Source: a virus (taxonomy: Duplodnaviria > Caudoviricetes). Taken from it: a DNA stretch of 64,000 nt. Made by a program: the position numbers and the translations under genes. The DNA is taken from positions 3,053-67,052 of IMG/VR virus record IMGVR_UViG_2654587510_000002. One strand, given 5' to 3'. The notes under the pieces are model-generated. The model was not told the origin of the DNA. It was given only the letters and a program-made list of their open reading frames with translations, and did not search any database. Shown here in pieces: positions 1 through 64,000 of the stretch. Position 1 is the first letter of the stretch. Every line of letters starts with the position of its first letter.

Positions 1-833
1 AGGTGCGTAGCGAATGAGTGCCTTAAAGTATGACACGAGATGTTTTTCTCAATGTTGGCTTTTTGGCCTGCTACCTTAATGTGTTTTTGAAGCGCTGTTG
101 GGTGAATATGGTGTCTACGTAGCTCGCCTGTTTGTAAATCTGGCGACAAACGACTAGAGGGAAAGAGGAATTGCCAATTTAGGCTCCTTTCTGCGCTCGG
201 GTATTTTCTAGCGAGAGCTTCAGGTATGTATACACCAGAGAAAACTGTGTCATTCATGTCTTGATGATAGTAACTCGCGGATCTCTGTTGCTGTTGTTTG
301 ATAGCGGGGAAAAGCTCTGGAGCTATTGTCACTATGCGGTTTTTACCTCCTTTCCCTTGCCATACACGTACAGATTTATATGCATAATCGATATCTTGTA
401 CACGTAAGCGTAGACACTCCATTAAACGCAACCCTGATCCATACATTAATTGATAAGGTAATTTGTAGTTAGGTGAACAGTGATTGAATAGCCTTCCAAT
501 CTCTTCTGGAGTCATGACTGTTGGCAATTTTCTTGATTTATCTGAGCGCCGAAACTGCATATCAAGTTCTATGGGTTCTTGAATAATTTCTTTGTATAAA
601 AAGACTAACGCATTGAGAGCCAGACTTTGCGTTTTCCTCGCTGACTTTTTGTTAACAACCAGATGCGTTAGGAAATCTTCTACATGTCTAGAAGTTAAGC
701 TCTTTGGGTGCTTTTTATCATGATAAAGAATGTATTGGTGAATCCAATAAATGTACGCCTCCGTTGTACGAAGGGCATAGTGCCGTCCAAGCATGTATTC
801 TTGTATATACGATAGAAATGGTGATTTTTTCAT
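1..833 (-). CDS. intI: Integron integrase (3' end runs off the window)
   Basis: Manual translation MKKSPFLSYIQEYMLGRHY...YGSGLRLMECLRLRVQDID...QGKGGKNR...LRRHHIH...CHTLRHSFATHL. Contains the IntI-specific insertion and is divergent from the cassette array. Missing from the ORF track because it is truncated. Confidence 0.96.
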   Translation of the reverse strand, partial: MKKSPFLSYIQEYMLGRHYALRTTEAYIYWIHQYILYHDKKHPKSLTSRHVEDFLTHLVVNKKSARKTQSLALNALVFLYKEIIQEPIELDMQFRRSDKSRKLPTVMTPEEIGRLFNHCSPNYKLPYQLMYGSGLRLMECLRLRVQDIDYAYKSVRVWQGKGGKNRIVTIAPELFPAIKQQQQRSASYYHQDMNDTVFSGVYIPEALARKYPSAERSLNWQFLFPSSRLSPDLQTGELRRHHIHPTALQKHIKVAGQKANIEKNISCHTLRHSFATH

Positions 834-843
834 TAAACTGTAA

Positions 844-859
844 CTGGTTATCCACACAT
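844..859 (-). promoter_or_regulatory. Degenerate LexA (SOS) box upstream of intI
   Basis: CTGGTTATCCACACAT at the usual PintI SOS-box position; the terminal CAG is replaced by CAT. Confidence 0.45.
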
Positions 860-992
860 GAGTTTCAGTTTGGCACATCAATTCATGCTATATAGAAAAA
901 TTCTGTATTTTGGGATGTAGGAAAGAGGCTGTAGTGCTTAAGTTACTGTTAGTTTTCATAAAAACGGGGTATCGTTTACGTCATTAAGATAC

Positions 993-1051
993 TAGACAGA
1001 ATAATTCTGTATTTAAGTGCAGAATTATTCTGTCTAATATAGCTGTTATAA
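993..1051 (+). other. attI recombination site (crossover G^TT at 1045)
   Basis: GTTATAAGCC at 1045 is complementary to GGCTTATAAC at the end of cassette 1 (1769-1778). Preceded by CTAATATAGCT and a 17-bp inverted repeat. Confidence 0.85.
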
Positions 1052-1076
1052 GCCTTTCTTAGTATGGAGTTACTAA

Positions 1077-1769
1077 ATGGCAGATTTCAATAAATATGTT
1101 ATCCCTCTTTTTGAAGCATTAATTGATGCTGGAGAAATTAAAGAGACCCCAAGATTTCTTGGTATGGCATTTAGTATCGATAAAGATGGAACCATCGCTA
1201 CCTGTTCACACTTGTTTGCCGACCTAGATGATACAAAGGTAGTCATTGCGATACAGATGAGTGACAGTCAATTTTTTCTAGTTGAAAATATTGATTGTCA
1301 CCAAAAATATGACTTTGCCATAGCGAGTGTAAGAAGGCAGGTTGAAATAGTCTTACCATTTGTGCCTCAAGAAGATTTTCTGGCTGGTCTTGACGTAATG
1401 GCATATGGAGTTAATTCAAATGGTAAAATTGGGCAGCAACTCGATATGTGCCCGCGATTAATGAAAGGTCATATTGTGCGTATAGGTGAAAATCCACCTG
1501 TAGATCACGCTAAAAGTATCTGTGAGGTGTCGTTCCCTTCACTGGCTGGTTTTAGTGGTACTCCAATATTATCAAATGGCCCTCAACAATATGTTGCAGG
1601 AATGCTTTATGGTAACTATGAGTCGAGCATTGAGTTATTCAAAGTTACAGATATTGATGAATCGGGAAATAGTTACAATGAGCAAATTCACCGTATTTTT
1701 GAATTTGGTTTAGCTCATACGCCTGAAGATATGCTGCAATTTCTGAAAGACTTAGGCTATGAATCATAG
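1077..1769 (+). CDS. Cassette 1: trypsin-like serine protease
   Basis: Triad-like motifs TCSH, YDFAI and GFSGTP. Confidence 0.8.
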   Translation: MADFNKYVIPLFEALIDAGEIKETPRFLGMAFSIDKDGTIATCSHLFADLDDTKVVIAIQMSDSQFFLVENIDCHQKYDFAIASVRRQVEIVLPFVPQEDFLAGLDVMAYGVNSNGKIGQQLDMCPRLMKGHIVRIGENPPVDHAKSICEVSFPSLAGFSGTPILSNGPQQYVAGMLYGNYESSIELFKVTDIDESGNSYNEQIHRIFEFGLAHTPEDMLQFLKDLGYES

Positions 1770-1771
1770 GC

Positions 1772-1871
1772 TTATAACAAGCGCTTTAAACGGAACAAAA
1801 ACAATTGGTTAGGTTACGCTTCGCTCCACATTATAACCAACAGCTTTTGTCCGCTTAAGAGGGCGTTATGA
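1772..1871 (+). repeat. attC (100 bp, non-VXR type)
   Basis: TTATAAC...GTTATGA imperfect palindrome. Confidence 0.85.
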
Positions 1872-1909
1872 CTCACACAATATTTCTGGTTAGGTAGTCT
1901 AGGAAAATC

Positions 1910-2413
1910 ATGGGATTTAAATTTCGTAAACGTATAAAAATTGCACCAGGACTTCATGTCAATCTTAGCAAAAGCGGTGTTAGTACCTCTATCGGCAAGC
2001 CAGGTGCTACCGTAAATATTGGTAAAAAGGGTGTGAAAGCAACAGTCGGAATTCCAGGTTCTGGGCTTTCATATAGTCAGAATTTATCCGATAGTAACAG
2101 TTTTAAGGAGAGCAACTCACAAACCGAAAATGGAGGTTCCCTCTTCGGTAAGGTGTTAGCCGTTATCGTTACATTCTTCTTAGCGGTGAACTTTTTTAGT
2201 TCCCCCTCGGAACCTACTGTATCTGTGAGTACGGTAGAGGCCAAAAGTTTACGTGTGCGTGCAGAGGCAACCCTAAACTCAAAGGTTATCAACCAATTAG
2301 AAGCTGGTGATGAGGTTGTGGTCTTGAAAACTAATAGTAGTTGGGCATTAGTGGAAGGCAATGGTGTAAAAGGCTGGGTTGCTTCAGAGTACCTATCAAG
2401 TCCTAAGTCATAA
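1910..2413 (+). CDS. Cassette 2: DUF4236 + TM + SH3b domain protein
   Basis: MGFKFRKRIKIAPGLHVNLSKSG (DUF4236); C-terminal LRVRAEA...GWVASEYL (SH3b). Confidence 0.85.
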   Translation: MGFKFRKRIKIAPGLHVNLSKSGVSTSIGKPGATVNIGKKGVKATVGIPGSGLSYSQNLSDSNSFKESNSQTENGGSLFGKVLAVIVTFFLAVNFFSSPSEPTVSVSTVEAKSLRVRAEATLNSKVINQLEAGDEVVVLKTNSSWALVEGNGVKGWVASEYLSSPKS

Positions 2414-2533
2414 CAAGCTGTTTAAGTGTGATTCGCAACGCGTGGCATTTTTAGTATGCGTTGGTTTAAGTGAATAAGGTGGTCCGCTGCGGCATCGGTA
2501 TTGCGTTGCTCACACCTCAACAGGGCGTTATAT
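2408..2533 (+). repeat. attC (VXR-like)
   Basis: TCATAAC...GCGTTATAT, 126 bp. Confidence 0.92.
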
Positions 2534-2584
2534 ATCCCTCACTTGAGTGTTCAAAATCTGTGAGGGATAGTACTTAAGCTTAGA

Positions 2585-3376
2585 TTAGAGTGTGCTTTGA
2601 GTTTTCACTGTTCGTTTTGCTTTACTCTTTGCCTTATCTAACGAATTCTTATGCTTGGCGATTTCTTCGCCAAGCATAAGAACCTCTGCTTCAACACAAA
2701 ACTTCAAGTAATCAGCAAGAGCTTCTGGGGTACTAGGAAAGTCAGAGTTACTCTCGTATGGCATTTTTGCTGCGTTGAGCTTGCTAATTGCAATACTCTT
2801 TGCATCGACTTTTGATAGAACTTGTCGCTCCAATCTAAAGGTTGAGATTACCCAAACATTTTTAATTAGCTTGAAAATGGTATCTATTTCGGTATCTCTA
2901 CTAGGTTTATCCAATTGAATTAGAATATAAAAATCTGCATGTCGATAGTATATATCTAAGGCGTAGCTTTCTACGTCACCTTCTTCCGATTTATTTGGGT
3001 TTATCCAATGCCCTTCAGTTTGAGGAACCTCGAAATTATCAGTTGTTGTAGTTTTGACTTCGACTGATATTCCCGATTTGTAAGATGCACACTCAAAAGG
3101 TTCATTAAAAATGAGTTCTACTTCATCGTTCTGAGAAGTAGGTGCAGATTTTGTAGAAACGGAAATACAGTCAATTTTTAATTGTTTAGTGCAAAACTCG
3201 GCGAAAGCTGGAGAGCCACTGTAAAAAGGAATACTTAAGTCGAATACATCTTTGTGACCGTCTGGCTGTGCTGTAAAATGAGGCTCTTGCGCGAGACGCG
3301 CTTCGACAAACTTTCCTGTGATTGTTGGTTCAAAAACCAATAAAGAACGAGCAGCCTGTTTATCTTTGTTATTCAT
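2585..3376 (-). CDS. Cassette 3 (inverted): hypothetical, possible PD-(D/E)XK nuclease
   Basis: 263 aa ORF opposite to the array; FDL...SVEVKTT motif. Confidence 0.55.
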   Translation of the reverse strand: MNNKDKQAARSLLVFEPTITGKFVEARLAQEPHFTAQPDGHKDVFDLSIPFYSGSPAFAEFCTKQLKIDCISVSTKSAPTSQNDEVELIFNEPFECASYKSGISVEVKTTTTDNFEVPQTEGHWINPNKSEEGDVESYALDIYYRHADFYILIQLDKPSRDTEIDTIFKLIKNVWVISTFRLERQVLSKVDAKSIAISKLNAAKMPYESNSDFPSTPEALADYLKFCVEAEVLMLGEEIAKHKNSLDKAKSKAKRTVKTQSTL

Positions 3377-3468
3377 GTTAATTTATTATCTTATCTTCAT
3401 TGAAACTATGCGTATTCTTACACACAAATCGCTAGATAAGATAGTGAAAATAGTGTTTATAGTCAGAT

Positions 3469-3596
3469 ACATAACAAAGCATTTAAGAGTGATTCCCAAC
3501 GCTTGGCATTTTTCATTCCATCGTTTGGTTTTGTGTTTACGGTGCAATGGTTTAGGTTGGTGGTGGCGTTGCTCACACCTTAATGCGGCGTTATGT
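3469..3596 (+). repeat. attC (VXR-like)
   Basis: ACATAAC...GTTATGT, 128 bp. Confidence 0.92.
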
Positions 3597-3663
3597 GTAC
3601 TTAGTCCTTGAAAAATAGCAAATGTTCTATAGTATATCGGCTTCATATAAATGTGAGGTATAC

Positions 3664-4335
3664 ATGACTGTCATTGTATTAGATCGACAAGCTAACAAAA
3701 TTCTTTGTGATGAGCTTGGGTCTAACATTAGTTTCGACCAAAGAAGTGGTCTTGTTTGTACAACAACAACTGCGAGAAACCTACCATTCGCTAAGTTTTC
3801 ATCAACTGATTCATATGTAGCGGTGACAGCTGGTGAAAAAGTCTTTTGTGATCAGTTTGTGTCCCACATGAACGACGGAAAATACCGTGAAGCAATGATC
3901 CTTTTAACTAAGGTTCAAGATCCTCAAGCACTTTCAACTATTGTTGTTAACAAGAAAAATAAACGCATCGTTCCAAATTTGACTAGATGTTCTACACTTA
4001 ATAATCAGATGCTGTTTTCTGGTTCAGGTGGTGAATTTTACTTTCATGAGCGCATAAATGGTTGTACTCCTGAGGAAGCTTTTGATAAAGTGTGCAACAA
4101 CTACTATAACTTTTGTGGTGGTACTATGCGTTTTTATGATTTTAACAACGGAGATACGAACATGGACGAAACATTAGATATTCTTTCGGCTCAGTCTTCG
4201 AGTGAGTACGAAAACGTAATATTTCCAGTTGGAACAAAGCCTTATGGTGCTGTAAGTATCCAACCAGAGTCTGATTTAGACCCCCATCAAATGTCTATAG
4301 ATGACATTCTAGAGACAGAATTAGAGGCTGAGTAA
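3664..4335 (+). CDS. Cassette 4: hypothetical, possible Ntn-hydrolase (HslV/proteasome beta-like)
   Basis: GAGGT RBS then MTVIV; contains SGSGG and EEAFDKV...CGG. Confidence 0.5.
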   Translation: MTVIVLDRQANKILCDELGSNISFDQRSGLVCTTTTARNLPFAKFSSTDSYVAVTAGEKVFCDQFVSHMNDGKYREAMILLTKVQDPQALSTIVVNKKNKRIVPNLTRCSTLNNQMLFSGSGGEFYFHERINGCTPEEAFDKVCNNYYNFCGGTMRFYDFNNGDTNMDETLDILSAQSSSEYENVIFPVGTKPYGAVSIQPESDLDPHQMSIDDILETELEAE

Positions 4336-4437
4336 TCAGCCTTTTTCGTAATTATTCTTTAATCCCTCATATCTAAAGCTCAAACTCTTCTGCGTCTAAG
4401 TGCTCTCCTCATCCTATAGAGGGTTCTAGTTTTGTAC

Positions 4438-4534
4438 ACATAACAAAGCATTTAAGAGTGATTCGCAACGCTTGGCAGTTTCGCTTCGCTCAAGTATAGC
4501 CAAGCGTCGCTCACACCTTAATGCGGCGTTAGCT
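4438..4534 (+). repeat. attC (short, 97 bp)
   Basis: Near-identical to the attC at 15256-15352. Confidence 0.92.
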
Positions 4535-4554
4535 TAAAGTAGGTGTAATCTAAT

Positions 4555-4953
4555 ATGTCTGTTTTTTTTCTTAATATAGTGCTTAGTATTTTGTCAGGAA
4601 TATACGCAGGCTTAGTTGTTGCTCGATTCGTGAAGTTTGAAGAAATAAGATCCCAAGTAAAAAAAGCAATTCATGAAATTGACTATATGAACGAGGGAGT
4701 TAATGGCGAGTATGTCATTATAAATCAAGAGGATTGTGGCGATCTATCGCTTTACTATTCTGATTTATTGTATCTGAGGCATACGAGCGCTGCAGAAATT
4801 GTAGGGAATTTAATTACTGCGATTAACCATACGAAACATACTGGTCATCAATCCACTGGTGATGTAAGTGATTTTCATGTTCGGTGGCAAGGTTTGGTGA
4901 GAAAGATGAGCCCTAATATATGGGTGTTATTGAGTTTAAGGTTAAAAGTCTAA
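4555..4953 (+). CDS. Cassette 5: hypothetical protein with N-terminal TM
   Basis: ORF fills the cassette; hydrophobic N-terminus. Confidence 0.75.
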   Translation: MSVFFLNIVLSILSGIYAGLVVARFVKFEEIRSQVKKAIHEIDYMNEGVNGEYVIINQEDCGDLSLYYSDLLYLRHTSAAEIVGNLITAINHTKHTGHQSTGDVSDFHVRWQGLVRKMSPNIWVLLSLRLKV

Positions 4954-4960
4954 GTTTTTA

Positions 4961-5088
4961 AGCTAACAAAGCATTTAAGACGGATTCTCAACGCTTGGCA
5001 ATTTCAGTTCAGGTCAGCTTAAGTGCTAAATGTGGCAAGGTTTAAGGTTGAGTGGTTGCGTTGTTCACCACTTAATGCGGCGTTATGT
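4961..5088 (+). repeat. attC (VXR-like)
   Basis: AGCTAAC...GTTATGT. Confidence 0.92.
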
Positions 5089-5148
5089 TCATTAAGTGTT
5101 GTTAGCTATCAGAAATAGTACTTCAACCATAGTAGTAGGGAATAGGCT

Positions 5149-5478
5149 ATGAAATTGCGCGATAAACATGCTCAAGAAACGATCAAGCGACTTCACAGTA
5201 ACCCCGAAAACTGGAAATTGAAAGAGTTCAAGAAAGCCTATTTCGTGTTAACGGGTAGAAGGAAAGTGCTGACGGAAGATGAAGCAAAGCTAATTTTTGA
5301 AGAATGGGTAGGCTCTCCTTATAGATACCAGAGTTTGGACTTCTCGCTAGCACTTTTATTACTCTCTGGGGACTGGTTTAAACCGCAATCAACATCGAAG
5401 ATGTCAAAGCAAGTCAAAGTCAAATATGCATCAGGTGACGTTAGTACTTGTACGAGCCCGGTTGCTTACAAAAAATGA
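5149..5478 (+). CDS. Cassette 6: hypothetical protein
   Basis: 109 aa ORF ending at the attC. Confidence 0.7.
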   Translation: MKLRDKHAQETIKRLHSNPENWKLKEFKKAYFVLTGRRKVLTEDEAKLIFEEWVGSPYRYQSLDFSLALLLLSGDWFKPQSTSKMSKQVKVKYASGDVSTCTSPVAYKK

Positions 5479-5604
5479 ACATAACAAATTGTTCAAGAGG
5501 GATTCGCAACGCGTGGCATTTTTACTATGCGTTGGTTTTAGTGATTAAGGTGGTGTGCGGGATCTTCTGTATTGCGTTGCTCACCCCTTAACAAGGCGTT
5601 ATGT
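5479..5604 (+). repeat. attC (VXR-like)
   Basis: ACATAAC...GTTATGT. Confidence 0.92.
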
Positions 5605-5609
5605 TTCCT

Positions 5610-5660
5610 AGACGATTAAGACGATTAAGACGATTAAGACGATTAAGACGATTAAGACGA
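5610..5660 (+). repeat. 9-bp tandem repeat (AGACGATTA) x5.7
   Basis: Perfect repeat read directly. Confidence 0.97.
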
Positions 5661-5672
5661 AAAGTGGAAGAT

Positions 5673-6644
5673 ATGGACGAAACTTTAGAAGAATACGTAG
5701 CTAATATTAAGCAAAAATATTTAACAGATGCAAATCAAGGTTCAGTTGATTTCCCATCGAAGAAAAAACTTGAAACGGACAATACTGCTAGTCTAGAGGT
5801 CTTCGTCGAACAGGCTGAAAAATTGCTAAGTAATCGAATCGATTATTGTATTTTTAATAAGGGTATGGGAATTAAAGACCGGCAAAGTTTACTCGAATTG
5901 TTGATTGCGGATGTAGAACAGTTTGCCACTAATCATCGGTTGGAAATTAGTGATAAGTTTATGCTTAGTTTTTCTCAGTCACAAATTTCTGACCATGCAT
6001 TTTTTCAGTTGGCTGCTTCTTCAATATTGCCCAAAACTTATGAATCTATAGACCTTCTTCAACATGAAGAAACATTCAGCATATACTCGATACCATTTAA
6101 GTTGAGAGTTGCGATTGAAAATAAAATTAAATCAATGATAGGTTTTCAGTCGAGTGACGTAAGTCGAAATGGTAAGGTAAAAAAAGAAACCCAAGAACTT
6201 CCTGTAACGATGATAATACATGAGTTAATAAAGTTAAAATGTTTAAATCTTCCTTGTGATCTTCAAAGTATTTCAAATATATATACGTGGTCTTGTTCAT
6301 TTTGTCATACAGGTAAAAAAGAGTATTTATGGATGTCGATGAAAGCAATCGAAACGTTGTCACTGTTGTTTTTGTTTGATGAGCAAAAAAAGAAAGAAAT
6401 AAACATTCATGATATTTGGCCTAATGATTTAACTGAAGAGGATTTAACTGCAAAGATAATTAATTACAGGGGCTTTACATGTCCACTGTATTACTTCAAA
6501 GATGGTTGGTCTGTAAATAGGCTTCAAGAAACCTTGAACAATTCCAAAAACAAAAATCTCAAGCCGTATAAATTTAAACTTTCAGAAGTTGCTTTAGATG
6601 AATGTAATGGGTTCTATTGCTCTTCTTCAGAACGGTGGGTATAA
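5673..6644 (+). CDS. Cassette 7: hypothetical protein
   Basis: Likely start MDETLEE after GTGGAAG; in-frame upstream ATG at 5601. Confidence 0.75.
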   Translation: MDETLEEYVANIKQKYLTDANQGSVDFPSKKKLETDNTASLEVFVEQAEKLLSNRIDYCIFNKGMGIKDRQSLLELLIADVEQFATNHRLEISDKFMLSFSQSQISDHAFFQLAASSILPKTYESIDLLQHEETFSIYSIPFKLRVAIENKIKSMIGFQSSDVSRNGKVKKETQELPVTMIIHELIKLKCLNLPCDLQSISNIYTWSCSFCHTGKKEYLWMSMKAIETLSLLFLFDEQKKKEINIHDIWPNDLTEEDLTAKIINYRGFTCPLYYFKDGWSVNRLQETLNNSKNKNLKPYKFKLSEVALDECNGFYCSSSERWV

Positions 6645-6767
6645 ACATAACAAATTGCTTAAGAATGACGGCTAACCTTTGGCATTTTTGGTTTGGTTGA
6701 GTTCAGTGATTAAGGTGGCTTTGCTTAGGTTTAGTGGTGTTAGCCGCACCTTAGCAAGGCGTTAGAA
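6645..6767 (+). repeat. attC (VXR-like variant)
   Basis: ACATAAC...GTTAGAA. Confidence 0.88.
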
Positions 6768-7253
6768 ATGCCATCTAGTAATGAGTGTGAAATGGGCAGT
6801 ATAAAGAAAGAAATATTCGAATTATCAAGTATATTTTGGCGAGCGGCGATGTCCAGCAGAGCTATTCATATCTTTTTGTTCAAAGGTCTAGGTATATTTG
6901 CGGTAGCGGCTGTTTCTGGTTATGCGGCTAAACTGTTTGCCTTACTTCCACTGGATATCCAAGCGCAAACGCAGCTTGAATTGGCTGCGTCTGAAGTTAA
7001 CTTATATGAAACGCACCAAATAGGAACAATCAAAGAAATAGCGATGGCCCAGGCAAACTTGCGGGCTGCTGAGTATTCAACCAACTTAATAAATGTAAGT
7101 CTCAATGCGTTAGAAAACTGGTTTTTAGCTGCTATACCATGGTGTTGGTTAATGCTTGTATTCGCTTTCTTGCATTGGAGTTTATATGAAATATATAAGC
7201 ATTATGATCTTCGTAAGGAACGTTCTGGGTGTGGAACTGAAGAGCATTTCTAA
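6768..7253 (+). CDS. Cassette 8: membrane protein (start uncertain)
   Basis: Two hydrophobic segments; stop overlaps the attC. Confidence 0.7.
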   Translation: MPSSNECEMGSIKKEIFELSSIFWRAAMSSRAIHIFLFKGLGIFAVAAVSGYAAKLFALLPLDIQAQTQLELAASEVNLYETHQIGTIKEIAMAQANLRAAEYSTNLINVSLNALENWFLAAIPWCWLMLVFAFLHWSLYEIYKHYDLRKERSGCGTEEHF

Positions 7254-7376
7254 CAAAGCGTTTAAGACAGATTCCCAACGCTTGGCATTTTCAGTGTTAG
7301 TCGTTGGGTTTTGTGTTTATGGTGGTATGGTTAGATTTCGTGGTAGCGTTGCTCACTACTTAACGCGGCGTTAGCC
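7248..7376 (+). repeat. attC (VXR-like)
   Basis: TTCTAAC...GTTAGCC. Confidence 0.92.
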
Positions 7377-7399
7377 CTCTATCGTTACCAGTTATATTT

Positions 7400-7753
7400 A
7401 TGCATCGTATTTTGTATCCCTATCTGGCATATAATGTGGGCTTGTTGTTTAGTGAGTTCAAGCGGAATTCTATGATGTATTTAGAAGTTTTTGGTATTGC
7501 GGTAACTGTGTTCGCAGGGTTAGCTTTGATGTTTTATAGGCTAAATCCTCTAATGCTATTTTTCTCTGGAATCGGGCTTACAATTTACGGTGCTACGTTG
7601 GGGCTAGATTTGAAATCGCAGGGGCAAACGTTTGATAATACGATGGTTGTCGGGCTAGGGGAGATGTTCTTGATCTTTATCTCTATCATCGGAGGTGCGT
7701 TAGTGAGTACAGCGTTTAATGAGTTACGATCAAAGCACCAAAACAAGGGCTAA
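7400..7753 (+). CDS. Cassette 9: small multi-TM protein (start may be 7472)
   Basis: Three hydrophobic segments. Confidence 0.7.
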   Translation: MHRILYPYLAYNVGLLFSEFKRNSMMYLEVFGIAVTVFAGLALMFYRLNPLMLFFSGIGLTIYGATLGLDLKSQGQTFDNTMVVGLGEMFLIFISIIGGALVSTAFNELRSKHQNKG

Positions 7754-7873
7754 CAAACTGTTTAAGAGTGATTCGCAACGCTTGGCATTTTTGCTATGCG
7801 TTGCGTTTAGTGTTTAAGGTGGCATGCAGTAACTTCAGTATTGCGTTACTCACACCTTAACAGGGCGTTAGCT
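7748..7873 (+). repeat. attC (VXR-like)
   Basis: GGCTAAC...GTTAGCT. Confidence 0.92.
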
Positions 7874-7982
7874 GTCTCTTGATATTTGCAGAAACTTTAC
7901 AGCTTCAATGTACCGTGGTCTTTCACCTTAGCGATGTAAATGTTTAAATCCCCTTGTTTTTTCTTAGATCGAAGGTGTGGTT

Positions 7983-8465
7983 ATGGGTAAAGTGTTAGTT
8001 AGTTCATGCTTGCTTGGGTGTAAAGTTCGTTATGACGGAAATGATTTAAAGCCTGAATCTCAAGAGTTTCAGGAGTTTATTGAAGAAAACGAAATCATCT
8101 CTTTCTGTCCTGAAGTTGCTGGTGGTTTGCCTATTCCTAGAGTGCCTGCCGAAATCTGTGGAGGTGATGGCTGTAATGTCATCGAAGGATCTTCAAAGAT
8201 TAAGGGTAAAGATGGTTCAGATGTAACAAATGAGTTTCTCAAGGGAGCAAATCTAGCGTTGGACATTTGTCAGAAAGAAAATATCTCAACGGCTATTTTA
8301 ACTGACGGAAGTCCTTCTTGTGGTAGTTCCCAGATATACAATGGAAAGTTTGAAGGAACAAAAATTGTAGGTTCGGGTGTTACCACTGCACTACTTCGTC
8401 AAAATGGTATAAGTGTCTTCAACCAACACGAAGTTGCTATGGCTAAAAATGGCCTAAGCAAGTAG
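7983..8465 (+). CDS. Cassette 10: DUF523/YbbK (2-thiouracil desulfurase family) protein
   Basis: LVSSCLLG.KVRYDG, CPEVAGGLPIPR, SPSCGS, GVTTALL. Confidence 0.92.
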   Translation: MGKVLVSSCLLGCKVRYDGNDLKPESQEFQEFIEENEIISFCPEVAGGLPIPRVPAEICGGDGCNVIEGSSKIKGKDGSDVTNEFLKGANLALDICQKENISTAILTDGSPSCGSSQIYNGKFEGTKIVGSGVTTALLRQNGISVFNQHEVAMAKNGLSK

Positions 8466-8475
8466 TTCGCAAAAC

Positions 8476-8603
8476 AGCTAACAAGCAATTTAAGAGGGAT
8501 TCACAACGCTTGGCATTTTTGCTTCTATTTCAATTTTAGTGTTTATGGCACAATGTTTTAGGTTGGGCGGAGGCGTTGTTCACCCCTTAATTGGGCGTTA
8601 GGC
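8476..8603 (+). repeat. attC (VXR-like)
   Basis: AGCTAAC...GTTAGGC. Confidence 0.92.
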
Positions 8604-8629
8604 TTCATTTTAATTAGGTATATAAATTC

Positions 8630-9406
8630 GTGGAAAAAACAGAAAAAATTGCATTGGGTGTGTTTATCGGAGTAGTAGCTATATTTCTAATTTACGCTGC
8701 GTTTCTAATTTTATTAACTTGGCCTATATCTGAGTTTTCAATTAATAAATCAGGCGTATTTGGGGATAGTTTTGGAGCTCTTACTTCTATTTTCTCAGGT
8801 CTTGCATTTGCAGGTGTGGTTTGGACAATTGTCTCCCAACGTGAAGAGTTAAAGGTCACTAGGGATGAGCTTAAAAACCAAGGGTTTGAAAATGCTTTTT
8901 TCCAAATGTTGAAATTACACAATCAAATCATTAATGAAATAGACTTATTGAACACCCGTAAACAGGCTGGAGTGGTTAGGACTGCAGGTAGGGATTGTTT
9001 TGTAACCTTTGCTAACCGTTTCTTTGAGCACTACGATGTGCAAGTTAGAAAGGATGATGATCTCGAGGGTGAAACAAACCGACTTTATGCTGCTTATTCG
9101 AGTTTCTGGGATGATAATGGGCATGAACTAGCTCACTACTTTAGATTTTTGTATAACATTTTTAAGTTTATTGATGAAAGTGAAATTGAAAATAAGCAAT
9201 TTTACTCTCGCCTGGTACGAGCCCAGTTGTCTGATCAAGAGTTGATTCTTATCTACTATAATAGCTTCGGTCCATATGGGAAAAAATTCCAGTCTTATAT
9301 AGAAAGATTTCAGTTAATGGATAACCTACAAAAATCATACTTAGCTCATGAATCACATATGACGCTTATTAGTGATAAAGTTAAGTTCTGTGAACCAGAA
9401 GCCTAA
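8630..9406 (+). CDS. Cassette 11: putative phage abortive infection protein (putAbiC family)
   Basis: GVFGDSFG TM hairpin, FENAFFQML, LAHYFRFLY, RAQLSDQEL. Confidence 0.85.
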   Translation: MEKTEKIALGVFIGVVAIFLIYAAFLILLTWPISEFSINKSGVFGDSFGALTSIFSGLAFAGVVWTIVSQREELKVTRDELKNQGFENAFFQMLKLHNQIINEIDLLNTRKQAGVVRTAGRDCFVTFANRFFEHYDVQVRKDDDLEGETNRLYAAYSSFWDDNGHELAHYFRFLYNIFKFIDESEIENKQFYSRLVRAQLSDQELILIYYNSFGPYGKKFQSYIERFQLMDNLQKSYLAHESHMTLISDKVKFCEPEA

Positions 9407-9526
9407 CAATCTGTTTAAGAGTGATTCGCAACGCGTGGCATTTTTACTATGCGTTGCGTTTAGTGTTTAAGGTGGTATGCGGCGGCTTTGGTATTGCGTT
9501 GCTCACACCTTAACAGGGCGTTATAA
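9401..9526 (+). repeat. attC (VXR-like)
   Basis: GCCTAAC...GTTATAA. Confidence 0.92.
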
Positions 9527-9537
9527 CGATCGGAAGT

Positions 9538-10383
9538 ATGAGCATTATGGAACTAGTTATAGTCATTGATGAGTCTGGTGAGAAAGGCAACTCATATCGA
9601 AAAGAAACACAGACTAGAGATTTTGGTCTAATGGCTGCTTATTGCCTTCCGGCTCATGGTTTGGAATATGTTAACTCTACTTTGGAGCGTAAGTTTTCTC
9701 ACCTGTTTCAAAGAGGTGTAAAGCCGCATTTAGCTGATTTATCTCCACAAGAAAGAGAACAGTATCGCGCAGATGCACTTGAGTTTTTGGAATCTCACAA
9801 AATTAGTTGGTCATACACGGCAATCCATGTAAATGGCTTCCACGATCAAATGAGCAAGCGGAGAGGTAAGAAAAATTTACATGAGGCACTATTTGGTATG
9901 CTCATCACCAAGATAGTTGCTCTTGCATACTCAAAAAACACTGATGTACCAATCAAGCTTAAAATTATAAGTGACAACTTAAATTCAGGTGAAATAGTTA
10001 AGTTTAAAAACGAATTGGTAAGTTATTTAGATTTTCTTAAAACAGGAACGATGACGTTTTTACATCCAGTTCGTAGCAAAGAACCTTCCTTAAGAAGGGT
10101 CGATAAATTAGTCGCAACAACACCTGAGGAGCTTCATACTAACTGGGATGTTTCGTTTAGCATATCGACGGAAGTTTCGCCTTTAACTTTTGTAGCAGAT
10201 GTTCTGTCTCATACAACATACAAGTTGTTGAAGGCAAATATAGAAAAAAGTGAAGTTCCCCCTGATAAACTTAACCATGAAAGGCTTATAGATAACCACC
10301 CCCTTAAAGAATACGCGGTTTGCTTGTCGACAGATGGGCTAGAGCTTTCTGAGGACAGTTTCTATAGCTACAAATCGTTATAA
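9538..10383 (+). CDS. Cassette 12: DUF3800-like RNase H-fold protein
   Basis: N-terminal IDESG, central IISD, late ADVL. Confidence 0.7.
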   Translation: MSIMELVIVIDESGEKGNSYRKETQTRDFGLMAAYCLPAHGLEYVNSTLERKFSHLFQRGVKPHLADLSPQEREQYRADALEFLESHKISWSYTAIHVNGFHDQMSKRRGKKNLHEALFGMLITKIVALAYSKNTDVPIKLKIISDNLNSGEIVKFKNELVSYLDFLKTGTMTFLHPVRSKEPSLRRVDKLVATTPEELHTNWDVSFSISTEVSPLTFVADVLSHTTYKLLKANIEKSEVPPDKLNHERLIDNHPLKEYAVCLSTDGLELSEDSFYSYKSL

Positions 10384-10504
10384 CAAGGCGTTTAAGCCAG
10401 ATTCGCAACGCTCGGCATTTTCGGTTTGATTCAGCTTTAGTGTTTACGGCACAATGGTTTATGTTTGGTGGTGGCGTTGCTCACTACTTAACGCGGCGTT
10501 ATAA
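10378..10504 (+). repeat. attC (VXR-like)
   Basis: TTATAAC...GTTATAA. Confidence 0.92.
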
Positions 10505-10519
10505 GTTAATGGAGGCAAA

Positions 10520-10846
10520 ATGGAACTTCGAACATTTGTAAAAGAAACACTAAAAGATGTATTAGGCGGCATTCATGATGCCCAAGCAGAAATTGAACAT
10601 GGTGAAGTTGTCCCACAATTAAACGAAAAAGGCTGGCAAGGACTGGAAACAGGTTTAACTAGTTTTCAGGCAATCGATTTTGAAGTCTCAGTAAATGCCG
10701 TAGAAAAAGAAGGTAGTGAAGCAAAGCTAAGTGTTGTTGCTGCTGTTGTTGGTGGGCATGTAAAAGGTGATAGTTCGAATATAGCTGAGCACACTGCGAA
10801 GTTGAGCTTCAAGGTACCAGTAAAACTGCCAATATCTAGCAAATAA
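10520..10846 (+). CDS. Cassette 13: Trypco2-like protein
   Basis: MELRTFVKETL...IDFEVSV...KLSVV..GG...KLSFKVP pattern. Confidence 0.55.
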   Translation: MELRTFVKETLKDVLGGIHDAQAEIEHGEVVPQLNEKGWQGLETGLTSFQAIDFEVSVNAVEKEGSEAKLSVVAAVVGGHVKGDSSNIAEHTAKLSFKVPVKLPISSK

Positions 10847-10847
10847 C

Positions 10848-10975
10848 TTATAACAAGCAATTTAAGATGGATTCACAACGCTTGGCATTTTTGCTTCTAC
10901 TTCAATTTTAGTGTTTACGGTACAATGTTTTAAGTTGGGTGGTGGCGTTGTTCACCCCTTAATTGGGCGTTAGGC
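10848..10975 (+). repeat. attC (VXR-like)
   Basis: TTATAAC...GTTAGGC. Confidence 0.92.
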
Positions 10976-11009
10976 AATTTCATGTAATTGTATCAAGTAA
11001 GGATTAAGA

Positions 11010-11792
11010 ATGAGTGATTGGGAACATCTATATGATATGCACGCTCAAGGTTATAGTGCAGAGCAAATAGCTGACGCGGCAGCTTGCGGATACAATCCAT
11101 ATGAAACTACCTTGGAAGAACTAGGCTTTTCTTCCGAAGAGTGGGAGCCCTTGGACAACACTCTCGATAGTGAGGCTTTTGAAGTTAACCCTGAACTTGT
11201 AGCAATTTTTATGACGTTGGTTGAAAGTGCTAAATCATTTTATTTGCATACAAATCGCTATCTACAGATCTGGGGAGAGCTAGGTGAGCTATATGCTGAA
11301 ATTGAGTATGGGATCAGACGGCATAAGCCATGTACAAAAGGTTCAGATGGAAAGTTAGGCAACGATTTTATCGAAATTAAAACAATTTCTCCCGAAAAGA
11401 GGAAAGATGAAGTTAAGGTGAAACGAGCCGGAAACTTCAATAAGCTTCTTATTGTAAAAATATCCGCGGATTTTAAGTTTGAAGGGCAATTAATTGCTCG
11501 GAAGGATCTACCTAAAGGTGAAGGTAAGCATGCAAGAGCTCAATGGACAGATAATCAAAAGGGCGCTCATCGGAATTATCAGCAAACTGTAATCACTAAA
11601 GCAATGACGAGTTCGCCTTCAGCTAAAATCTATGTAGCTTTAAAGTATCCAACCGCTCTAGATCTGGATCTTCAAAACAAGCTTGGTCTATCAGAGGCTG
11701 AATTTTCTAAGGCTGTTCATGAACTTTCTAGTTCCCAAAAGATTGTACGTTCCCAAGAAGACAGGAATAAGTGGGTGCGCAATATAAATTAG
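11010..11792 (+). CDS. Cassette 14: PD-(D/E)XK restriction-like nuclease (DUF6998-like) with C-terminal wHTH-like tail
   Basis: GELGELYA...GSDG...IEIKT. Confidence 0.65.
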   Translation: MSDWEHLYDMHAQGYSAEQIADAAACGYNPYETTLEELGFSSEEWEPLDNTLDSEAFEVNPELVAIFMTLVESAKSFYLHTNRYLQIWGELGELYAEIEYGIRRHKPCTKGSDGKLGNDFIEIKTISPEKRKDEVKVKRAGNFNKLLIVKISADFKFEGQLIARKDLPKGEGKHARAQWTDNQKGAHRNYQQTVITKAMTSSPSAKIYVALKYPTALDLDLQNKLGLSEAEFSKAVHELSSSQKIVRSQEDRNKWVRNIN

Positions 11793-11917
11793 CCTAACAA
11801 ACAATTTGAGAGCGATTCAGCACGCTTGGCATTTTTAGTTTGGGTTAAGTTTAGTGTTTACGGTGATCAAACGGGGTGCAGTGCTAGCGTGCTTCACACC
11901 TTAATTGGGCGTTATAT
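11792..11917 (+). repeat. attC (VXR-like)
   Basis: GCCTAAC...GTTATAT. Confidence 0.9.
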
Positions 11918-11995
11918 TTCCAATCTAATTTTACGCAGTGGAACATTTTTTTGTGCTTTTGGTATAGTACGCGGTTTTATGTTCAGGTACACATT

Positions 11996-12400
11996 ATGGT
12001 TAAGCACAAGCTTTGTTTTATTCCTCTCGTTTTCGCAAGCTTTTACACCCATGCAACGGATGTTTTGAGTTGTGAATATACTGAGGTGTCTGCTGCTGGA
12101 GCATGGAAAAATCTAGATTCAAACTATCATGTTGATTATTACTTAGACGCCACAAACGGCAGTGCGATCTCAATTGAAAACAATGCCAAAACTAAGTACG
12201 AATGGCACAGAGTGGACGAAAGTTCAGTAAATGGTAACTTCTTAATATCAAAGCCCACTTTCAACAAGAATACCTATTTTTATACAACTACGACGGTCTC
12301 ATCGGCATACTCGGGGTACACTGTTTCAACAACTTCAAGTATTAATGTATCAACTCCAATAACCATTACTTACCGAGGCCAATGCATGATGGTGAAATAG
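11996..12400 (+). CDS. Cassette 15: putative secreted protein
   Basis: Signal-peptide-like MVKHKLCFIPLVFASFYTHA; paired Cys near both termini. Confidence 0.7.
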   Translation: MVKHKLCFIPLVFASFYTHATDVLSCEYTEVSAAGAWKNLDSNYHVDYYLDATNGSAISIENNAKTKYEWHRVDESSVNGNFLISKPTFNKNTYFYTTTTVSSAYSGYTVSTTSSINVSTPITITYRGQCMMVK

Positions 12401-12430
12401 GAAAAATAACAAAGCATTTAAGAGGAATTC

Positions 12431-13368
12431 TGTAGTTGACCCGATCTAGTGGACACCTTCAATTGTAATTGGAGGTGTTTATGCCAGCTTATAAATCAGG
12501 TAAAAAAACTCAACAATATCTCACGGAATTTAAGGTAACTGTTGTCCGACTTTCGCTTCGAGAAGGACCTACAGTTAAAAGCGTGGCGCTGTCACGATCA
12601 AGAAGGGCAGGTTTTGAAGAAGCGGATAATTAAAGTGTTTACCCAGAGTCGAGAGACTTACGGTAGTTCACGAGTTCATGCAGAGCTTAGGCGTCAAGGA
12701 GTTTTGGTTAGCCGCAAGCGCGTGGCTAGGATCATGCGAGAGCAAGGGCTACGGGCGCGAAGTTATCGTATTTACCTTAAGATGGCCAAGCTACATCGGT
12801 TTTATCAATCGATTAAGAATATTAAAAAAGACATACCCAAACCAACGGCAGTTAATCAACAATGGTCTGGAGATCTAACGTATATCAAGCAAGGTAAACG
12901 TTGGATGTATCTAGCGGTCGTTATCGATCTTTACTCGCGTAAATCGTCGGTTGGTCGCTTGGTAGTAAGAAGAGTACACAACTAACGATGAGTTCGTTGA
13001 GAATGGCAATTAGAAATCGAAAGCCACAAGAGCGCTTATTGTTTCATACCGACAGAGGCTCTGAATATCGAGCCCATCAAGTTCAAGCTTTATTATCAAA
13101 AAATGGAATTGTCCCAAGTATGAATCGTCCAGGTCATTGCACTGATAATGCGGAGGTGGAGTCGTTCTTCCATACGCTCAAAGGCGACATAATTAGGAAA
13201 AATAGTTTTAAAAGTGAGAAGCAGCTTAGAGATAAACTTGCCGGTTATATCCAGCATTTTTATAACCGTTATAGACTGCACTCAAGTCTTGGATATCGAA
13301 CCCCACATGTATATGAAGTAGCGACGGGTTAAAGATAATAGGGTGTCCATTTTATCGGGTGAAGATCA
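12431..13368 (+). mobile_element. IS3-family insertion sequence, internally deleted (938 bp)
   Basis: IRL TGTAGTTGACCCGATCTAGTGGACACC; IRR reverse complement TGATCTTCACCCGATAAAATGGACACC; 3-bp TSD TTC. Confidence 0.92.
12481..13332 (+). pseudogene. IS3 transposase orfA/orfB, deleted and frameshifted
   Basis: orfA start MPAYKSGKK joins directly to orfB; the rve core ([25 protein letters not shown]) is split across two frames. Confidence 0.88.
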
Positions 13369-13492
13369 TTCACAACGCGTGGCATTTTTACTATGCGTTG
13401 ATTTTAGTGATTAAGGTGGTGTGCAGCGGCTTCGGTATTGCGTCGTTCACCCCTTAGCAGGGCGTTATATTTTTTCAACTTTTGAGGTAACA

Positions 13493-15253
13493 ATGAAAAT
13501 AAGTGAAATACAAATATCAAATTGGCGTTCGATCAAAGATGTTAGCATTAATTTTCAAGACTTGATGATTCTCATTGGTCAAAATAATCACGGCAAGTCG
13601 AATGTTTTAAATGCAATCCTATTCTTCTTTGGTGAGATAAAGCCCCAAGATTTGGACTTCAATGATGGCTCAGATGAACTTTATGTGGAAGTGACTTTTG
13701 ATGACTTGGTTGCAAGCGAATTATCTACATTTACGAAGTATGTGACCGCAGACCAAAAAATCAAAGTTAGAAGAACTGCAACAAAAGGTGGCTCATTAAC
13801 CTACCAAGGTTACACACAATCACCAGTCTTTGAGTGGTTAAAGGATGAAAATGCTTCTTCATATACGACGCGCAGCGTTGCCGAAGGACTAGAGTTTTAT
13901 GATTTACTCCCTCCAAGTGGAAGAATTACTAGAGCTAATATACAAGACGCTCAAGCACAGTACATAGAAGCAAATCAGGCAGATTTAGAGTTCAACTATG
14001 AATTAGAATCTACTAATTTTATGGGTGCTAAGAATGTTGCAAAAGGTATATTTGGCGATGTTTTCTATATACCTGCAGTAAAAGTTGCATCAGATGATTA
14101 CTCAAACAATAGCAGTAGTCTATTTAGCAAGCTATACGGTAGGATCATTTCTGATATTTCAGCTAATAGTGCTGGATGGGTTGAGGCTAAGGAAACCGTT
14201 GCTTCATTGTTTAGTTTACTAAATAAACGGGATACTGATGGTAATCCAAATACTCAGAGACCAACGCAGTTAGGAGAATTTGAAACCAAGCTAAATGAAC
14301 AATTGGCTAACTGGGGTTCTGAAGTAGAGCTAGAAGTATTGCCACCAAACGTAGAAGATGTTTTCAAAGCAAACACTCAGGTCTGGGTTAATGATGGTTG
14401 CAAGACGGACGTTTCGAGAAAGGGTAATGGTTTACAGAGAGCTTTAAGTTTCGCACTAATTAAGACGTTAGCCGATATCTTGAGAAATGAACAAGAGAAT
14501 GCTGAAACAACTGGGCGCTCTTCGTCGCAGTCGATGTTCTTTATCCTTGAAGAACCAGAACTCTATTTGCATCCACAGGCGCAGAGAGCGCTGTTAGAAT
14601 CACTAACCCTGTTGTCTAACTCAACAGGAGTGCAAGTTGTTCTTTGCACACATTCTGCTTCGCTAATAGATCTAAGCAAATACAAATCGATTTGTATTAT
14701 ACGTAAAGAAAACGTGGAAGTAGGCTCCAAAGCATGCCAATGCGAAGAGGAATTATTCATTGGCAATGGTAAAAAAGATTTCAATCTCAGTTACTGGATA
14801 AACCCGGATCGTAGTGAGTTGTTTTTTGCAAAGAAAGTCATTCTCGCTGAAGGTGCAACTGAAAAGACGGTAATTCCATTTGTTGCTCAAACTTTGGGTT
14901 GTTTTAAACATGATTATTCGGTTATCGATTGTGGTTCTAAGAACAACATTCCAATGTACTGTAACCTATTGAATAAGTTTAAAATTCCGTATGTTGCAGT
15001 CTATGATATTGACCATCAGGCTCATAAAGATGCTAATGCAAGAGCAACGTCAGATGCTGCTTCTCAAGCAATTGAAGATGCAATTAATGTTACTTATGGC
15101 TCCTCAGTAACATTTGTAAATGATATTGAAGAAGAACTAGGTATGCCTAGAGGTTTTGGCGGTAAGCCTTATGCTGCATTAGAGCATATATCAGCTGAAA
15201 CATATTCACTTCCAGACCAAATTAGAGATAAGGTCATTAATATATACGAATAG
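13493..15253 (+). CDS. Cassette 16: OLD-family ATP-dependent nuclease (ABC ATPase + TOPRIM, GajA-like)
   Basis: Walker A GQNNHGKS, signature GNGLQR, ILEEPELYLHP, THS; TOPRIM LAEGATE and YDID. Confidence 0.92.
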   Translation: MKISEIQISNWRSIKDVSINFQDLMILIGQNNHGKSNVLNAILFFFGEIKPQDLDFNDGSDELYVEVTFDDLVASELSTFTKYVTADQKIKVRRTATKGGSLTYQGYTQSPVFEWLKDENASSYTTRSVAEGLEFYDLLPPSGRITRANIQDAQAQYIEANQADLEFNYELESTNFMGAKNVAKGIFGDVFYIPAVKVASDDYSNNSSSLFSKLYGRIISDISANSAGWVEAKETVASLFSLLNKRDTDGNPNTQRPTQLGEFETKLNEQLANWGSEVELEVLPPNVEDVFKANTQVWVNDGCKTDVSRKGNGLQRALSFALIKTLADILRNEQENAETTGRSSSQSMFFILEEPELYLHPQAQRALLESLTLLSNSTGVQVVLCTHSASLIDLSKYKSICIIRKENVEVGSKACQCEEELFIGNGKKDFNLSYWINPDRSELFFAKKVILAEGATEKTVIPFVAQTLGCFKHDYSVIDCGSKNNIPMYCNLLNKFKIPYVAVYDIDHQAHKDANARATSDAASQAIEDAINVTYGSSVTFVNDIEEELGMPRGFGGKPYAALEHISAETYSLPDQIRDKVINIYE

Positions 15254-15255
15254 AA

Positions 15256-15352
15256 ATATAACAAAGCATTTAAGAGTGATTCGCAACGCTTGGCAGTTTC
15301 GCTTCGCTCAAGTATAGCCAAGCGCCGCTCACACCTTAATGCGGCGTTATGT
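15256..15352 (+). repeat. attC (short, 97 bp)
   Basis: ATATAAC...GTTATGT. Confidence 0.92.
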
Positions 15353-16450
15353 GCTAGTCATACGCTGAACTAAATGTATTAAAATCAGCAAATATTCATA
15401 GTTTGATGCCAACAGAAAGAAAATAAGAATCCAAACCCAAACTTTAAGTTTAAACAGTCTTCGATGTGATGAACTTTGGAATTTTTCAAAACTACTTTTG
15501 TAGTTTGCGAGAGTCGGTTCTTGTTGCGCTATTGTGAGCTCTAAAATTGAAATTTTGTGGTGTAATCGTTTATGTTCTTCACTTGATATTTGACTGGCTT
15601 TTTTTAACCTTACTATCTGTTGTTCACTTGGCTTAATTTTTGACTCTAGATCTTGAATTAATAATTTATGCTGATCATTTACCTTTATTAAATCTTTCAT
15701 TTTAGATTTGAGAATCTGATGTATAGCTTCGTGCTTCTGCGTACTGATTGGATCAATGATCAGATCTGTACACACGCTTTCTTGTAACCAGCCCTCAAGT
15801 CTCTCTTTGTGCTTGTTACGCTCAGTTATAGAGTCAACACGGTTATTATCGCGCTCTGGAGGATATTTCCTAGAATCAGTAATCGAGAACTCAAATATTG
15901 GTATATTACAAAGCTCAAATTCTAACTTTTTGTCATCTTCACACTTATGTGTGTTGGTAACTTCGATTACTAATTTACCACCCCATCTTTCGTACTCATC
16001 GGGATATTGATCTTTGTCGAATACACATAAAATATCAGGATAAAAGACTTTACCATTAGGTAACTCCAACCTTGGTTCTCGATATACATGCGTAAACTTA
16101 AATTTGAAAGTCTGACCTCTGGTAATAATGGTCATTTCTTTCATTGATGAAAGAACATCTACAGCAACTTCATGAGAGTAGGTTTCATCATAAGAACGAT
16201 CCCCTGTGGTTGAATCGCTTTTGGCAAATGCAAAGTGTGGGCTTTTCCCATTTCGAGGTATCAATTCGACTCTGTTATTTGGGTTCGGGTTCCGTGTCAT
16301 ATATTTTCTGTGTTTGTACACTGAATTCCTATATCGCATAGAGTTATCACGAATATCTAGAGCTTCGCGTATATTTACACTTAGATGGTTATTGTTATCG
16401 ACTAGATAAGTATTTGTTCTGGTGTCGAGAACATAAGCTGTCGTCTTCAT
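15347..16450 (-). CDS. Cassette 17 (inverted): CoiA-like PD-(D/E)XK nuclease + coiled coil + C-terminal TM
   Basis: PHFAF, E..SH, YPDILC, VIEVTNTH motifs; hydrophobic C-terminus. Confidence 0.72.
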   Translation of the reverse strand: MKTTAYVLDTRTNTYLVDNNNHLSVNIREALDIRDNSMRYRNSVYKHRKYMTRNPNPNNRVELIPRNGKSPHFAFAKSDSTTGDRSYDETYSHEVAVDVLSSMKEMTIITRGQTFKFKFTHVYREPRLELPNGKVFYPDILCVFDKDQYPDEYERWGGKLVIEVTNTHKCEDDKKLEFELCNIPIFEFSITDSRKYPPERDNNRVDSITERNKHKERLEGWLQESVCTDLIIDPISTQKHEAIHQILKSKMKDLIKVNDQHKLLIQDLESKIKPSEQQIVRLKKASQISSEEHKRLHHKISILELTIAQQEPTLANYKSSFEKFQSSSHRRLFKLKVWVWILIFFLLASNYEYLLILIHLVQRMTST

Positions 16451-16458
16451 TAACTGAC

Positions 16459-16474
16459 CTGTCTATTTATACAG
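16459..16474 (-). promoter_or_regulatory. LexA box
   Basis: CTGTATAAATAGACAG (CTG-N10-CAG), 8 nt upstream of the cassette 17 ATG. Confidence 0.8.
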
Positions 16475-16540
16475 TATTATCTTGCCGTACATTTTGTGTT
16501 TATTCAACAACCAATATAGGGTCTTGTGCATAAAAATCGC

Positions 16541-16667
16541 ACATAGCAAATCGTTTAAGACGGATTCACAACGTGTTGCATTTTTAGTTTAATTTAGCTT
16601 TAGTGTTTATGGCACAATAGGTTAGCTGCCGTGGTTGCGTTGTTCACCACTTAACGCGGCGTTATGC
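16541..16667 (+). repeat. attC with mutated inverse core (TAGC instead of TAAC)
   Basis: ACATAGC...GTTATGC. Confidence 0.85.
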
Positions 16668-16680
16668 AACCGGAGCAAAT

Positions 16681-17085
16681 ATGGATACTGAAATCAAAGT
16701 GACAGAACTACCAGACTTTAACGCCTTTCGTGTAGATGCTGTCCTCCCAAACGGTCACTCTGTCGGTTATATCAATATCTCTCTCAAAGGAGCGATCGCA
16801 GATCTTTGCGACTTATGCGTGAAAGATTCTTATATGTATCTCTGGCCAAATTTTATGCCTGTATTTCTTAGCATCAAGCGAATTAGAAATTACCAGAACA
16901 AGGGTATTGGAAGCCGGCTACTAGTTACAGCTATTGAACACTCAAGAGCTAACGGTTGTACTCAAATGAAAGGTTGGATGCACGGTGACAAAGTTAGGTT
17001 AGAAAGGTTTTATCGATCATTTGGTTTCGAAATTAGTGGAATTAATATCAAACTAGACCTTCGAAATATCCCTACAGGTGCTTAA
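16681..17085 (+). CDS. Cassette 18: GNAT acetyltransferase
   Basis: YQNKGIGSRLL, FYRSFGF. Confidence 0.88.
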   Translation: MDTEIKVTELPDFNAFRVDAVLPNGHSVGYINISLKGAIADLCDLCVKDSYMYLWPNFMPVFLSIKRIRNYQNKGIGSRLLVTAIEHSRANGCTQMKGWMHGDKVRLERFYRSFGFEISGINIKLDLRNIPTGA

Positions 17086-17185
17086 AGCAGCTCAATGTTT
17101 GGAATTTTCAGTTCAAAATTGGATTTCGTGTTAGCAGAGCTCTGGTTTACTTTGGGTAGGAGTGTCGCTCTCGTCCTATATGTGC
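17080..17185 (+). repeat. Degenerate attC remnant
   Basis: Residual VXR-like words (TTGGAATTTTCAGTT, GTGTT, GTCGCTC) without intact cores. Confidence 0.45.
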
Positions 17186-17227
17186 AGTAATGTTCTACCC
17201 TAAGAAGTAACATTTATGGAGGTCGGT

Positions 17228-17552
17228 ATGAATATCAAAGAGTCTGATTGGAAAGTCTTTTGCGAGATAAAGAGTGAAGCAGCGTAAGTGTTTTGTACTC
17301 GGCAGCTAGATGAAGCCATCAAAATGATTACTGATGGATCAGAGCCTGTAGGGGAAAGGTTCAACTTTATGTGCCAGCACTCCAAAGAATCTCAAAAGCA
17401 AATGAAGTTGATTTTTGATGGCCATTCTCGAAGCGAGCATTTATCCAGCTCATGCAGATGTGTTCGGAAGGTTTGGTTGATCCGGAACAATTTGAACGTC
17501 TTTCAGAGGAGCTTAAAAAAGACATTACGAGTATTCTAGAAAGAAGAGCCTA
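17228..17552 (+). pseudogene. Cassette 19 remnant (MNIKESDWKVF... family)
   Basis: GGAGGT RBS, in-frame TAA at codon 20, later frameshift. Confidence 0.7.
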
Positions 17553-18499
17553 AGGAAAGTTAGCTAATCAGGCCGCTTCTTTTTCATAGCTGCAACCATC
17601 TCAATATTACTCCTTTTTATTCGCGAATTCGGATATCCGCTACAATTCTGCTTCGGCAACCTCACTTTTACGAGTTTTATTATACGAGTTGTATTGAAAA
17701 CCTGAGAGTTACTCGTTTTTTTCTCCTTCAAAACGCCGTTGATTTTTAAGAATTAGCACTAGAATCTGGATTGAGATTTCTTCCAAAAAAGTGTCAACAT
17801 TACTTTGTCAATAAAATCTCTAGCTAGCCCTTTAAATCCGTGCGCTCTAGGTGAACTGAAAGTGTCACCTAGAGTGCACGAAGGTGGGGGTTGCGGGAGT
17901 TTATGCTTGTGATGCGACCAGAGACCCACCATCACAAATTCTTGGACCCAAATACTTGAATATTTTTGGTTTGCATAGACGTTCTAGCAATTATTCGGAT
18001 TCCGAATCCATGATTTTTGGCCAGAGAAGCCGAGTGTTATGTTTTGAAAGTGAGTGTGCGGATCAGTGAGTGCCTATAGGCCTTTAAAGTTCTTAATACT
18101 GGATGAGTAGGTTTACTTGCTAATGGCTAGTTCTGGCGTGTTATGTCATTAAATGAGAGTTGAAGGATTGGATTGGATTGGAAGATGGTGTTAAGAATGA
18201 ACGAAAGGCCAGAAGTGTTTTCTTGATCGCCTTTCAGTGTTGTTTGATTAGCCTAGAGTGTATTACGCGGTGGTAACGTCTTGTCCAATACACAGGAATG
18301 TAATTAGGCGGCTCTCAGCGATTTTTAGTTATGCCAAAGGAGTCGTCCCATTATTGATGACGATATTCGTTTTGAAGTGCGTACAAGGCCATACAAGTAA
18401 CATTCTAGATGCTAGTCGGTTTTGTCTTTTTGTTTGAGTAGTGTGTTGAACCTAGCGAAAAAGCGGTCTAGTCTTACTGTTAGAAAAACTACTGTATAA

Positions 18500-18766
18500 G
18501 TCCACCTTTCGTCCACCCTTAATCCACCCAAGCAAGAACGGGATAAAGTGGGGAGGAGGAAAGTTGATTATTTTCAGTGTATTGCGCGAGATTTACGACG
18601 TTTTTGAGGGTTCAAAAACGGTGAAACCCCGATGTTGGTAGAAAATACCCTGATACTTAGTGCAATGCTATTAAAATCAATAGGTTATGAAGTGTTTTTT
18701 GCCATTATGCCTAGTGGCAATATCGGTAAAATCGTCAATTTCACCTCTTTTTAAATCAATAACTTA
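18500..18766. other. Putative phage attachment site
   Basis: TCCACC x3 (18501-18528); IHF consensus AATCAATAGGTTA (18675-18687) and AATCAATAACTTA (18754-18766); core-like IR TTGCCATT-N6-AGTGGCAA (18699-18720); lies immediately after the int stop. Confidence 0.55.
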
Positions 18767-18785
18767 ACTGGGGTTCGTGTGTAAG

Positions 18786-20012
18786 CTATTGGGCTTTCAG
18801 TGTGGCTACGTTGATCGCTGAAACTTCGTTCCAAGTTATCTCTGTGCCAGTGTAAATTTTCGTTGTTTCAGCGTTGGCGTGCGCCATTCGTTGAGTTGGT
18901 GAGATTCCCATATCTTTTATTGTTCGAGCTGATAAGCCTCGAATTTCATGATAAGAGGGACGTAGCGTTGAATCGATGGAATCGAAAAGCCCTGTAGCGT
19001 CTCTAACCTTACTAAACTCTTTGCTGATGTTGTGGTGATGCACTTGATAGTGGTGATCGCATTCCTTAGCAATACCTCTGGTGCTTTGCTTGGGCTTTCT
19101 GTGAACGATGTATGGACAAAGTAGGCGATCTGTTTTGGATAACTCTACGACTTCTTTAATTGCTTCGGTTACTGGAATCGCGACAAATGAAGCATCTGAA
19201 TCTTTAACTTTAGCGCGGTGAATATAAAGAGTGCCGTAAACTGTTTGTCCGTCTTTAATAGATGGTCGCTCGTCCCATACAATCCCGCAAACTCCCTCCT
19301 TTGGTTCTTGTATCTTATATTTTATCCGGTAGATTTCTCTAACCGCATGAGTTGTTTGAAGTGTTAGTGCCATTGCGACTTTTAAAAACAAAGGGGCAGC
19401 TGAATATATTGCCTCGTATGCTTCCATTGTCAGGTCGTGTCTATTCTTTTTGCTTTCAGCTTTAGTAACCTTTTTAGGTTTCTTGTTGATGGCAAAATTA
19501 GATTCAATCGCTGACTCATCGGCTAAGTAAGAAAACACCTTTTTTATATTGCTTAATTTATAGTTGAATGATTTTTTAGATAACTTTTCGTAGTGCGCGT
19601 TTAAAAACTCATTTATATGTGAGAGGTTCAAACTTTTTGAATATACACCGCCTAGGTAGCTTTCTAATATTTCGCATTCTTTAACGAACTTTTTAAATAC
19701 TGTATCGGATAGGTTTTCCTCACTTTTAACTCTAGCGATAACCAGAGGTAGCCACTCTCTTAACGGCTTATTGAACTTATCTCTAGGTTTAGCGTTTGTC
19801 TCAGTTTCAAGGGTAAACCCATTTGAGCGGTGCTTGTGGTTGTAAGCCGAAGCCGCTTGTATTGCTTGGGTTTCCGTCGTCCCTTTGGGAAACCATTTTT
19901 GAGTGCCGTCCAACGTAGTGAAGCGGTAGCGAACTTTTTTACTCCTATCTTTGGTTTTGATTAGATATGGTGGAAAGTGCCGTGTCGCGACACTCCTTGG
20001 CCTTGCTGCCAT
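18786..20012 (-). CDS. int: Phage tyrosine integrase
   Basis: Lambda-Int-like arm-binding N-terminus (MAARPR..PPYL); HEIR, AH, KIY motifs. Confidence 0.9.
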   Translation of the reverse strand: MAARPRSVATRHFPPYLIKTKDRSKKVRYRFTTLDGTQKWFPKGTTETQAIQAASAYNHKHRSNGFTLETETNAKPRDKFNKPLREWLPLVIARVKSEENLSDTVFKKFVKECEILESYLGGVYSKSLNLSHINEFLNAHYEKLSKKSFNYKLSNIKKVFSYLADESAIESNFAINKKPKKVTKAESKKNRHDLTMEAYEAIYSAAPLFLKVAMALTLQTTHAVREIYRIKYKIQEPKEGVCGIVWDERPSIKDGQTVYGTLYIHRAKVKDSDASFVAIPVTEAIKEVVELSKTDRLLCPYIVHRKPKQSTRGIAKECDHHYQVHHHNISKEFSKVRDATGLFDSIDSTLRPSYHEIRGLSARTIKDMGISPTQRMAHANAETTKIYTGTEITWNEVSAINVATLKAQ

Positions 20013-20014
20013 TG

Positions 20015-20218
20015 TTACGCCTCCAAGAATTGCAACAGTTCATCTGTTTGCGATGATTGGGCGTTCACTGATACACATACCAAGTAACGCCCTGTGGGTG
20101 TTTGCTCTCCCTCTATTTTACCTGATTTTATCCAGTTCTTAACGGTTGCCACGCTAATTCCCGAATCAGGATAGAACTCTTCAATGTAGTTCCTAGGTTT
20201 TAGTTTTCTCATAGTCAT
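20015..20218 (-). CDS. xis: Excisionase
   Basis: Small wHTH (SVATVKNWIKSGKI..PTGRYLV) directly upstream of int. Confidence 0.8.
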   Translation of the reverse strand: MTMRKLKPRNYIEEFYPDSGISVATVKNWIKSGKIEGEQTPTGRYLVCVSVNAQSSQTDELLQFLEA

Positions 20219-20460
20219 TTCTCAAAGTTGTTAAGGCTTGAAAATGCTCTCTGAAATTCTTGGACTACCGACTCTGCCGCTCTAGCTCTTGATGATGCTT
20301 GTTGCTCTAGCTGCTTATATCGCTTTAATTCTTTATCAATAACCTGATGATTAGTTATTAAGTCAAAGAGTGCTTTAGTCGCTGTGCTTTGTCCCGTTAT
20401 TCGTTTGGCATAATCGACAAGTTTTGCTTCTGCTTCATTGGGTCTAAGTGTAATTGCCAT
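20215..20460 (-). CDS. Hypothetical RHH-like/coiled-coil protein
   Basis: MAITLRPNEAE...TGQSTATKAL. Confidence 0.65.
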   Translation of the reverse strand: MAITLRPNEAEAKLVDYAKRITGQSTATKALFDLITNHQVIDKELKRYKQLEQQASSRARAAESVVQEFQRAFSSLNNFEK

Positions 20461-20467
20461 AATTAAC

Positions 20468-21037
20468 CTAAGAGGTTGGGATCGGATCGTTGGTTCTAAC
20501 TGCAAAGAGGTAAATTTTTTGCACGTAATTAAAAGGCATTTCCATTTTTTCAGCGATGCTTTCTAAGCTGAAATCGTTCTCATGCAGTTTTCTTACTAGC
20601 TCAATATCTTCATTTGAATATTTAGCACAATGGTGATTTTCGCCATAAGTGTGCAATCCATTAATGAGCCCGCGCTTCTTTAATATTTGCCCTCTGGTTT
20701 GAACTGATGAATTGGTGCGTTTTAATATTGCCCCAATTTTGTCGACTGATAATATTCCCGCATTATCAATGATTACCTTATCTTCCTCTTTTGTGTATCT
20801 GTCGGTTCTATTTCCGTTGCACTTACCGCAACTTACTCTCAAGCCTTTTCTAAGGTTGTAACTCGTTTTCTCTAAATGCCAATTGCCGCATTTACATAAA
20901 CAAAGGAAGCCTTGTCTAACTTGGTAGCTTACTACGTAGAGGTTTGAAAATGATTTGCCAGTTACATCAATAAAGGTGGTGGGAGGTCGACCAAACATAG
21001 GGTTGTTTTGACCTCGGTTGTTTCTGAGTTCAAACAT
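20468..21037 (-). CDS. Multi-module DNA-binding protein (NUMOD3-like, CxCxC, Myb-like HTH, terminal HTH)
   Basis: GQNNPMFGR, DVTGKSF..CLCKCG, RYTKEED, GENHHCAKYS; no HNH or GIY-YIG motif seen. Confidence 0.65.
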   Translation of the reverse strand: MFELRNNRGQNNPMFGRPPTTFIDVTGKSFSNLYVVSYQVRQGFLCLCKCGNWHLEKTSYNLRKGLRVSCGKCNGNRTDRYTKEEDKVIIDNAGILSVDKIGAILKRTNSSVQTRGQILKKRGLINGLHTYGENHHCAKYSNEDIELVRKLHENDFSLESIAEKMEMPFNYVQKIYLFAVRTNDPIPTS

Positions 21038-21048
21038 AAAACACCATT

Positions 21049-21144
21049 TGATTGCATTTTAAGTTGGTACCGGTTTCTCGAGGATGGGCGAATGATTGCA
21101 ATGGTTCGACTCTGCAGTTGCCAGGGCGAACGATTTTGCTATCA
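21049..21144. repeat. TGCWATCA 44-bp-period element, locus 1
   Basis: 8-mers at 21049, 21093 and 21137. Confidence 0.85.
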
Positions 21145-21408
21145 ATCTAGTTTCTTTGTTGTAATGGCGCCGTGATGGGCGTGCGATGTTTTGCTAAAGG
21201 TGTTTGCGCAATGGACGCATTCGCTTAGGCCGTCCCAATCAATCGCTGAGTGGTTTGATTGGGTTTGGTTTGCGCCAATACAATAAGGGCAATTAAACTC
21301 AACTACGGACTTACCATCGGCTTTTAGTTGTGAGTAGAACGCTTGTGAATGCTTGGCGGCTTTAGTCTGTTCAGTCTTTTCCATTTGCGGCCTCGATTTC
21401 AATATCAA
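21142..21408 (-). CDS. Zn-ribbon hypothetical protein
   Basis: CPYC and CVHC. Confidence 0.7.
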   Translation of the reverse strand: MILKSRPQMEKTEQTKAAKHSQAFYSQLKADGKSVVEFNCPYCIGANQTQSNHSAIDWDGLSECVHCANTFSKTSHAHHGAITTKKLD

Positions 21409-21562
21409 TTATCTTTCCCTCTAGCTCGGTAGCAGAACAACCACCGTCCCATTTCAAATCGCAGTTATCGCAGCCTAATGTGTTACATGTGCCTTTAACA
21501 ACATTCATCAAGCGCTCCTGCAGATCGTTGTAATGCGCGTTATCTTGTAAGTTATTGCTCAT
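21371..21562 (-). CDS. Small Cys-rich hypothetical protein
   Basis: Overlaps neighbours in the early operon. Confidence 0.6.
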   Translation of the reverse strand: MSNNLQDNAHYNDLQERLMNVVKGTCNTLGCDNCDLKWDGGCSATELEGKIIDIEIEAANGKD

Positions 21563-21896
21563 GGTGAATCACCTCATCTTTGTCGTTTGCTAAAACGTAA
21601 TCTGTGTCTCCCCAATGCTTTCTAATGTATCGTTTTGCGGATTTGTCATGCACCGCTTGGAAACATTCGATACATACAGCGCGCTCAAAATCGAAGAGTG
21701 CTCGGCCATCCATGACGAAGTAATTTTTCATTTCGTTTTGTGGGCTTTTTTGTTTGAGTTTGTTTTTTAACTCAGCGATCACTTGCTGTTGGTGAAGTGC
21801 GACCGAAGCAGGAACCCAGCGACCGTCTTTGTGTTCTTCCATGCAATCGCCCATGGCGCCACGCTTGTCTGAAACTGTGCATTTATAACGCTTCAT
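21552..21896 (-). CDS. Hypothetical phage protein
   Basis: AAGGA RBS; tightly packed operon. Confidence 0.7.
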   Translation of the reverse strand: MKRYKCTVSDKRGAMGDCMEEHKDGRWVPASVALHQQQVIAELKNKLKQKSPQNEMKNYFVMDGRALFDFERAVCIECFQAVHDKSAKRYIRKHWGDTDYVLANDKDEVIHHEQ

Positions 21897-21904
21897 AGCA
21901 ATCC

Positions 21905-22240
21905 TTAAAATGGTACGTAGATTTCATTGCACTCAGGGCAATAGAAGTTGTGAGTGACAACGTTAAACTCGTGACTACACTTAGTGCATTTCTTGATGGG
22001 TGTGTAAGGTGTTGATGCTGTTGAAAACTCCATTGCTACATTTCGAAGTAGCTCTGGTATTTTCCAATGTCCAAATTGGTCTAGCTCTATGATGTGAGTC
22101 ATATCTGGCGTTTCAGTGTGGTAGATGATGTATGGCTGTTGCTTGTTCTTACTAGGTAAGCAAACGTAACCGTTATTCTTTAAATAGAAGATGAAAGCGC
22201 CGCATAGTTGGCGCTCTATTTTTAGTTGGGATAATTTCAT
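21905..22240 (-). CDS. Zn-ribbon hypothetical protein
   Basis: CTKC and CPEC. Confidence 0.7.
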   Translation of the reverse strand: MKLSQLKIERQLCGAFIFYLKNNGYVCLPSKNKQQPYIIYHTETPDMTHIIELDQFGHWKIPELLRNVAMEFSTASTPYTPIKKCTKCSHEFNVVTHNFYCPECNEIYVPF

Positions 22241-22347
22241 TGGTACCGCCTAGGGGTAGGAATAGCGGTCGAGTGCTAAAATTTTCCAAGACTACGAAAT
22301 TTAGAATTAGGTAGTAAAAAATCTCGACCGCTAAATTTTGATGGATG

Positions 22348-22899
22348 TTACTTACGTAGTTGAACTTGCTCAGTGCCAGTCTCGAACCATGCAAAGTCGA
22401 CTTTCTCACCCTCTGGTAGCGACTTTATATATTCTTTGATTGCAGTTTCATCAATGGTGTAACTGACTTGTCGTTTCAGAAATTGAGGCGGAACCTTGTC
22501 TTTCTCAACATGTAGTTTGTCAGGGTTCTTTTTAATAAAGAATGTGCCGTATGCGCCTTTGATCTTTTCAATGTTTCGCATTTTGAAGTAGTTCAAAAGC
22601 GGCCAAGTCATGCGCTTACGTTCATCTTCTAGAGTTTTGGCGCGGTCGGTGTAAGGCTTGGCAAGGTCTTTGTACTGGTTGGCTAGGTTCTTAGCTTCGG
22701 TAGCTTGAATGTCTTTTTCATCCATCGCGAGGCGATAACCCATCATTTTGTCTTCTTCGCCGAAGTCCATCCCCATAAGTGTTGCGCTGATTGTGTCATC
22801 ATCGAAACCTTGCTCTAAACAATCGCGGATGATGTCTTGAACCTGAGAAGTGATTTCGTTCATCGTAGGAGTTTTAGGTTTACTTTCTGCGGTAGCCAT
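22348..22899 (-). CDS. Siphovirus Gp157-like protein
   Basis: Coiled coil followed by KIKG..FFIKKNP..VP..F..IDETAIKE..GTEQVQLR. Confidence 0.8.
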   Translation of the reverse strand: MATAESKPKTPTMNEITSQVQDIIRDCLEQGFDDDTISATLMGMDFGEEDKMMGYRLAMDEKDIQATEAKNLANQYKDLAKPYTDRAKTLEDERKRMTWPLLNYFKMRNIEKIKGAYGTFFIKKNPDKLHVEKDKVPPQFLKRQVSYTIDETAIKEYIKSLPEGEKVDFAWFETGTEQVQLRK

Positions 22900-25820
22900 T
22901 ACGCTTTTTCCTTATGAGCTTGAAGATCTTGTGCGAACGTTTGGAGAGCTTCCGTAGCTTGTTGCTTAATGCGTCCAATACATTTTTCCTTTTTGTTTCG
23001 GCTTTCTTCATCTGATTTTGGCATTGCTTCGAGAGCGGCAATTGCTAGTTTTTCTAGTCGTCTGATTTCTGCTTGTGATGGGGCTGTTGCGAACTTGTCT
23101 GTATACGATTTTGCTTTGTTGAGCGCGATTTCTGCTGCTTGGCCATCAAACTCAAGGGCTTGAACTTTTTTGTTGGCTTGGTTCATTTGCTCGGCTTTAA
23201 TCATCACGCCAGAATCGTCATAAGTGCCGAGGTAAATATCAGCGCAGATACCAGTCATGGACATAGCTTTGCCGAGTGCATCTGAGAGTGATTTTTTCTC
23301 AACTTCATCGTCATGTATGAAGTAGCCACCTTGCGCCATGTAGAGCTTGCGAGTGTCGCCGTATTGGGTGAACTCAATGCGCTTTTCATCGTGCATGTAC
23401 CAGAAAACAATTTCGCACTTATGAACTTGTTCAAAGTGTTCGGTAATCACACCTTTGTGCATGATTGGAGCACCTTTCACTGTCCATTCGCGTTTTACGT
23501 CATAACCCCAACCAACTCCGATTGGTCCCCAAATCTCTGTTGCTCTCATGATTCGATATTGAGTTTTAATCGAGAGTCGTCCGTTATGATCAGGCTTGGC
23601 GAATGCAAGATCCGTTTTAAAACCTTTCATGAATAACGCTAGGTTTGGATTGGTTTGGTAATCTTCCGGTAAGTCAGCAATAGTTTTGACTTCTTCGATT
23701 GGTGCGTTATCAGACTCAGTTGAGACAACTTGTTCTGCGATTTCGGTTTGGACGTTCAAATCTTCCGGTTCTGAGCCATTGCCTAATACTTCTTTTAGCA
23801 ACTCTCTGACTTTTGCTACATCCATTAAGATTGGAACTACATCATTAATGTTTCTGATGAGGTCCATGAACTGCGATGCGGTTTCGGTGTAATACTTACC
23901 CTCTTTGAGCTTCTGTCCCATTGCCCAAAATACGGCTTGTATGTTTCCTGATATCGTCAAATATTGCTTATCAGTGGTTTGTTCATCTTCACCATTTATC
24001 GATAGAAGTTGGTGAGAAAATAGCTGCCATTCGTTTTCTTTGTCGAATTTAGGCTTTGCCTTTTTTGGCGTTTCAACTTTGTCGTAGCTTGGTTGCTCTG
24101 GGTGTTTCGTGTGGTTTTGAATCAAGTTAACCGAAGTCGTGGAGTGCCAAAGTATCGAGGCGTTTCTGATGGTTAGCACTTCTTCGCTTAATGATTCCAC
24201 ATCGGTTTGGTCGGTGATGTTAGTGCATAGTGCGTTGTGTACTTGCTCTGGTGTGACCGGGCAATCCTCGCCTTGCATTCGCTTGGTTAGAGCTTTTAAT
24301 AGCTCTGGGTGCTTCACATTCGATTCAGTTGGTACAGTTGAATCGATATTGAACTCATCGGCGTAATCATCGAATGACTTGCCCTTATTTGCCTTTGACC
24401 ATTCTTGGAATGTTGGCGGCTCTTCGTCGTCCGTTTTGCTCGCTACGTTCTTAACTTTAACCATGTTATCGGTAAAGACTGAGCGTAGTGTTCTGATGTT
24501 TAAAAACGCTTTCTGCGCATCGGTTGCTGAGTCCCAATCAACGCGAGTCATTGCCTCTAGCGTGTAGAATTGATTGAATCCTGAATGTTCTTTGTGAAGC
24601 TCTTTCAGTACAGCTTTAACCTTTTCTCCCGCTTCGACATACTGCTCTTCGGTTAAGTCGAGGTGAGCATCGTCAATCGTGAGTAAGCAATCGTAGACAA
24701 ATCGTTGATGTCCATCGGTGGGGATGTAATGATCATCTTGGTTTGGCTCAAATACTTTGCCAACCTCTTTGATCTTGTCCATTGTCTCTTGTGAAACTAA
24801 CGGCTCTTTTGGTTCGTCTTGATCTAATACAATCGCGTAACTGATGCCGTTGTCGAAAGTCTCAGTAGCGTTACCTTTGAAAAACTCTTTAGCTGCTTTC
24901 ACCTCATCAACTTGGAATAACCAGTTTCCGGCGTGTCCCATTGCTAGGGTTATTGCATTGGCTCTACTGTTTTTCTCGTCTGGTAAGAAAGCTCTAATGT
25001 CTCCCTTGCCGTTATCTTCGTTCGCAGTATCAATAAATTGATATGACGCGACCCAAACATCACCTTTTGGCATTACAGCTAATTCAATGCGCTTTGTTTC
25101 GCTGATAGTGAAAGTGGCCACATCGATGTCGGTTTGATTGGGTATTGCCGCGTCACTCGATATTTGCTCATCGATGTGCATTTGGTCTTCGGTCGGTTCG
25201 TCCGGCATTTGGCTGAAAATATCTTCACCAAAATCGTACTCTAGGACGTTGCTTGCAAATTCCTGATCCGCTCCATCCGAGTGTTCAGACTGAAACTCAG
25301 CGATGTTTGTGATAACTCCCATAGCTTCGGTTATCGCTTTCTCTAACGATTCAAACTCACCTTGAGAATGGTTTGTCGGCTTTGTAATGCTGCTGGATTC
25401 AGTTGAGTATCGATAACCAAAAACCCAAACTTTAGGTGCGGTTTGTAAGATGGCGATTTGAGCTATGTTGTCACCATGCTCTATAGATGAACTGAGCAAG
25501 CCATCTGTATCTTTCGGGTAAAAACCAGATGAGTTTAGTTCCGGCCACTGTCGATCATCTTCTTGCCCTGGTTCTAGATCATCAAGGCTTTGCGACTCCA
25601 AAATTAGCGTGTCGTATTCTTCTTCTGTGATTGGCGATAGCTTAGGCACTTGGAAGTAATCTAAATTACCTTGTTCGTCAGCTTCTTTAAGGAGTAAGTA
25701 CGTTGCTTCTTTACCGTCCTTTTGAGTTGCAGCTTTAACAGGGAAGTTGAAAGTAACTTCGCCGTTACGGTGTTTTGTTTTCTTGGAGTTGCAAGTTGCT
25801 AGAAAAAACTTGATAGCCAT
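22899..25820 (-). CDS. Large recombination protein: long acidic N-terminus + Sak3/Rad52-like annealase C-terminus
   Basis: C-terminal IKTQYRIMRATEIWGPIGVGWG...EKKSLSDALGKAMS.TGICADIYLG. Confidence 0.7.
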   Translation of the reverse strand: MAIKFFLATCNSKKTKHRNGEVTFNFPVKAATQKDGKEATYLLLKEADEQGNLDYFQVPKLSPITEEEYDTLILESQSLDDLEPGQEDDRQWPELNSSGFYPKDTDGLLSSSIEHGDNIAQIAILQTAPKVWVFGYRYSTESSSITKPTNHSQGEFESLEKAITEAMGVITNIAEFQSEHSDGADQEFASNVLEYDFGEDIFSQMPDEPTEDQMHIDEQISSDAAIPNQTDIDVATFTISETKRIELAVMPKGDVWVASYQFIDTANEDNGKGDIRAFLPDEKNSRANAITLAMGHAGNWLFQVDEVKAAKEFFKGNATETFDNGISYAIVLDQDEPKEPLVSQETMDKIKEVGKVFEPNQDDHYIPTDGHQRFVYDCLLTIDDAHLDLTEEQYVEAGEKVKAVLKELHKEHSGFNQFYTLEAMTRVDWDSATDAQKAFLNIRTLRSVFTDNMVKVKNVASKTDDEEPPTFQEWSKANKGKSFDDYADEFNIDSTVPTESNVKHPELLKALTKRMQGEDCPVTPEQVHNALCTNITDQTDVESLSEEVLTIRNASILWHSTTSVNLIQNHTKHPEQPSYDKVETPKKAKPKFDKENEWQLFSHQLLSINGEDEQTTDKQYLTISGNIQAVFWAMGQKLKEGKYYTETASQFMDLIRNINDVVPILMDVAKVRELLKEVLGNGSEPEDLNVQTEIAEQVVSTESDNAPIEEVKTIADLPEDYQTNPNLALFMKGFKTDLAFAKPDHNGRLSIKTQYRIMRATEIWGPIGVGWGYDVKREWTVKGAPIMHKGVITEHFEQVHKCEIVFWYMHDEKRIEFTQYGDTRKLYMAQGGYFIHDDEVEKKSLSDALGKAMSMTGICADIYLGTYDDSGVMIKAEQMNQANKKVQALEFDGQAAEIALNKAKSYTDKFATAPSQAEIRRLEKLAIAALEAMPKSDEESRNKKEKCIGRIKQQATEALQTFAQDLQAHKEKA

Positions 25821-25954
25821 GACTACCTCTAAATTTGTGTGATTAAGATTACTTAGGGAGCATTAAACAGAGCGCACATAACTGGGGTCAGTTGTAGGAG
25901 AGGTGGGATATTTGGGCGCACTCTTTAATGCCTCCTAGGTAATAGGAAGCCTCT

Positions 25955-26398
25955 TTAGGTAAGAGGTTGTGAGTTTTGGATTGTGTCTAGAGTTTCTAGA
26001 TCGAGTTTCAGCTTTTTTAGCCGATACTCTCTGACTGCCGGATGCCGTTTAACTTCGGCTTCTGTTCTCAGCTCTCGTAGAACTTGTGATTTTTTCGTTC
26101 TAACGAAATGAGGATCAGGGTAGGCAATAACTGATTCGATTGGATGTAATGAGAAATCCAAGTTGTAGTTCCCTTTTTCGGGAATGGAATAAAGGACTTT
26201 ATCCCGTTCCCCCTCGACTTGCTTGTAGGCCAGATCTAAATTCATTTTAGATACGCTTGCATACATGTGTTGATGTGAGTAGTTAAGCCCGATGTAATGC
26301 ATTTTCAGCATCAAATCATAGCCAGTCATTTTTTGACCCGACTCATTCAACTCAAGGTATATAAGGGTTTGAAGTTTATTGAGGTCCACTTTTCTCAT
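25955..26398 (-). CDS. PadR/AphA-like winged-helix regulator
   Basis: TGYDL, SHQHMY, EGERDKVLYSI resemble AphA TGYDI, SHQQVY, EGKPDRKVYSI. Confidence 0.7.
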   Translation of the reverse strand: MRKVDLNKLQTLIYLELNESGQKMTGYDLMLKMHYIGLNYSHQHMYASVSKMNLDLAYKQVEGERDKVLYSIPEKGNYNLDFSLHPIESVIAYPDPHFVRTKKSQVLRELRTEAEVKRHPAVREYRLKKLKLDLETLDTIQNSQPLT

Positions 26399-26487
26399 GC
26401 TGTATTCCTTTTGTAAGCATTCGAAAAACAGCCCGTTATAGATTGATTTTCGAATGCCCCGAATAACAGGGCATTACTTAGAAAGTG

Positions 26488-26793
26488 TTAAGACACTTGA
26501 ATCACTATGGTTCGAACGTTTGGCGTTTCCGCTTCTGGTTCTGGCTCACTTGGTGGGGGTGTTTGCTCTTCGCTCTTGGTTTGTTTTGATTCCAAGTAGT
26601 TTTCAATATCTTCGATTAGGCTTTCTGGCAAATCTGAGATAACCAGTTGCTTGCTTTCTGCGTCGTATTTGATGGCAGATTGCTCCTTGATTAAAGCCAT
26701 CTTTGGAAACTCCACCTTACAACCGACAGCTTCAAGAGTTACTGAGCCGCCCTCAATGAGCTCCGCGATATTTGCTAAACACTTCTTACACAT
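26488..26793 (-). CDS. Hypothetical early protein
   Basis: MCKKCL start after AGGAAAGAG. Confidence 0.65.
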   Translation of the reverse strand: MCKKCLANIAELIEGGSVTLEAVGCKVEFPKMALIKEQSAIKYDAESKQLVISDLPESLIEDIENYLESKQTKSEEQTPPPSEPEPEAETPNVRTIVIQVS

Positions 26794-27078
26794 TGTCTCT
26801 TTCCTTTTTAGAGTTGAAATTAAAAAGCCAACTCGAAAAGTGGTCCTCTGGGGGGAGGGCTTTAAGAATTGGCTTTTTAATTGCCTCACTACCACTTATG
26901 CACCGTTGAGGCGAACGGCCTAGGGATTGATTCGAAAAGCAGGCATAAAAAATCAATCACCGTGGATTTACTCTTGTTACAAACTCCATCAATGCACATT
27001 GAGAGAGTGCGAGAAGCCACAAGAGCAGGGCTGTAGGTCGGTGTAGATTGACCTCGTTTATTTTCATATTTCCCAAAT

Positions 27079-27089
27079 TTTTAAAGAGC
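27079..27089 (-). promoter_or_regulatory. boxA-like antitermination site (nutL-like)
   Basis: GCTCTTTAAAA at the head of the leftward early operon. Confidence 0.55.
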
Positions 27090-27218
27090 TGCCGTGTTGG
27101 CGTGTTTATAATTTATGACTTTATGCATTTAATTACAACCCCTTTATGCATATTAAAATCCAGAAAAAAACGCATTACGCGCTTTCTTTTTGATTTATAA
27201 GATAATTTTTTGAATATT

Positions 27219-27626
27219 TTATAGCATTTTTGTCGCGCTCAGTATCGCTTCGTTGATTATTGCCTCAACTTTGTCTTCTGGCAGGTTAAGAGAATCGATA
27301 GTTTTCTTTAGTCTTAGGTAAGGTTCTAGCGACCTTTGTTTATCTGATTGTCTTTGCAGTATTTCTTCTGATGATAGAGATGCCTTGTCTGGTGAGCCTT
27401 TACCCGTTCGCAGCCAATGAGCATTAACCCCTAGCGCATCTGCTATCTCTATCAGCTTTGTTGAGCCTGAGCTCTGGCTTTTCTCTAGTCTACTTATCTG
27501 TGACTGCGCTAAGCCACTTAGCTCCGCAAGTCTTGCTTGGCTCATGGCTTTGCCTTGTTCCAAGTTATGTTGAAGTCTTCTTGCTAGTGCAATTCTCGCC
27601 CCAAAAGACATGTTTTTGTAATTCAT
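27219..27626 (-). CDS. CI-like repressor (XRE HTH, no S24 peptidase domain)
   Basis: MSQARLAELSGLAQSQISRLE...IADALGVNAHWLRTGKG; divergent from cro; only 135 aa. Confidence 0.85.
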   Translation of the reverse strand: MNYKNMSFGARIALARRLQHNLEQGKAMSQARLAELSGLAQSQISRLEKSQSSGSTKLIEIADALGVNAHWLRTGKGSPDKASLSSEEILQRQSDKQRSLEPYLRLKKTIDSLNLPEDKVEAIINEAILSATKML

Positions 27627-27731
27627 TTATTCCTCCTCGCATATTTTTTTATTGTAGCGCGGATGAAATCAAGGTTGAAATGCATTTTTGCATATATTAT
27701 CTTTAGGTAAAAATGAGTATAGAGGTAAAGA

Positions 27732-27950
27732 ATGGGTTTTATTGATGAATTACAGCGCATATCGCGAGAAACATCTCAAGTGTGCTTGGCAAAAGAATTG
27801 GGGGTTTCTCAATCTCAAGTTTGTCGTTGGATAAACAAAGCTCAAATCCCAAGCGCAACAAAGGTTAAGTCAATTTCAGAAATTACAGGGATCTCTATCG
27901 AGGACATTATCAACGAAATCTCAGAGCGGGAGAGTGAGTTATCTACATAG
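27732..27950 (+). CDS. Cro-like HTH protein
   Basis: SQVCLAKELGVSQSQVCRW. Confidence 0.82.
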   Translation: MGFIDELQRISRETSQVCLAKELGVSQSQVCRWINKAQIPSATKVKSISEITGISIEDIINEISERESELST

Positions 27951-27986
27951 GTCTATCGATGGAGACATAAGAATGAGGTTAAGTAA

Positions 27987-28196
27987 ATGGATTTACTTAA
28001 ACGGTTGGAAGCCGTCAATAAGGCTAGGAAAGCCGCGATCAATACAGAACAGTTTCGCGTTTCAGCTAAAGAGCATGAGCAATTTCTAGACACAGGAAGC
28101 GCCGAGGTGCCGACTGTCAGAACGAAGAAAGAACGTTTGTTTTCAGACAGATTTAAAGGAGTCGATTTTGAAGATCGGAAAGGTGGACAAGACTAA
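27987..28196 (+). CDS. Hypothetical protein
   Basis: GAGGT RBS; position in the early right operon. Confidence 0.65.
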   Translation: MDLLKRLEAVNKARKAAINTEQFRVSAKEHEQFLDTGSAEVPTVRTKKERLFSDRFKGVDFEDRKGGQD

Positions 28197-28365
28197 TTAT
28201 CCGGTAACAAAAACCGTAGAAATTACAGCGCCAATCAAGGTAGAGGTTCGAGGTAACAATCAAATATTAACTCTTGTCGTAAATGGGAAAGAGTTACAAG
28301 CCTTTAAAGGCATGTGCATCAGCTTGTTAGCAGCACAAGATGAATATGAAAAATCCGCCTTTTGA
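28168..28365 (+). CDS. Hypothetical protein
   Basis: AGGAG RBS, TTG start. Confidence 0.6.
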   Translation: MKIGKVDKTNYPVTKTVEITAPIKVEVRGNNQILTLVVNGKELQAFKGMCISLLAAQDEYEKSAF

Positions 28366-28410
28366 TTTGAAAGGTCAAGGCGGCTTATTCAATAGAACGA
28401 GAATTATTAT

Positions 28411-29265
28411 ATGAGCATGTTGTTAATGGTGCAAGCCATGAGTACAGAGGTGGGGAATGCAGCAAGGAAGCTCGTCCTGTTAAAACTAGCTGATAACGCA
28501 AATGATAGCGGTCAATGTTGGCCGTCTTATGAAACGATTGCTAGACATTGTGAAATGTCAAAGCGCACGGTAATGAGGCACATTCAAAAGCTTCAAGAGG
28601 ATGGTTTCGTTAATGTCACGCATCGCAAGAAAGAAGACTCAAACGAGAACAGAAGCAACATGTACACCCTTAATTTAAGTGGTGACAAAATGACACCACG
28701 TACAAAAAACGGTACTAACAAAATGACACCACCTAGTGACATACGATCACTAGGGGTAGTGACACACGATCACCAAGGTAGTGATCCTATGTCACCCAGA
28801 ACCAGTCATAGAACCAGTCAGTTAGAACCTGTTACCCCTATAGTCCCCAATCCAAAGAATTTGGATGTTGAAATTTTGGAGCATTTGAACGCTAAACGAA
28901 AAGCATTGTTTGATTCGTTTGGTTTCCAATCCAAAACGATTAACACAATTGACTCGAACTTGAAGCCAATTAAGGCGCGTTTGAAAAATTACACCGTGGA
29001 TGAAATCAAAACGGTTATCGACCACTTAATCGTGTCTTGGGGCAATGACGCATCGATGAGGCAGTACCTAACACCTGCCAGTATTTTTCGAGCGTCAAAA
29101 TTTGATGGAAAAAATATAGCAGCCCAAGAGTGGAAGCTTAATGGGAGTGCCGTTGGGTTCGGCAGGACTCTGAACAAGCAAGAAGCTCTAGAAGCTAAAA
29201 ACAGTGAAGCAGGTAAGGCGTTTTTAAGAAAATTGCATGGAGGTGATACCTATGAACATGAATGA
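28411..29265 (+). CDS. Replication initiator (O-like; HTH_36 N-terminus)
   Basis: KLVLLKLADNAND.GQCWPSYETIA; C-terminal YLTPASIF; internal iterons. Confidence 0.88.
   Translation: MSMLLMVQAMSTEVGNAARKLVLLKLADNANDSGQCWPSYETIARHCEMSKRTVMRHIQKLQEDGFVNVTHRKKEDSNENRSNMYTLNLSGDKMTPRTKNGTNKMTPPSDIRSLGVVTHDHQGSDPMSPRTSHRTSQLEPVTPIVPNPKNLDVEILEHLNAKRKALFDSFGFQSKTINTIDSNLKPIKARLKNYTVDEIKTVIDHLIVSWGNDASMRQYLTPASIFRASKFDGKNIAAQEWKLNGSAVGFGRTLNKQEALEAKNSEAGKAFLRKLHGGDTYEHE
28679..28797. repeat. Iterons / putative phage origin
   Basis: Five GTGAC-N5-(G/A)(T/A)CAC-like units, e.g. GTGACAAAATGACAC, GTGACATACGATCAC, GTGACACACGATCAC. Confidence 0.75.
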
Positions 29266-29896
29266 TGGAGATCGTTTCATCGGAATATTGGAAGCGAATA
29301 TGGCGCTTTACAACCGAGAGCTGAGTGAAGCGGTTATGGGCATTTGGTTTGATGATCTAAAAAGTCATGACATTGGCTCTATTGAGCAAGCGTTTCAGAT
29401 GCACAGACGTAACCCTGATAATGGGCAATACCCCCCAAAACCTGCTGATATTGAAAAATTGATTGGTGGCACTTCTGACGATAGAGCTTTGATTGCATGG
29501 TCAAAAGTAAAAAAAGCGATAGGTGAAATTGGTGCTCATAATTCATTAGTTTTTGATGATCCTTTAATTCATGCCGTGATCACTGATATGGGCGATTGGA
29601 TAAAACTCTGTAGAACTTCTGATGATGAATTTCCGTTTGTCGCTAAAGAGTTTGAGCGCCGATACCGCTCAGCTCTCTACAATCCGCCTCAATCGCACCC
29701 TAAGAAGCTCGTGGGCATTTCTGAGCAGCAAAACTTTTCAAGCGGCTTTGAGCACAGTGATGCGCCGCTAACCATTGGAAATACAGAAGCGTGTCGTATC
29801 GTTTACAGGACGGGTGGCACATCATCAACAAGTATTGGTGTATTGCTTTCTGATAGCTCCTCAAATCGATCTCAGGGGGCTTTAGTCGCTAAATGA
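29252..29896 (+). CDS. DUF6475 replication-associated protein
   Basis: HRRNPDNGQYPPKPAD, FDDPLIHAVI, FVAKEFERRY. Confidence 0.8.
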   Translation: MNMNDGDRFIGILEANMALYNRELSEAVMGIWFDDLKSHDIGSIEQAFQMHRRNPDNGQYPPKPADIEKLIGGTSDDRALIAWSKVKKAIGEIGAHNSLVFDDPLIHAVITDMGDWIKLCRTSDDEFPFVAKEFERRYRSALYNPPQSHPKKLVGISEQQNFSSGFEHSDAPLTIGNTEACRIVYRTGGTSSTSIGVLLSDSSSNRSQGALVAK

Positions 29897-30531
29897 ATGC
29901 ATCGATAACTAAAAAGAAAAACAACGACATACTGGCTCTTGTGGGGGTTGGTGGATTTATCCAGTACGCCACCAATGACGAGCAAGACCGCGCTAAAGCT
30001 TTGAAAGGTCGAGTGGTTGCTATCAAGCCGAAGAAAGCCGGTAGCCGATGCTTAAAGTATCACCGTAGATTTTTTGCTTTGATTCGCCTTGGCTTCACCT
30101 ACTGGTCGCCTCATGTGTCATTGGTCAGCGATCCGGAAAATGCGATTGCTCACGCTGTAGCAAAGAGGTTCTGTGCGCTTGGTGGTAATCCAGAACTGTA
30201 TGAGCTTCAAGGCAAAGAGATTGCAGAGTTGGTTCTATCTGAACTCAAGGGCAAGCGTGAGGGCATCATCGATGTTGAGGCCTATAAGTGCGAAGAAGCC
30301 TACAGAAACCAAGTGATGATCGATGCTGGATTTTTTGAGTTCGTGAATATCGCCGGAGGTGGGGTTATCAAAGTTCCCTGGTCTATCGCATTCGACAACA
30401 TGCAAGAGGATGATTTTCGCAAAATCTACCGTGGCTGCCATGACGTTATTTGGCAGAAGTCGTTATTTCAAATATTCGACGACGAAGCAGAAATGGACAA
30501 AGCAGTTGATCAGCTGATGGCATTTATCTAG
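29893..30531 (+). CDS. DUF1367 family protein
   Basis: YHRRFFALIRLGF, SIAFDNMQEDDF. Confidence 0.8.
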   Translation: MNASITKKKNNDILALVGVGGFIQYATNDEQDRAKALKGRVVAIKPKKAGSRCLKYHRRFFALIRLGFTYWSPHVSLVSDPENAIAHAVAKRFCALGGNPELYELQGKEIAELVLSELKGKREGIIDVEAYKCEEAYRNQVMIDAGFFEFVNIAGGGVIKVPWSIAFDNMQEDDFRKIYRGCHDVIWQKSLFQIFDDEAEMDKAVDQLMAFI

Positions 30532-30539
30532 GGGGCGCA

Positions 30540-30827
30540 ATGAAAATAGTAAGTAAAAAGATCAGAAATTCAGCAAGAGGCCAAGATTGCACATTGCGCT
30601 TAGTAAGTGTTTGCAACCATAATCCAGAGACGACAATTTTAGCTCATATTGGGTTTGATGGCGGTTGGGCTACTAAATGTAGTGATAATATCGCTGTGTA
30701 CTCATGTTCAGATTGCCACGTTGAAATTGATAGGTGCTCTCGAGGGACGCACGCAGAAGATAAGCTTCGTGCTCTCGAAGAAACCCAAGCAATCCTAATT
30801 CAACAAGGTTTACTGGAGTTTAAATGA
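30540..30827 (+). CDS. DUF1364 (YbcO-like) putative nuclease
   Basis: SARGQDCTLR, NPETTILAH, CSDCH..ID. Confidence 0.85.
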   Translation: MKIVSKKIRNSARGQDCTLRLVSVCNHNPETTILAHIGFDGGWATKCSDNIAVYSCSDCHVEIDRCSRGTHAEDKLRALEETQAILIQQGLLEFK

Positions 30828-31261
30828 TGTCTGCCTACGATAGTGAATACCGACAGTTGTTTGAAAGCTTAACTAGGGTTCGCCAGAACTTAGAAACGGT
30901 TTTAAAGCTGTCTAACGTTAGTGATGATGCTTTTTCTTGGGTAATGTTTGCCTATGTTAGCTCCGAGGAAGACGAACATAGTTACAGAAAAGTGAGGCGA
31001 CTTATTGTTTCTGAACTCGATGAACAGCTATCTAAGGAATCTGCTGATAATCCAAGTCTTATATTGAGGGTTGCCGATCTTACGATTGCAGAAGCGTTAG
31101 GGGGGGATTTAAAACAGAGTCATCGCGCTTCTATCTTGGGTGTGTCTAAGCCTACTTATTATAGGAATGCTCATCGGTACCAGAGCTTGATGGAAGTCGC
31201 TCGAAAGGTGGTTGTTAATTGGGAGTTAGAGGCTAGAAACAAGATACTTGAAAACTCATGA
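30824..31261 (+). CDS. Putative late antiterminator Q-like protein
   Basis: Last gene of the nin-like region; C-terminal HTH RASILGVSKPTYY; terminator follows. Confidence 0.55.
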   Translation: MMSAYDSEYRQLFESLTRVRQNLETVLKLSNVSDDAFSWVMFAYVSSEEDEHSYRKVRRLIVSELDEQLSKESADNPSLILRVADLTIAEALGGDLKQSHRASILGVSKPTYYRNAHRYQSLMEVARKVVVNWELEARNKILENS

Positions 31262-31314
31262 TCAAGCGCTATTGAAGAGTGAGACACTTTTTGATAGGAT
31301 TTTTCTAGTTTGGG

Positions 31315-31349
31315 AAGAAAGGGGGCTGCATAATTGCAGCCCCCTTTTT
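31315..31349. terminator. Bidirectional intrinsic terminator
   Basis: AAAGGGGGCTGCA-TAAT-TGCAGCCCCCTTTTT. Confidence 0.85.
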
Positions 31350-31485
31350 AGTTAAATATTTCAGGGTCGGCTATTTGATATATAGCCTCAATTATTTTGT
31401 CTTTGTCCTCTTTCTGCACAACCTCTTCATGTAGGCTCTCCAGAAAATCAATAATAAGCCCGAAACACTCCTTTTTTAATTGCAC
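31348..31485 (-). CDS. Unannotated 45-aa small ORF, candidate antirepressor
   Basis: AAGGAG RBS 6 nt before GTG; MQLKKECFGLIIDFLESLHEEVVQKEDKDKIIEAIYQIADPEIFN; stop abuts the terminator. Confidence 0.7.
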   Translation of the reverse strand: MQLKKECFGLIIDFLESLHEEVVQKEDKDKIIEAIYQIADPEIFN

Positions 31486-31618
31486 CCACTACTCCTTGAT
31501 TGCTCAGCTAGTCTAGCGCCACCTTGACGCGTGTCATGAATCCAACGCTCTTTATTGTTATAATTATCACTAATGTAAAGCGCTGAGATAACGTTACACA
31601 ATTCTTCACATATTGCAG

Positions 31619-31636
31619 AGGGTTGAAATCCACCCT
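31619..31636. promoter_or_regulatory. VqmA-type operator
   Basis: AGGGTTGAAATCCACCCT, an 18-bp quasi-palindrome resembling the V. cholerae VqmA site AGGGGGGAAATCCCCCCT (recalled). Confidence 0.65.
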
Positions 31637-31675
31637 GTTAATGTTGCATTCCTGTTGGATTGTTGAGTATTTGAT

Positions 31676-32410
31676 ATGGATGATAATAGCTACCTGAGAG
31701 CTTTATGCTACAAATTCAGTATGCATCGGTTCCCTTGTATGATTTTACTGCGCAATGGGAGTATTTACTCTACAAATGAGCGCATGTCCGATTTTTTCTC
31801 TATTAATAAGGATGTTAATTGCCACTATTCTATTGGTAGAAATCTTGAGTTGTTTCAAAGTTTTTCTGCAATACTTGAACATATTTTGTTACATCTGAAT
31901 TCTAAGACTTTTATTGTGTCTGGGGAGACGGATAGTGGTATAAAAATCTGCTTATCTAGGAAGTCACCAATTATTGCACCGAGTGGTAAGCTTATTGGTG
32001 TGGAGATTCAGTTAATTCCAATGTCTGTGGTTATGGGGGCTGTTGGATATTTCCAAAGTAAGTTTTTTTACCAAACTAATGACATCGCCGTAACTCTAAG
32101 AGAGTCGATTGGTGGGTGGGAATTTAGTGATCTCCAAAGTTCGTACTTGTTCTTCATTGTCAGAAACTTTTCTGAGGGGGGGTTGGCCGAAATTTTCGGT
32201 GTGAAACGCACCTCTGCAAGAAGTTGTATTGAGAGAATTAAAGTAAAAATGGAAGCAAAGTTAGGGTGTAAGATAGACGGCCTTGACGGAATTCGAAAGG
32301 CTTGCTTTGAGCACGGACTGCACTGCATGTTGCCTAAAGGGATGTTTCCAGTTCAACGATGCATTGAATTACATTTCGACCTTGACGATTGGTATGAGGT
32401 TAGATTGTAA
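31676..32410 (+). CDS. VqmA-like PAS + LuxR-type HTH regulator
   Basis: 244 aa. SRKSPIIAPSGKLIG resembles VqmA FTKTPWRDSQGKIQG; FSDLQSSYLFFIV...LAEIFGV...IERIKVKM forms the HTH; GLHCMLPKGMFPVQRCIEL resembles GFGSVIPKTLLRKQLSVVL. Confidence 0.75.
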   Translation: MDDNSYLRALCYKFSMHRFPCMILLRNGSIYSTNERMSDFFSINKDVNCHYSIGRNLELFQSFSAILEHILLHLNSKTFIVSGETDSGIKICLSRKSPIIAPSGKLIGVEIQLIPMSVVMGAVGYFQSKFFYQTNDIAVTLRESIGGWEFSDLQSSYLFFIVRNFSEGGLAEIFGVKRTSARSCIERIKVKMEAKLGCKIDGLDGIRKACFEHGLHCMLPKGMFPVQRCIELHFDLDDWYEVRL

Positions 32411-32430
32411 CAATAGACTAATTATGTTTT

Positions 32431-32455
32431 AGCCTCGCGAATGCGGGGCTTTTTT
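32431..32455 (+). terminator. Intrinsic terminator
   Basis: AGCCTCGC-GAAT-GCGGGGCTTTTTT. Confidence 0.8.
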
Positions 32456-32466
32456 ATGGGGGCCGT

Positions 32467-32802
32467 ATGGCAGAAACAAAAATTGAGATTTCTCTGCCAA
32501 TTGTCGGCATCGCAGTTACGTTAATGTGTGGCGCGTTAACAGTCGTCGGGGGCATTAACGCAATGTATATGGCATCAATCAATGGACAACTCGCGTCCTT
32601 GGCTGAAAGTGACTCAAAGCATGCCGGTGATATCTCGGATCTACAAAACGGTATGATTGCGCTTCAAAACGAAATGACTAACGCGATTCAAGCGTACCAA
32701 GATCCAACGGATTATTGGGCTAGCTATTACGATGATGATGGTAAGTTTTATCAGCTGCGCTTACATAGGGCGCAATTTTTCAAGGAAAGAAAGGATGGTT
32801 AA
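32467..32802 (+). CDS. TM + coiled-coil protein in the lysis cassette
   Basis: N-terminal TM; position. Confidence 0.65.
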   Translation: MAETKIEISLPIVGIAVTLMCGALTVVGGINAMYMASINGQLASLAESDSKHAGDISDLQNGMIALQNEMTNAIQAYQDPTDYWASYYDDDGKFYQLRLHRAQFFKERKDG

Positions 32803-32804
32803 TT

Positions 32805-33116
32805 ATGATGTATAAAATTGCAGAAAGTATCGACAAGAACAAAGGCTTGTTTGTCATGACGATTTTGGCGGCTTGCTTCTATCACTTCATGGTTGTGCCC
32901 TCGTCTGAAACCATGATGGCCTCAGACACAGATCGCATGATCCTAAAATTTGGTTTCTCGATTTTTGGATTGTACTTTTTAGCACGATTTTTTGACTGGA
33001 TGAATGGAGTGGAGTTTAGAAATGTTATTGAAAATATCAATAAAGACCCCGTTAGTGCTGCATTTTACAATGGCTTTAGGCTTATCGCTATTGCCATCGT
33101 ACTCTGTGGCATCTGA
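32805..33116 (+). CDS. Putative holin
   Basis: Three TM segments; overlaps the endolysin gene. Confidence 0.65.
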   Translation: MMYKIAESIDKNKGLFVMTILAACFYHFMVVPSSETMMASDTDRMILKFGFSIFGLYFLARFFDWMNGVEFRNVIENINKDPVSAAFYNGFRLIAIAIVLCGI

Positions 33117-33603
33117 TCAGTATGATCAGTTAATCAGAGACTCATGGGAAAAGCGAGTAAGGCATGTTCATTGGGGGCACGCTTGGGCTCAAGTTAAGCA
33201 GGAATCGGCCTTTCGCTGTGATGCTGTTTCTCCTGTTGGCGCGGCAGGGTGTGCACAGTTTATGCCTGGTACTTGGAATGATATGCAGCGACTTGGCATT
33301 GTTCCAGATAGCGCAACGCCATTTAACCCTCGTTGGGCTTTTGAAGCTCAAGCATATTACATGGACTATTTACTGAGGTTTTGGAAATCACCTAGAACAC
33401 ACGAGAGCTGGGTTAACTTAGCAACTGCAAGTTATAACGCAGGTGCGGGTAATATTTTGAAGTCTCAAAAGCTTTGCAATGGTGCTGTGGAGTATGGGGA
33501 GATTATGGAGTGTTTGCCTGTCGTCACAGGGCATCATCACAAAGAAACTCAACACTATGTGAAAAATATCAACAAGTACCGGATTGAAAGATTTGGAAAA
33601 TAA
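33070..33603 (+). CDS. Endolysin, SLT lytic transglycosylase
   Basis: QESAF..AVSPVGAAGCAQFMPGTW, ASYNAG, ETQHYV. Confidence 0.92.
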   Translation: MALGLSLLPSYSVASDQYDQLIRDSWEKRVRHVHWGHAWAQVKQESAFRCDAVSPVGAAGCAQFMPGTWNDMQRLGIVPDSATPFNPRWAFEAQAYYMDYLLRFWKSPRTHESWVNLATASYNAGAGNILKSQKLCNGAVEYGEIMECLPVVTGHHHKETQHYVKNINKYRIERFGK

Positions 33604-33627
33604 GCCTCGCTATTGCGGGGCTTTTTT
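33602..33627 (+). terminator. Intrinsic terminator
   Basis: AAGCCTCGC-TATT-GCGGGGCTTTTTT. Confidence 0.75.
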
Positions 33628-33643
33628 GTGAGGAAAGGGATTT

Positions 33644-34003
33644 ATGAAATGGTATGTGTGGTTGTTAGTTTTTAGTAGCTTGGCGATTGGAGTGCTGATC
33701 TACAACGAACGACAACAAAACATAGGAAGAAATGAAGCGATCATTGAGTGCAATGAATCTGAGAAGCAAATTTTACTAGATATTATTGCTGATCTAGATC
33801 ATCAGATAGAGGTCAAAGAGGCTTTTGAGCAGCGAGCTAATATGCTCATTCAAGAGTTAGAGACCGAAAAGGAAGCGCTGAGGATTCAACATGAAAGAGA
33901 TATTGACATTTTCAGAGCGACTCAAACGAATGAATGTGGCGATTTGCCTCATGGTGATGCTGTTAACGGGTTGCTCTCAGGGGCGAACTTCCGTCTCAAT
34001 TAG
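33644..34003 (+). CDS. i-spanin (Rz-like)
   Basis: N-terminal TM, coiled coil, overlapping lipoprotein gene. Confidence 0.75.
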   Translation: MKWYVWLLVFSSLAIGVLIYNERQQNIGRNEAIIECNESEKQILLDIIADLDHQIEVKEAFEQRANMLIQELETEKEALRIQHERDIDIFRATQTNECGDLPHGDAVNGLLSGANFRLN

Positions 34004-34184
34004 TGCAACTAAGTACATCTATCAAAAGCCGCCATTACCTCTAGTCGAAGCTTGCACCTATGAAGACTACACGGGGTCTGTATGGAACGACCTCGCTGAG
34101 TATGCAAAGGAGTTGCAACTCGAAATAGTATTTTGCCAGTTACAAAACGATAAGCTCAAGGAGGCTTACGAGCCCATTGAGTGA
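33930..34184 (+). CDS. o-spanin (Rz1-like lipoprotein)
   Basis: Lipobox LLTGC, Pro-rich, overlaps Rz. Confidence 0.8.
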   Translation: MNVAICLMVMLLTGCSQGRTSVSISATKYIYQKPPLPLVEACTYEDYTGSVWNDLAEYAKELQLEIVFCQLQNDKLKEAYEPIE

Positions 34185-34207
34185 TGCCATTTGACAAGGA
34201 GGTTAAG

Positions 34208-34816
34208 ATGGAACAATTCTACGAATACCGAGTTCGTGAGATAAATGAACTCAAGCCTAACCCTAACAATCCGAATATTCATGATGAAAAAAATATTTCT
34301 GAGTTGGCCTCATCATTAAAAGAATGGAAATTTACAAACCCAATTCTGATCGATGAGAAAGATGAAATCATAGCAGGTCATGGACGTTGGCAAGCCGCCA
34401 AGCATATCGGTTATGAGCATGTTCCTACGATAACGCTATCAGGCTTATCCGAAGAGCAAAAAATTGGCTATATGATCGCTGATAACTCATTACCACACGG
34501 TTCAGTTTGGGATGAGGGTTTACTGCTTCAAAACCTTGAAGCATTAGAAGATATGGATTTTGACGTTGATCTCTTGGCTCTAGAGAATGTAGAGGGGCTG
34601 GATCTTTCTATGGACCTTGAAGAGTTAGAAGATGGTCATGCGCTCGATGCAGGGCGAGAGTTGAAAGAGTCTGGTACCAGGTTGGTTATAGGCGAATATT
34701 CATTTCCAATAGAGCGTGAGGTCTATTTAAAGTGGCAAGAGGAAGTGAGAGAAGCAGGAGGTTTTAGTCGCGATGAGGTTTTAGAGACCATTAAAGCGAG
34801 GCTTAAACTATGCTAA
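34208..34816 (+). CDS. ParB/Srx N-terminal domain protein
   Basis: LKPNPNNPNIH, NPILID, IIAGHGRWQAA, IADN. Confidence 0.85.
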   Translation: MEQFYEYRVREINELKPNPNNPNIHDEKNISELASSLKEWKFTNPILIDEKDEIIAGHGRWQAAKHIGYEHVPTITLSGLSEEQKIGYMIADNSLPHGSVWDEGLLLQNLEALEDMDFDVDLLALENVEGLDLSMDLEELEDGHALDAGRELKESGTRLVIGEYSFPIEREVYLKWQEEVREAGGFSRDEVLETIKARLKLC

Positions 34817-36333
34817 AACTCGTTCCTATCGATTCAGTTAAGCCCTCCACATATAACCCACGTAAAGCCGACATCGAGCGGCTAGATATTCTTGAGTTGA
34901 GTTTGAGAAAGCTTGGCTTCGTTCTTCCCCTATTTGCCGACGCTAACGGCGAAATTCTATCTGGCCACCAAAGACACCTTGTTGCTAAAGAGCGCTTAGG
35001 CTTAACTCATGTGCCTGTTTTCTTTACAGAGAAAATGGACATTGCTGATCGCAAAGCAATAAACATTGCGTTTAATCGCGGGACTAATGATCTCAACATC
35101 TCTGACACACCAACTAATATGACCGAGGCGTTAGCTAAAGCTAATCTCGTAGAAAGTTCGCTAATGGTTAAAGATCGAGATTTAGAAGACCGTAGTTTTT
35201 ATCGGTGCCTAAATTCAAGGCCAGTGCTTGTTTCTGAGTTGGTTGATGCTAACCGTGGATGTTGGATTAACTACGCTAGAAACATGGCGCGAATGCTCAA
35301 GCGAAAAAAAGTAGACATGGCGGTTGTGTGCACACCTGATAATAAAGTCGTTAATGGAATTGGTCGCTTGCAGTACGCTGCAGAAAAAAGCATTGAGCGA
35401 ATTGAGGTTATCTATATTTCTCACGCAGAGGCGGCGCTAAGTCATGCCATGCTTAATTTGCTCAGTATGGATTTTGATATTCATACTCGTTATGAGGACT
35501 TGCTCCGATACAATTCATTCAGACGGGCACGCCGAGCGCGGAGCTCACTTGGACAAGGTTTTATTTTTGCCGTTGCACCTAATTCACGCTCTAAGGACTT
35601 TGATGTAGAGACGGACAGCAACTCCAAACTTTGGAAAAGAACGTATGGCCGAAATGTTGTCGATTTTGGAGCAGGTCATTTAACTGAAACATACTTATTA
35701 AGAAGTATTGGTGTGAACGTTACGCCATTTGAGCCTTATCGATTAGGTGAGAGTGGGAATATCAACAAAGATGAAAGCATAGACTTGGCAATTGGCTTTT
35801 TAGAACAAGTCAGGTCTGGTAAGAAATTTGATTCTGTATTCATAAGCTCAGTTTTGAATAGCGTTCCTTTTGTTGCTGATAGGCGCAAGGTCGCTTGTAT
35901 TTGCGCGGCGTTGTGCGGCCCTAAAACTCGCTTGTACGCATGTGCTAGTTCGTCTACCGACAGCACAAGCTTAAATGTAACCAAGGGCTCAGATGGGTTA
36001 GCGCAGCGACAGTCAACATACGCTACATTTGGCCTAGATTATGAAGATGGGATAACCATTGGCGACTTTCAAGAAAAGCCAAAGGTGCAAAAGTACCATT
36101 CTCCTAGTGAGTTCTACGCATTGTTTAAGCATTACTTTCAGACGGTTCGCGTAGAAGATAGTCTTAACAATGTTAGAGCTACGTGTATGACCATAGATTT
36201 TAAGGCGGTGGTTAAGGACCTCAAGTCAGCTTTGGAGTTTGAGTTTAATTTACCTTATCCAGATGGTTCCAAAATGGGTCTAACAACAATGGCAATAGAA
36301 GCGTTCGAAAAAAGACTAGGGGTGAAGTTATGA
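34810..36333 (+). CDS. Tandem ParB-like domains fused to a SAM-dependent methyltransferase-like domain
   Basis: YNPR/LSGHQR, VVNGIGRL, VVDFGAG, FDSVFISSVLNSVP. Confidence 0.75.
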   Translation: MLKLVPIDSVKPSTYNPRKADIERLDILELSLRKLGFVLPLFADANGEILSGHQRHLVAKERLGLTHVPVFFTEKMDIADRKAINIAFNRGTNDLNISDTPTNMTEALAKANLVESSLMVKDRDLEDRSFYRCLNSRPVLVSELVDANRGCWINYARNMARMLKRKKVDMAVVCTPDNKVVNGIGRLQYAAEKSIERIEVIYISHAEAALSHAMLNLLSMDFDIHTRYEDLLRYNSFRRARRARSSLGQGFIFAVAPNSRSKDFDVETDSNSKLWKRTYGRNVVDFGAGHLTETYLLRSIGVNVTPFEPYRLGESGNINKDESIDLAIGFLEQVRSGKKFDSVFISSVLNSVPFVADRRKVACICAALCGPKTRLYACASSSTDSTSLNVTKGSDGLAQRQSTYATFGLDYEDGITIGDFQEKPKVQKYHSPSEFYALFKHYFQTVRVEDSLNNVRATCMTIDFKAVVKDLKSALEFEFNLPYPDGSKMGLTTMAIEAFEKRLGVKL

Positions 36334-36977
36334 TCATACCTGAGTCATGGACGTTCAAAAATGCTGATGTAGCGGATGGATTTGATAACCATGTTCGAGA
36401 GCAATTGCCTTGGTATCTAATAGCGACAAGTATGACGGCTCACCTTGCTCGGAACTATCTACCAGAGCAGGGAACATTTATTGACCTTGGTTGCTCTACG
36501 GGGAATATAACCAAGGCGTGTAAAAATGAGCTTGTTCATCGAAATGCTACGGTAGTCAATATTGATAACTCAGAAGAAATGGCAGCGCGGTTTGATGGTG
36601 TTGGTGATGTTACTACAGCGGATATTGAGTCTTATGAGATACCTGAGTTTGATGTTTGCGTAATGTTCCTATCATTGATGTTTGTCCCGGTTAGCAAGCG
36701 GTCTGAGTTGATTGCCAACTTAGTCCGTAAAGTTAACGCTGGTGGCGTGGTGATTATCGTAGACAAGATGGAGTCTTTTTCTGGTTATAGCGGTCAGGTG
36801 ATTAGTCGGCTGACGATGGCCAATAAGTTAGAGTCGGGCTGTAGTGCTGACGACATACTTAAAAAGGAGCTTTCATTATCAGGAATCCAAAGGCCATTAA
36901 AGCCTGAGCTACTTGGACCATTTACTAAGTGGTTCCAAATGGGTGAGTTTTGCGGGTACCTGTTTGAGGGCACTTAA
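36330..36977 (+). CDS. CmoA-like class I SAM-dependent transferase
   Basis: WTF..VADGFDNHVREQLPWY, DLGCSTG, IDNSEEM, WFQ. Confidence 0.78.
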   Translation: MIIPESWTFKNADVADGFDNHVREQLPWYLIATSMTAHLARNYLPEQGTFIDLGCSTGNITKACKNELVHRNATVVNIDNSEEMAARFDGVGDVTTADIESYEIPEFDVCVMFLSLMFVPVSKRSELIANLVRKVNAGGVVIIVDKMESFSGYSGQVISRLTMANKLESGCSADDILKKELSLSGIQRPLKPELLGPFTKWFQMGEFCGYLFEGT

Positions 36978-36993
36978 AACAGATTTGATAAGT

Positions 36994-37017
36994 AAGGGCC
37001 TAATAAGGCCCTTTTTT
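36994..37017 (+). terminator. Intrinsic terminator
   Basis: AAGGGCCT-AATA-AGGCCCTTTTTT. Confidence 0.8.
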
Positions 37018-37042
37018 ATTGCCAGTGAAACATGGAGGTTAC

Positions 37043-46323: not shown

Positions 46324-47732
46324 TTCTTAACACAACGCAACACGTTGTCACGATCGGAACTGATGTAACCGACCAATGGCAGTTATCTGATGATGTTTTT
46401 GAGGGAACTCACCGCCTTAGGCAAAGGAAGATTAAGTATTTGCCTAAGTTAGAGGGCGAATCGAAAGAAGCCTACGAAATGCGACTTAAAAGAGCCGTAT
46501 TGAAGAACAAGTATAAAAAGACTCTCACTAAGGCAGTTGCCAACCTACTCAAAAACGGAATCACCACCACATTCGAAGAGGCAAACGTAGACGGGAAAGG
46601 AACCAACTTAAAAGCTTTCCTCCGAAAGATGGGAGTTAGAGCCGTTAAGTATGGAATCAGTTATGTGCTTGTCGATACGCCAAGTTTTGAGGGAGAGCCG
46701 AATACCTTAGAAAAGGAACTTTATTCGATTAAACCGTATTTCTCGATTCTCGATAACCTAACGGTCACAGAAATTAAATACGGCATTCTTGGTTCAACCA
46801 TTGAGCTTCAATACTTCGAATTTAAAACCACATTGCCGGAATACGAGGGAGAGCTAAGAAAGGTTTATGAGCTCCACGTAGATGGTGACACCAAGCTTGT
46901 GCAATGGCGAATTGAAAAGGAAGAGGGCGAGGGTAAAGAACGCCGATTACTTGAAACTGGAATTATCGATATTCCCATTATTCCCATCGTCCCTGTATAC
47001 GGCTCAGATAATGATGATGTGTTTGTGAACGTGCCTCCTTATCTGGATTTGGCTTATTACAACCTTATGCATTTTCAAGCCACTTCTGATGCGGGTATCG
47101 CTCATTTTGTTGCTGCTACCCCAATGCTCTTTATGCGTGACTCATCGGTGGCCAAGCGTGATGACAAGGGAAACGTCATTGAAGACAAGATCAACATATC
47201 CCCCTGGTCAGTAATCAAAACGAGCGCCAATGATAGCGAAGTTAGTTGGGTAGAAACTCAAGGCGCAGCACTTACCCAGCATCGCGAATGGTTAACGCAC
47301 ATTGAGACAGATATGGATGAACTGTCCATGAATCTTAATTTGCAATCCCCTGACGCTACAGCTACCGCGAATAACCTACAGGCCGCTGATAACCAAGCCG
47401 GAATCGAATTTGTGAAAGACGAGATTGAGCGTGCCGCTAGGATGCTAATCAAAATCGTGAGCATCTTTGATTCGTCTATCCCTACTGGCGAGTTTGAAAT
47501 TAACGCAGTGGGTATTGGCACGATTACACCGGAACAAATAGCAACCATTGAAACGCTACATGGCAAGGGCCTTATATCTGATGAAGCTTACGTTGAAGTA
47601 ATTAATAAAACGCTGCCCTTTGATATTGAATACGACAAGGACGCAGAAACCGAAAATGACGAGAATCCGAATAGTGATCCTGATGACGAGGAACTAGAGG
47701 AAGAATCTCAAGAAAACGAAACTGAGGAATAA
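46320..47732 (+). CDS. Portal protein (DUF4055-type)
   Basis: YLPKLEGESKEAYEMRLKRA, PPYLDLAYYNLMHFQ; position after terL. Confidence 0.88.
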   Translation: MILNTTQHVVTIGTDVTDQWQLSDDVFEGTHRLRQRKIKYLPKLEGESKEAYEMRLKRAVLKNKYKKTLTKAVANLLKNGITTTFEEANVDGKGTNLKAFLRKMGVRAVKYGISYVLVDTPSFEGEPNTLEKELYSIKPYFSILDNLTVTEIKYGILGSTIELQYFEFKTTLPEYEGELRKVYELHVDGDTKLVQWRIEKEEGEGKERRLLETGIIDIPIIPIVPVYGSDNDDVFVNVPPYLDLAYYNLMHFQATSDAGIAHFVAATPMLFMRDSSVAKRDDKGNVIEDKINISPWSVIKTSANDSEVSWVETQGAALTQHREWLTHIETDMDELSMNLNLQSPDATATANNLQAADNQAGIEFVKDEIERAARMLIKIVSIFDSSIPTGEFEINAVGIGTITPEQIATIETLHGKGLISDEAYVEVINKTLPFDIEYDKDAETENDENPNSDPDDEELEEESQENETEE

Positions 47733-47734
47733 CT

Positions 47735-48403
47735 ATGCCGATTGATACTAACGAGCTGCAAGAGTGGCTAAATACCGATGATGGTAAAGCGTGGAATGAA
47801 ACGCACACCTCTGATTTGCGAACCGAAGTTGGAACGTACAAAGGAAAAGTGAAGGAGTTTGAGACGCAAAACAAAGCGCTTTCTGGTGAAGTTACCACTC
47901 TTAAAGCTGATCTTGAGAAAGCCGTCAAAACTCCCGAAGAAATGGATGCTGACACAAAAGCTAAGATTTCGGCATTAGAGGGGAACCTCAAGGAAGTGCG
48001 CGGCCAAAACTCCGGCTTGATGAAAAAGATTCAAACAGGTCATGTAAACGGCTTGATTGACCAAGCTATCAAAGCAGAGGGCGGTAATCCTGACCTGTTG
48101 TATTTACAGGTTCGCACTCGAACGGTTGTAGATACTGACTCACAAGGCAACTCAGTTATCCACGTTGTCGATGACAAGGGTAACAAGATGTATGACCAAA
48201 ACGGCAACCCAGCGGGTGTTGATGCGATTGTTCGTAGCTTAAAAACGAATGACAACTTTAAACCTGCATTCAAAGAACAAGTTAAATCCGGCTCAGGCCA
48301 TCACCAATCCTCCACTTCAAAACCAAACGATAAAAACGCGTTAGATATGGACGTTAAAGAACTTAACGATCCTAAAAGCCTAGAAAGCTTGCTGTTTAAG
48401 TAA
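47735..48403 (+). CDS. Head scaffolding protein
   Basis: Coiled coil, KSGSG motif; precedes the capsid gene. Confidence 0.78.
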   Translation: MPIDTNELQEWLNTDDGKAWNETHTSDLRTEVGTYKGKVKEFETQNKALSGEVTTLKADLEKAVKTPEEMDADTKAKISALEGNLKEVRGQNSGLMKKIQTGHVNGLIDQAIKAEGGNPDLLYLQVRTRTVVDTDSQGNSVIHVVDDKGNKMYDQNGNPAGVDAIVRSLKTNDNFKPAFKEQVKSGSGHHQSSTSKPNDKNALDMDVKELNDPKSLESLLFK

Positions 48404-48456
48404 GTCTATTTCACTCGTAAATCAAAACTACTAAATTAAATACTGGAGAATTTCCT

Positions 48457-49467
48457 ATGCCTGAATTTCAAGGTGAATACGTACCAGAGAATGGTCTTGA
48501 GTACATCATTGCATCAAACCTAAAGAAAAACCGCTTAGCTACTTCTGGCTCAATGACAACAACACCTATGACCGTTGCGAATGCAGGTTATCTAAATGTT
48601 CAACCTTTCTGGGGCGATCTGCCGGGTGTGTTTACAGATAACCTCACTGGTCAGCCGCTTAATTTTCACGAAATTGATGGTGGTAACTTTTCCGCTCCAA
48701 TTCTGAACGTTGAAAACGGTTGGACTCGAGAGGGCGTTAAAGATGCATTCACGATGGGCGATCGTCGCGTAATTATGGAAATGCTAGGTAAAGTATCTAA
48801 CTTTTCTATTCGCGAAATTAACCGCCTTTCCTTGCTTATCTCTGTTGCGGCTACAGCGGGCGCTAACACCGATGAGTGGCCGACAGTCATGGATATGTCG
48901 GATGTTGGCATTGGACTAGCGCACCGTCATATCACACGCGCTCTAGGTATGTTTGGAGAGCAGCAAGACGAAGTAGGTACGCTTTGGGTTCACTCTGATG
49001 TGCAAGTACATCTAGACGAGCTAAACCTTATCTCAAACCAAGCTGCTTATCCTGGTCAATACATGCCTTATGGCCGTGTTGGTAAATTAACGCTGATGGT
49101 GGATAACACTCTCACTCCTGCTGTGGTTGAAGATGACAACGGCGATGATGTGAATATTTACCCAATGCTGCTAGGTGCGGGTGAGTTCTTTGCTTATGGC
49201 GATGGCTCAATCCCTGCGAAAGTAGCGGAAACTGATCGCGATGTGACAGGCGACAACGATAAGCTGGCGACTCGTCAGCGTATTTGTCTGCATACCTTTG
49301 GTACCCGTTACGAGCCAGTTCAATCAAACCGAGCGGCTACACTGGCCGAAGTTCTGGACGCTAACAACTGGCACTCATCATTCGAAAACGTAGAAACGGG
49401 CGGCTATCCATTCCGTACAGCGCTACTCATGGCGTCACTTAACGATTTCGAACCTGCTACGCCATAA
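48457..49467 (+). CDS. Major capsid protein
   Basis: PFWGDL, VHSDV..L, ETDRD, LDANNW; position and downstream terminator. Confidence 0.85.
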   Translation: MPEFQGEYVPENGLEYIIASNLKKNRLATSGSMTTTPMTVANAGYLNVQPFWGDLPGVFTDNLTGQPLNFHEIDGGNFSAPILNVENGWTREGVKDAFTMGDRRVIMEMLGKVSNFSIREINRLSLLISVAATAGANTDEWPTVMDMSDVGIGLAHRHITRALGMFGEQQDEVGTLWVHSDVQVHLDELNLISNQAAYPGQYMPYGRVGKLTLMVDNTLTPAVVEDDNGDDVNIYPMLLGAGEFFAYGDGSIPAKVAETDRDVTGDNDKLATRQRICLHTFGTRYEPVQSNRAATLAEVLDANNWHSSFENVETGGYPFRTALLMASLNDFEPATP

Positions 49468-49493
49468 GCTCAAGCTGAATTGAATTAATCTGC

Positions 49494-49519
49494 AAGCCCT
49501 GCATAGGTAGGGCTTTTTT
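49494..49519 (+). terminator. Intrinsic terminator
   Basis: AAGCCCTGC-ATAG-GTAGGGCTTTTTT. Confidence 0.8.
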
Positions 49520-49535
49520 ATTGTTAGGGGATCAC

Positions 49536-49865
49536 ATGTACAAAGTAGAACAATTTGAAAATACAGCTGAGTTAAAAGAGTACGCGAAAAACCGCTACCA
49601 GTTAGATATTCGCGGAAACCTAAGCCTAGAAAATGCGATTGCCTCATTTAATGAGCAACTAAACGAAGCGAGTAAAGCTATGGAAAATTCGAAAACAGAA
49701 AAACCGCAAGACACACCAACCCCAACACAAAAGCCAAAGAAAAAAGAAACGGCGGCTGAACGCGAACAGCGCATGATGCGTGGCCAAAAGCGTAAAAAGA
49801 ACATTGCTTCTGCGTCAGCATTGCAAATCGTTCGTGACGGACGCAAGGCGCGAGGTCAGCGCTAA
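49536..49865 (+). CDS. Hypothetical (HeH-like N-terminus, basic C-terminus)
   Basis: AELKEYAK...LDI pattern. Confidence 0.6.
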   Translation: MYKVEQFENTAELKEYAKNRYQLDIRGNLSLENAIASFNEQLNEASKAMENSKTEKPQDTPTPTQKPKKKETAAEREQRMMRGQKRKKNIASASALQIVRDGRKARGQR

Positions 49866-50356
49866 TGTATTGCACCATGGAACAAGCCGAAGCGTACTTT
49901 AATGATTTTTATGGAATCGACAGTGAATGGGAGTATGTAGACGAAGACGTTAGACGCAATCTGCTAAACCGCGCAACCTTAGCAATTGATAGTCGTTTTG
50001 GTCAGTCCTTCCGTGGCGAAATTTACGACCAAGAACAAGCTAACTTATTTGGCAGAACGGAATTTGTAGATGGTAACGGGCGAACCATTCCAGAAAACAC
50101 AATTCCAACCATGCTTATTAGAGCAACGGCAGAACTCGCACTCATGGCGTCTCAGGACGATGATATTTTTGGAGCTGATAATCGCACAGGTATTCAGTCT
50201 GAAAGCGTCTCCGTGGGCTCTGTGTCGACTTCTACGGCTTATACCAATAACGGATCTTTTACTGATGAAACTGGAATGATCTCCGTGATGTTATCTGCCT
50301 TACTTACGGGTAACTCGGATTCCTCATTCTCGTTCGGTCAATCCTCAAGGGGGTGA
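49865..50356 (+). CDS. Head-tail adaptor (DnaT-like family)
   Basis: YCTMEQAEAYF, IP..LIRATAELAL, SESVSVGSVS. Confidence 0.8.
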   Translation: MYCTMEQAEAYFNDFYGIDSEWEYVDEDVRRNLLNRATLAIDSRFGQSFRGEIYDQEQANLFGRTEFVDGNGRTIPENTIPTMLIRATAELALMASQDDDIFGADNRTGIQSESVSVGSVSTSTAYTNNGSFTDETGMISVMLSALLTGNSDSSFSFGQSSRG

Positions 50357-50357
50357 T

Positions 50358-50669
50358 ATGGCCCAATTCAACTACGCCAAGACAAAGAAAAAAGCTCAAA
50401 AGGTAATACGTAATGCGGGAGCCGCTTTTATTGTCGAACGTAATGGCCGCAAGAAGCGCGGCTACATGGTTATGGATGGCGTTGAGAAAGGGTGGCGTGA
50501 TGATCATTTAACGGAAACAGAAACGGCAACTTGTATTTGTGATATCGAAGTGCTGCAAGGTGATGTGCTTCGATTCTCAAAGCTCAAGATTGAATACCGC
50601 GTACTAGATAGCTCACCAGAACAACCAAATGGTGAGCCTCTTTTCTGGAATGTCTCTATTTCGAGGTGA
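50358..50669 (+). CDS. Head closure protein
   Basis: Position and size. Confidence 0.65.
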   Translation: MAQFNYAKTKKKAQKVIRNAGAAFIVERNGRKKRGYMVMDGVEKGWRDDHLTETETATCICDIEVLQGDVLRFSKLKIEYRVLDSSPEQPNGEPLFWNVSISR

Positions 50670-50673
50670 TCAC

Positions 50674-51240
50674 ATGGTTACTCAAGAAATTGATTTAAAC
50701 AAACTGGCAGAGGCGTTAGGTAAATCACTCACAAACAATATCGGCTTTCTCGCAGAAGAGTTAGCCGATGTGATCATAGTCAAAGCCCCTGTAGAAACGG
50801 GGCGCATGGTTCGCTCCATTAATGTGAATGATGGAAATAATCCCGTTTTAACGGATACCTATCGCAGCCAGAAAATTGAGAAAAACGTTCAAGGCGTTAA
50901 GGCCTCTCAAAAACTAAAAATTCGCAGTGCTGTAAACAGACGAATTAAGCGCAGAGGCGTTAATCGTAGAGCAAATATTTGGTGGATCACTTCTGCCGCT
51001 CCTTACTCAACTCACGTTCATAGTGGCCAAGCTTATCGAAACCGCATCAAAGGAATGCCAAGGCGACAGCAACGGGCAGCGTTCGCCAACATGCGCGACA
51101 AGATGGAACAGCGAGGACAAACGCAGTACGAGCGTAAAACCGGACAAGGCCATAACTTTTTCAGTATCAAATCTAATGAATTAGCTAGTGCCGCTAGAAA
51201 GGCCGCAAGGCGCAACCGACTGAACAAGGTGAACGTATGA
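50674..51240 (+). CDS. Neck/tail completion protein (HK97 gp10-like)
   Basis: APVETGRMVRSI, APYS..VH.G. Confidence 0.78.
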   Translation: MVTQEIDLNKLAEALGKSLTNNIGFLAEELADVIIVKAPVETGRMVRSINVNDGNNPVLTDTYRSQKIEKNVQGVKASQKLKIRSAVNRRIKRRGVNRRANIWWITSAAPYSTHVHSGQAYRNRIKGMPRRQQRAAFANMRDKMEQRGQTQYERKTGQGHNFFSIKSNELASAARKAARRNRLNKVNV

Positions 51241-51626
51241 TTTCAGATATACACACTGGCTTTCACTCCCTCATAGCTGACGCACAGCTCGGCATCGATG
51301 TTAAGTACGAAAATTTGGTATATCAGCCCCAGTTAAAAGAGGCCTATGGAATATTCCAATTGGGTCCCGTTTCTACTGAACGGCAAAGCCAAGGTAAGTG
51401 CTCATGTTTGACGTATGTAGGAGAGGCCACGTTAACAATCAAAACCGATGTTAAAACGGGCGTTGATGAAGCGTATCAACTTGCTGACAAGCTAATCACG
51501 TTCATCATGGAGAACGGGCTCTATTCTGGCTTGAAAATGATTGAGCCGCCATTTGTGGGGGCTACCGAGCAAGAGTTTGATTGGTTGGCTTTACCAATAT
51601 TTATCCCTTATCAAAAGGATTCCTAA
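51237..51626 (+). CDS. Tail terminator
   Basis: VKYEN, G...AYQLAD; position. Confidence 0.72.
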   Translation: MISDIHTGFHSLIADAQLGIDVKYENLVYQPQLKEAYGIFQLGPVSTERQSQGKCSCLTYVGEATLTIKTDVKTGVDEAYQLADKLITFIMENGLYSGLKMIEPPFVGATEQEFDWLALPIFIPYQKDS

Positions 51627-52639
51627 TGACTAACAAACGAGTCACGAAAACTACTGGTGCGAAAATAGCGAGTGGTTCTAACGTAATATTGAAGCGTGTA
51701 TTTGAGCCGACATTTGGTGTGGCGGGTGATGAAATAGAGCAACAACGTTTTACCACTTATTCGCCATCATTCACCAAGAACGAAGCAACCGACCCAACGG
51801 TTAACGGTAATCGACAAGATACAGAAACGCGATTTACGACAAGAGAGCTTACTTTTTCACTTGAAGCTGTTTTATCTCACGCTGACCAAGATCCTCTCAT
51901 TGCTTCTGCTATGTGGTCCAATTGGAGTGATACGGATGAAAACGGAGAGCGCGTTATAAGCATTGGTTCTCCTGCTGTTATGTCTTCTTACACGTATGAA
52001 GCCGACCAAGTTGATATCGATACACAAAGACGCTTCAAAGGCTTGGCCGTAAACAGCATGACCATCACATCACCTCTAGATGGTAATACGTCTGTCACTT
52101 ACGAAATGATTGGACAGGAAGAAGTAAAGGTTGAGACGGCACTAGGTGACGCTACACCTTATGAAAACAATCAAGCCTATACACACATTGGCGGTGAGAT
52201 TGATTTTGCAGGTATTGAAGATTGTATCATTCAGTCGTTCGATGTGACGATCACCAACAATGCAGCTGCCGATTTTTGTTGGGGTGAACGTGGTGCACAC
52301 TCAATTACAGAAGCGAACGTGGAAGTAACTGGAAACCTCACTCTTTTCTACATCAATTCAGTTATCAACGACATGTATCTCGATGATGCAGAGGGAACAT
52401 TAAACGTGATCTTGAAAGACGAGGACGACAATGAGTTTGAACTCGATTTTCAACGCATTCAAGCCACTGGCGCGGATAACCCATTCGCAGCCGGACAGCG
52501 CGTTGTCACATTGCCGTTTCGTGCATTAGCCGCGAAAGACGGTAGCCATGATGCGCTTACTATTAAGGCGCGTGGTTATAGCGATGTTCCTGACCCTGAC
52601 GCATTAAAACTTGATACACCAGAACCACCACAAGAATAA
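51626..52639 (+). CDS. Major tail tube protein
   Basis: EPTFGV, RRFKGLAVNSM, EVTGNLTLFY. Confidence 0.85.
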   Translation: MTNKRVTKTTGAKIASGSNVILKRVFEPTFGVAGDEIEQQRFTTYSPSFTKNEATDPTVNGNRQDTETRFTTRELTFSLEAVLSHADQDPLIASAMWSNWSDTDENGERVISIGSPAVMSSYTYEADQVDIDTQRRFKGLAVNSMTITSPLDGNTSVTYEMIGQEEVKVETALGDATPYENNQAYTHIGGEIDFAGIEDCIIQSFDVTITNNAAADFCWGERGAHSITEANVEVTGNLTLFYINSVINDMYLDDAEGTLNVILKDEDDNEFELDFQRIQATGADNPFAAGQRVVTLPFRALAAKDGSHDALTIKARGYSDVPDPDALKLDTPEPPQE

Positions 52640-52640
52640 A

Positions 52641-52736
52641 TGCAATCAAACGGTTCTTCCTCGAGCTTTGCCAGGGAGAACTTTTGCAATCAATTCCAAC
52701 TCCTGCAGCAACCGGCAACAACCTAACTTGCAATCA
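52641..52736. repeat. TGCWATCA 44-bp-period element, locus 3
   Basis: TGCAATCA at 52641, 52685 and 52729. Confidence 0.9.
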
Positions 52737-52747
52737 AAAGGTATTTT

Positions 52748-53086
52748 ATGGCTATCGAAGTCGCAGCAAAACCCGTTATTGAAAAACTAGAAGACCTAGA
52801 GGTTTCGTTTCTATTTGAGGGTAACGAGTACAAAGTATTTGTTACCCCTTTTGGATCATCCCGATATTTCGCAGCAAGTAAGTTGCTGTCTCAATCAGAA
52901 AACCAAGGCGAACAGGCTGAGGGATTTAATCAATACGTAGCTACGCTTATCACTGGTTGGGACTCCCCTGAGTTTTTTGGTGGTGAGTATAGCCATCAGT
53001 TGGCATTGACTATCTGTGATAATCCTAAAAACATTTGGTTTACGTTAGCAGTTAGCAAGCAGGTGACAGAAACCGTAAAAAAGTAA
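52748..53086 (+). CDS. Tail assembly chaperone (gpG-like)
   Basis: LITGWD; ends in the slippery site A AAA AAG. Confidence 0.8.
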   Translation: MAIEVAAKPVIEKLEDLEVSFLFEGNEYKVFVTPFGSSRYFAASKLLSQSENQGEQAEGFNQYVATLITGWDSPEFFGGEYSHQLALTICDNPKNIWFTLAVSKQVTETVKK

Positions 53087-53445
53087 GCGAAGCTGAAAAG
53101 ACGATTATTGAGCAAATAAAAAACTCAACGGTATTGAATGCTGTCTGTGGCGACAATAAAACCTTGAGAGAACATCAGCTTTCAGTGCAAAAGGACTTGG
53201 CAAATAATCGATTTAAAAACCCAGAAAAGGTAATGACGTCGATTGGCGAACTGCTTAAAGAGCAGCAATTCACTAGCCCTAAGATTCTTGATGATGTCCT
53301 ATTTATTTTTAAGAGACTCATTCATTTATCTGCTGTTGAAATAGAAACTTTGTGTCGTCTTTATGGGGTGAGTCTTTTGCCATGGGAAATTGATCTTTTA
53401 TATAAAATGAAAGCCGCGAAAATTGAGGAGGTGTCTAATGTCTAA
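53077..53445 (+). CDS. gpT-like extension via -1 frameshift
   Basis: AAAAAAG at 53077-53083; the -1 frame is open into the 53134-53445 ORF (EI...LLPWEIDLL). Confidence 0.75.
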   Translation, partial: KKVSEAEKTIIEQIKNSTVLNAVCGDNKTLREHQLSVQKDLANNRFKNPEKVMTSIGELLKEQQFTSPKILDDVLFIFKRLIHLSAVEIETLCRLYGVSLLPWEIDLLYKMKAAKIEEVSNV

Positions 53446-54895
53446 TATCGTTACTGCGGTAAAAATTGCTGTCGACTCAGGGGCTTTAGATTCCGCAACA
53501 AGTAAAGCCGATGAGCTTAGTAAAACGGCAGGTGTAAAGATTCCCGATGGATTCAAAAAAGCAGCCACCAGTGCAGTTGCGGTTACGGCCGCTATTGCTG
53601 CTGCTGTAACTGCTGCAGAAAGCCTGAGTAACGAACTTGAGCAACAATCCCAACGTGGTTACGATTTTTATAACACAATGGATAGCCAAGTTAGACCTTC
53701 GATGGTCTACATTGCTGAAACTATCGAAGCGCAAAACGCAGCGTTAGATCAGCAAAAAGATTTGGCGGCCGTGGCTTCTGCAAATATGGCTATCGGTTGG
53801 AATAAGGTGAAAATTGCAGCGGGTGGGGTATGGCAGGAATATGGCCTAGGCATCAAGAATGCGGAGGAAGCGACAGATAAATTCATAAAGGATTTTGCTG
53901 ATAGCTTGGCAACAGACCAAATCAACGAAGAAAACGGTATACTGGATAACTTTTTCGGTAAGCGTGAGGCTATTGACAAGCGGTCGGAGGAGATTCAAGC
54001 ATCTATTCGTAAAGATATGGATAAGATGAATGAAGCTGCTGAGACTCTATCTCAGGCAAGCGCAGAACGCCGACTTCAAAGACTTGAAGGAATGAACGAT
54101 ACAGCCCGCGAACGGCGTGATAAGCAATTTGCGCAAGAGATTAAAGAGCGCGAAGCAGCAATAGTTTTAGCCGCCAATGATTCTCAAAAGGAAGCATTAG
54201 AGGCGGAGTTGAAGCGTTTCAAGGAGGCTCAAAAAAACTTCAATGACCATTTGAATGAGCAAGAGCAAATGGCAGCTGAGGCAGAGCAAAGGCAGGCGGC
54301 TGAGGGGGTTAGGCAATTATGGCTCAGGAACCAAGAGGCTGACGTCATACTTGCCGACCAAATAGGCAAAGAAAAAGAGGCGTGGAAAGAGCGATATGAA
54401 CAAGGCTTGATTGATGAAGAAGCTTATAAAATGGCTTTAACAGAAATCGAGGTGACGTACCAAAATGGATTGGCTGATATCAGAGAACAGGCAAATGCAG
54501 AAGCTGTAAAAGTTGCTAAAAAAGCGGCGGAAGATATGAGCAGTGCTACTAGCTCGGCGCTTTCTATTTTGGATGATGATTTAGCGAATTTATTTGATTC
54601 TATTAATTCACTGGTTTCTGTTTTACAGACGTTGAAAATGGTTGATGGTGCAGGTGGGATCTTTGGGCTTGCGGGTGGAATCGGAGGGAGCGGTGGCGGC
54701 CTTTCAAGCTTCGGGGGAATCTCAGTAGGTACAGTATCAGTAAGCGTGCAAGGTAATACTGACACTGTAGGAATGAAGAACTCAGCTCAAGAGGGTGTTT
54801 ACGGTGCTCTCAATGGCATTGTTAAAGATACGTTGGCTAAAGAGTCGAAGTATGGCGGGATATTCAATCCATCATCTGGAACACACAGAATGTAA
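53438..54895 (+). CDS. Tape measure protein (short, 485 aa)
   Basis: Ala-rich helical protein between the chaperones and the distal tail gene. Confidence 0.78.
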   Translation: MSNIVTAVKIAVDSGALDSATSKADELSKTAGVKIPDGFKKAATSAVAVTAAIAAAVTAAESLSNELEQQSQRGYDFYNTMDSQVRPSMVYIAETIEAQNAALDQQKDLAAVASANMAIGWNKVKIAAGGVWQEYGLGIKNAEEATDKFIKDFADSLATDQINEENGILDNFFGKREAIDKRSEEIQASIRKDMDKMNEAAETLSQASAERRLQRLEGMNDTARERRDKQFAQEIKEREAAIVLAANDSQKEALEAELKRFKEAQKNFNDHLNEQEQMAAEAEQRQAAEGVRQLWLRNQEADVILADQIGKEKEAWKERYEQGLIDEEAYKMALTEIEVTYQNGLADIREQANAEAVKVAKKAAEDMSSATSSALSILDDDLANLFDSINSLVSVLQTLKMVDGAGGIFGLAGGIGGSGGGLSSFGGISVGTVSVSVQGNTDTVGMKNSAQEGVYGALNGIVKDTLAKESKYGGIFNPSSGTHRM

Positions 54896-54896
54896 A

Positions 54897-54992
54897 TGCA
54901 ATCATTAGTGCTTTTCTCGAGCTTTGCCAGGATGTGGATTTGCAATCAATAACGTCTTGGCCACAAACCGGCACCGTGTTTGATTGCTATCA
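54897..54992. repeat. TGCWATCA 44-bp-period element, locus 4
   Basis: 8-mers at 54897, 54941 and 54985. Confidence 0.88.
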
Positions 54993-55424
54993 AACTTTAC
55001 GAGTGACCAAGCCTAGCTCTTCAAGAGCAGATGCAAACTCGCTTCTTAGCTCAAAAGTGAAATGATCATCTTTCGGCTTAGTTCCATCGTGTATGACTGA
55101 AAACCACATAATAGAATCATCCGCTTTTCTTCGCTCGGTTGGTATGACTTCTAATTCATCTGCAATCATTACACTAAAACTACCTATTAGGCCATTTGCC
55201 CCGTTGCCATGATATCCAAGGTGGTGGCCTATTTTCCTACATGTAGTTTTCATATCCTTTGAGTTGAAATGAAAATCAAACATCTTGAGGTGATTTTCCG
55301 TGAGTTTTTCTTTTTGAATCAAAGAGAGCAAAGCGTCCATGTAGTTTTGCTTCGTTATTACGTTACTTTCCATCACTAAGCCTGCGTAAGTAGTCTGCCA
55401 GTCAATTTTCATACTGTTTAACAC
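54990..55424 (-). CDS. Antisense moron, hypothetical wHTH-like protein (start uncertain)
   Basis: Opposite strand inside the tail operon. Confidence 0.65.
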   Translation of the reverse strand: MLNSMKIDWQTTYAGLVMESNVITKQNYMDALLSLIQKEKLTENHLKMFDFHFNSKDMKTTCRKIGHHLGYHGNGANGLIGSFSVMIADELEVIPTERRKADDSIMWFSVIHDGTKPKDDHFTFELRSEFASALEELGLVTRKV

Positions 55425-55533
55425 TGCTTTTAAATGTGCAGAAGAAGCGCTAGTTATTTTTTATACCAAGACTGCAAAATTTATAAGTTCTCATCGTTGG
55501 AGCTTGTATTCCTAAAAAATAAAAGGGGGAACA

Positions 55534-55869
55534 ATGTCTTTACCTCATAATGATTTACTAAGTCAGAACTCATCATTTCAAACTAGTCAAAGCATGCTGA
55601 TGATCCAATACGGTGACGGCTACGGACAGCGCGCAGAAGATGGGTTAAACAATACGCGCCAAATTGGTTCCCTAGTTTGGATTCCACTATCACTATCCGA
55701 GCGAGACGATATTCAAAGCTTTTGGCGAGAAAGCGGCGCAGTTAGAACATGGCTATGGACAGCTCCAAATGATACGGAACGACTTTGGAGGTTTTCTGGC
55801 GGTATTTCTGAAAATAACGTTGGCGATAAATACCTGCTAACTGTGGAAGTAACAGAAGAATTTGAGTAG
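55534..55869 (+). CDS. Distal tail protein (lambda gpM-like)
   Basis: QYGDGYGQRAEDGLN, WTAP. Confidence 0.88.
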   Translation: MSLPHNDLLSQNSSFQTSQSMLMIQYGDGYGQRAEDGLNNTRQIGSLVWIPLSLSERDDIQSFWRESGAVRTWLWTAPNDTERLWRFSGGISENNVGDKYLLTVEVTEEFE

Positions 55870-55876
55870 GTGATTT

Positions 55877-56371
55877 ATGAGTGCCAATGATCGTTATGTC
55901 GGTCAAATCGTTGCGTTATTTGAGCTGGATTTTCGCCGTATCAATGGGGGAGTTATTTACATTACCAATAACAGCTTTCGTGATAGGGATGTTGTTTGGA
56001 ATGGCACGTTATACACGCCAAATCCTATCTTACTGGAAGAACTCAGCAATTCGGTTCAAGGAACAAGTCCAACGCCAACATGTAAAATCGGCAACTTGAC
56101 GGGGATCTTAAATGAGCAAATACGACTAACGAGGGATCTTGTCGGCGGTAAAATAACGAGAACTTTGATTTATTCCGAAAACCTAGATGATGGGGACAAC
56201 CCTAGCTCGACTCCTTTCCAACCTCCCGAAGTGTTCTACATCAACAATAGCTTGAGAGATAAAACAGAACTTTCATTTAGGACTAGCACTCAGCTTGGCG
56301 CCTACCATACGCAGATACCCGCTATGAGAGCCACGGTTGATAAGTACCCGGGTCTTAAAAGGGTTTATTAA
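55877..56371 (+). CDS. Tail tip protein (gpL-like, short)
   Basis: LFELD, VVWNG..Y.P.PI, DLVGGKITR. Confidence 0.82.
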   Translation: MSANDRYVGQIVALFELDFRRINGGVIYITNNSFRDRDVVWNGTLYTPNPILLEELSNSVQGTSPTPTCKIGNLTGILNEQIRLTRDLVGGKITRTLIYSENLDDGDNPSSTPFQPPEVFYINNSLRDKTELSFRTSTQLGAYHTQIPAMRATVDKYPGLKRVY

Positions 56372-56676
56372 TGTTTGAAGTTCACGCCCTCCGAGAGCAC
56401 CCCTGCGAATCCTGCGCAATCATATACAACAATAAACTACACATCGTTAAGAATGCCGCCACTGATAAAAGGGCGGCATTTTTGATCCCACGCCGCGAGC
56501 TGTTGGAAGCATATAAAAGCTCAACGGGATTACAGCGAATTGTTCACTCACACACAATGACTAACGAAAAGCCTAGTGCACAAGATCTAAAAGGCATGGC
56601 AGCAACGAACTGTCCTTGGTCCATTTACTCCACGGTTACCAAATCTTGGTATCACTCAGATGAGGAAGAAACATGA
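56371..56676 (+). CDS. JAB-domain tail protein (gpK-like, no NlpC/P60)
   Basis: HA..EHPCESC, VHSH....PSAQD. Confidence 0.82.
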   Translation: MFEVHALREHPCESCAIIYNNKLHIVKNAATDKRAAFLIPRRELLEAYKSSTGLQRIVHSHTMTNEKPSAQDLKGMAATNCPWSIYSTVTKSWYHSDEEET

Positions 56677-57104
56677 AAGTCTATTTTCACGGAAAATTTG
56701 AAGAGTTGTTTGAGGATACCGAACTTTTCGTAACTCACCCGCAAGTTATTTTCTCAGGACTTCAAAGCCGATACCCGCAATTCAATCGAATGATGAAAGC
56801 TCACAACGGCCAGTATTCTATCGAAGAATCGGGAGTGCATATCTTCCCAGAGGGCGAGGGCGCTCAATGGTTAATAGCTGCTATGCAGATACTTAGTGCG
56901 GTTTCTGCAGTAGTCGGTGTCGCTGTAGCCATTAATCAAAAAATGATTGAAAAGAGCAATAAGAAAAAATTAGGCCGAGAATCTGAATCCTACATGTTTG
57001 ACGGGATCATTAATACGGACACACAAGGCGGTGCGGTGCCTTTAGCGTTTGGTCACGCTTATGTTGGCTCAACGGTAATTAACAATGAATTGGATGCTTA
57101 CTAA
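56673..57104 (+). CDS. Tail assembly protein (gpI-like)
   Basis: SYMFDG..NT..QG..VPLAFG..YVGS. Confidence 0.82.
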   Translation: MKVYFHGKFEELFEDTELFVTHPQVIFSGLQSRYPQFNRMMKAHNGQYSIEESGVHIFPEGEGAQWLIAAMQILSAVSAVVGVAVAINQKMIEKSNKKKLGRESESYMFDGIINTDTQGGAVPLAFGHAYVGSTVINNELDAY

Positions 57105-60100
57105 TGGCTACTTTCAATCGAAATCTATACCGCATTCAAGAGTTAGTTAGTGCGGGGGAAATTGGCGGATTACTAACGACATTGAGGCCACTGCATTCCG
57201 TTACTTTTGATGGGACTCCGGTAGCAAAGCAAGATGGCCAGTTAAACTTCAAAGGTGCAACTATCACTGAAAGAACCGGCACCGAAGACCAAACGCCAGT
57301 TTCCGGATTTGAAAGCATATCTATAACAGAGTCAGTTAGTGTTGAATTAGAAGATACTCAAGAGTGGGTAGTTCGACAGGTATCTAGCGGATTTTCGCGT
57401 GTTCGCGTATTTCTTCGTTATCCAAATGGCTTGTTTAGGTTCAGTTCAAAGGGCAAGTATCAGTCGTGGGACATGCAATATGATATTGAGGTGAGTACCG
57501 ATAATAGCGCATGGACTCCAGTTGTAGAGGTTCGCAGCAGCCATCGTACTCAACAGTCATTTGATCGAGTACATGTTGTTAGTAACCCTACTCCCGATGG
57601 TGAATCTGAATTTTATATTCGATGCCGCAGAGCTCGGGGGCCTGGTAACGAAAGAGAAACAGGCACTTTGTTTTGGCACGCAAATGCTCAACTAGAAAGC
57701 AGCAGTCAAAGTTACCCTGATACGGCTTATTACTCTATCGAATTTGACGCTCAACAACTGGGGAATATTCTTCCTGCGCGTGGATACCATATCCGTGGCA
57801 TTCGCTGCTTAGTTCCAACGACATATGAGCCGACTTTGTATGATCCTTTGACCGGAGAGATAACCCAGCACGCTTCATATTCTAGTACTGTTTGGGATGG
57901 CTCATTTAAATTGGAGCATTGCACAGACGCTGCTTGGATTGGCTATAACATGCTAGTAAATGAGAAGTGGGGGGCTGGGAAAAGCATCGACGCCAACCTT
58001 ATTGATGTTTTTTCGTTTTGGGAGGCATCAAAATATAATGTTGAGTTGATCGATAACGGCATCGATGATCCACATCCGCGCTTTGTATTTAATGGTCGAA
58101 TTGCTGACATTAAAGATATGAGAGCTCATTGTGATGAAGTCCTAGCTACTTGTCAGGCATCGACCTATGAAGAAGATGGCCTAATTAGGTGCTACCAAGA
58201 TCACCCTACAGTGCCAAGTAAGATTTTTGTTCCTGCAAACGTTGTGGGTGGCATGGTTGAGCGTCAATCCAACTCATTAGAGGGGCGATTAACAGTATGT
58301 GAGGTTACGTTTAATGACCGAACGGATAGGTTCGAGCCAACTACCGAGGTAGTGGAAGTTGATGAGTCGTTAATTGACGCTTACGGGTACCGAATAGCTA
58401 ACATTGCTCAGAATGGCGTAACAGAAAGGCCTCAAGCAATTCGTGCTGCAAGATGGCAAATTGAAAATAGTCATATTGAGGGAAGTTCAGCAACGCTCTC
58501 TGTCGGTTGGGAAAACTGGGATACCCGCATTGGTGACGTAGTTTATATCTTAGATGATGTTTTAAACCCTGATGCGGTATCGGGTCGGATTCTCGCTGTA
58601 GATGGTTTTAGCATCACGCTAGATAGAGTTGTTGGCCGTAATATTACGAATGAAAGAATGATCGTTCAGACTTCTGCAGGTCTTGTTGAAGTCGTGGCAA
58701 ATGCAGCCCAAGGTAGCCAAGTTGTAACTGTGAGCGTTGAGATTGACGCTAACCGCCTTGATGCGTTCGTTATATCGGATGATATAAATCAGTATCGCAT
58801 TGTTGGTTACAGTGTCGCACAGGGCGAAAAGACGCTTGTTTGTGGCTTTCATGACCCAACAAAATATGCACGAATTGAAGTAGGAGAAGATTACACGCCG
58901 GAATACCCACCTTTGGATCCGGAGGATATTTTACCACCGACTCAATTAACGGCTTTCGGAAACATATCTGATGGCATCCCTGCAGTTTATATTGATTGGG
59001 CGGCTCCTGTTAACCCAGACGATCCAACGTTGCCGGACACGAGAGTTGCAAATTACGTCCTTGAGTGGGATGGTCCAGTTGGTCGCAATGAAGTGTCTGT
59101 GCACGATTCTAGCTATCAAATAGATCCCGCTGATTTGGGGAATTATGAATTTACGGTAACGGCCTACACAACAGGAGGGACGCCAAGCCCCTCTGTTAGT
59201 TACAGCTTATCGTTTGCTCCTGATGGTAGTTCAGAGTTATTACCTCCAACTGCCATTAGTGGAACGTTTGATGGTAAGGATGTGTATTTAACTTGGATTG
59301 AAAATCCGGCAAACGGCAACAATTCCAGATACGTTACTGATGCATACGTTCTAAGAGTAGGCGATGACGTCTCGTACACCTCAAGAACGGTTGAGATACC
59401 TTTTGTAGTAGATCAAACGTCATATAAGTTTCAGTACAACTTTGATGACAACGTAGAAGATCATGGAGAACCTGTTCGTGAGGTTTTCTTTAGCCTTAGC
59501 GTTCGCGACAACCTTGAGCTTGAGTCTACGAATGTAGCTAACTCTTTTGAGAATACAGCGCCAGAGATGTTGGTCCAACTTGTCACACCTGGTTTCTCTA
59601 CAATCATGGTTGAACTAAGGCCGCAAGCGGGTAATGTTTTAGAAACCGATGTTGCTGGGTTTATCGTTGAAATCAATGGAGAAGAGCGAGACTTGGGAAT
59701 GAGCGCCACTACTACATTTCCTGCCAATACGGGAGAAACGTATCAGGTGCGTTCTGCCGCTTATGATGTATTTGGCAAGGTTGATTTAAACTGGTCTCCA
59801 ATGGTTGAAGTGACACCAATTGAAATCGACATGCCGGATATGCCAACAATTCCTGACTTTAGCCGTGTGGAGTATCGTTTTAGCGGCCTAGTGTGGACGC
59901 TAGAACCTGACTCCGGCGAAATGAGTTGGAATGATCACTCTGTTCAGCAGCTCACTTGGAATGACGAAGATGAGGTTTATGAATCAGAAGATATAGCTAT
60001 CGAGGCGGGAACGTTAGCTTTTGATGGTGATAGCCCCTATGTAGTGTTGGATTGGGATAACTCCACCTATATACACTCCAACTTTGATGGTTGGTTCAAT

Positions 60101-61087
60101 GATGGTGTGTATTTGATGGGTCAAGTGGTAGGTCAAGAAGCGCCGTTTGAATGGGCTGATGAGGGTGTAGATAAACTGGCTGTGAATGCTATATCGACTC
60201 GTCACTTACAAGCTGATGCTGTTCGAGCAAATAATATCAAAGCTGATGAGAAAATCGTCATTGGTAATGATAGTAATGATGGCCAACTTATTATTTTGGA
60301 TGGTACCGCCGAAGAATCCGATGATCCTATGCTTTGGATGGGAGGGGTGACAGATGATGGCTCTGATGCCGTTGTTGTCATCTTAAAAAATGGCAACATT
60401 GTTTCTGTTGGTAATATTCAATCGGATGGAAGTTTGATCGTCCGAGGCACTTCAACTATCGGAGGCTCTACGGTTTTAGAAGCTGATACCATTGTTGGTG
60501 CAGGGGCTGAAAATTTCTTGCAGTCAGGAACGTACACGCAAGGTTCAGCGGGTTGGAAGCTTTTTGGTAACGGTAATTTCGAAGCTAATAACGGCACATT
60601 TCGGGGCACTCTGGATGGCGTGGATGGTAACTTTGTTGGGACGGTTTATGCGGAAAATATTTCGGGTGATGTCGTTCACATGCAATCGTTCAACGTTAGC
60701 TCAGGCATTCTTAGTCAATCGTACTCAAGCATTGGTACAGCAAACTTCACAGCACAACCGTATGCTCGAATTGCCCAGATCTCAGGCGTGGTTTTTGTTG
60801 CATTTGCAGCGGCAAGCGCAGGGACTCAAAGGCAATGTCGAGTCTCGGCAGTTGCGGGAGCAGGTACGCCTGGTGCAAACGATCCATACGGTACATGTAA
60901 CGCACCACAGTGGGGTGATGCAAACAGCCGAACGGCAGTAGGGGCGAGTACGTTTTCTATCCCAGTACCTGCGGGGGTTAGTTCAATCACGTTATTTGCA
61001 CGAACTGTGTACGCGGCGACAACCGCAAGCGTCCAGAACTCACAACTTGGCAATGGGGGCGCAAACGTAATTATTGGCCGAGTATAA
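57104..61087 (+). CDS. Tail tip/host specificity protein (gpJ-like)
   Basis: VSAGEIGG, GTEDQ, YPDTAY, WDGSFK, PRFVFNG, FnIII repeats, DUF1983-like GWKL..NG. Confidence 0.92.
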   Translation: MATFNRNLYRIQELVSAGEIGGLLTTLRPLHSVTFDGTPVAKQDGQLNFKGATITERTGTEDQTPVSGFESISITESVSVELEDTQEWVVRQVSSGFSRVRVFLRYPNGLFRFSSKGKYQSWDMQYDIEVSTDNSAWTPVVEVRSSHRTQQSFDRVHVVSNPTPDGESEFYIRCRRARGPGNERETGTLFWHANAQLESSSQSYPDTAYYSIEFDAQQLGNILPARGYHIRGIRCLVPTTYEPTLYDPLTGEITQHASYSSTVWDGSFKLEHCTDAAWIGYNMLVNEKWGAGKSIDANLIDVFSFWEASKYNVELIDNGIDDPHPRFVFNGRIADIKDMRAHCDEVLATCQASTYEEDGLIRCYQDHPTVPSKIFVPANVVGGMVERQSNSLEGRLTVCEVTFNDRTDRFEPTTEVVEVDESLIDAYGYRIANIAQNGVTERPQAIRAARWQIENSHIEGSSATLSVGWENWDTRIGDVVYILDDVLNPDAVSGRILAVDGFSITLDRVVGRNITNERMIVQTSAGLVEVVANAAQGSQVVTVSVEIDANRLDAFVISDDINQYRIVGYSVAQGEKTLVCGFHDPTKYARIEVGEDYTPEYPPLDPEDILPPTQLTAFGNISDGIPAVYIDWAAPVNPDDPTLPDTRVANYVLEWDGPVGRNEVSVHDSSYQIDPADLGNYEFTVTAYTTGGTPSPSVSYSLSFAPDGSSELLPPTAISGTFDGKDVYLTWIENPANGNNSRYVTDAYVLRVGDDVSYTSRTVEIPFVVDQTSYKFQYNFDDNVEDHGEPVREVFFSLSVRDNLELESTNVANSFENTAPEMLVQLVTPGFSTIMVELRPQAGNVLETDVAGFIVEINGEERDLGMSATTTFPANTGETYQVRSAAYDVFGKVDLNWSPMVEVTPIEIDMPDMPTIPDFSRVEYRFSGLVWTLEPDSGEMSWNDHSVQQLTWNDEDEVYESEDIAIEAGTLAFDGDSPYVVLDWDNSTYIHSNFDGWFNDGVYLMGQVVGQEAPFEWADEGVDKLAVNAISTRHLQADAVRANNIKADEKIVIGNDSNDGQLIILDGTAEESDDPMLWMGGVTDDGSDAVVVILKNGNIVSVGNIQSDGSLIVRGTSTIGGSTVLEADTIVGAGAENFLQSGTYTQGSAGWKLFGNGNFEANNGTFRGTLDGVDGNFVGTVYAENISGDVVHMQSFNVSSGILSQSYSSIGTANFTAQPYARIAQISGVVFVAFAAASAGTQRQCRVSAVAGAGTPGANDPYGTCNAPQWGDANSRTAVGASTFSIPVPAGVSSITLFARTVYAATTASVQNSQLGNGGANVIIGRV

Positions 61088-61120
61088 ACAAACAATTGAA
61101 TGTCGAGCTAAGGTGGAGCA

Positions 61121-61876
61121 ATGAGTGGGATTTTAGATGCACTTGAGCTGAGCAATATTGCTGAACTCATGAGGGAACTTAGAGCTGAACAATTAGAGTT
61201 TAAAGGCGTGTCTAATGTCGGGATTAGGCAAGCCATAAACGAGGGGGTTAAAAGTGGAAGAATTAGCACTGGAAGCCTGATCACCATTGCTGATGCATTG
61301 GATGGCATTGATGATCTTTACTCAAGTTCAGAAGTGACCAATCTAAACGTCCGTAAAGGCTTGAGAACTTGGACAGATGCGTTTGGGAATGTTCAGTATG
61401 ACCAGAATGGCTTTAATGCTGCCCCTGATGCTAGTCGATATGAACAGCCTCAGTTTAATGATGTGACTTTAGCCAAGCGCCGCCTAGTTGAACAGGGCGG
61501 CGTTTTAACTGACGCTCAAGGAAACGCAAAGGTTGATATACAAATCTTTGATGAGCTACGACAGATGGACGCTGAGAGGATATCTGAAACAGAGGCTTTG
61601 TTTGATGAGTTAGAGCCAACGGATAAGGCTCAAATTGAAAGTGGTTTGATTGCCGTTGATAGTGAGTGGATTAATACCATTGAGCGAAACGGGGACGGTA
61701 CAACTTCAGTTCAAACGTACAGCCAGAATGGGGTAAGGACTTATACTTACCCTGATGCTTCTAGCAATATCTTTGATTCAATGAATAGAGCTCATCGCTC
61801 AGGAACTTCGGTGGGTAAGGCTTGGCATGATGAGGTTAAAGGGTCTGGATTGGATGAGCTTTTTACCACTGATTAG
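61121..61876 (+). CDS. Hypothetical protein
   Basis: GGTGGAG RBS; follows gpJ. Confidence 0.7.
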   Translation: MSGILDALELSNIAELMRELRAEQLEFKGVSNVGIRQAINEGVKSGRISTGSLITIADALDGIDDLYSSSEVTNLNVRKGLRTWTDAFGNVQYDQNGFNAAPDASRYEQPQFNDVTLAKRRLVEQGGVLTDAQGNAKVDIQIFDELRQMDAERISETEALFDELEPTDKAQIESGLIAVDSEWINTIERNGDGTTSVQTYSQNGVRTYTYPDASSNIFDSMNRAHRSGTSVGKAWHDEVKGSGLDELFTTD

Positions 61877-62252
61877 ATCCAAAGAAAACAGAGCGTTGCA
61901 TTTCGACAAGGAGTTGTTTTTGTTTATTGAGAGCTTCTTGTTGGGCTTTTATGTACTTCTCGACTGACGCGAGTTGTAGCAGGTGCTTTTCTGCAATGCC
62001 TTGGCTTTTCTCCACCACGTTGCGCACGTCAGAAATTCTAATGCTTGGTTGGCAAATGCCGTAGGCGTAATAATTAAATGCGCCAGATTCATAGGCGGCT
62101 TTGACTTTCTGAAAGTCTGACTCAGGATTATCGCTGATAACCATGAAAGAGTTGTTAGCGGTGTAAGGCACCCACATTGGCTTTCCAACCAAGCCAATAC
62201 GGGCGATATAGAAACTAGCTTTGACAGATTTATTAAATGTTTTGATGATCAC
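61863..62252 (-). CDS. Hypothetical protein (DUF6943-like)
   Basis: GAGG RBS; NSFMV...AF...GICQPSIRISDV. Confidence 0.55.
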   Translation of the reverse strand: MIIKTFNKSVKASFYIARIGLVGKPMWVPYTANNSFMVISDNPESDFQKVKAAYESGAFNYYAYGICQPSIRISDVRNVVEKSQGIAEKHLLQLASVEKYIKAQQEALNKQKQLLVEMQRSVFFGSNQW

Positions 62253-62352
62253 GTGGCCTCTCTTGGTGGATTAACAGCAATCCACTTCCGTTGCTACGTG
62301 CCTCGACTATATAACATGGGCTAAACCCGTCAATTGAGTTGTTTTCTTAACT

Positions 62353-63117
62353 TTATTTTTCTACAGTAATATTTTTGAACCCTTCACTAATATTGTCAGT
62401 GGCTCTAATCTGAGCGTCAATTTTGTCATTAGTCCTGCCTGAATGTGTTTCTTGTTGCGACGTCTCAGCTTCAATTCTTCGTTGGGTCTGACTCCATAGG
62501 TAGCCTTCTCGTTCTTTTCTTTCGGCCTCTGCAGCAATTAACTCTTTCTGCTTGGCTTCTTTTTTCTCTTTGTCGCCATCAAATGTAGTTTCATTTGCGC
62601 GAGTGTAAGTTTGACCTTGTGTCACATCGAGGCGAACAAAGCTTTGTCCGTTGTCATACCGTCTAACTAATACAGGAGTATTGGGTGCAAAAATTTGCTC
62701 ATCTTCTGATGCTTGTATTATTTCGTCTAAACTTCCGCTATTGAGCTCAATTGTGTATCGAACTGCTGGGTATAGTTTATTAGCCTCTGCGTTCGAGGCT
62801 ATCATAGTTACTAAACCTGCAAGAGCCACGGCACCGCCAACAGCGGCCGTTGTATTGCTACTGTTGTACCCGCCAACCGCTGCCGTCCCTGCACCTGCCA
62901 GTATGAGTCCTTTACCTACGTCTTTCCCTTGATTTAGTTCGTTGAGTTTTACTTCAACATTGTCATAAGTTAAAACCACACCACGTTCCATTTTTACTAA
63001 TTTTCTACTCATGTCGACTTGTTGAGAATCAAGACTAGATCCAGTGGAATGACAGCCTGTTAATGCTATAGAAGAACCAATTGTGATCGCCAATAAAGTC
63101 TTTTTTAAGTATTTCAT
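62353..63117 (-). CDS. Outer-membrane lipoprotein with glycine zipper (SlyB/Pcp-like)
   Basis: Lipobox LTGC; GAGTAAVGG...AAVGGAVALAG. Confidence 0.75.
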   Translation of the reverse strand: MKYLKKTLLAITIGSSIALTGCHSTGSSLDSQQVDMSRKLVKMERGVVLTYDNVEVKLNELNQGKDVGKGLILAGAGTAAVGGYNSSNTTAAVGGAVALAGLVTMIASNAEANKLYPAVRYTIELNSGSLDEIIQASEDEQIFAPNTPVLVRRYDNGQSFVRLDVTQGQTYTRANETTFDGDKEKKEAKQKELIAAEAERKEREGYLWSQTQRRIEAETSQQETHSGRTNDKIDAQIRATDNISEGFKNITVEK

Positions 63118-63391
63118 TTCATGTGCCTGTTATTTGTTTTTTAGTTTGCACCCGCACTATTGCTGCTTATCTTTGTAAGCATTTTTAAATTTCAAATTAA
63201 CGTTTTTTGTAATGTGCTCTGTTAATCATAACAATTTGCGTTGTGGAACCGAGTGGACGCGGCTTCAAAGCTATAATGCTCATCGTTGACTTCAACAGCA
63301 TAAATGGCGATAGCACTCTTGTTTGTAGTGGTCAGTTCTGCTTTGTTGATTCAATAGGAAGCCACCATACAACCAACACCTCTATTCCCCC

Positions 63392-63423
63392 TAAAAAAAG
63401 TGCCAGATACAACTCTGGCACTT
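63392..63423 (-). terminator. Intrinsic terminator
   Basis: AAGTGCCAGA-N6-TCTGGCACTTTTTTT on the minus strand. Confidence 0.75.
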
Positions 63424-63442
63424 CAAAACTAAAATTTAAACG

Positions 63443-64000
63443 TTATTTTGATATGCAGGATACGTAGCTCGTGTTGTTGGGCGTGTAGCTCTGGGCGTAA
63501 CCATCGTAGAGGCGTACGGTGTAATAACGATCACTATTAGGTGTCGTCGTCCAATAACCGTACAAGGTCGGCCAACCGTGCGCGGTAAACATATTGCCAA
63601 ATGTGTTGAATACGGACTGCATCTCGGCGGCTGTTGCTAAGCGCCAGTTAGTTAGTCCGCCGACACTATGGGTGTTGTAGGTATCACACACTGCATTTGC
63701 TTCATCCCAGGTGTATGTGTAAAACTGACCAGTAGGGCCATGAGTATCGTTTTCATTACTAATACCTGATGCAGCACTACCACCAATGCTGTCTAGGAAT
63801 GCCTTTGATGGTGAGTTGGCATATACTGTGTCGTACCCTGCGTATAAAATGTCAATACATACTCCAGCAAGTGAGCTACACATATTCACATTCACATCCA
63901 CCGTATTACTGGTAATGCCATCCTTCTTGGCCGTGAGTATCGTGCTGCCCGTGGTAACACCCGACAACAAACCCGTTGGTGTCACAGTAATCGTAGCCGT
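63443..64000 (-). CDS. Ig-like (Big_2) + DUF1566/C-type-lectin-fold adhesin, 5' truncated
   Basis: ATITVTPTGLLSGV..G; YTWDEANAVC, WRLAT..E, GWP..YWTTT, YVSC. Confidence 0.82.
   Translation of the reverse strand, partial: TATITVTPTGLLSGVTTGSTILTAKKDGITSNTVDVNVNMCSSLAGVCIDILYAGYDTVYANSPSKAFLDSIGGSAASGISNENDTHGPTGQFYTYTWDEANAVCDTYNTHSVGGLTNWRLATAAEMQSVFNTFGNMFTAHGWPTLYGYWTTTPNSDRYYTVRLYDGYAQSYTPNNTSYVSCISK

Follow-up and report, generated by a model that had tools for sequence, protein, structure and literature searches.

The window analyzed here, that is, the entire 64,000-nucleotide stretch of DNA from a lambda-like phage of the class Caudoviricetes, contains a compact unit between a Q-like gene and the lysis genes. 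The unit consists of the following features:

31318–32450, the whole module: two hairpin terminators flanking a 244-aa open reading frame (ORF) on the plus strand, a divergent 45-aa ORF on the minus strand and an 18-bp palindrome
31318–31347 (arms 31318–31330 and 31335–31347), bidirectional: hairpin terminator, 13/13 complementary, with a 4-nt loop
31348–31485, minus strand: 45-aa small ORF with a GTG start, taken from the ORF list; candidate effector of the module
31492–31497, minus strand: ribosome-binding site AAGGAG, 6 nt before the GTG of the 45-aa ORF
31486–31584, minus strand: predicted leader of the leftward transcript, about 99 nt, placed from the position of the -10 hexamer and holding an imperfect stem-loop
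31591–31596, minus strand: TAACGT, located 22 nt after the box; putative -10 hexamer of a leftward promoter that would depend on an activator, with no good -35 element and the box in its place
31619–31636, palindromic: 18-bp VqmA-type operator AGGGTTGAAATCCACCCT with arms AGGGT and ACCCT
31676–32410, plus strand: gene for a 244-aa VqmA-family regulator with an ATG start, comprising a PAS domain, a LuxR-type helix-turn-helix (HTH) domain and a short C-terminal extension that ends around an invariant Trp
32431–32450, plus strand: intrinsic terminator with an 8-bp stem (6 GC pairs) followed by TTTTT, located after the regulator gene and before the lysis genes

The original prediction, made from the DNA alone, had described a terminator-bounded unit in this position, with a PAS/HTH protein next to a divergent small ORF; every element that it named was found in place, and the ORF list contains both frames. 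The two ORFs are separated by 190 nt. For the regulator, a 223-aa form is also on record, but we prefer the 244-aa start because the two closest homologues keep the N-terminus of the longer form. The stop codon of the 45-aa ORF abuts the left hairpin, which dominates the RNA fold and has T-rich tracts beyond it on both strands. This hairpin closes the transcript of the 45-aa ORF and is probably also the first terminator downstream of the Q-like gene. The fold of the whole leftward RNA has a z-score of -4.4, mostly contributed by the terminator. The AAGGAG motif occurs 27 times in the window, and only three of these occurrences are located 4–10 nt before an ORF of 40 codons or more.

The 244-aa protein is a VqmA-family transcription factor that combines PAS and LuxR-type HTH domains, as had been predicted. 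Pfam, NCBIfam and PHROGs yielded nothing significant for it (the best PHROG, 27555, ‘transcriptional regulator’, reached an E-value of 0.012), and a mucin match that surfaced in the family searches was discarded as spurious. A single-sequence phmmer search detected VqmA of phage VP882 (7DWM) at an E-value of 7.5e-4 over residues 86–227; in pairwise comparison, the two proteins match at 2e-10, and tblastn against 50,697 phage records retrieved only VP882 (two records of the one phage), with 19.7% identity over 92% of the query. With a profile of eight subfamily sequences, the match to 7DWM extends to full length (residues 3–227, E-value 9.4e-18), and the structures of Vibrio cholerae VqmA (6UGL, 6KJU and 6IDE) are detected at about 2e-5. 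A comparison of a predicted structure with VqmA had been proposed as a check. Foldseek searches with the AlphaFold2 model (pLDDT 89.2, pTM 0.79) returned VqmA chains at ranks 1–8 (6ide_B with TM-scores of 0.68/0.72), followed by EL222 and PAS domains, and the nearest solved relatives are VqmA proteins, with that of VP882 in first place. GerE was recognized in 14 of 22 scanned relatives and PAS_4 in 10, but neither was recognized in the window protein.

The family is rare and divergent. A search of 5.8 billion proteins at E<=0.01 yielded just three family members, one of them the window protein itself, and the three close homologues, which share 51–57% identity, have many invariant positions in common. 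The subfamily profile was run against three sets of genomes. It matched 69 of 401 from Vibrionaceae (E<=1e-8), 9 of 67 from the genus to which Photobacterium indicum belongs (E<=1e-18) and a single one of 285 from a second genus, presumably Vibrio (E<=1e-12); no match is close to the window protein. A search of genome, viral and metagenome contig collections with a three-sequence alignment found no relative; single-protein scans of viral contigs with P0004, P0005 and P0008 likewise found none, the scan with P0006 yielded no more than two partial HTH matches (L078 and L079), and tblastn of P0008 against phage records had no match. In an unrooted maximum-likelihood tree of 44 rows, a split with 98/95 support sets the group of the window protein apart from host VqmA and VP882 VqmA; the same side of the tree holds its relatives, the 265-aa Photobacterium paralogues and P0014, a prophage protein of P. 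indicum that is discussed below. The window protein is a member of a rare clade that is sister to host VqmA and VP882 VqmA.

The proposed VqmA-type box was compared with actual Vibrio loci. A canonical 18-mer was derived from Vibrio vqmA loci, 26 of 30 of which carry it 300–510 nt upstream of vqmA, and the window box agrees with this conserved host box at 15 of 18 positions. When up to three mismatches are allowed, the canonical box has a single match in 64 kb, at 31619–31636, where 0.01 is expected. The pattern AGGG-N10-CCCT occurs three times in the window versus 0.38 expected, which is weakly unusual, and GGGT-N8-ACCC has one exact match (the same box) and seven matches including those with one mismatch, versus 8.9 expected. 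The box, 40 nt upstream of the regulator start codon, has no second VqmA-type 18-bp counterpart anywhere else in the window, and its exact sequence does not occur in the viral contig collection. At all 25 host vqmA loci with the box that were compared, TANNNT starts 21–23 nt after it. The candidate hexamer in the window lies 22 nt leftward, as in host vqmR promoters, which puts the box at about -43, in the class II activator position; an 18-bp palindrome with G/C arms is thus found at class II distance from the predicted -10.

Host VqmA with its vqmR promoter belongs to the same protein family, and the distance from box to -10 is the same (about 22 nt). Whereas the host target is the VqmR RNA, that in the window is a small protein-coding frame, and whereas host vqmA lies downstream of its target, the window regulator adjoins its target and is divergent from it. 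Furthermore, the inner GG and CC bases of the host box are changed. V. cholerae VqmA is reported to need a GG-N6-CC core (PMC8284805), whereas the core bases of the window box are TG-N6-AA; it is therefore likely that the phage factor alone uses this box, as is the case for the qtip promoter in VP882. As for the transcript, its identification as a VqmR homologue was rejected: there is no Rfam match, and the host sequence that is conserved past the promoter was not seen.

The product of the 45-aa ORF is acidic (pI 4.4; 11 D+E versus 5 K+R). It had been expected not to resemble Qtip, the effector of VP882, and BLASTP against VP882 Qtip accordingly produced no alignment at E<=100. No homologue was found among 5.8 billion proteins, Pfam, NCBIfam and PHROGs returned nothing, and the best score in the ESM Atlas was 0.76, with no informative look-alike. 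Three further ORFs of 39–41 aa overlap the same AT-rich spacer, where a 45-codon frame is unremarkable, so that the case for the 45-aa ORF as a gene rests on its ribosome site, terminator and position.

The surroundings of the module contain the following features:

18786–20012: integrase (phrog_1, E-value 1e-17)
27219–27626, minus strand: CI-type repressor of 135 aa, HTH only, with no S24 peptidase domain (Pfam and PHROG repressor families)
27732–27950: cro-like gene, divergent from CI
30824–31261, plus strand: 145-aa ‘Q-like’ gene just upstream of the module, named mainly by position
32467–34184, plus strand: lysis cassette with two small membrane proteins, an SLT-type endolysin and spanin-like ORFs
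33004–33603, within the lysis cassette: SLT endolysin

An integrase-encoding lambda-like phage had been proposed, and the integrase was indeed found along with a large terminase, portal, major head protein and J-like tail fiber. The integrase and excisionase-like genes span 18786–20218, and the gene order is lambda-like. No protelomerase homologue was found in the 67-kb record, which is possibly incomplete, and the window phage does not qualify as a linear plasmid-like carrier with a telN-repA or par locus. The label ‘AphA-like’ given to 25955–26398 was not confirmed: this frame has no Pfam match, a PHROG ‘transcriptional regulator’ match at 3.8e-5 and no PDB sequence match below an E-value of 0.83. 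In a marine metagenome run containing 11% of the sampled words, two 151-nt contigs cover parts of the lysis region (32703–33103) and one short piece is unlike the window; the module was left uncovered, which counts neither for nor against it. The sequencing runs listed as containing the sequence included no RNA run.

The Q-like protein has no Pfam, PHROG or PDB sequence match and no relative in viral contigs. The top structural match of its model (pLDDT 82) is AlpA (7xyb_G; Z 7.5, rmsd 3.5 over 121 residues), a Z-score that is indecisive for a helical protein, and Foldseek gives the same pair a probability of 0.96 but an E-value of 0.8. The gene may encode an AlpA/21Q-type antiterminator.

The repressor matches Pfam HTH_3 at 2.4e-8 and Phage_CI_repr at 2.9e-4 (21.5 bits, just below the 22-bit cutoff), has no match to peptidase families in Pfam and is basic (pI 9.6). 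It is the presumed target of an antirepressor. An exact-consensus LexA box occurs once in the window, in an integron at 16459, and not in the prophage; at one mismatch, 21 boxes were found versus 21.6 expected, which is chance level, so that the LexA search amounts to a weak negative. Antirepressor-dependent induction of phages with non-cleavable repressors is known from P22 Ant, Gifsy and 186 Tum, in addition to N15. In the N15 AntC system, a short, HTH-only, non-self-cleaving repressor, like the CI in the window, depends on a protein antagonist for induction, and the gene of that antagonist is described as LexA-controlled (PMC10432266), whereas the candidate in the window is under a VqmA-type box, with no exact LexA box in the prophage.

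The closest described counterpart is the VqmA(Phage)-Qtip pair of VP882 (7DWM; EF057797.1, 28328–29035 and 27980–28219), which has the same regulator fold and provides the nearest solved relative. As in the window, the small gene is divergent, with a GTG start and an AAGGAG site, a palindrome with AGGG/CCCT arms lies near the regulator start, and the box is without the GG-N6-CC core reported to be needed by host VqmA (PMC8284805). There are also differences. The regulators are about 20% identical, fall into different clades and differ in that the triad of residues contacting the host autoinducer DPO is not kept in the window. Qtip has 79 aa compared with 45 aa for the small protein in the window, and the two have no similarity; the box spacing is N9 in VP882 versus N10, and the leader is longer in the window. 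VP882 is a linear plasmid phage with the module between telN and repA, whereas the window contains an integrase-encoding lambda-like prophage with the module between the Q-like and lysis genes. Finally, the VP882 repressor is reported to be autoproteolytic (PMC10432266), whereas that of the window is short and HTH-only.

Similar pairs have been described from linear plasmid-like phages, namely TF72-smORF72, TF63-smORF63 and XRE-LuxR-smORF of Aeromonas phages (Silpe et al. 2023, PMC10432266), each combining a regulator with an ORF of about 50 codons in the opposite orientation, as in the window. According to that account, the paired genes are about 100–200 nt apart, the small ORFs are often unannotated and are mutually unrelated in sequence, and the logic, which is proposed for the window as well, is one in which the factor activates the small ORF, the small protein inactivates CI uncleaved and lysis follows (PMC10432266). 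Those modules were sought, and found, in linear plasmid-like phages whose repressors, unlike that in the window, are autoproteolytic, at repA-telN or par loci, and, VP882 excepted, their regulators are of the XRE or LuxR-AHL type, whereas the window regulator is of the VqmA type (PMC10432266). The statement in the original prediction that such modules come from linear plasmid-like phages thus agrees with the published descriptions (PMC10432266, PMC12802170), the second of which lists VP882 and 22 near-identical relatives, all of them linear plasmid phages (PMC12802170). Among the publications surveyed, including PMC13603594, no VqmA-like module was found in an integrating phage.

A second instance was identified in a prophage of P. 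indicum ATCC 19614 (NZ_PYOC01000001.1, locus L003), for which no description was found in the literature. This prophage is syntenic with the window, sharing a short CI (36% identity), NinB, the Q-like gene and the lysis genes, and has a VqmA-like gene, P0014, at the same Q-like/lysis junction. P0014 is 29% identical to VP882 VqmA (E-value 5e-32) and 20% identical to the window regulator. Next to it is a divergent ORF of 57–65 aa that has no similarity to, and cannot be aligned with, the 45-aa ORF. The palindrome is perfect, with AGGGT/ACCCT arms 3 nt apart versus 8 in the window, and a -10-like hexamer, TAAAAT, follows 22 nt on. As we read the sequences, the leader is only a few tens of nucleotides in this prophage and in VP882, compared with a predicted 99 nt or so in the window.

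We consider it plausible, although somewhat short of probable, that the module is a self-contained switch of a regulator and a small gene, like VqmA(Phage)/Qtip of VP882, residing in the variable Q-to-lysis slot of an integrated lambda-like prophage. In such a switch, the factor would bind the 18-bp box as a dimer and activate the leftward promoter, its activity probably being modulated by a small ligand, which is probably not DPO. The promoter would yield an RNA of about 270 nt that starts with the 99-nt leader, continues with the 45-codon ORF and ends in the terminator. Its 45-aa product, which is acidic, would inactivate the short, basic, non-cleavable CI, and the prophage would therefore be induced without SOS. 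Because the regulator gene runs in the same direction as the late operon, late read-through would raise its level and could lock in the lytic decision. In favor of this proposal are the family assignment of the factor, the match of box and -10 spacing to host loci, the ribosome site and terminator of the small ORF, the opposite charges of the two proteins (pI 4.4 for the 45-aa product versus 9.6 for CI), the P. indicum prophage and the precedent of the published modules. Induction without SOS is supported indirectly, by the short repressor devoid of a peptidase domain and by a prophage with no exact-consensus LexA box. Several observations count against it: the module occupies a typical moron slot among the late genes rather than a place beside the immunity region; its small ORF lies antisense to the late transcript; four other genomes share the Q-like gene but carry different cargo in this slot and no such factor; the 45-aa ORF is without homologues, and such frames are common in the spacer; the leader is longer than in the P. 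indicum prophage and VP882; the DPO triad is not conserved; and the published modules come from phages with autoproteolytic repressors (PMC10432266), unlike the CI in the window.

Alternatively, the factor could be a regulator of lysogenic conversion, a moron product made in the lysogen that re-wires host genes such as the vqmR regulon or others whose promoters have similar boxes, with the box serving autoregulation and the 45-codon frame being either no gene or an unrelated one (for example, for exclusion). In favor of this, the module is a terminator-bounded unit in the Q-to-lysis slot, where the cargo varies in related prophages. The box, 40 nt before the factor start, sits between a weak TTGCAG and GTTAAT pair, an arrangement that, as we read it, suits autorepression, and since the box shares 15 of 18 positions with that of host vqmR, the factor might conceivably also bind the host promoter. 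VP882-type VqmA isoforms are all reported to activate host vqmR (PMC12802170). However, the -10-like hexamer at the host-like distance of 22 nt points leftward rather than toward the factor gene, the leftward frame is preceded by a strong ribosome site and closed by a terminator of its own, and the layout with a divergent small ORF recurs in the P. indicum prophage. We regard this explanation as unlikely.

Less likely still is a brake or timer on late expression, in which the leftward promoter would oppose the late transcript head-on or make a regulatory RNA, and lysis timing, rather than induction, would respond to the signal of the factor. The promoter does lie inside the late transcription path, between the Q-like gene (with its AlpA-like fold) and the holin genes, its transcript stops at the first terminator after the Q-like gene, and the leader is long and structured; moreover, the homologous host box drives the small RNA gene vqmR (PMC8284805). 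Conversely, no Rfam family, VqmR included, comes near threshold over the leftward RNA region, the ribosome site favors a translated product, the Q-like identity is itself weakly supported by the structural scores given above (Foldseek E-value 0.8; Z 7.5 for a helical protein), and no precedent was found in the literature.

The ligand pocket bears on whether the factor could be a faithful DPO receptor, with the host autoinducer bound and induction tracking cell density as in VP882. The host is a Vibrio, judging from the integron repeats and the sources of relatives. F67A and K101R are reported to abolish DPO binding in V. cholerae VqmA (bioRxiv 10.1101/2019.12.19.881847), and apparent counterparts of F67 and K101 had been noted in the window protein. 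Residue mapping by alignment through host orthologues places F63 (the second F of LELFQSF) opposite F67 and K96 (in SRKSP) opposite K101, so that the correspondence of these two residues stands; the third contact, F99, is replaced by S94, and the columns are not conserved. In the seven nearest relatives, the residues are F,F,I,V,F,F,V at F67, S,S,T,K,T,K,C at F99 and M,K,V,K,K,I,A at K101, and the invariant residue is the adjoining, out-of-register R95. Given these variable columns, the pocket is not conserved and DPO sensing is not supported; with the triad unconserved, there is possibly no ligand at all. Together with the 98/95 split that separates the clade from host and VP882 VqmA, this makes a DPO receptor improbable. 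That the module is a decaying cassette without a current role is most improbable of all: although the family is very rare and no close relative turned up in the 401, 67 or 285 genomes searched, the 244-codon frame is intact and confidently modeled, the homologues share many invariant positions, and the box, -10 hexamer, ribosome site and both terminators are intact.

Until now, the combination of a VqmA-like regulator, its operator and an opposing tiny gene was known from linear plasmid phages alone, in which it sets off lysis, and VqmA-type phage ‘eavesdropping’ has hitherto rested on one phage type, VP882 and its relatives, as described in PMC12802170. Our analysis adds two integrated lambda-like prophages, of Vibrio and of P. 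indicum, each with a very divergent VqmA-like regulator, a matching operator and an opposing small gene, all located at the same place in both genomes. Should the module induce the prophage, as in the switch that we favor, signal-dependent, SOS-independent induction reaches ordinary integrating phages; given the non-cleavable repressor and a prophage with no exact-consensus LexA box, the module may then be the only induction route. In that case, a receptor pocket that has clearly moved off DPO also implies a new ligand to be sought. A broader generalization, which we put forward tentatively and consider doubtful, is that a separate, undescribed clade of phage VqmA-like receptors, with a non-DPO ligand, private operators and fast-evolving small antirepressors, provides a lineage of integrating lambda-like Vibrionaceae prophages, those with non-self-cleaving repressors, with their main route of induction without SOS, in the form of an exchangeable Q-to-lysis cassette. 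If this were true, signal-controlled induction of the VP882 kind would not be peculiar to linear plasmid phages.

The carrier of the VqmA-like unit is an integrated lambda-like prophage (the source record is a 67-kb IMG/VR provirus), and the integrase-encoding lambdoid phage of the original prediction was recognized from its integrase (phrog_1), CI/Cro pair, terminase, portal and further lambda-like genes. The claimed terminator-bounded unit is also present, with the 244-aa ORF, the divergent 45-aa ORF, the 18-bp palindrome and both terminators in place. The relevant features are:

18786-20218: integrase (phrog_1) and excisionase-like gene
27219-27950: CI/Cro pair
After CI/Cro: O-like replication gene, NinB, YbcO and 145-aa Q-like gene, then the module
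31318-31347: left border, perfect 13-bp hairpin
31348-31485, minus strand: small ORF, 45 aa, GTG start (ORF list); AAGGAG ribosome site 6 nt ahead of the GTG
31619-31636: 18-bp palindrome AGGGTTGAAATCCACCCT, 40 nt ahead of the regulator ATG
31676-32410, plus strand: regulator ORF, 244 aa (ORF list)
32431-32450: right border, stem-loop and T-run
3' of the module: small membrane proteins, SLT endolysin, spanin-like ORFs
Structural genes: large terminase, portal, major head protein, J-like tail fibre

No protelomerase homologue was found in the 67-kb record. Two other prophage genes attracted attention. A late gene (34810-36333, plus strand) encodes a product whose N-terminal domain is ParB-like; this product matches the uncharacterised phrog_5475 over its full length (E 4e-101), and its first 100 residues match methyltransferase or ParB families. 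An early gene earlier called AphA-like (25955-26398, minus strand) encodes a 147-aa product with one PHROG match, 'transcriptional regulator' (E 3.8e-5); Pfam gave no match for it and a PDB sequence search nothing below E 0.83. Directly adjoining the integrase end of the prophage, positions 1-16700 hold a chromosomal-integron (superintegron-type) cassette array in which 16 copies of an attC-like repeat of ~120 nt, two of them (4440-4531 and 15258-15349) 99% identical, lie between single plus-strand ORFs. Its cassettes include:

1077-1769: trypsin-like peptidase
8630-9406: putAbiC protein
13421-15253: OLD-family AAA_15 and TOPRIM nuclease
16681-17085: GNAT

Curated family libraries did not recognize the 244-aa protein, and its single significant PDB match in a phmmer search was 7dwm_A (E 7.5e-4), the DPO-bound VqmA of phage VP882 (PMC8284805). 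In a tblastn search of 50,697 phage records, VP882 was the sole phage matched (two records, same phage), with 19.7% identity over 92% of the query and a pairwise E of 2e-10. The regulator belongs to a very small family: a search of 5.8 billion clustered proteins retrieved just the regulator itself and two homologues, P0002 (57% identity) and P0003 (51%; Vibrio chagasii, CAH7344351.1), and when these three were used to query 1.84 billion representatives in an exhaustive HMM search, 25 proteins scored at E<=1e-3, 6 of them at E<=1e-10. A profile of the 8 closest sequences matched 7DWM over the full length (E 9.4e-18) and V. cholerae VqmA at about 2e-5; with a wider 22-sequence profile, the values were 2.8e-46 and about 4e-34, respectively. 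We give more weight to the narrower profile because the 22-sequence alignment includes more VqmA-like members. The structural comparison proposed along with the VqmA-like assignment bore it out, the best eight Foldseek matches of the AlphaFold2 model (pLDDT 89.2, pTM 0.79) all being VqmA chains (6ide_B, TM 0.68/0.72). An unrooted tree of 44 rows, three long branches of which were flagged, splits into two groups (support 98/95), one with the window protein and its relatives together with 265-aa chromosomal Photobacterium paralogues and P0014, the VqmA-like protein of a Photobacterium indicum prophage, and the other of host VqmA and VP882 VqmA. The profile, structure and tree results therefore place the regulator in the wider VqmA family, outside the VqmA(Phage) lineage, and its membership in that family is nearly certain.

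The chromosomal paralogue (245-265 aa, N-terminus MNITDEQYLYAV...) is conserved in the genus of P. indicum, where it occupies ten places in 8 of 67 genomes (loci L008-L015, L037 and L038; E 1e-29 to 1e-36), beside ordinary metabolic and LysR genes rather than phage genes; it is closer than host VqmA to the clade of the window regulator. A CI repressor 89% identical to the window CI (P0034) has a longest contig of 60,814 b, the same figure as for P0002, and the two probably represent a sister phage of the same immunity type with a much more diverged regulator.

For the binding site, a reference was derived from the vqmA loci of 61 genomes, their genus taken to be Vibrio, 30 of which contain an orthologue (E<=1e-30); 26 of these 30 loci carry a conserved 18-mer, 300-510 nt ahead of vqmA. 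The fully symmetric-armed 18-mer, found in five host vqmA loci, has a single match in the window at up to three mismatches (31619-31636, minus strand, 15/18; 0.01 expected), which substantiates the predicted VqmA-type box against a host box from real Vibrio loci. A stricter pattern locates the box in 25 host loci, and every one of them has a TANNNT hexamer beginning 21-23 nt past it; the window counterpart, TAACGT (31591-31596, minus strand), begins 22 nt past the box, towards the small ORF. With this host-like spacing, an earlier, separate claim of a leftward promoter holds as well. The box is thereby centred near -43, where LuxR-type class II activators usually sit, and from the position of TAACGT transcription is predicted to begin near 31584, with a leader of about 99 nt. 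All three mismatches lie in the GG-N6-CC core, two in its inner CC and one in its inner GG; according to PMC8284805, V. cholerae VqmA requires this core and the qtip promoter lacks it. Because this core is altered, the box is, judging from its sequence, probably private to the phage's own regulator, and because it is unique in the window, no phage target of the regulator is evident beyond this intergenic region. We consider it likely that the box is the regulator's operator and heads an activated leftward promoter.

A second instance of the arrangement comes from the prophage of P. indicum ATCC 19614 (L003), which is syntenic with the window prophage and whose P0014 is 20% identical to the window regulator and 29% to VP882 VqmA (E 5e-32). 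The two prophages share a homologous large early gene, Cro, a conserved 65-aa gene, the O-like gene, NinB and a homologous Q-like gene, followed by the module, membrane proteins and an SLT endolysin; the P. indicum CI is short (118 aa) and 36% identical to the window CI over the HTH. Its module has an ORF of 57-65 aa divergent from the regulator, a perfect palindrome 44 nt ahead of the regulator ATG, with the AGGGT/ACCCT arms of the window box at a shorter spacing, and, 22 nt past the palindrome on the small-ORF side, TAAAAT. The two small ORFs could not be aligned; those of published modules likewise have no mutual similarity (PMC10432266).

What the regulator senses was approached through the DPO pocket, mapped by alignment through host orthologues from the genome loci. 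In V. cholerae VqmA, F67, F99 and K101 hold DPO, and F67A and K101R abolish its binding (bioRxiv 10.1101/2019.12.19.881847). The equivalents in the window regulator and its seven nearest relatives are:

F67: F63 in the window; F, F, I, V, F, F, V in the relatives
F99: S94 in the window; S, S, T, K, T, K, C in the relatives
K101: K96 in the window; M, K, V, K, K, I, A in the relatives

Thus, the predicted counterparts of F67 and K101 do exist, but the columns show no visible constraint in the seven relatives; the invariant residue, R95, is out of register by one position. Such variability leaves DPO sensing unsupported; DPO is quite unlikely to be the signal, if the regulator has a ligand at all.

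The 145-aa Q-like protein has no sequence-family match, and the structure closest to its model (pLDDT 82) is AlpA, a Q-type antiterminator. VIA-align placed AlpA first of 48,161 chains (Z 7.5, rmsd 3.5, 121 residues; 1.7 above the next), and Foldseek gave prob 0.96 with E 0.8; the modelled likeness is no more than suggestive of an AlpA-type antiterminator. The members of this family (145-170 aa; 30824-31261, plus strand, in the window, 5222-5734 in L003, and L044-L047 in further genomes) have no Pfam or PDB sequence match, and the P. indicum member has a Cys-rich insertion absent from that of the window. The Q-like gene was detected in 5 of 401 Vibrionaceae genomes searched, and in the four besides P. 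indicum the slot after it has other cargo; given this difference, the slot is variable, and the module acts as a cassette. In one of these four, also a prophage (L044, oriented, 3264-3446), a divergent 60-aa ORF lies between the Q-like and lysis genes, directly before the latter, with no regulator. If the AlpA likeness holds, late transcription would cross the module, with the regulator read in sense and the small ORF in antisense, and this passage underlies both a 'lock-in' idea and its rival, a 'brake on late transcription'.

Open frames of ~40 codons are common in the module spacer, so the gene status of the small ORF rests on its ribosome site, terminator, VqmA-type promoter and P. indicum parallel. 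No homologue of its product was found, ESM Atlas gave no informative neighbour and, as anticipated, there is no similarity to Qtip, the VP882 antirepressor. The product is acidic (pI 4.4) and CI is basic (pI 9.6). By analogy, the product may be an antirepressor. CI (135 aa) comprises an HTH and a short helical tail, and no S24 peptidase family was found in it; short HTH-only repressors without a peptidase need an antagonist for induction, as established for N15 (PMC10432266). The sole exact-consensus LexA box in the window (CTGT-N8-ACAG, 16459-16474) belongs to the integron and not to the prophage; it immediately precedes the inverted cassette gene 15347-16450. Sites with one mismatch are no more frequent than expected by chance. 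From the HTH-only CI and the location of the LexA box, the VqmA-type unit emerges, weakly and indirectly, as the best candidate for the induction input; that the 45-aa product induces the prophage via antirepression is a tentative proposal, somewhat short of probable.

Phage VqmA-type receptors have been described for VP882 and for 22 linear plasmid phages closely related to it (PMC12802170). The reported modules that pair a phage transcription factor with a counter-oriented small ORF come from linear plasmid-like phages, at repA-telN or par loci (PMC10432266), which agrees with their predicted main source; outside supplementary tables, the literature searched yielded none in an integrating phage. 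So far as the evidence goes, the window module works like this known kind, but it resides in an integrating lambda-like prophage rather than a linear plasmid phage, at a different genome position, between the Q-like and lysis genes, and combines a regulator from a different clade than VP882 VqmA, with a differing ligand pocket, and a partner repressor of a different type, HTH-only and with no peptidase family found.

Follow-up and report, generated by a model that had tools for sequence, protein, structure and literature searches.

Phased TGCWATCA clusters at gene-module junctions of a temperate phage: most likely operator arrays of a small, previously undescribed RHH/coiled-coil regulator

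The window considered here, a stretch of 64,000 nucleotides belonging to a 67-kb phage record (G000), contains four intergenic loci at which copies of the 8-mer TGCWATCA are spaced by 44 bp. An initial annotation had drawn attention to these clusters, and rereading the sequence reproduced the coordinates and motifs that it had given for all four (L1 to L4). Together with three genes that enter the discussion below, they are:

20218..20460, minus strand: gene for an RHH-like/coiled-coil protein of 81 aa (MAITLRP...), the predicted binder of the 8-mer
20468..21037, minus strand: 189-aa ORF between L1 and the RHH-like gene, with matches to PHROG 323 and PHROG 374
21049..21144, minus strand: element L1, with 8-mers at 21049 and 21093 (minus) and at 21137 (plus)
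40037..40088, no strand assigned: element L2, a single type-C unit (TGGCCA AAGT CTGCAG) with convergent 8-mers
52641..52736, plus strand: element L3, with three 8-mers at 52641, 52685 and 52729, all plus
54897..54992, plus strand: element L4, with 8-mers at 54897, 54941 and 54985, the last being the T variant
54990..55424, minus strand: 144-aa gene, opposite in strand to L4 and inserted right at that element's outer 8-mer, which contains the stop codon

L3 separates the tail tube gene (51581-52639; Pfam Phage_tube_2, E 2.2e-30) from the next late gene (52748-53086); its last 8-mer, immediately followed by AAAGG, lies exactly 11 nt from the ATG, and its interiors are of type A (CTCGAG CTTTG CCAGG) and then type B (CTGCAG CA ACCGG). 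L4, likewise with a type A and then a type B interior (the latter TGGCCA CAA ACCGG), directly follows a putative tape-measure gene (53423-54895; a weak PHROG tape measure match, E 1.8e-4), and CTCGAGCTTTGCCAGG is, as had been described, identical in the first units of these two loci. The 144-aa gene inserted at L4 matches nothing in Pfam or PHROG; a relative (27% identity) is placed in the same manner at an element of another phage (G004, 47019-47114). L1 is found immediately upstream of a minus-strand operon comprising the 189-aa ORF, the RHH-like gene, an xis-like gene and the integrase gene, and the distance between its last 8-mer and the ATG of the 189-aa ORF is again 11 nt. L2 is preceded by two hairpin/T-run sites and followed by a gene at 40124-40507. 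The phage encodes a separate CI-like repressor (27219-27626), and a search for DNA relatives of positions 40000-56000 among cultured phages returned no close one.

The 44-bp-spaced clusters are real: seven units occupy four intergenic loci, where chance would predict none. TGCWATCA occurs 15 times on the two strands of the window, as opposed to 6.95 +/- 2.79 times in 100 shuffles, none of which reached 15, and the shuffled control that had been proposed for the 44-bp pairs gave an expectation of 0.00 same-strand exact pairs against the five found. When either strand is counted, units start at 21049, 21093, 40037, 52641, 52685, 54897 and 54941 (n=7). Allowing one mismatch in the 8-mer added no unit to this set, and scanning the window with a weight matrix built from 71 sites disclosed no further cluster, only isolated 8-mers at 22437, 29490, 30018 and 55161.

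The same architecture was encountered in five further, otherwise unrelated phage records (G001 to G005), each of which holds two to six clusters with 8-mers in either orientation. The 8-mer is present 6 to 18 times per record and the reversed-pattern control 0 or 1 time, and the register is exactly 44 bp, or 55 bp in two low-GC phages; over all 47 units of the six phages, 41 keep exactly 44 bp and 6 keep 55 bp. The usual element consists of three 8-mers and measures 96 bp in total. Across 71 clustered sites of the six phages the 8-mer hardly varies and bears A/T triplets on both sides, which makes the recognisable site 14 bp long (WWW-TGCWATCA-WWW). As the initial annotation had stated, both orientations occur; because the spacing is exact in tandem, convergent and divergent arrangements alike, it suits a protein that recognises duplex DNA more than it suits a transcript. 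Several elements also have counterparts at matching positions: L3 at the same junction in G004 (12929-13024), with the core retained and the flanks differing, L4 in G004 (10748-10843), and L1 in G002 (39489-39584) and G004 (47019-47114), in both cases preceding the RHH-like gene, while the L2 unit type (CTGCAG N4 TGGCCA between convergent 8-mers) reappears in G002 at 25130 and 26840. In some units, exemplified by L4 and its G004 ortholog and by L1 and its G002 ortholog, flanks of differing sequence are complementary and form stems with G-U pairs, a hint at RNA or single-stranded DNA structure.

The interiors between the 8-mers had been described as rich in palindromes at near-fixed offsets, and both parts of this description hold. 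The 47 interiors of the six phages contain 82 six-base palindromes, compared with 26.3 +/- 4.8 (at most 43) in dinucleotide shuffles, and each unit carries two palindromic boxes in fixed positions relative to the 8-mers, with centres 11-15 nt from the interior edges and hence about one helical turn apart. Two GC boxes that vary in sequence yet are always palindromic, at fixed positions between sites, constitute a structural puzzle; such conserved palindrome-rich cores are not accounted for by a protein that binds the 8-mer. Could the cores instead be arrays of restriction/modification sites that serve as decoys, sensors or shielded targets? They do contain a large share of the CTCGAG, CTGCAG, CCWGG and ACCGGT sites of these phages (3/3 CTCGAG sites of G004 and 4/4 CCTGG sites of G002 fall within elements), and modification genes adjoin elements, namely Mom in G002 and ParB_N plus a methyltransferase in G000/G004. 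However, the palindromes vary by unit and by host, no enzyme of matching specificity was identified, and the fixed positions of the boxes speak for an architecture rather than for particular enzymes, so that we give this idea very little credence.

The flanks around the boxes, by contrast, do not behave as the variable, spacer-like stretches for which they had been taken: the right flank ACCAACTTAAAA, exactly or nearly, is found again in six units spread over three phages (G000, G002 and G004). This bears directly on the suggestion that the loci are mini guide-RNA arrays of the TIGR type, for which some non-canonical protein would here have to serve as the reader. Phages often carry TIGR systems, whose arrays usually have 5-15 units (PMC12045711). 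Here there are one or two units per array, the 8-mers are inverted inside L1 and L2, the central motif differs between the two units of one locus instead of forming a constant loop repeat, the flanks recur across units and phages as unrelated spacers would not, and the only shared protein has 81 aa. The initial annotation had seen no Nop-domain or Tas gene, and indeed a six-frame search of the whole 67-kb record with Pfam PF01798 gave no match at E <= 10; the controls were detected, though a Tas protein may be far from this model. With no Nop gene, 8-mers pointing both ways and flanks unlike spacers, we do not regard the elements as TIGR-Tas arrays and consider a guide-RNA function extremely improbable.

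What, then, could read such a ruler? All-against-all BLASTP of the six element-bearing phages revealed a single protein family common to all six, the next best families being present in 3/6. Its members have about 80 aa and begin with MA[ILV]T[ILV]R, and their gene always adjoins an element; in the window, this is the 81-aa protein encoded at 20218-20460. The small neighbouring ORFs are mutually unrelated, except for those of G002 and G004. PHROG 323/HNH-like genes were considered as a second shared protein and rejected, as they lie beside the RHH-like gene in G000, G001 and G003 and are absent from G002, G004 and G005; the 189-aa ORF of the window, whose matches correspond to a 'D5-like regulator' (PHROG 323) and an HNH endonuclease (PHROG 374), is outside the core system.

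An AF2 model of the 81-aa protein (pLDDT 86.8) displays a strand (residues 1-8) followed by a short helix (9-22) and a long one (27-80). One Foldseek search with this model gave no match at E <= 0.001 (best E at least 0.43), and E-values across all searches were 0.057 or higher, i.e. weak; the named matches are nonetheless mostly RHH proteins (AtaR, NikR, ParG, CopG, Arc, TacA and ParD, with Arc weak and at rank 41), accompanied by further weak matches to viral 'RHH DNA-binding' proteins, and residues 38-80 match leucine zippers. These weak structural matches suggest that the protein belongs to the RHH class. All 60 relatives compared have Thr4 and Arg6, and the two helices are joined by a TG-x-x-S/T turn, an RHH hallmark; the T variant of the 8-mer may resemble the half-site in the operator of FitA, a gonococcal RHH antitoxin. 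At the sequence level, the protein matches no Pfam or NCBIfam family, and its profile finds no RHH family in the PDB, missing FitA and the other RHH chains there. Coiled-coil matches predominate in that profile search (best E 0.0078), and a Nop58 row among them (E 0.052, chain residues 6-49) was discounted. The family comprises 225 representatives (50% identity) at E <= 1e-3, and all members looked up by name are nameless. Searches by tblastn with the window's own protein returned nothing in phages or plasmids, and with the protein P0001 nothing in phages. In many relatives the 3' end of the gene runs into an 8-mer, and tail motifs that an in-frame 8-mer could encode are found in 39/118 representatives, compared with 18.3 +/- 3.6 in shuffles.

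The pairing of protein and array extends beyond the six phages and was recovered from either direction. Starting from the motif, the family profile matched nine of 62 loci (L012, L023, L029, L036, L041, L048, L052, L057 and L064), in all of which the protein is encoded within ~750 bp of an 8-mer pair, and it matched none of the loci whose motif hits were chance-like or coding repeats. Starting from the protein, 7/9 fetched loci (L084-L092) hold 44-bp-spaced pairs, the remaining two (L084 and L090) showing no clear phased pairs. The pairs are immediately upstream of the gene in L085, L086, L087, L088, L091 and L092, which come from Photobacterium, Vibrio inoviruses and a Pseudoalteromonas inovirus-like prophage. 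L089, from a Mucilaginibacter plasmid, contains four clusters within 12 kb, and that plasmid, like the Vibrio inoviruses and the Photobacterium and Pseudoalteromonas prophages, has a relative with an 8-mer triplet at 44-bp spacing shortly ahead of the gene. Phased 8-mers also directly precede the gene or its operon in G000, G002, G004 and G005, and in L085 a good sigma-70-type -35/-10 pair can be discerned by eye between the second and third 8-mers, just before the gene. By position, the sites are where autoregulation would require them, at the putative promoter of the protein's own gene. The pairing spans siphoviruses, myoviruses, filamentous phages and plasmids of Vibrionaceae, as well as plasmids and records dominated by relatives from Bacteroidota.

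Given that family relatives reside on 10 plasmid records, it may be asked whether the elements are dispersed partition sites that, as in plasmid prophages, play the part of a centromere for an RHH protein binding there. In type Ib/II systems the centromere is usually bound by an RHH protein, the linear plasmid prophage N15 has dispersed centromeres, and G005 possesses a ParA-like gene. That gene is, however, the sole ParA-type match (PF13614/PF01656) in the five records searched (G000, G001, G002, G003 and G005), the window's own record having none; moreover, four of the phages (G000, G001, G002 and G004) have been assigned to the integrated proviruses and the module also occurs in small inoviruses, all of which makes a role in partition very unlikely.

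Among the six phages the elements occupy junctions between gene modules, which include those upstream of ParB-like/Mom modification operons, after the tape-measure gene, and between the tube gene and the chaperone/tape-measure block, the placements in G002 and G005 resting partly on gene order. One phage also has them in its CI/CII control region and ahead of its integrase gene. These positions recur in tail modules that have no BLASTP links between them. In the Vibrio-type phages the type-B unit mostly faces the downstream gene at a fixed 11 nt from its ATG, a directional placement that would be superfluous for a pure barrier.

Mosaic breakpoints and moron insertions coincide exactly with element edges, which raises the possibility that the elements are recombination joints, i.e. 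portable junctions for the exchange of modules and morons, with the RHH protein as an architectural or synaptic factor that pairs clusters. Homology stops exactly at the outer edge of the element between G000 (21049) and G002 (39584) and between G002 (39584) and G004 (47114), and that between G000 and G004 ends within or beside the last 8-mer of L4, where G000 has a 558-bp insertion. Two related opposite-strand genes are inserted at the outer 8-mers of two elements with their stop codons within the 8-mer, and the ParB_N plus Mom cassette of G002 is flanked by two elements of like orientation. The RHH-like gene is, furthermore, beside xis/integrase genes in G000, G002 and G004 and is followed by a DNA invertase gene in G005. 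Nevertheless, no recombinase is common to the six phages, the far ends of the insertions have neither a second 8-mer nor a target duplication, comparison of G000 with G004 shows elements that are old and have stably kept their orthologous positions, and ordinary homologous recombination predicts mosaic joints at any conserved intergenic sequence. We therefore hold a primary role in recombination to be improbable. A bolder version, to which we assign a slightly smaller chance still, is that coiled-coil tails pair protein-bound clusters lying at different places or in different phages resident in one cell, and that the cores extrude or are broken and rejoined as modules and morons are swapped, in which case the system may be a phage counterpart of integron attC sites that lacks a dedicated integrase.

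Might the elements act mainly as RNA? They would then be REP/BIME-like hairpins in polycistronic mRNA that stabilise the message before them or attenuate the one after, resulting, for instance, in high tube and low chaperone/tape-measure expression, and the RHH protein would be a mere co-travelling regulator. Such a role would suit the palindrome-rich interiors, the position of the elements behind highly expressed structural genes, and the elements of G002 and G005 that immediately precede a hairpin/T-run. Units with inverted 8-mers fold well (z -2.2 to -7), the mean z over 47 units being about -1.5 on either strand, and in L4 and its G004 ortholog CCAGG plus flank pairs with the flank of the next unit plus TGG, in stems of 9 and 7 pairs with G-U pairs on the sense strand only. 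Yet no common structure emerges, and z is close to 0 or higher in many units with tandem 8-mers; the invariant part is the 8-mer, at a spacing that is exact in either direction; and the elements of G001 are oriented both ways relative to transcription, two each. In inoviruses and several prophages, moreover, the array is upstream of the RHH-like gene and not in a 3' region. Rfam gave no match over 52550-55050 even at E <= 1 and no known RNA family at gathering score over the whole window, and no tRNA gene was found. All this considered, we regard an RNA-based function as unlikely.

Other types of signal were also sought in the elements. No intrinsic terminators were found inside them, and a sigma-70 promoter scan gave none within those of the window. 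A sigma-54 reading was dropped because the spacing, checked by eye, fits type-A units only and fails for types B and C. An IHF-like reading of the 8-mer plus flank was likewise rejected, the T-rich positions lying 9-10 nt after the 8-mer, away from where that consensus needs them.

We consider it somewhat better than even (a probability of about 0.55) that the small RHH-like protein of the prophage itself (20218-20460, minus strand) has its operator arrays at these four loci. The sites, their register, their conservation and their strict co-occurrence with the protein are observed; that the protein binds there, oligomerises and affects transcription is what we infer from them. Of the three interpretations originally put forward, phased sites for a phage protein has gained a specific candidate and is favoured, the decoy or sensor reading has neither gained nor lost ground, nothing linking its enriched palindromes to a restriction or methylation enzyme, and TIGR-like guide arrays found no support. 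According to the operator model, one dimer would bind each 14-bp site via its N-terminal beta-ribbon, with Thr4 and Arg6 as the ribbon residues at the site, and since the 8-mer is pseudo-symmetric (TG....CA), it could be bound in either orientation. The long C-terminal, leucine-zipper-like helix may join dimers on adjacent sites, 44 bp corresponding to about four helical turns. If dimers do associate across sites, a cluster of two or three sites would become one nucleoprotein complex of ~100 bp, which would include the GC-rich palindromic core. Formed at the protein's own gene or operon, such a complex would mediate autoregulation; the additional copies could constitute a phage-wide regulon, acting as orientation-independent control or barrier points at gene-module junctions.

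If this is true, the elements would define an undescribed regulator family of phages and plasmids with 225 representatives, and an unusually legible DNA code in which an invariant 14-bp site is set on a 44-bp ruler. They would also offer a handle on expression boundaries inside the long operons of temperate phages, such as that between tube and chaperone/tape measure, and a simple sequence signature for annotating module junctions.

No paper describing these elements was found in the open-access texts searched, and they most likely represent operator arrays of a new RHH/coiled-coil regulator from a previously undescribed family; how do they compare with known systems? In inc18 plasmids (pSM19035), a small RHH repressor, omega, recognises short asymmetric sites by means of a beta-ribbon bearing Thr and Arg, accepts them in direct and inverted orientations, needs several of them, and controls several operons of one mobile element. 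A small RHH-type protein, short sites usable either way and several operons per element are likewise predicted here, but the omega sites are contiguous 7-bp repeats and not spaced by 44 bp around conserved palindromic cores, the zipper-like helix of ~50 residues is unlike omega, and no sequence similarity of the 81-aa protein to omega was detected. The P22 repressor Mnt, ~80 aa long, of the RHH type and with a C-terminal coiled coil for oligomerisation, resembles the candidate in size, class and tail; Mnt and Arc, however, each use one operator of ~20 bp in the immI region, with no dispersed arrays and no 44-bp register. The REP/BIME, BOX and Correia elements are modular, palindrome-rich and intergenic, measure ~100 bp and lie in either orientation in operons, often beside terminators. 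Shared as these features are, REP/BIME-type elements are host-chromosome repeats that have no short invariant 8-mer on an exact register and are associated with RAYT transposases or with no protein, whereas the present elements are borne by phages and plasmids and tied to an RHH-like gene.

TIGR-Tas arrays resemble the elements in being phage-borne with a period of a few tens of nucleotides and alternate short conserved 'edges' with variable stretches plus a central motif (PMC12045711; 10.64898/2026.09.09.750476); every defining feature that could be tested differs here. Finally, the stoperators of cluster A mycobacteriophages (L5 gp71 type) are many short asymmetric sites, mostly in short intergenic gaps, at which the phage repressor binds and also blocks elongation (PMC9283540). 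One short asymmetric site in many copies across a phage genome is common to both systems, but each stoperator stands alone, keeps one orientation with respect to transcription and is recognised by an immunity repressor that is a monomeric HTH protein (PMC9283540). The elements described here are instead phased triplets in either orientation, with an RHH-like candidate binder encoded apart from the CI-like repressor of the phage.

In the gap at locus 3, the stop codon of one gene is followed by a single A, three copies of TGCAATCA (at 52641, 52685 and 52729) enclosing two 36-nt interiors, the sequence AAAGG and the start codon of the next gene. The other three loci, when re-read, match their description in the initial annotation, and the comparison with shuffled sequence that it had proposed places the 8-mer TGCWATCA above expectation in the window, both in number (15 versus 6.95 ± 2.79) and in exact 44-bp same-strand pairs (five versus 0.00 expected). 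Counting either strand, there are seven units, to which allowing one mismatch adds none; likewise, a weight matrix built from 71 sites revealed no further clusters in the window.

21049-21144: locus 1, upstream of a minus-strand operon whose last genes are xis and int
40037-40088: locus 2, after two hairpin/T-run sites
52641-52736: locus 3, with the tail tube gene (Pfam Phage_tube_2, E 2.2e-30) before it and the next late gene after it
54897-54992: locus 4, after the putative tape-measure gene

The window belongs to a 67-kb provirus record in which the prophage part, a lambdoid siphovirus, starts at about 18.7 kb and encodes an integrase, an xis-like gene, Gam, an exonuclease, CI- and Cro-like repressors, an O-like initiator and NinB, together with an endolysin, ParB_N proteins with a methyltransferase, a tail fibre, a tail tube and a tape measure. 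Outside this lambdoid gene set, the window's left 18 kb holds genes of defence type (8630-9406 and 13421-15253), namely a putAbiC-domain ORF (E 2.5e-20) and a 610-aa protein whose AAA_15 (E 4.8e-41) and OLD-like TOPRIM (E 5.9e-17) domains mark it as an OLD/Gabija-GajA-like nuclease; a trypsin-like peptidase ORF is at 1077-1769.

Is this architecture found in other phages? The initial annotation had suggested looking in related Vibrio phages. A scan of viral contigs for pairs of 8-mers at the 44-bp spacing returned 62 stretches, the majority resembling chance or conserved coding sequence; a subset combines AT-rich edges with a GC-rich palindromic core in the full grammar, and several of its members share contigs. 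This grammar is present in five further records (G001-G005; 40-50 kb, GC 36-46%), each with 6 to 18 exact 8-mers and 0 or 1 occurrence of the reversed pattern. Across these and the phage of the window (G000), 41 of 47 units have the 44-bp period and six a 55-bp period, and an element usually comprises three 8-mers. All six elements of the two low-GC phages consist of two tandem 8-mers 44 bp apart and a convergent 8-mer 55 bp on, read from either strand; tandem, convergent and divergent pairs keep equal spacing. The logo of 71 clustered sites is WWW-TGCWATCA-WWW. The GC content of the interiors is about 0.1 across the three edge positions and climbs to 0.5-0.8 mid-interior; the interiors contain 82 six-base palindromes, where dinucleotide shuffling yields 26.3 ± 4.8. 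These palindromes, like CCWGG and CCGG, are centred 11-15 nt inside the closer edge of the interior, which gives each unit an approximate two-fold symmetry and puts its two boxes about one helical turn apart. Three types of unit recur.

Type A: CTCGAG CTTTG CCAGG
Type B: a hexamer palindrome, then (C)AA, ACCGGY and ACCAACTTAAAA
Type C: CTGCAG N4 TGGCCA, with convergent 8-mers on either side

Orthologous elements of G000 and G004 differ in their flanks and conserve their cores, and the CTCGAG, CTGCAG, CCWGG and ACCGGT sites of each phage are located disproportionately in cores.

All-against-all BLASTP of six-frame ORFs identified a single family present in all six phages (the next families reach three of six), a protein of about 80 aa starting MA[ILV]T[ILV]R and resembling ribbon-helix-helix (RHH) proteins, whose copy in the window lies at 20218-20460 (-). 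An element adjoins its gene in every case.

G002, G005: element immediately 5' of the RHH gene
G000: element 5' of the RHH operon
G004: element 5' of the RHH gene, with a 521-bp insertion between them
G001, G003: element overlapping the 3' end of the RHH gene

Run against six-frame ORFs of the motif-scan loci, the family profile matched nine of the 62, each no more than about 750 bp from the 8-mer pair, and none of the chance-like loci. Nine loci (L084-L092) were then fetched by protein rather than by motif, from Photobacterium genomes, two Vibrio inoviruses, an inovirus on a V. parahaemolyticus plasmid, a Pseudoalteromonas inovirus-like prophage, a Photobacterium replicon, and Mucilaginibacter and Pedobacter plasmids. 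Seven contain 44-bp-spaced pairs, in six immediately upstream of the RHH gene; in L084 a single exact 8-mer has degenerate neighbours, and L090 has no 8-mer pairs. By eye, L085 shows a near-consensus -35/-10 pair between its second and third 8-mers. In both Sphingobacteriaceae plasmids, an AT-rich repeat (ATATCT/TATATA variants) upstream of the RHH relative takes the place of the triplet (L090, from Pedobacter, 5820-6010; L089, 5780-6020), and the Pedobacter record has two cytosine methyltransferase genes 2 kb downstream.

The ORF of many RHH relatives extends into an 8-mer, and tail motifs of the kind expected from an in-frame 8-mer occur in 39 of 118 representatives versus 18.3 ± 3.6 in shuffles. 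In the low-GC subfamily (G001/L068 3716-3773; representatives P0005, P0027, P0034 and P0052), the RHH frame enters the element, so that translation of the palindromic core gives a Gly/Ser/Ala-rich tail; in three representatives of 178 aa, the frame crosses two 8-mers into a downstream domain, which may be a fusion or a gene-calling artefact. At the other end of the gene, the first codons, Met-(Met)-Ala-Ile-Thr, form a near 8-mer with one mismatch (L086 6850, L088 5999, L092 5999, G002 39596), in three loci exactly 44 bp past the third site, as though it were a fourth.

What kind of protein is this? It has no match in Pfam or NCBIfam and belongs to a PHROG of unknown function, and near relatives in Vibrio chagasii and V. 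crassostreae are annotated as hypothetical; a profile search of 1.8 billion representatives gave 225 relatives at E ≤ 1e-3, nearly all of 70-120 aa. In the AF2 model (pLDDT 86.8), an extended N-terminus leads into a helix at 9-22 and then a single long helix at 27-80, of which residues 38-80 resemble leucine zippers in a match search. Foldseek returned no match at E ≤ 0.001; its weak named PDB matches are mostly RHH proteins (AtaR, NikR, ParG, CopG, Arc, TacA, ParD), those among viral models include 'RHH DNA-binding' and NikA-like proteins, and the closest named Atlas clusters (NikA-like, Arc, RHH_1; scores 0.76-0.81) serve as leads only. Across 60 aligned sequences, T4 and R6 never vary, and M1 and A2 hardly do. 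Since RHH proteins read bases through alternate residues of the N-terminal strand, an invariant ribbon and an invariant site would be expected together.

The best-supported reading, to which we assign a probability of roughly 0.55, is a DNA-level one, in which the elements are candidate operator arrays of the RHH-like protein. The 14-bp sites would be its operators; the exact 44-bp spacing, some four helical turns, together with the zipper-like tail suggests that a multi-dimer complex may form over each cluster. The array at the protein's own gene could mediate autoregulation, and the dispersed arrays would make up a regulon of control or barrier points. Taken alone, the predicted binding of the 8-mers is somewhat more probable than the whole, and a putative barrier function less so. 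The initial annotation had proposed phased sites for a phage protein, an idea that hereby gains a candidate protein and leaves the palindromic boxes unexplained.

Elements are intergenic without exception, in tandem, convergent and divergent gene contexts. Several positions recur. Besides that upstream of the RHH gene, one is the junction where sheath/tube genes meet the chaperone/tape-measure block, which holds an element even in tail modules with no BLASTP link to one another.

G000, G004 (siphoviruses): element at the sheath/tube-chaperone junction, tube assigned by Pfam
G005 (myovirus): sheath, 'head closure'-labelled gene in tube position, element, tail-protein/chaperone-like gene, tape measure
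G002 (myovirus): sheath, 155-aa ORF in tube position (placed by gene order), element, tail assembly chaperone

A hairpin/T-run follows this element in G002 and G005, as read from sequence. Six Vibrio-type elements stand immediately before a gene, and in five of them the gap from the last 8-mer to the ATG is exactly 11 nt, with a Shine-Dalgarno-like WAWGG directly 3' of that 8-mer. In G005, further elements separate the CI-like from the CII-like gene and precede the integrase; immediately downstream of the G005 RHH gene is a DNA invertase/serine recombinase (L079 9680-10261 (-); PHROG 125, E 1.1e-47). In G001, G002 and G004, ParB_N-led operons are preceded by an element, the G002 operon having a Mom-family gene. 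The G002 cassette (L072 5249-6684 (-)), which pairs ParB_N with a Mom-family DNA-modification protein (Pfam Mom, E 2.7e-50), is flanked by two like-oriented elements; its counterpart in G000 and G004 is two ParB_N proteins and a class I methyltransferase (window 34181-36977). Could the elements be partition sites? This is unlikely, because ParA families occur in just one of the five records searched. The myovirus-like G005 has a ParA-like gene at 15246-15947.

Two rivals to the operator reading are kept alive, mainly because it does not account for the conserved palindromic boxes. The first is that the elements act at the RNA level. Inverted flanking 8-mers necessarily make a unit fold well, tandem flanks give mixed results, and the mean folding z is about -1.5 on either strand. 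In locus 4 and its G004 ortholog, CCAGG and its flank pair with the next unit's flank and TGG, with G-U pairs in the stem, and in locus 1 and its G002 ortholog flanks of different sequence are nevertheless complementary; these stems are suggestive of a structure in RNA or single-stranded DNA. Folding found no structure common to all units, Rfam gave no match, and G001 elements have no fixed orientation relative to transcription. The TIGR-like guide array once suggested for these elements failed on every feature of TIGR-Tas testable here.

The second rival is that the elements are recombination joints. In blastn comparisons, homology among G000, G002 and G004 stops exactly at the elements' outer base; the 521-bp insertion of G004 and a 558-bp insertion after locus 4 in G000 are placed exactly at that base. 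Both insertions carry a related opposite-strand gene (27% identity) of about 140 aa, matching no known family, whose stop codon lies within the outer 8-mer of a different element in each phage.

Window 54990-55424 (-): opposite-strand gene at locus 4
G004 47112-47525: opposite-strand gene at the G004 element 47019-47114

No published description of this RHH/8-mer system was found in open-access text. The function proposed here for the RHH-like protein, as an operator-binding regulator, resembles that of the omega-type RHH global regulators, and the genome-wide dispersal of its sites recalls mycobacteriophage stoperators. The phased triplets, palindromic cores, coiled-coil tail and protein family set the present system apart from both.
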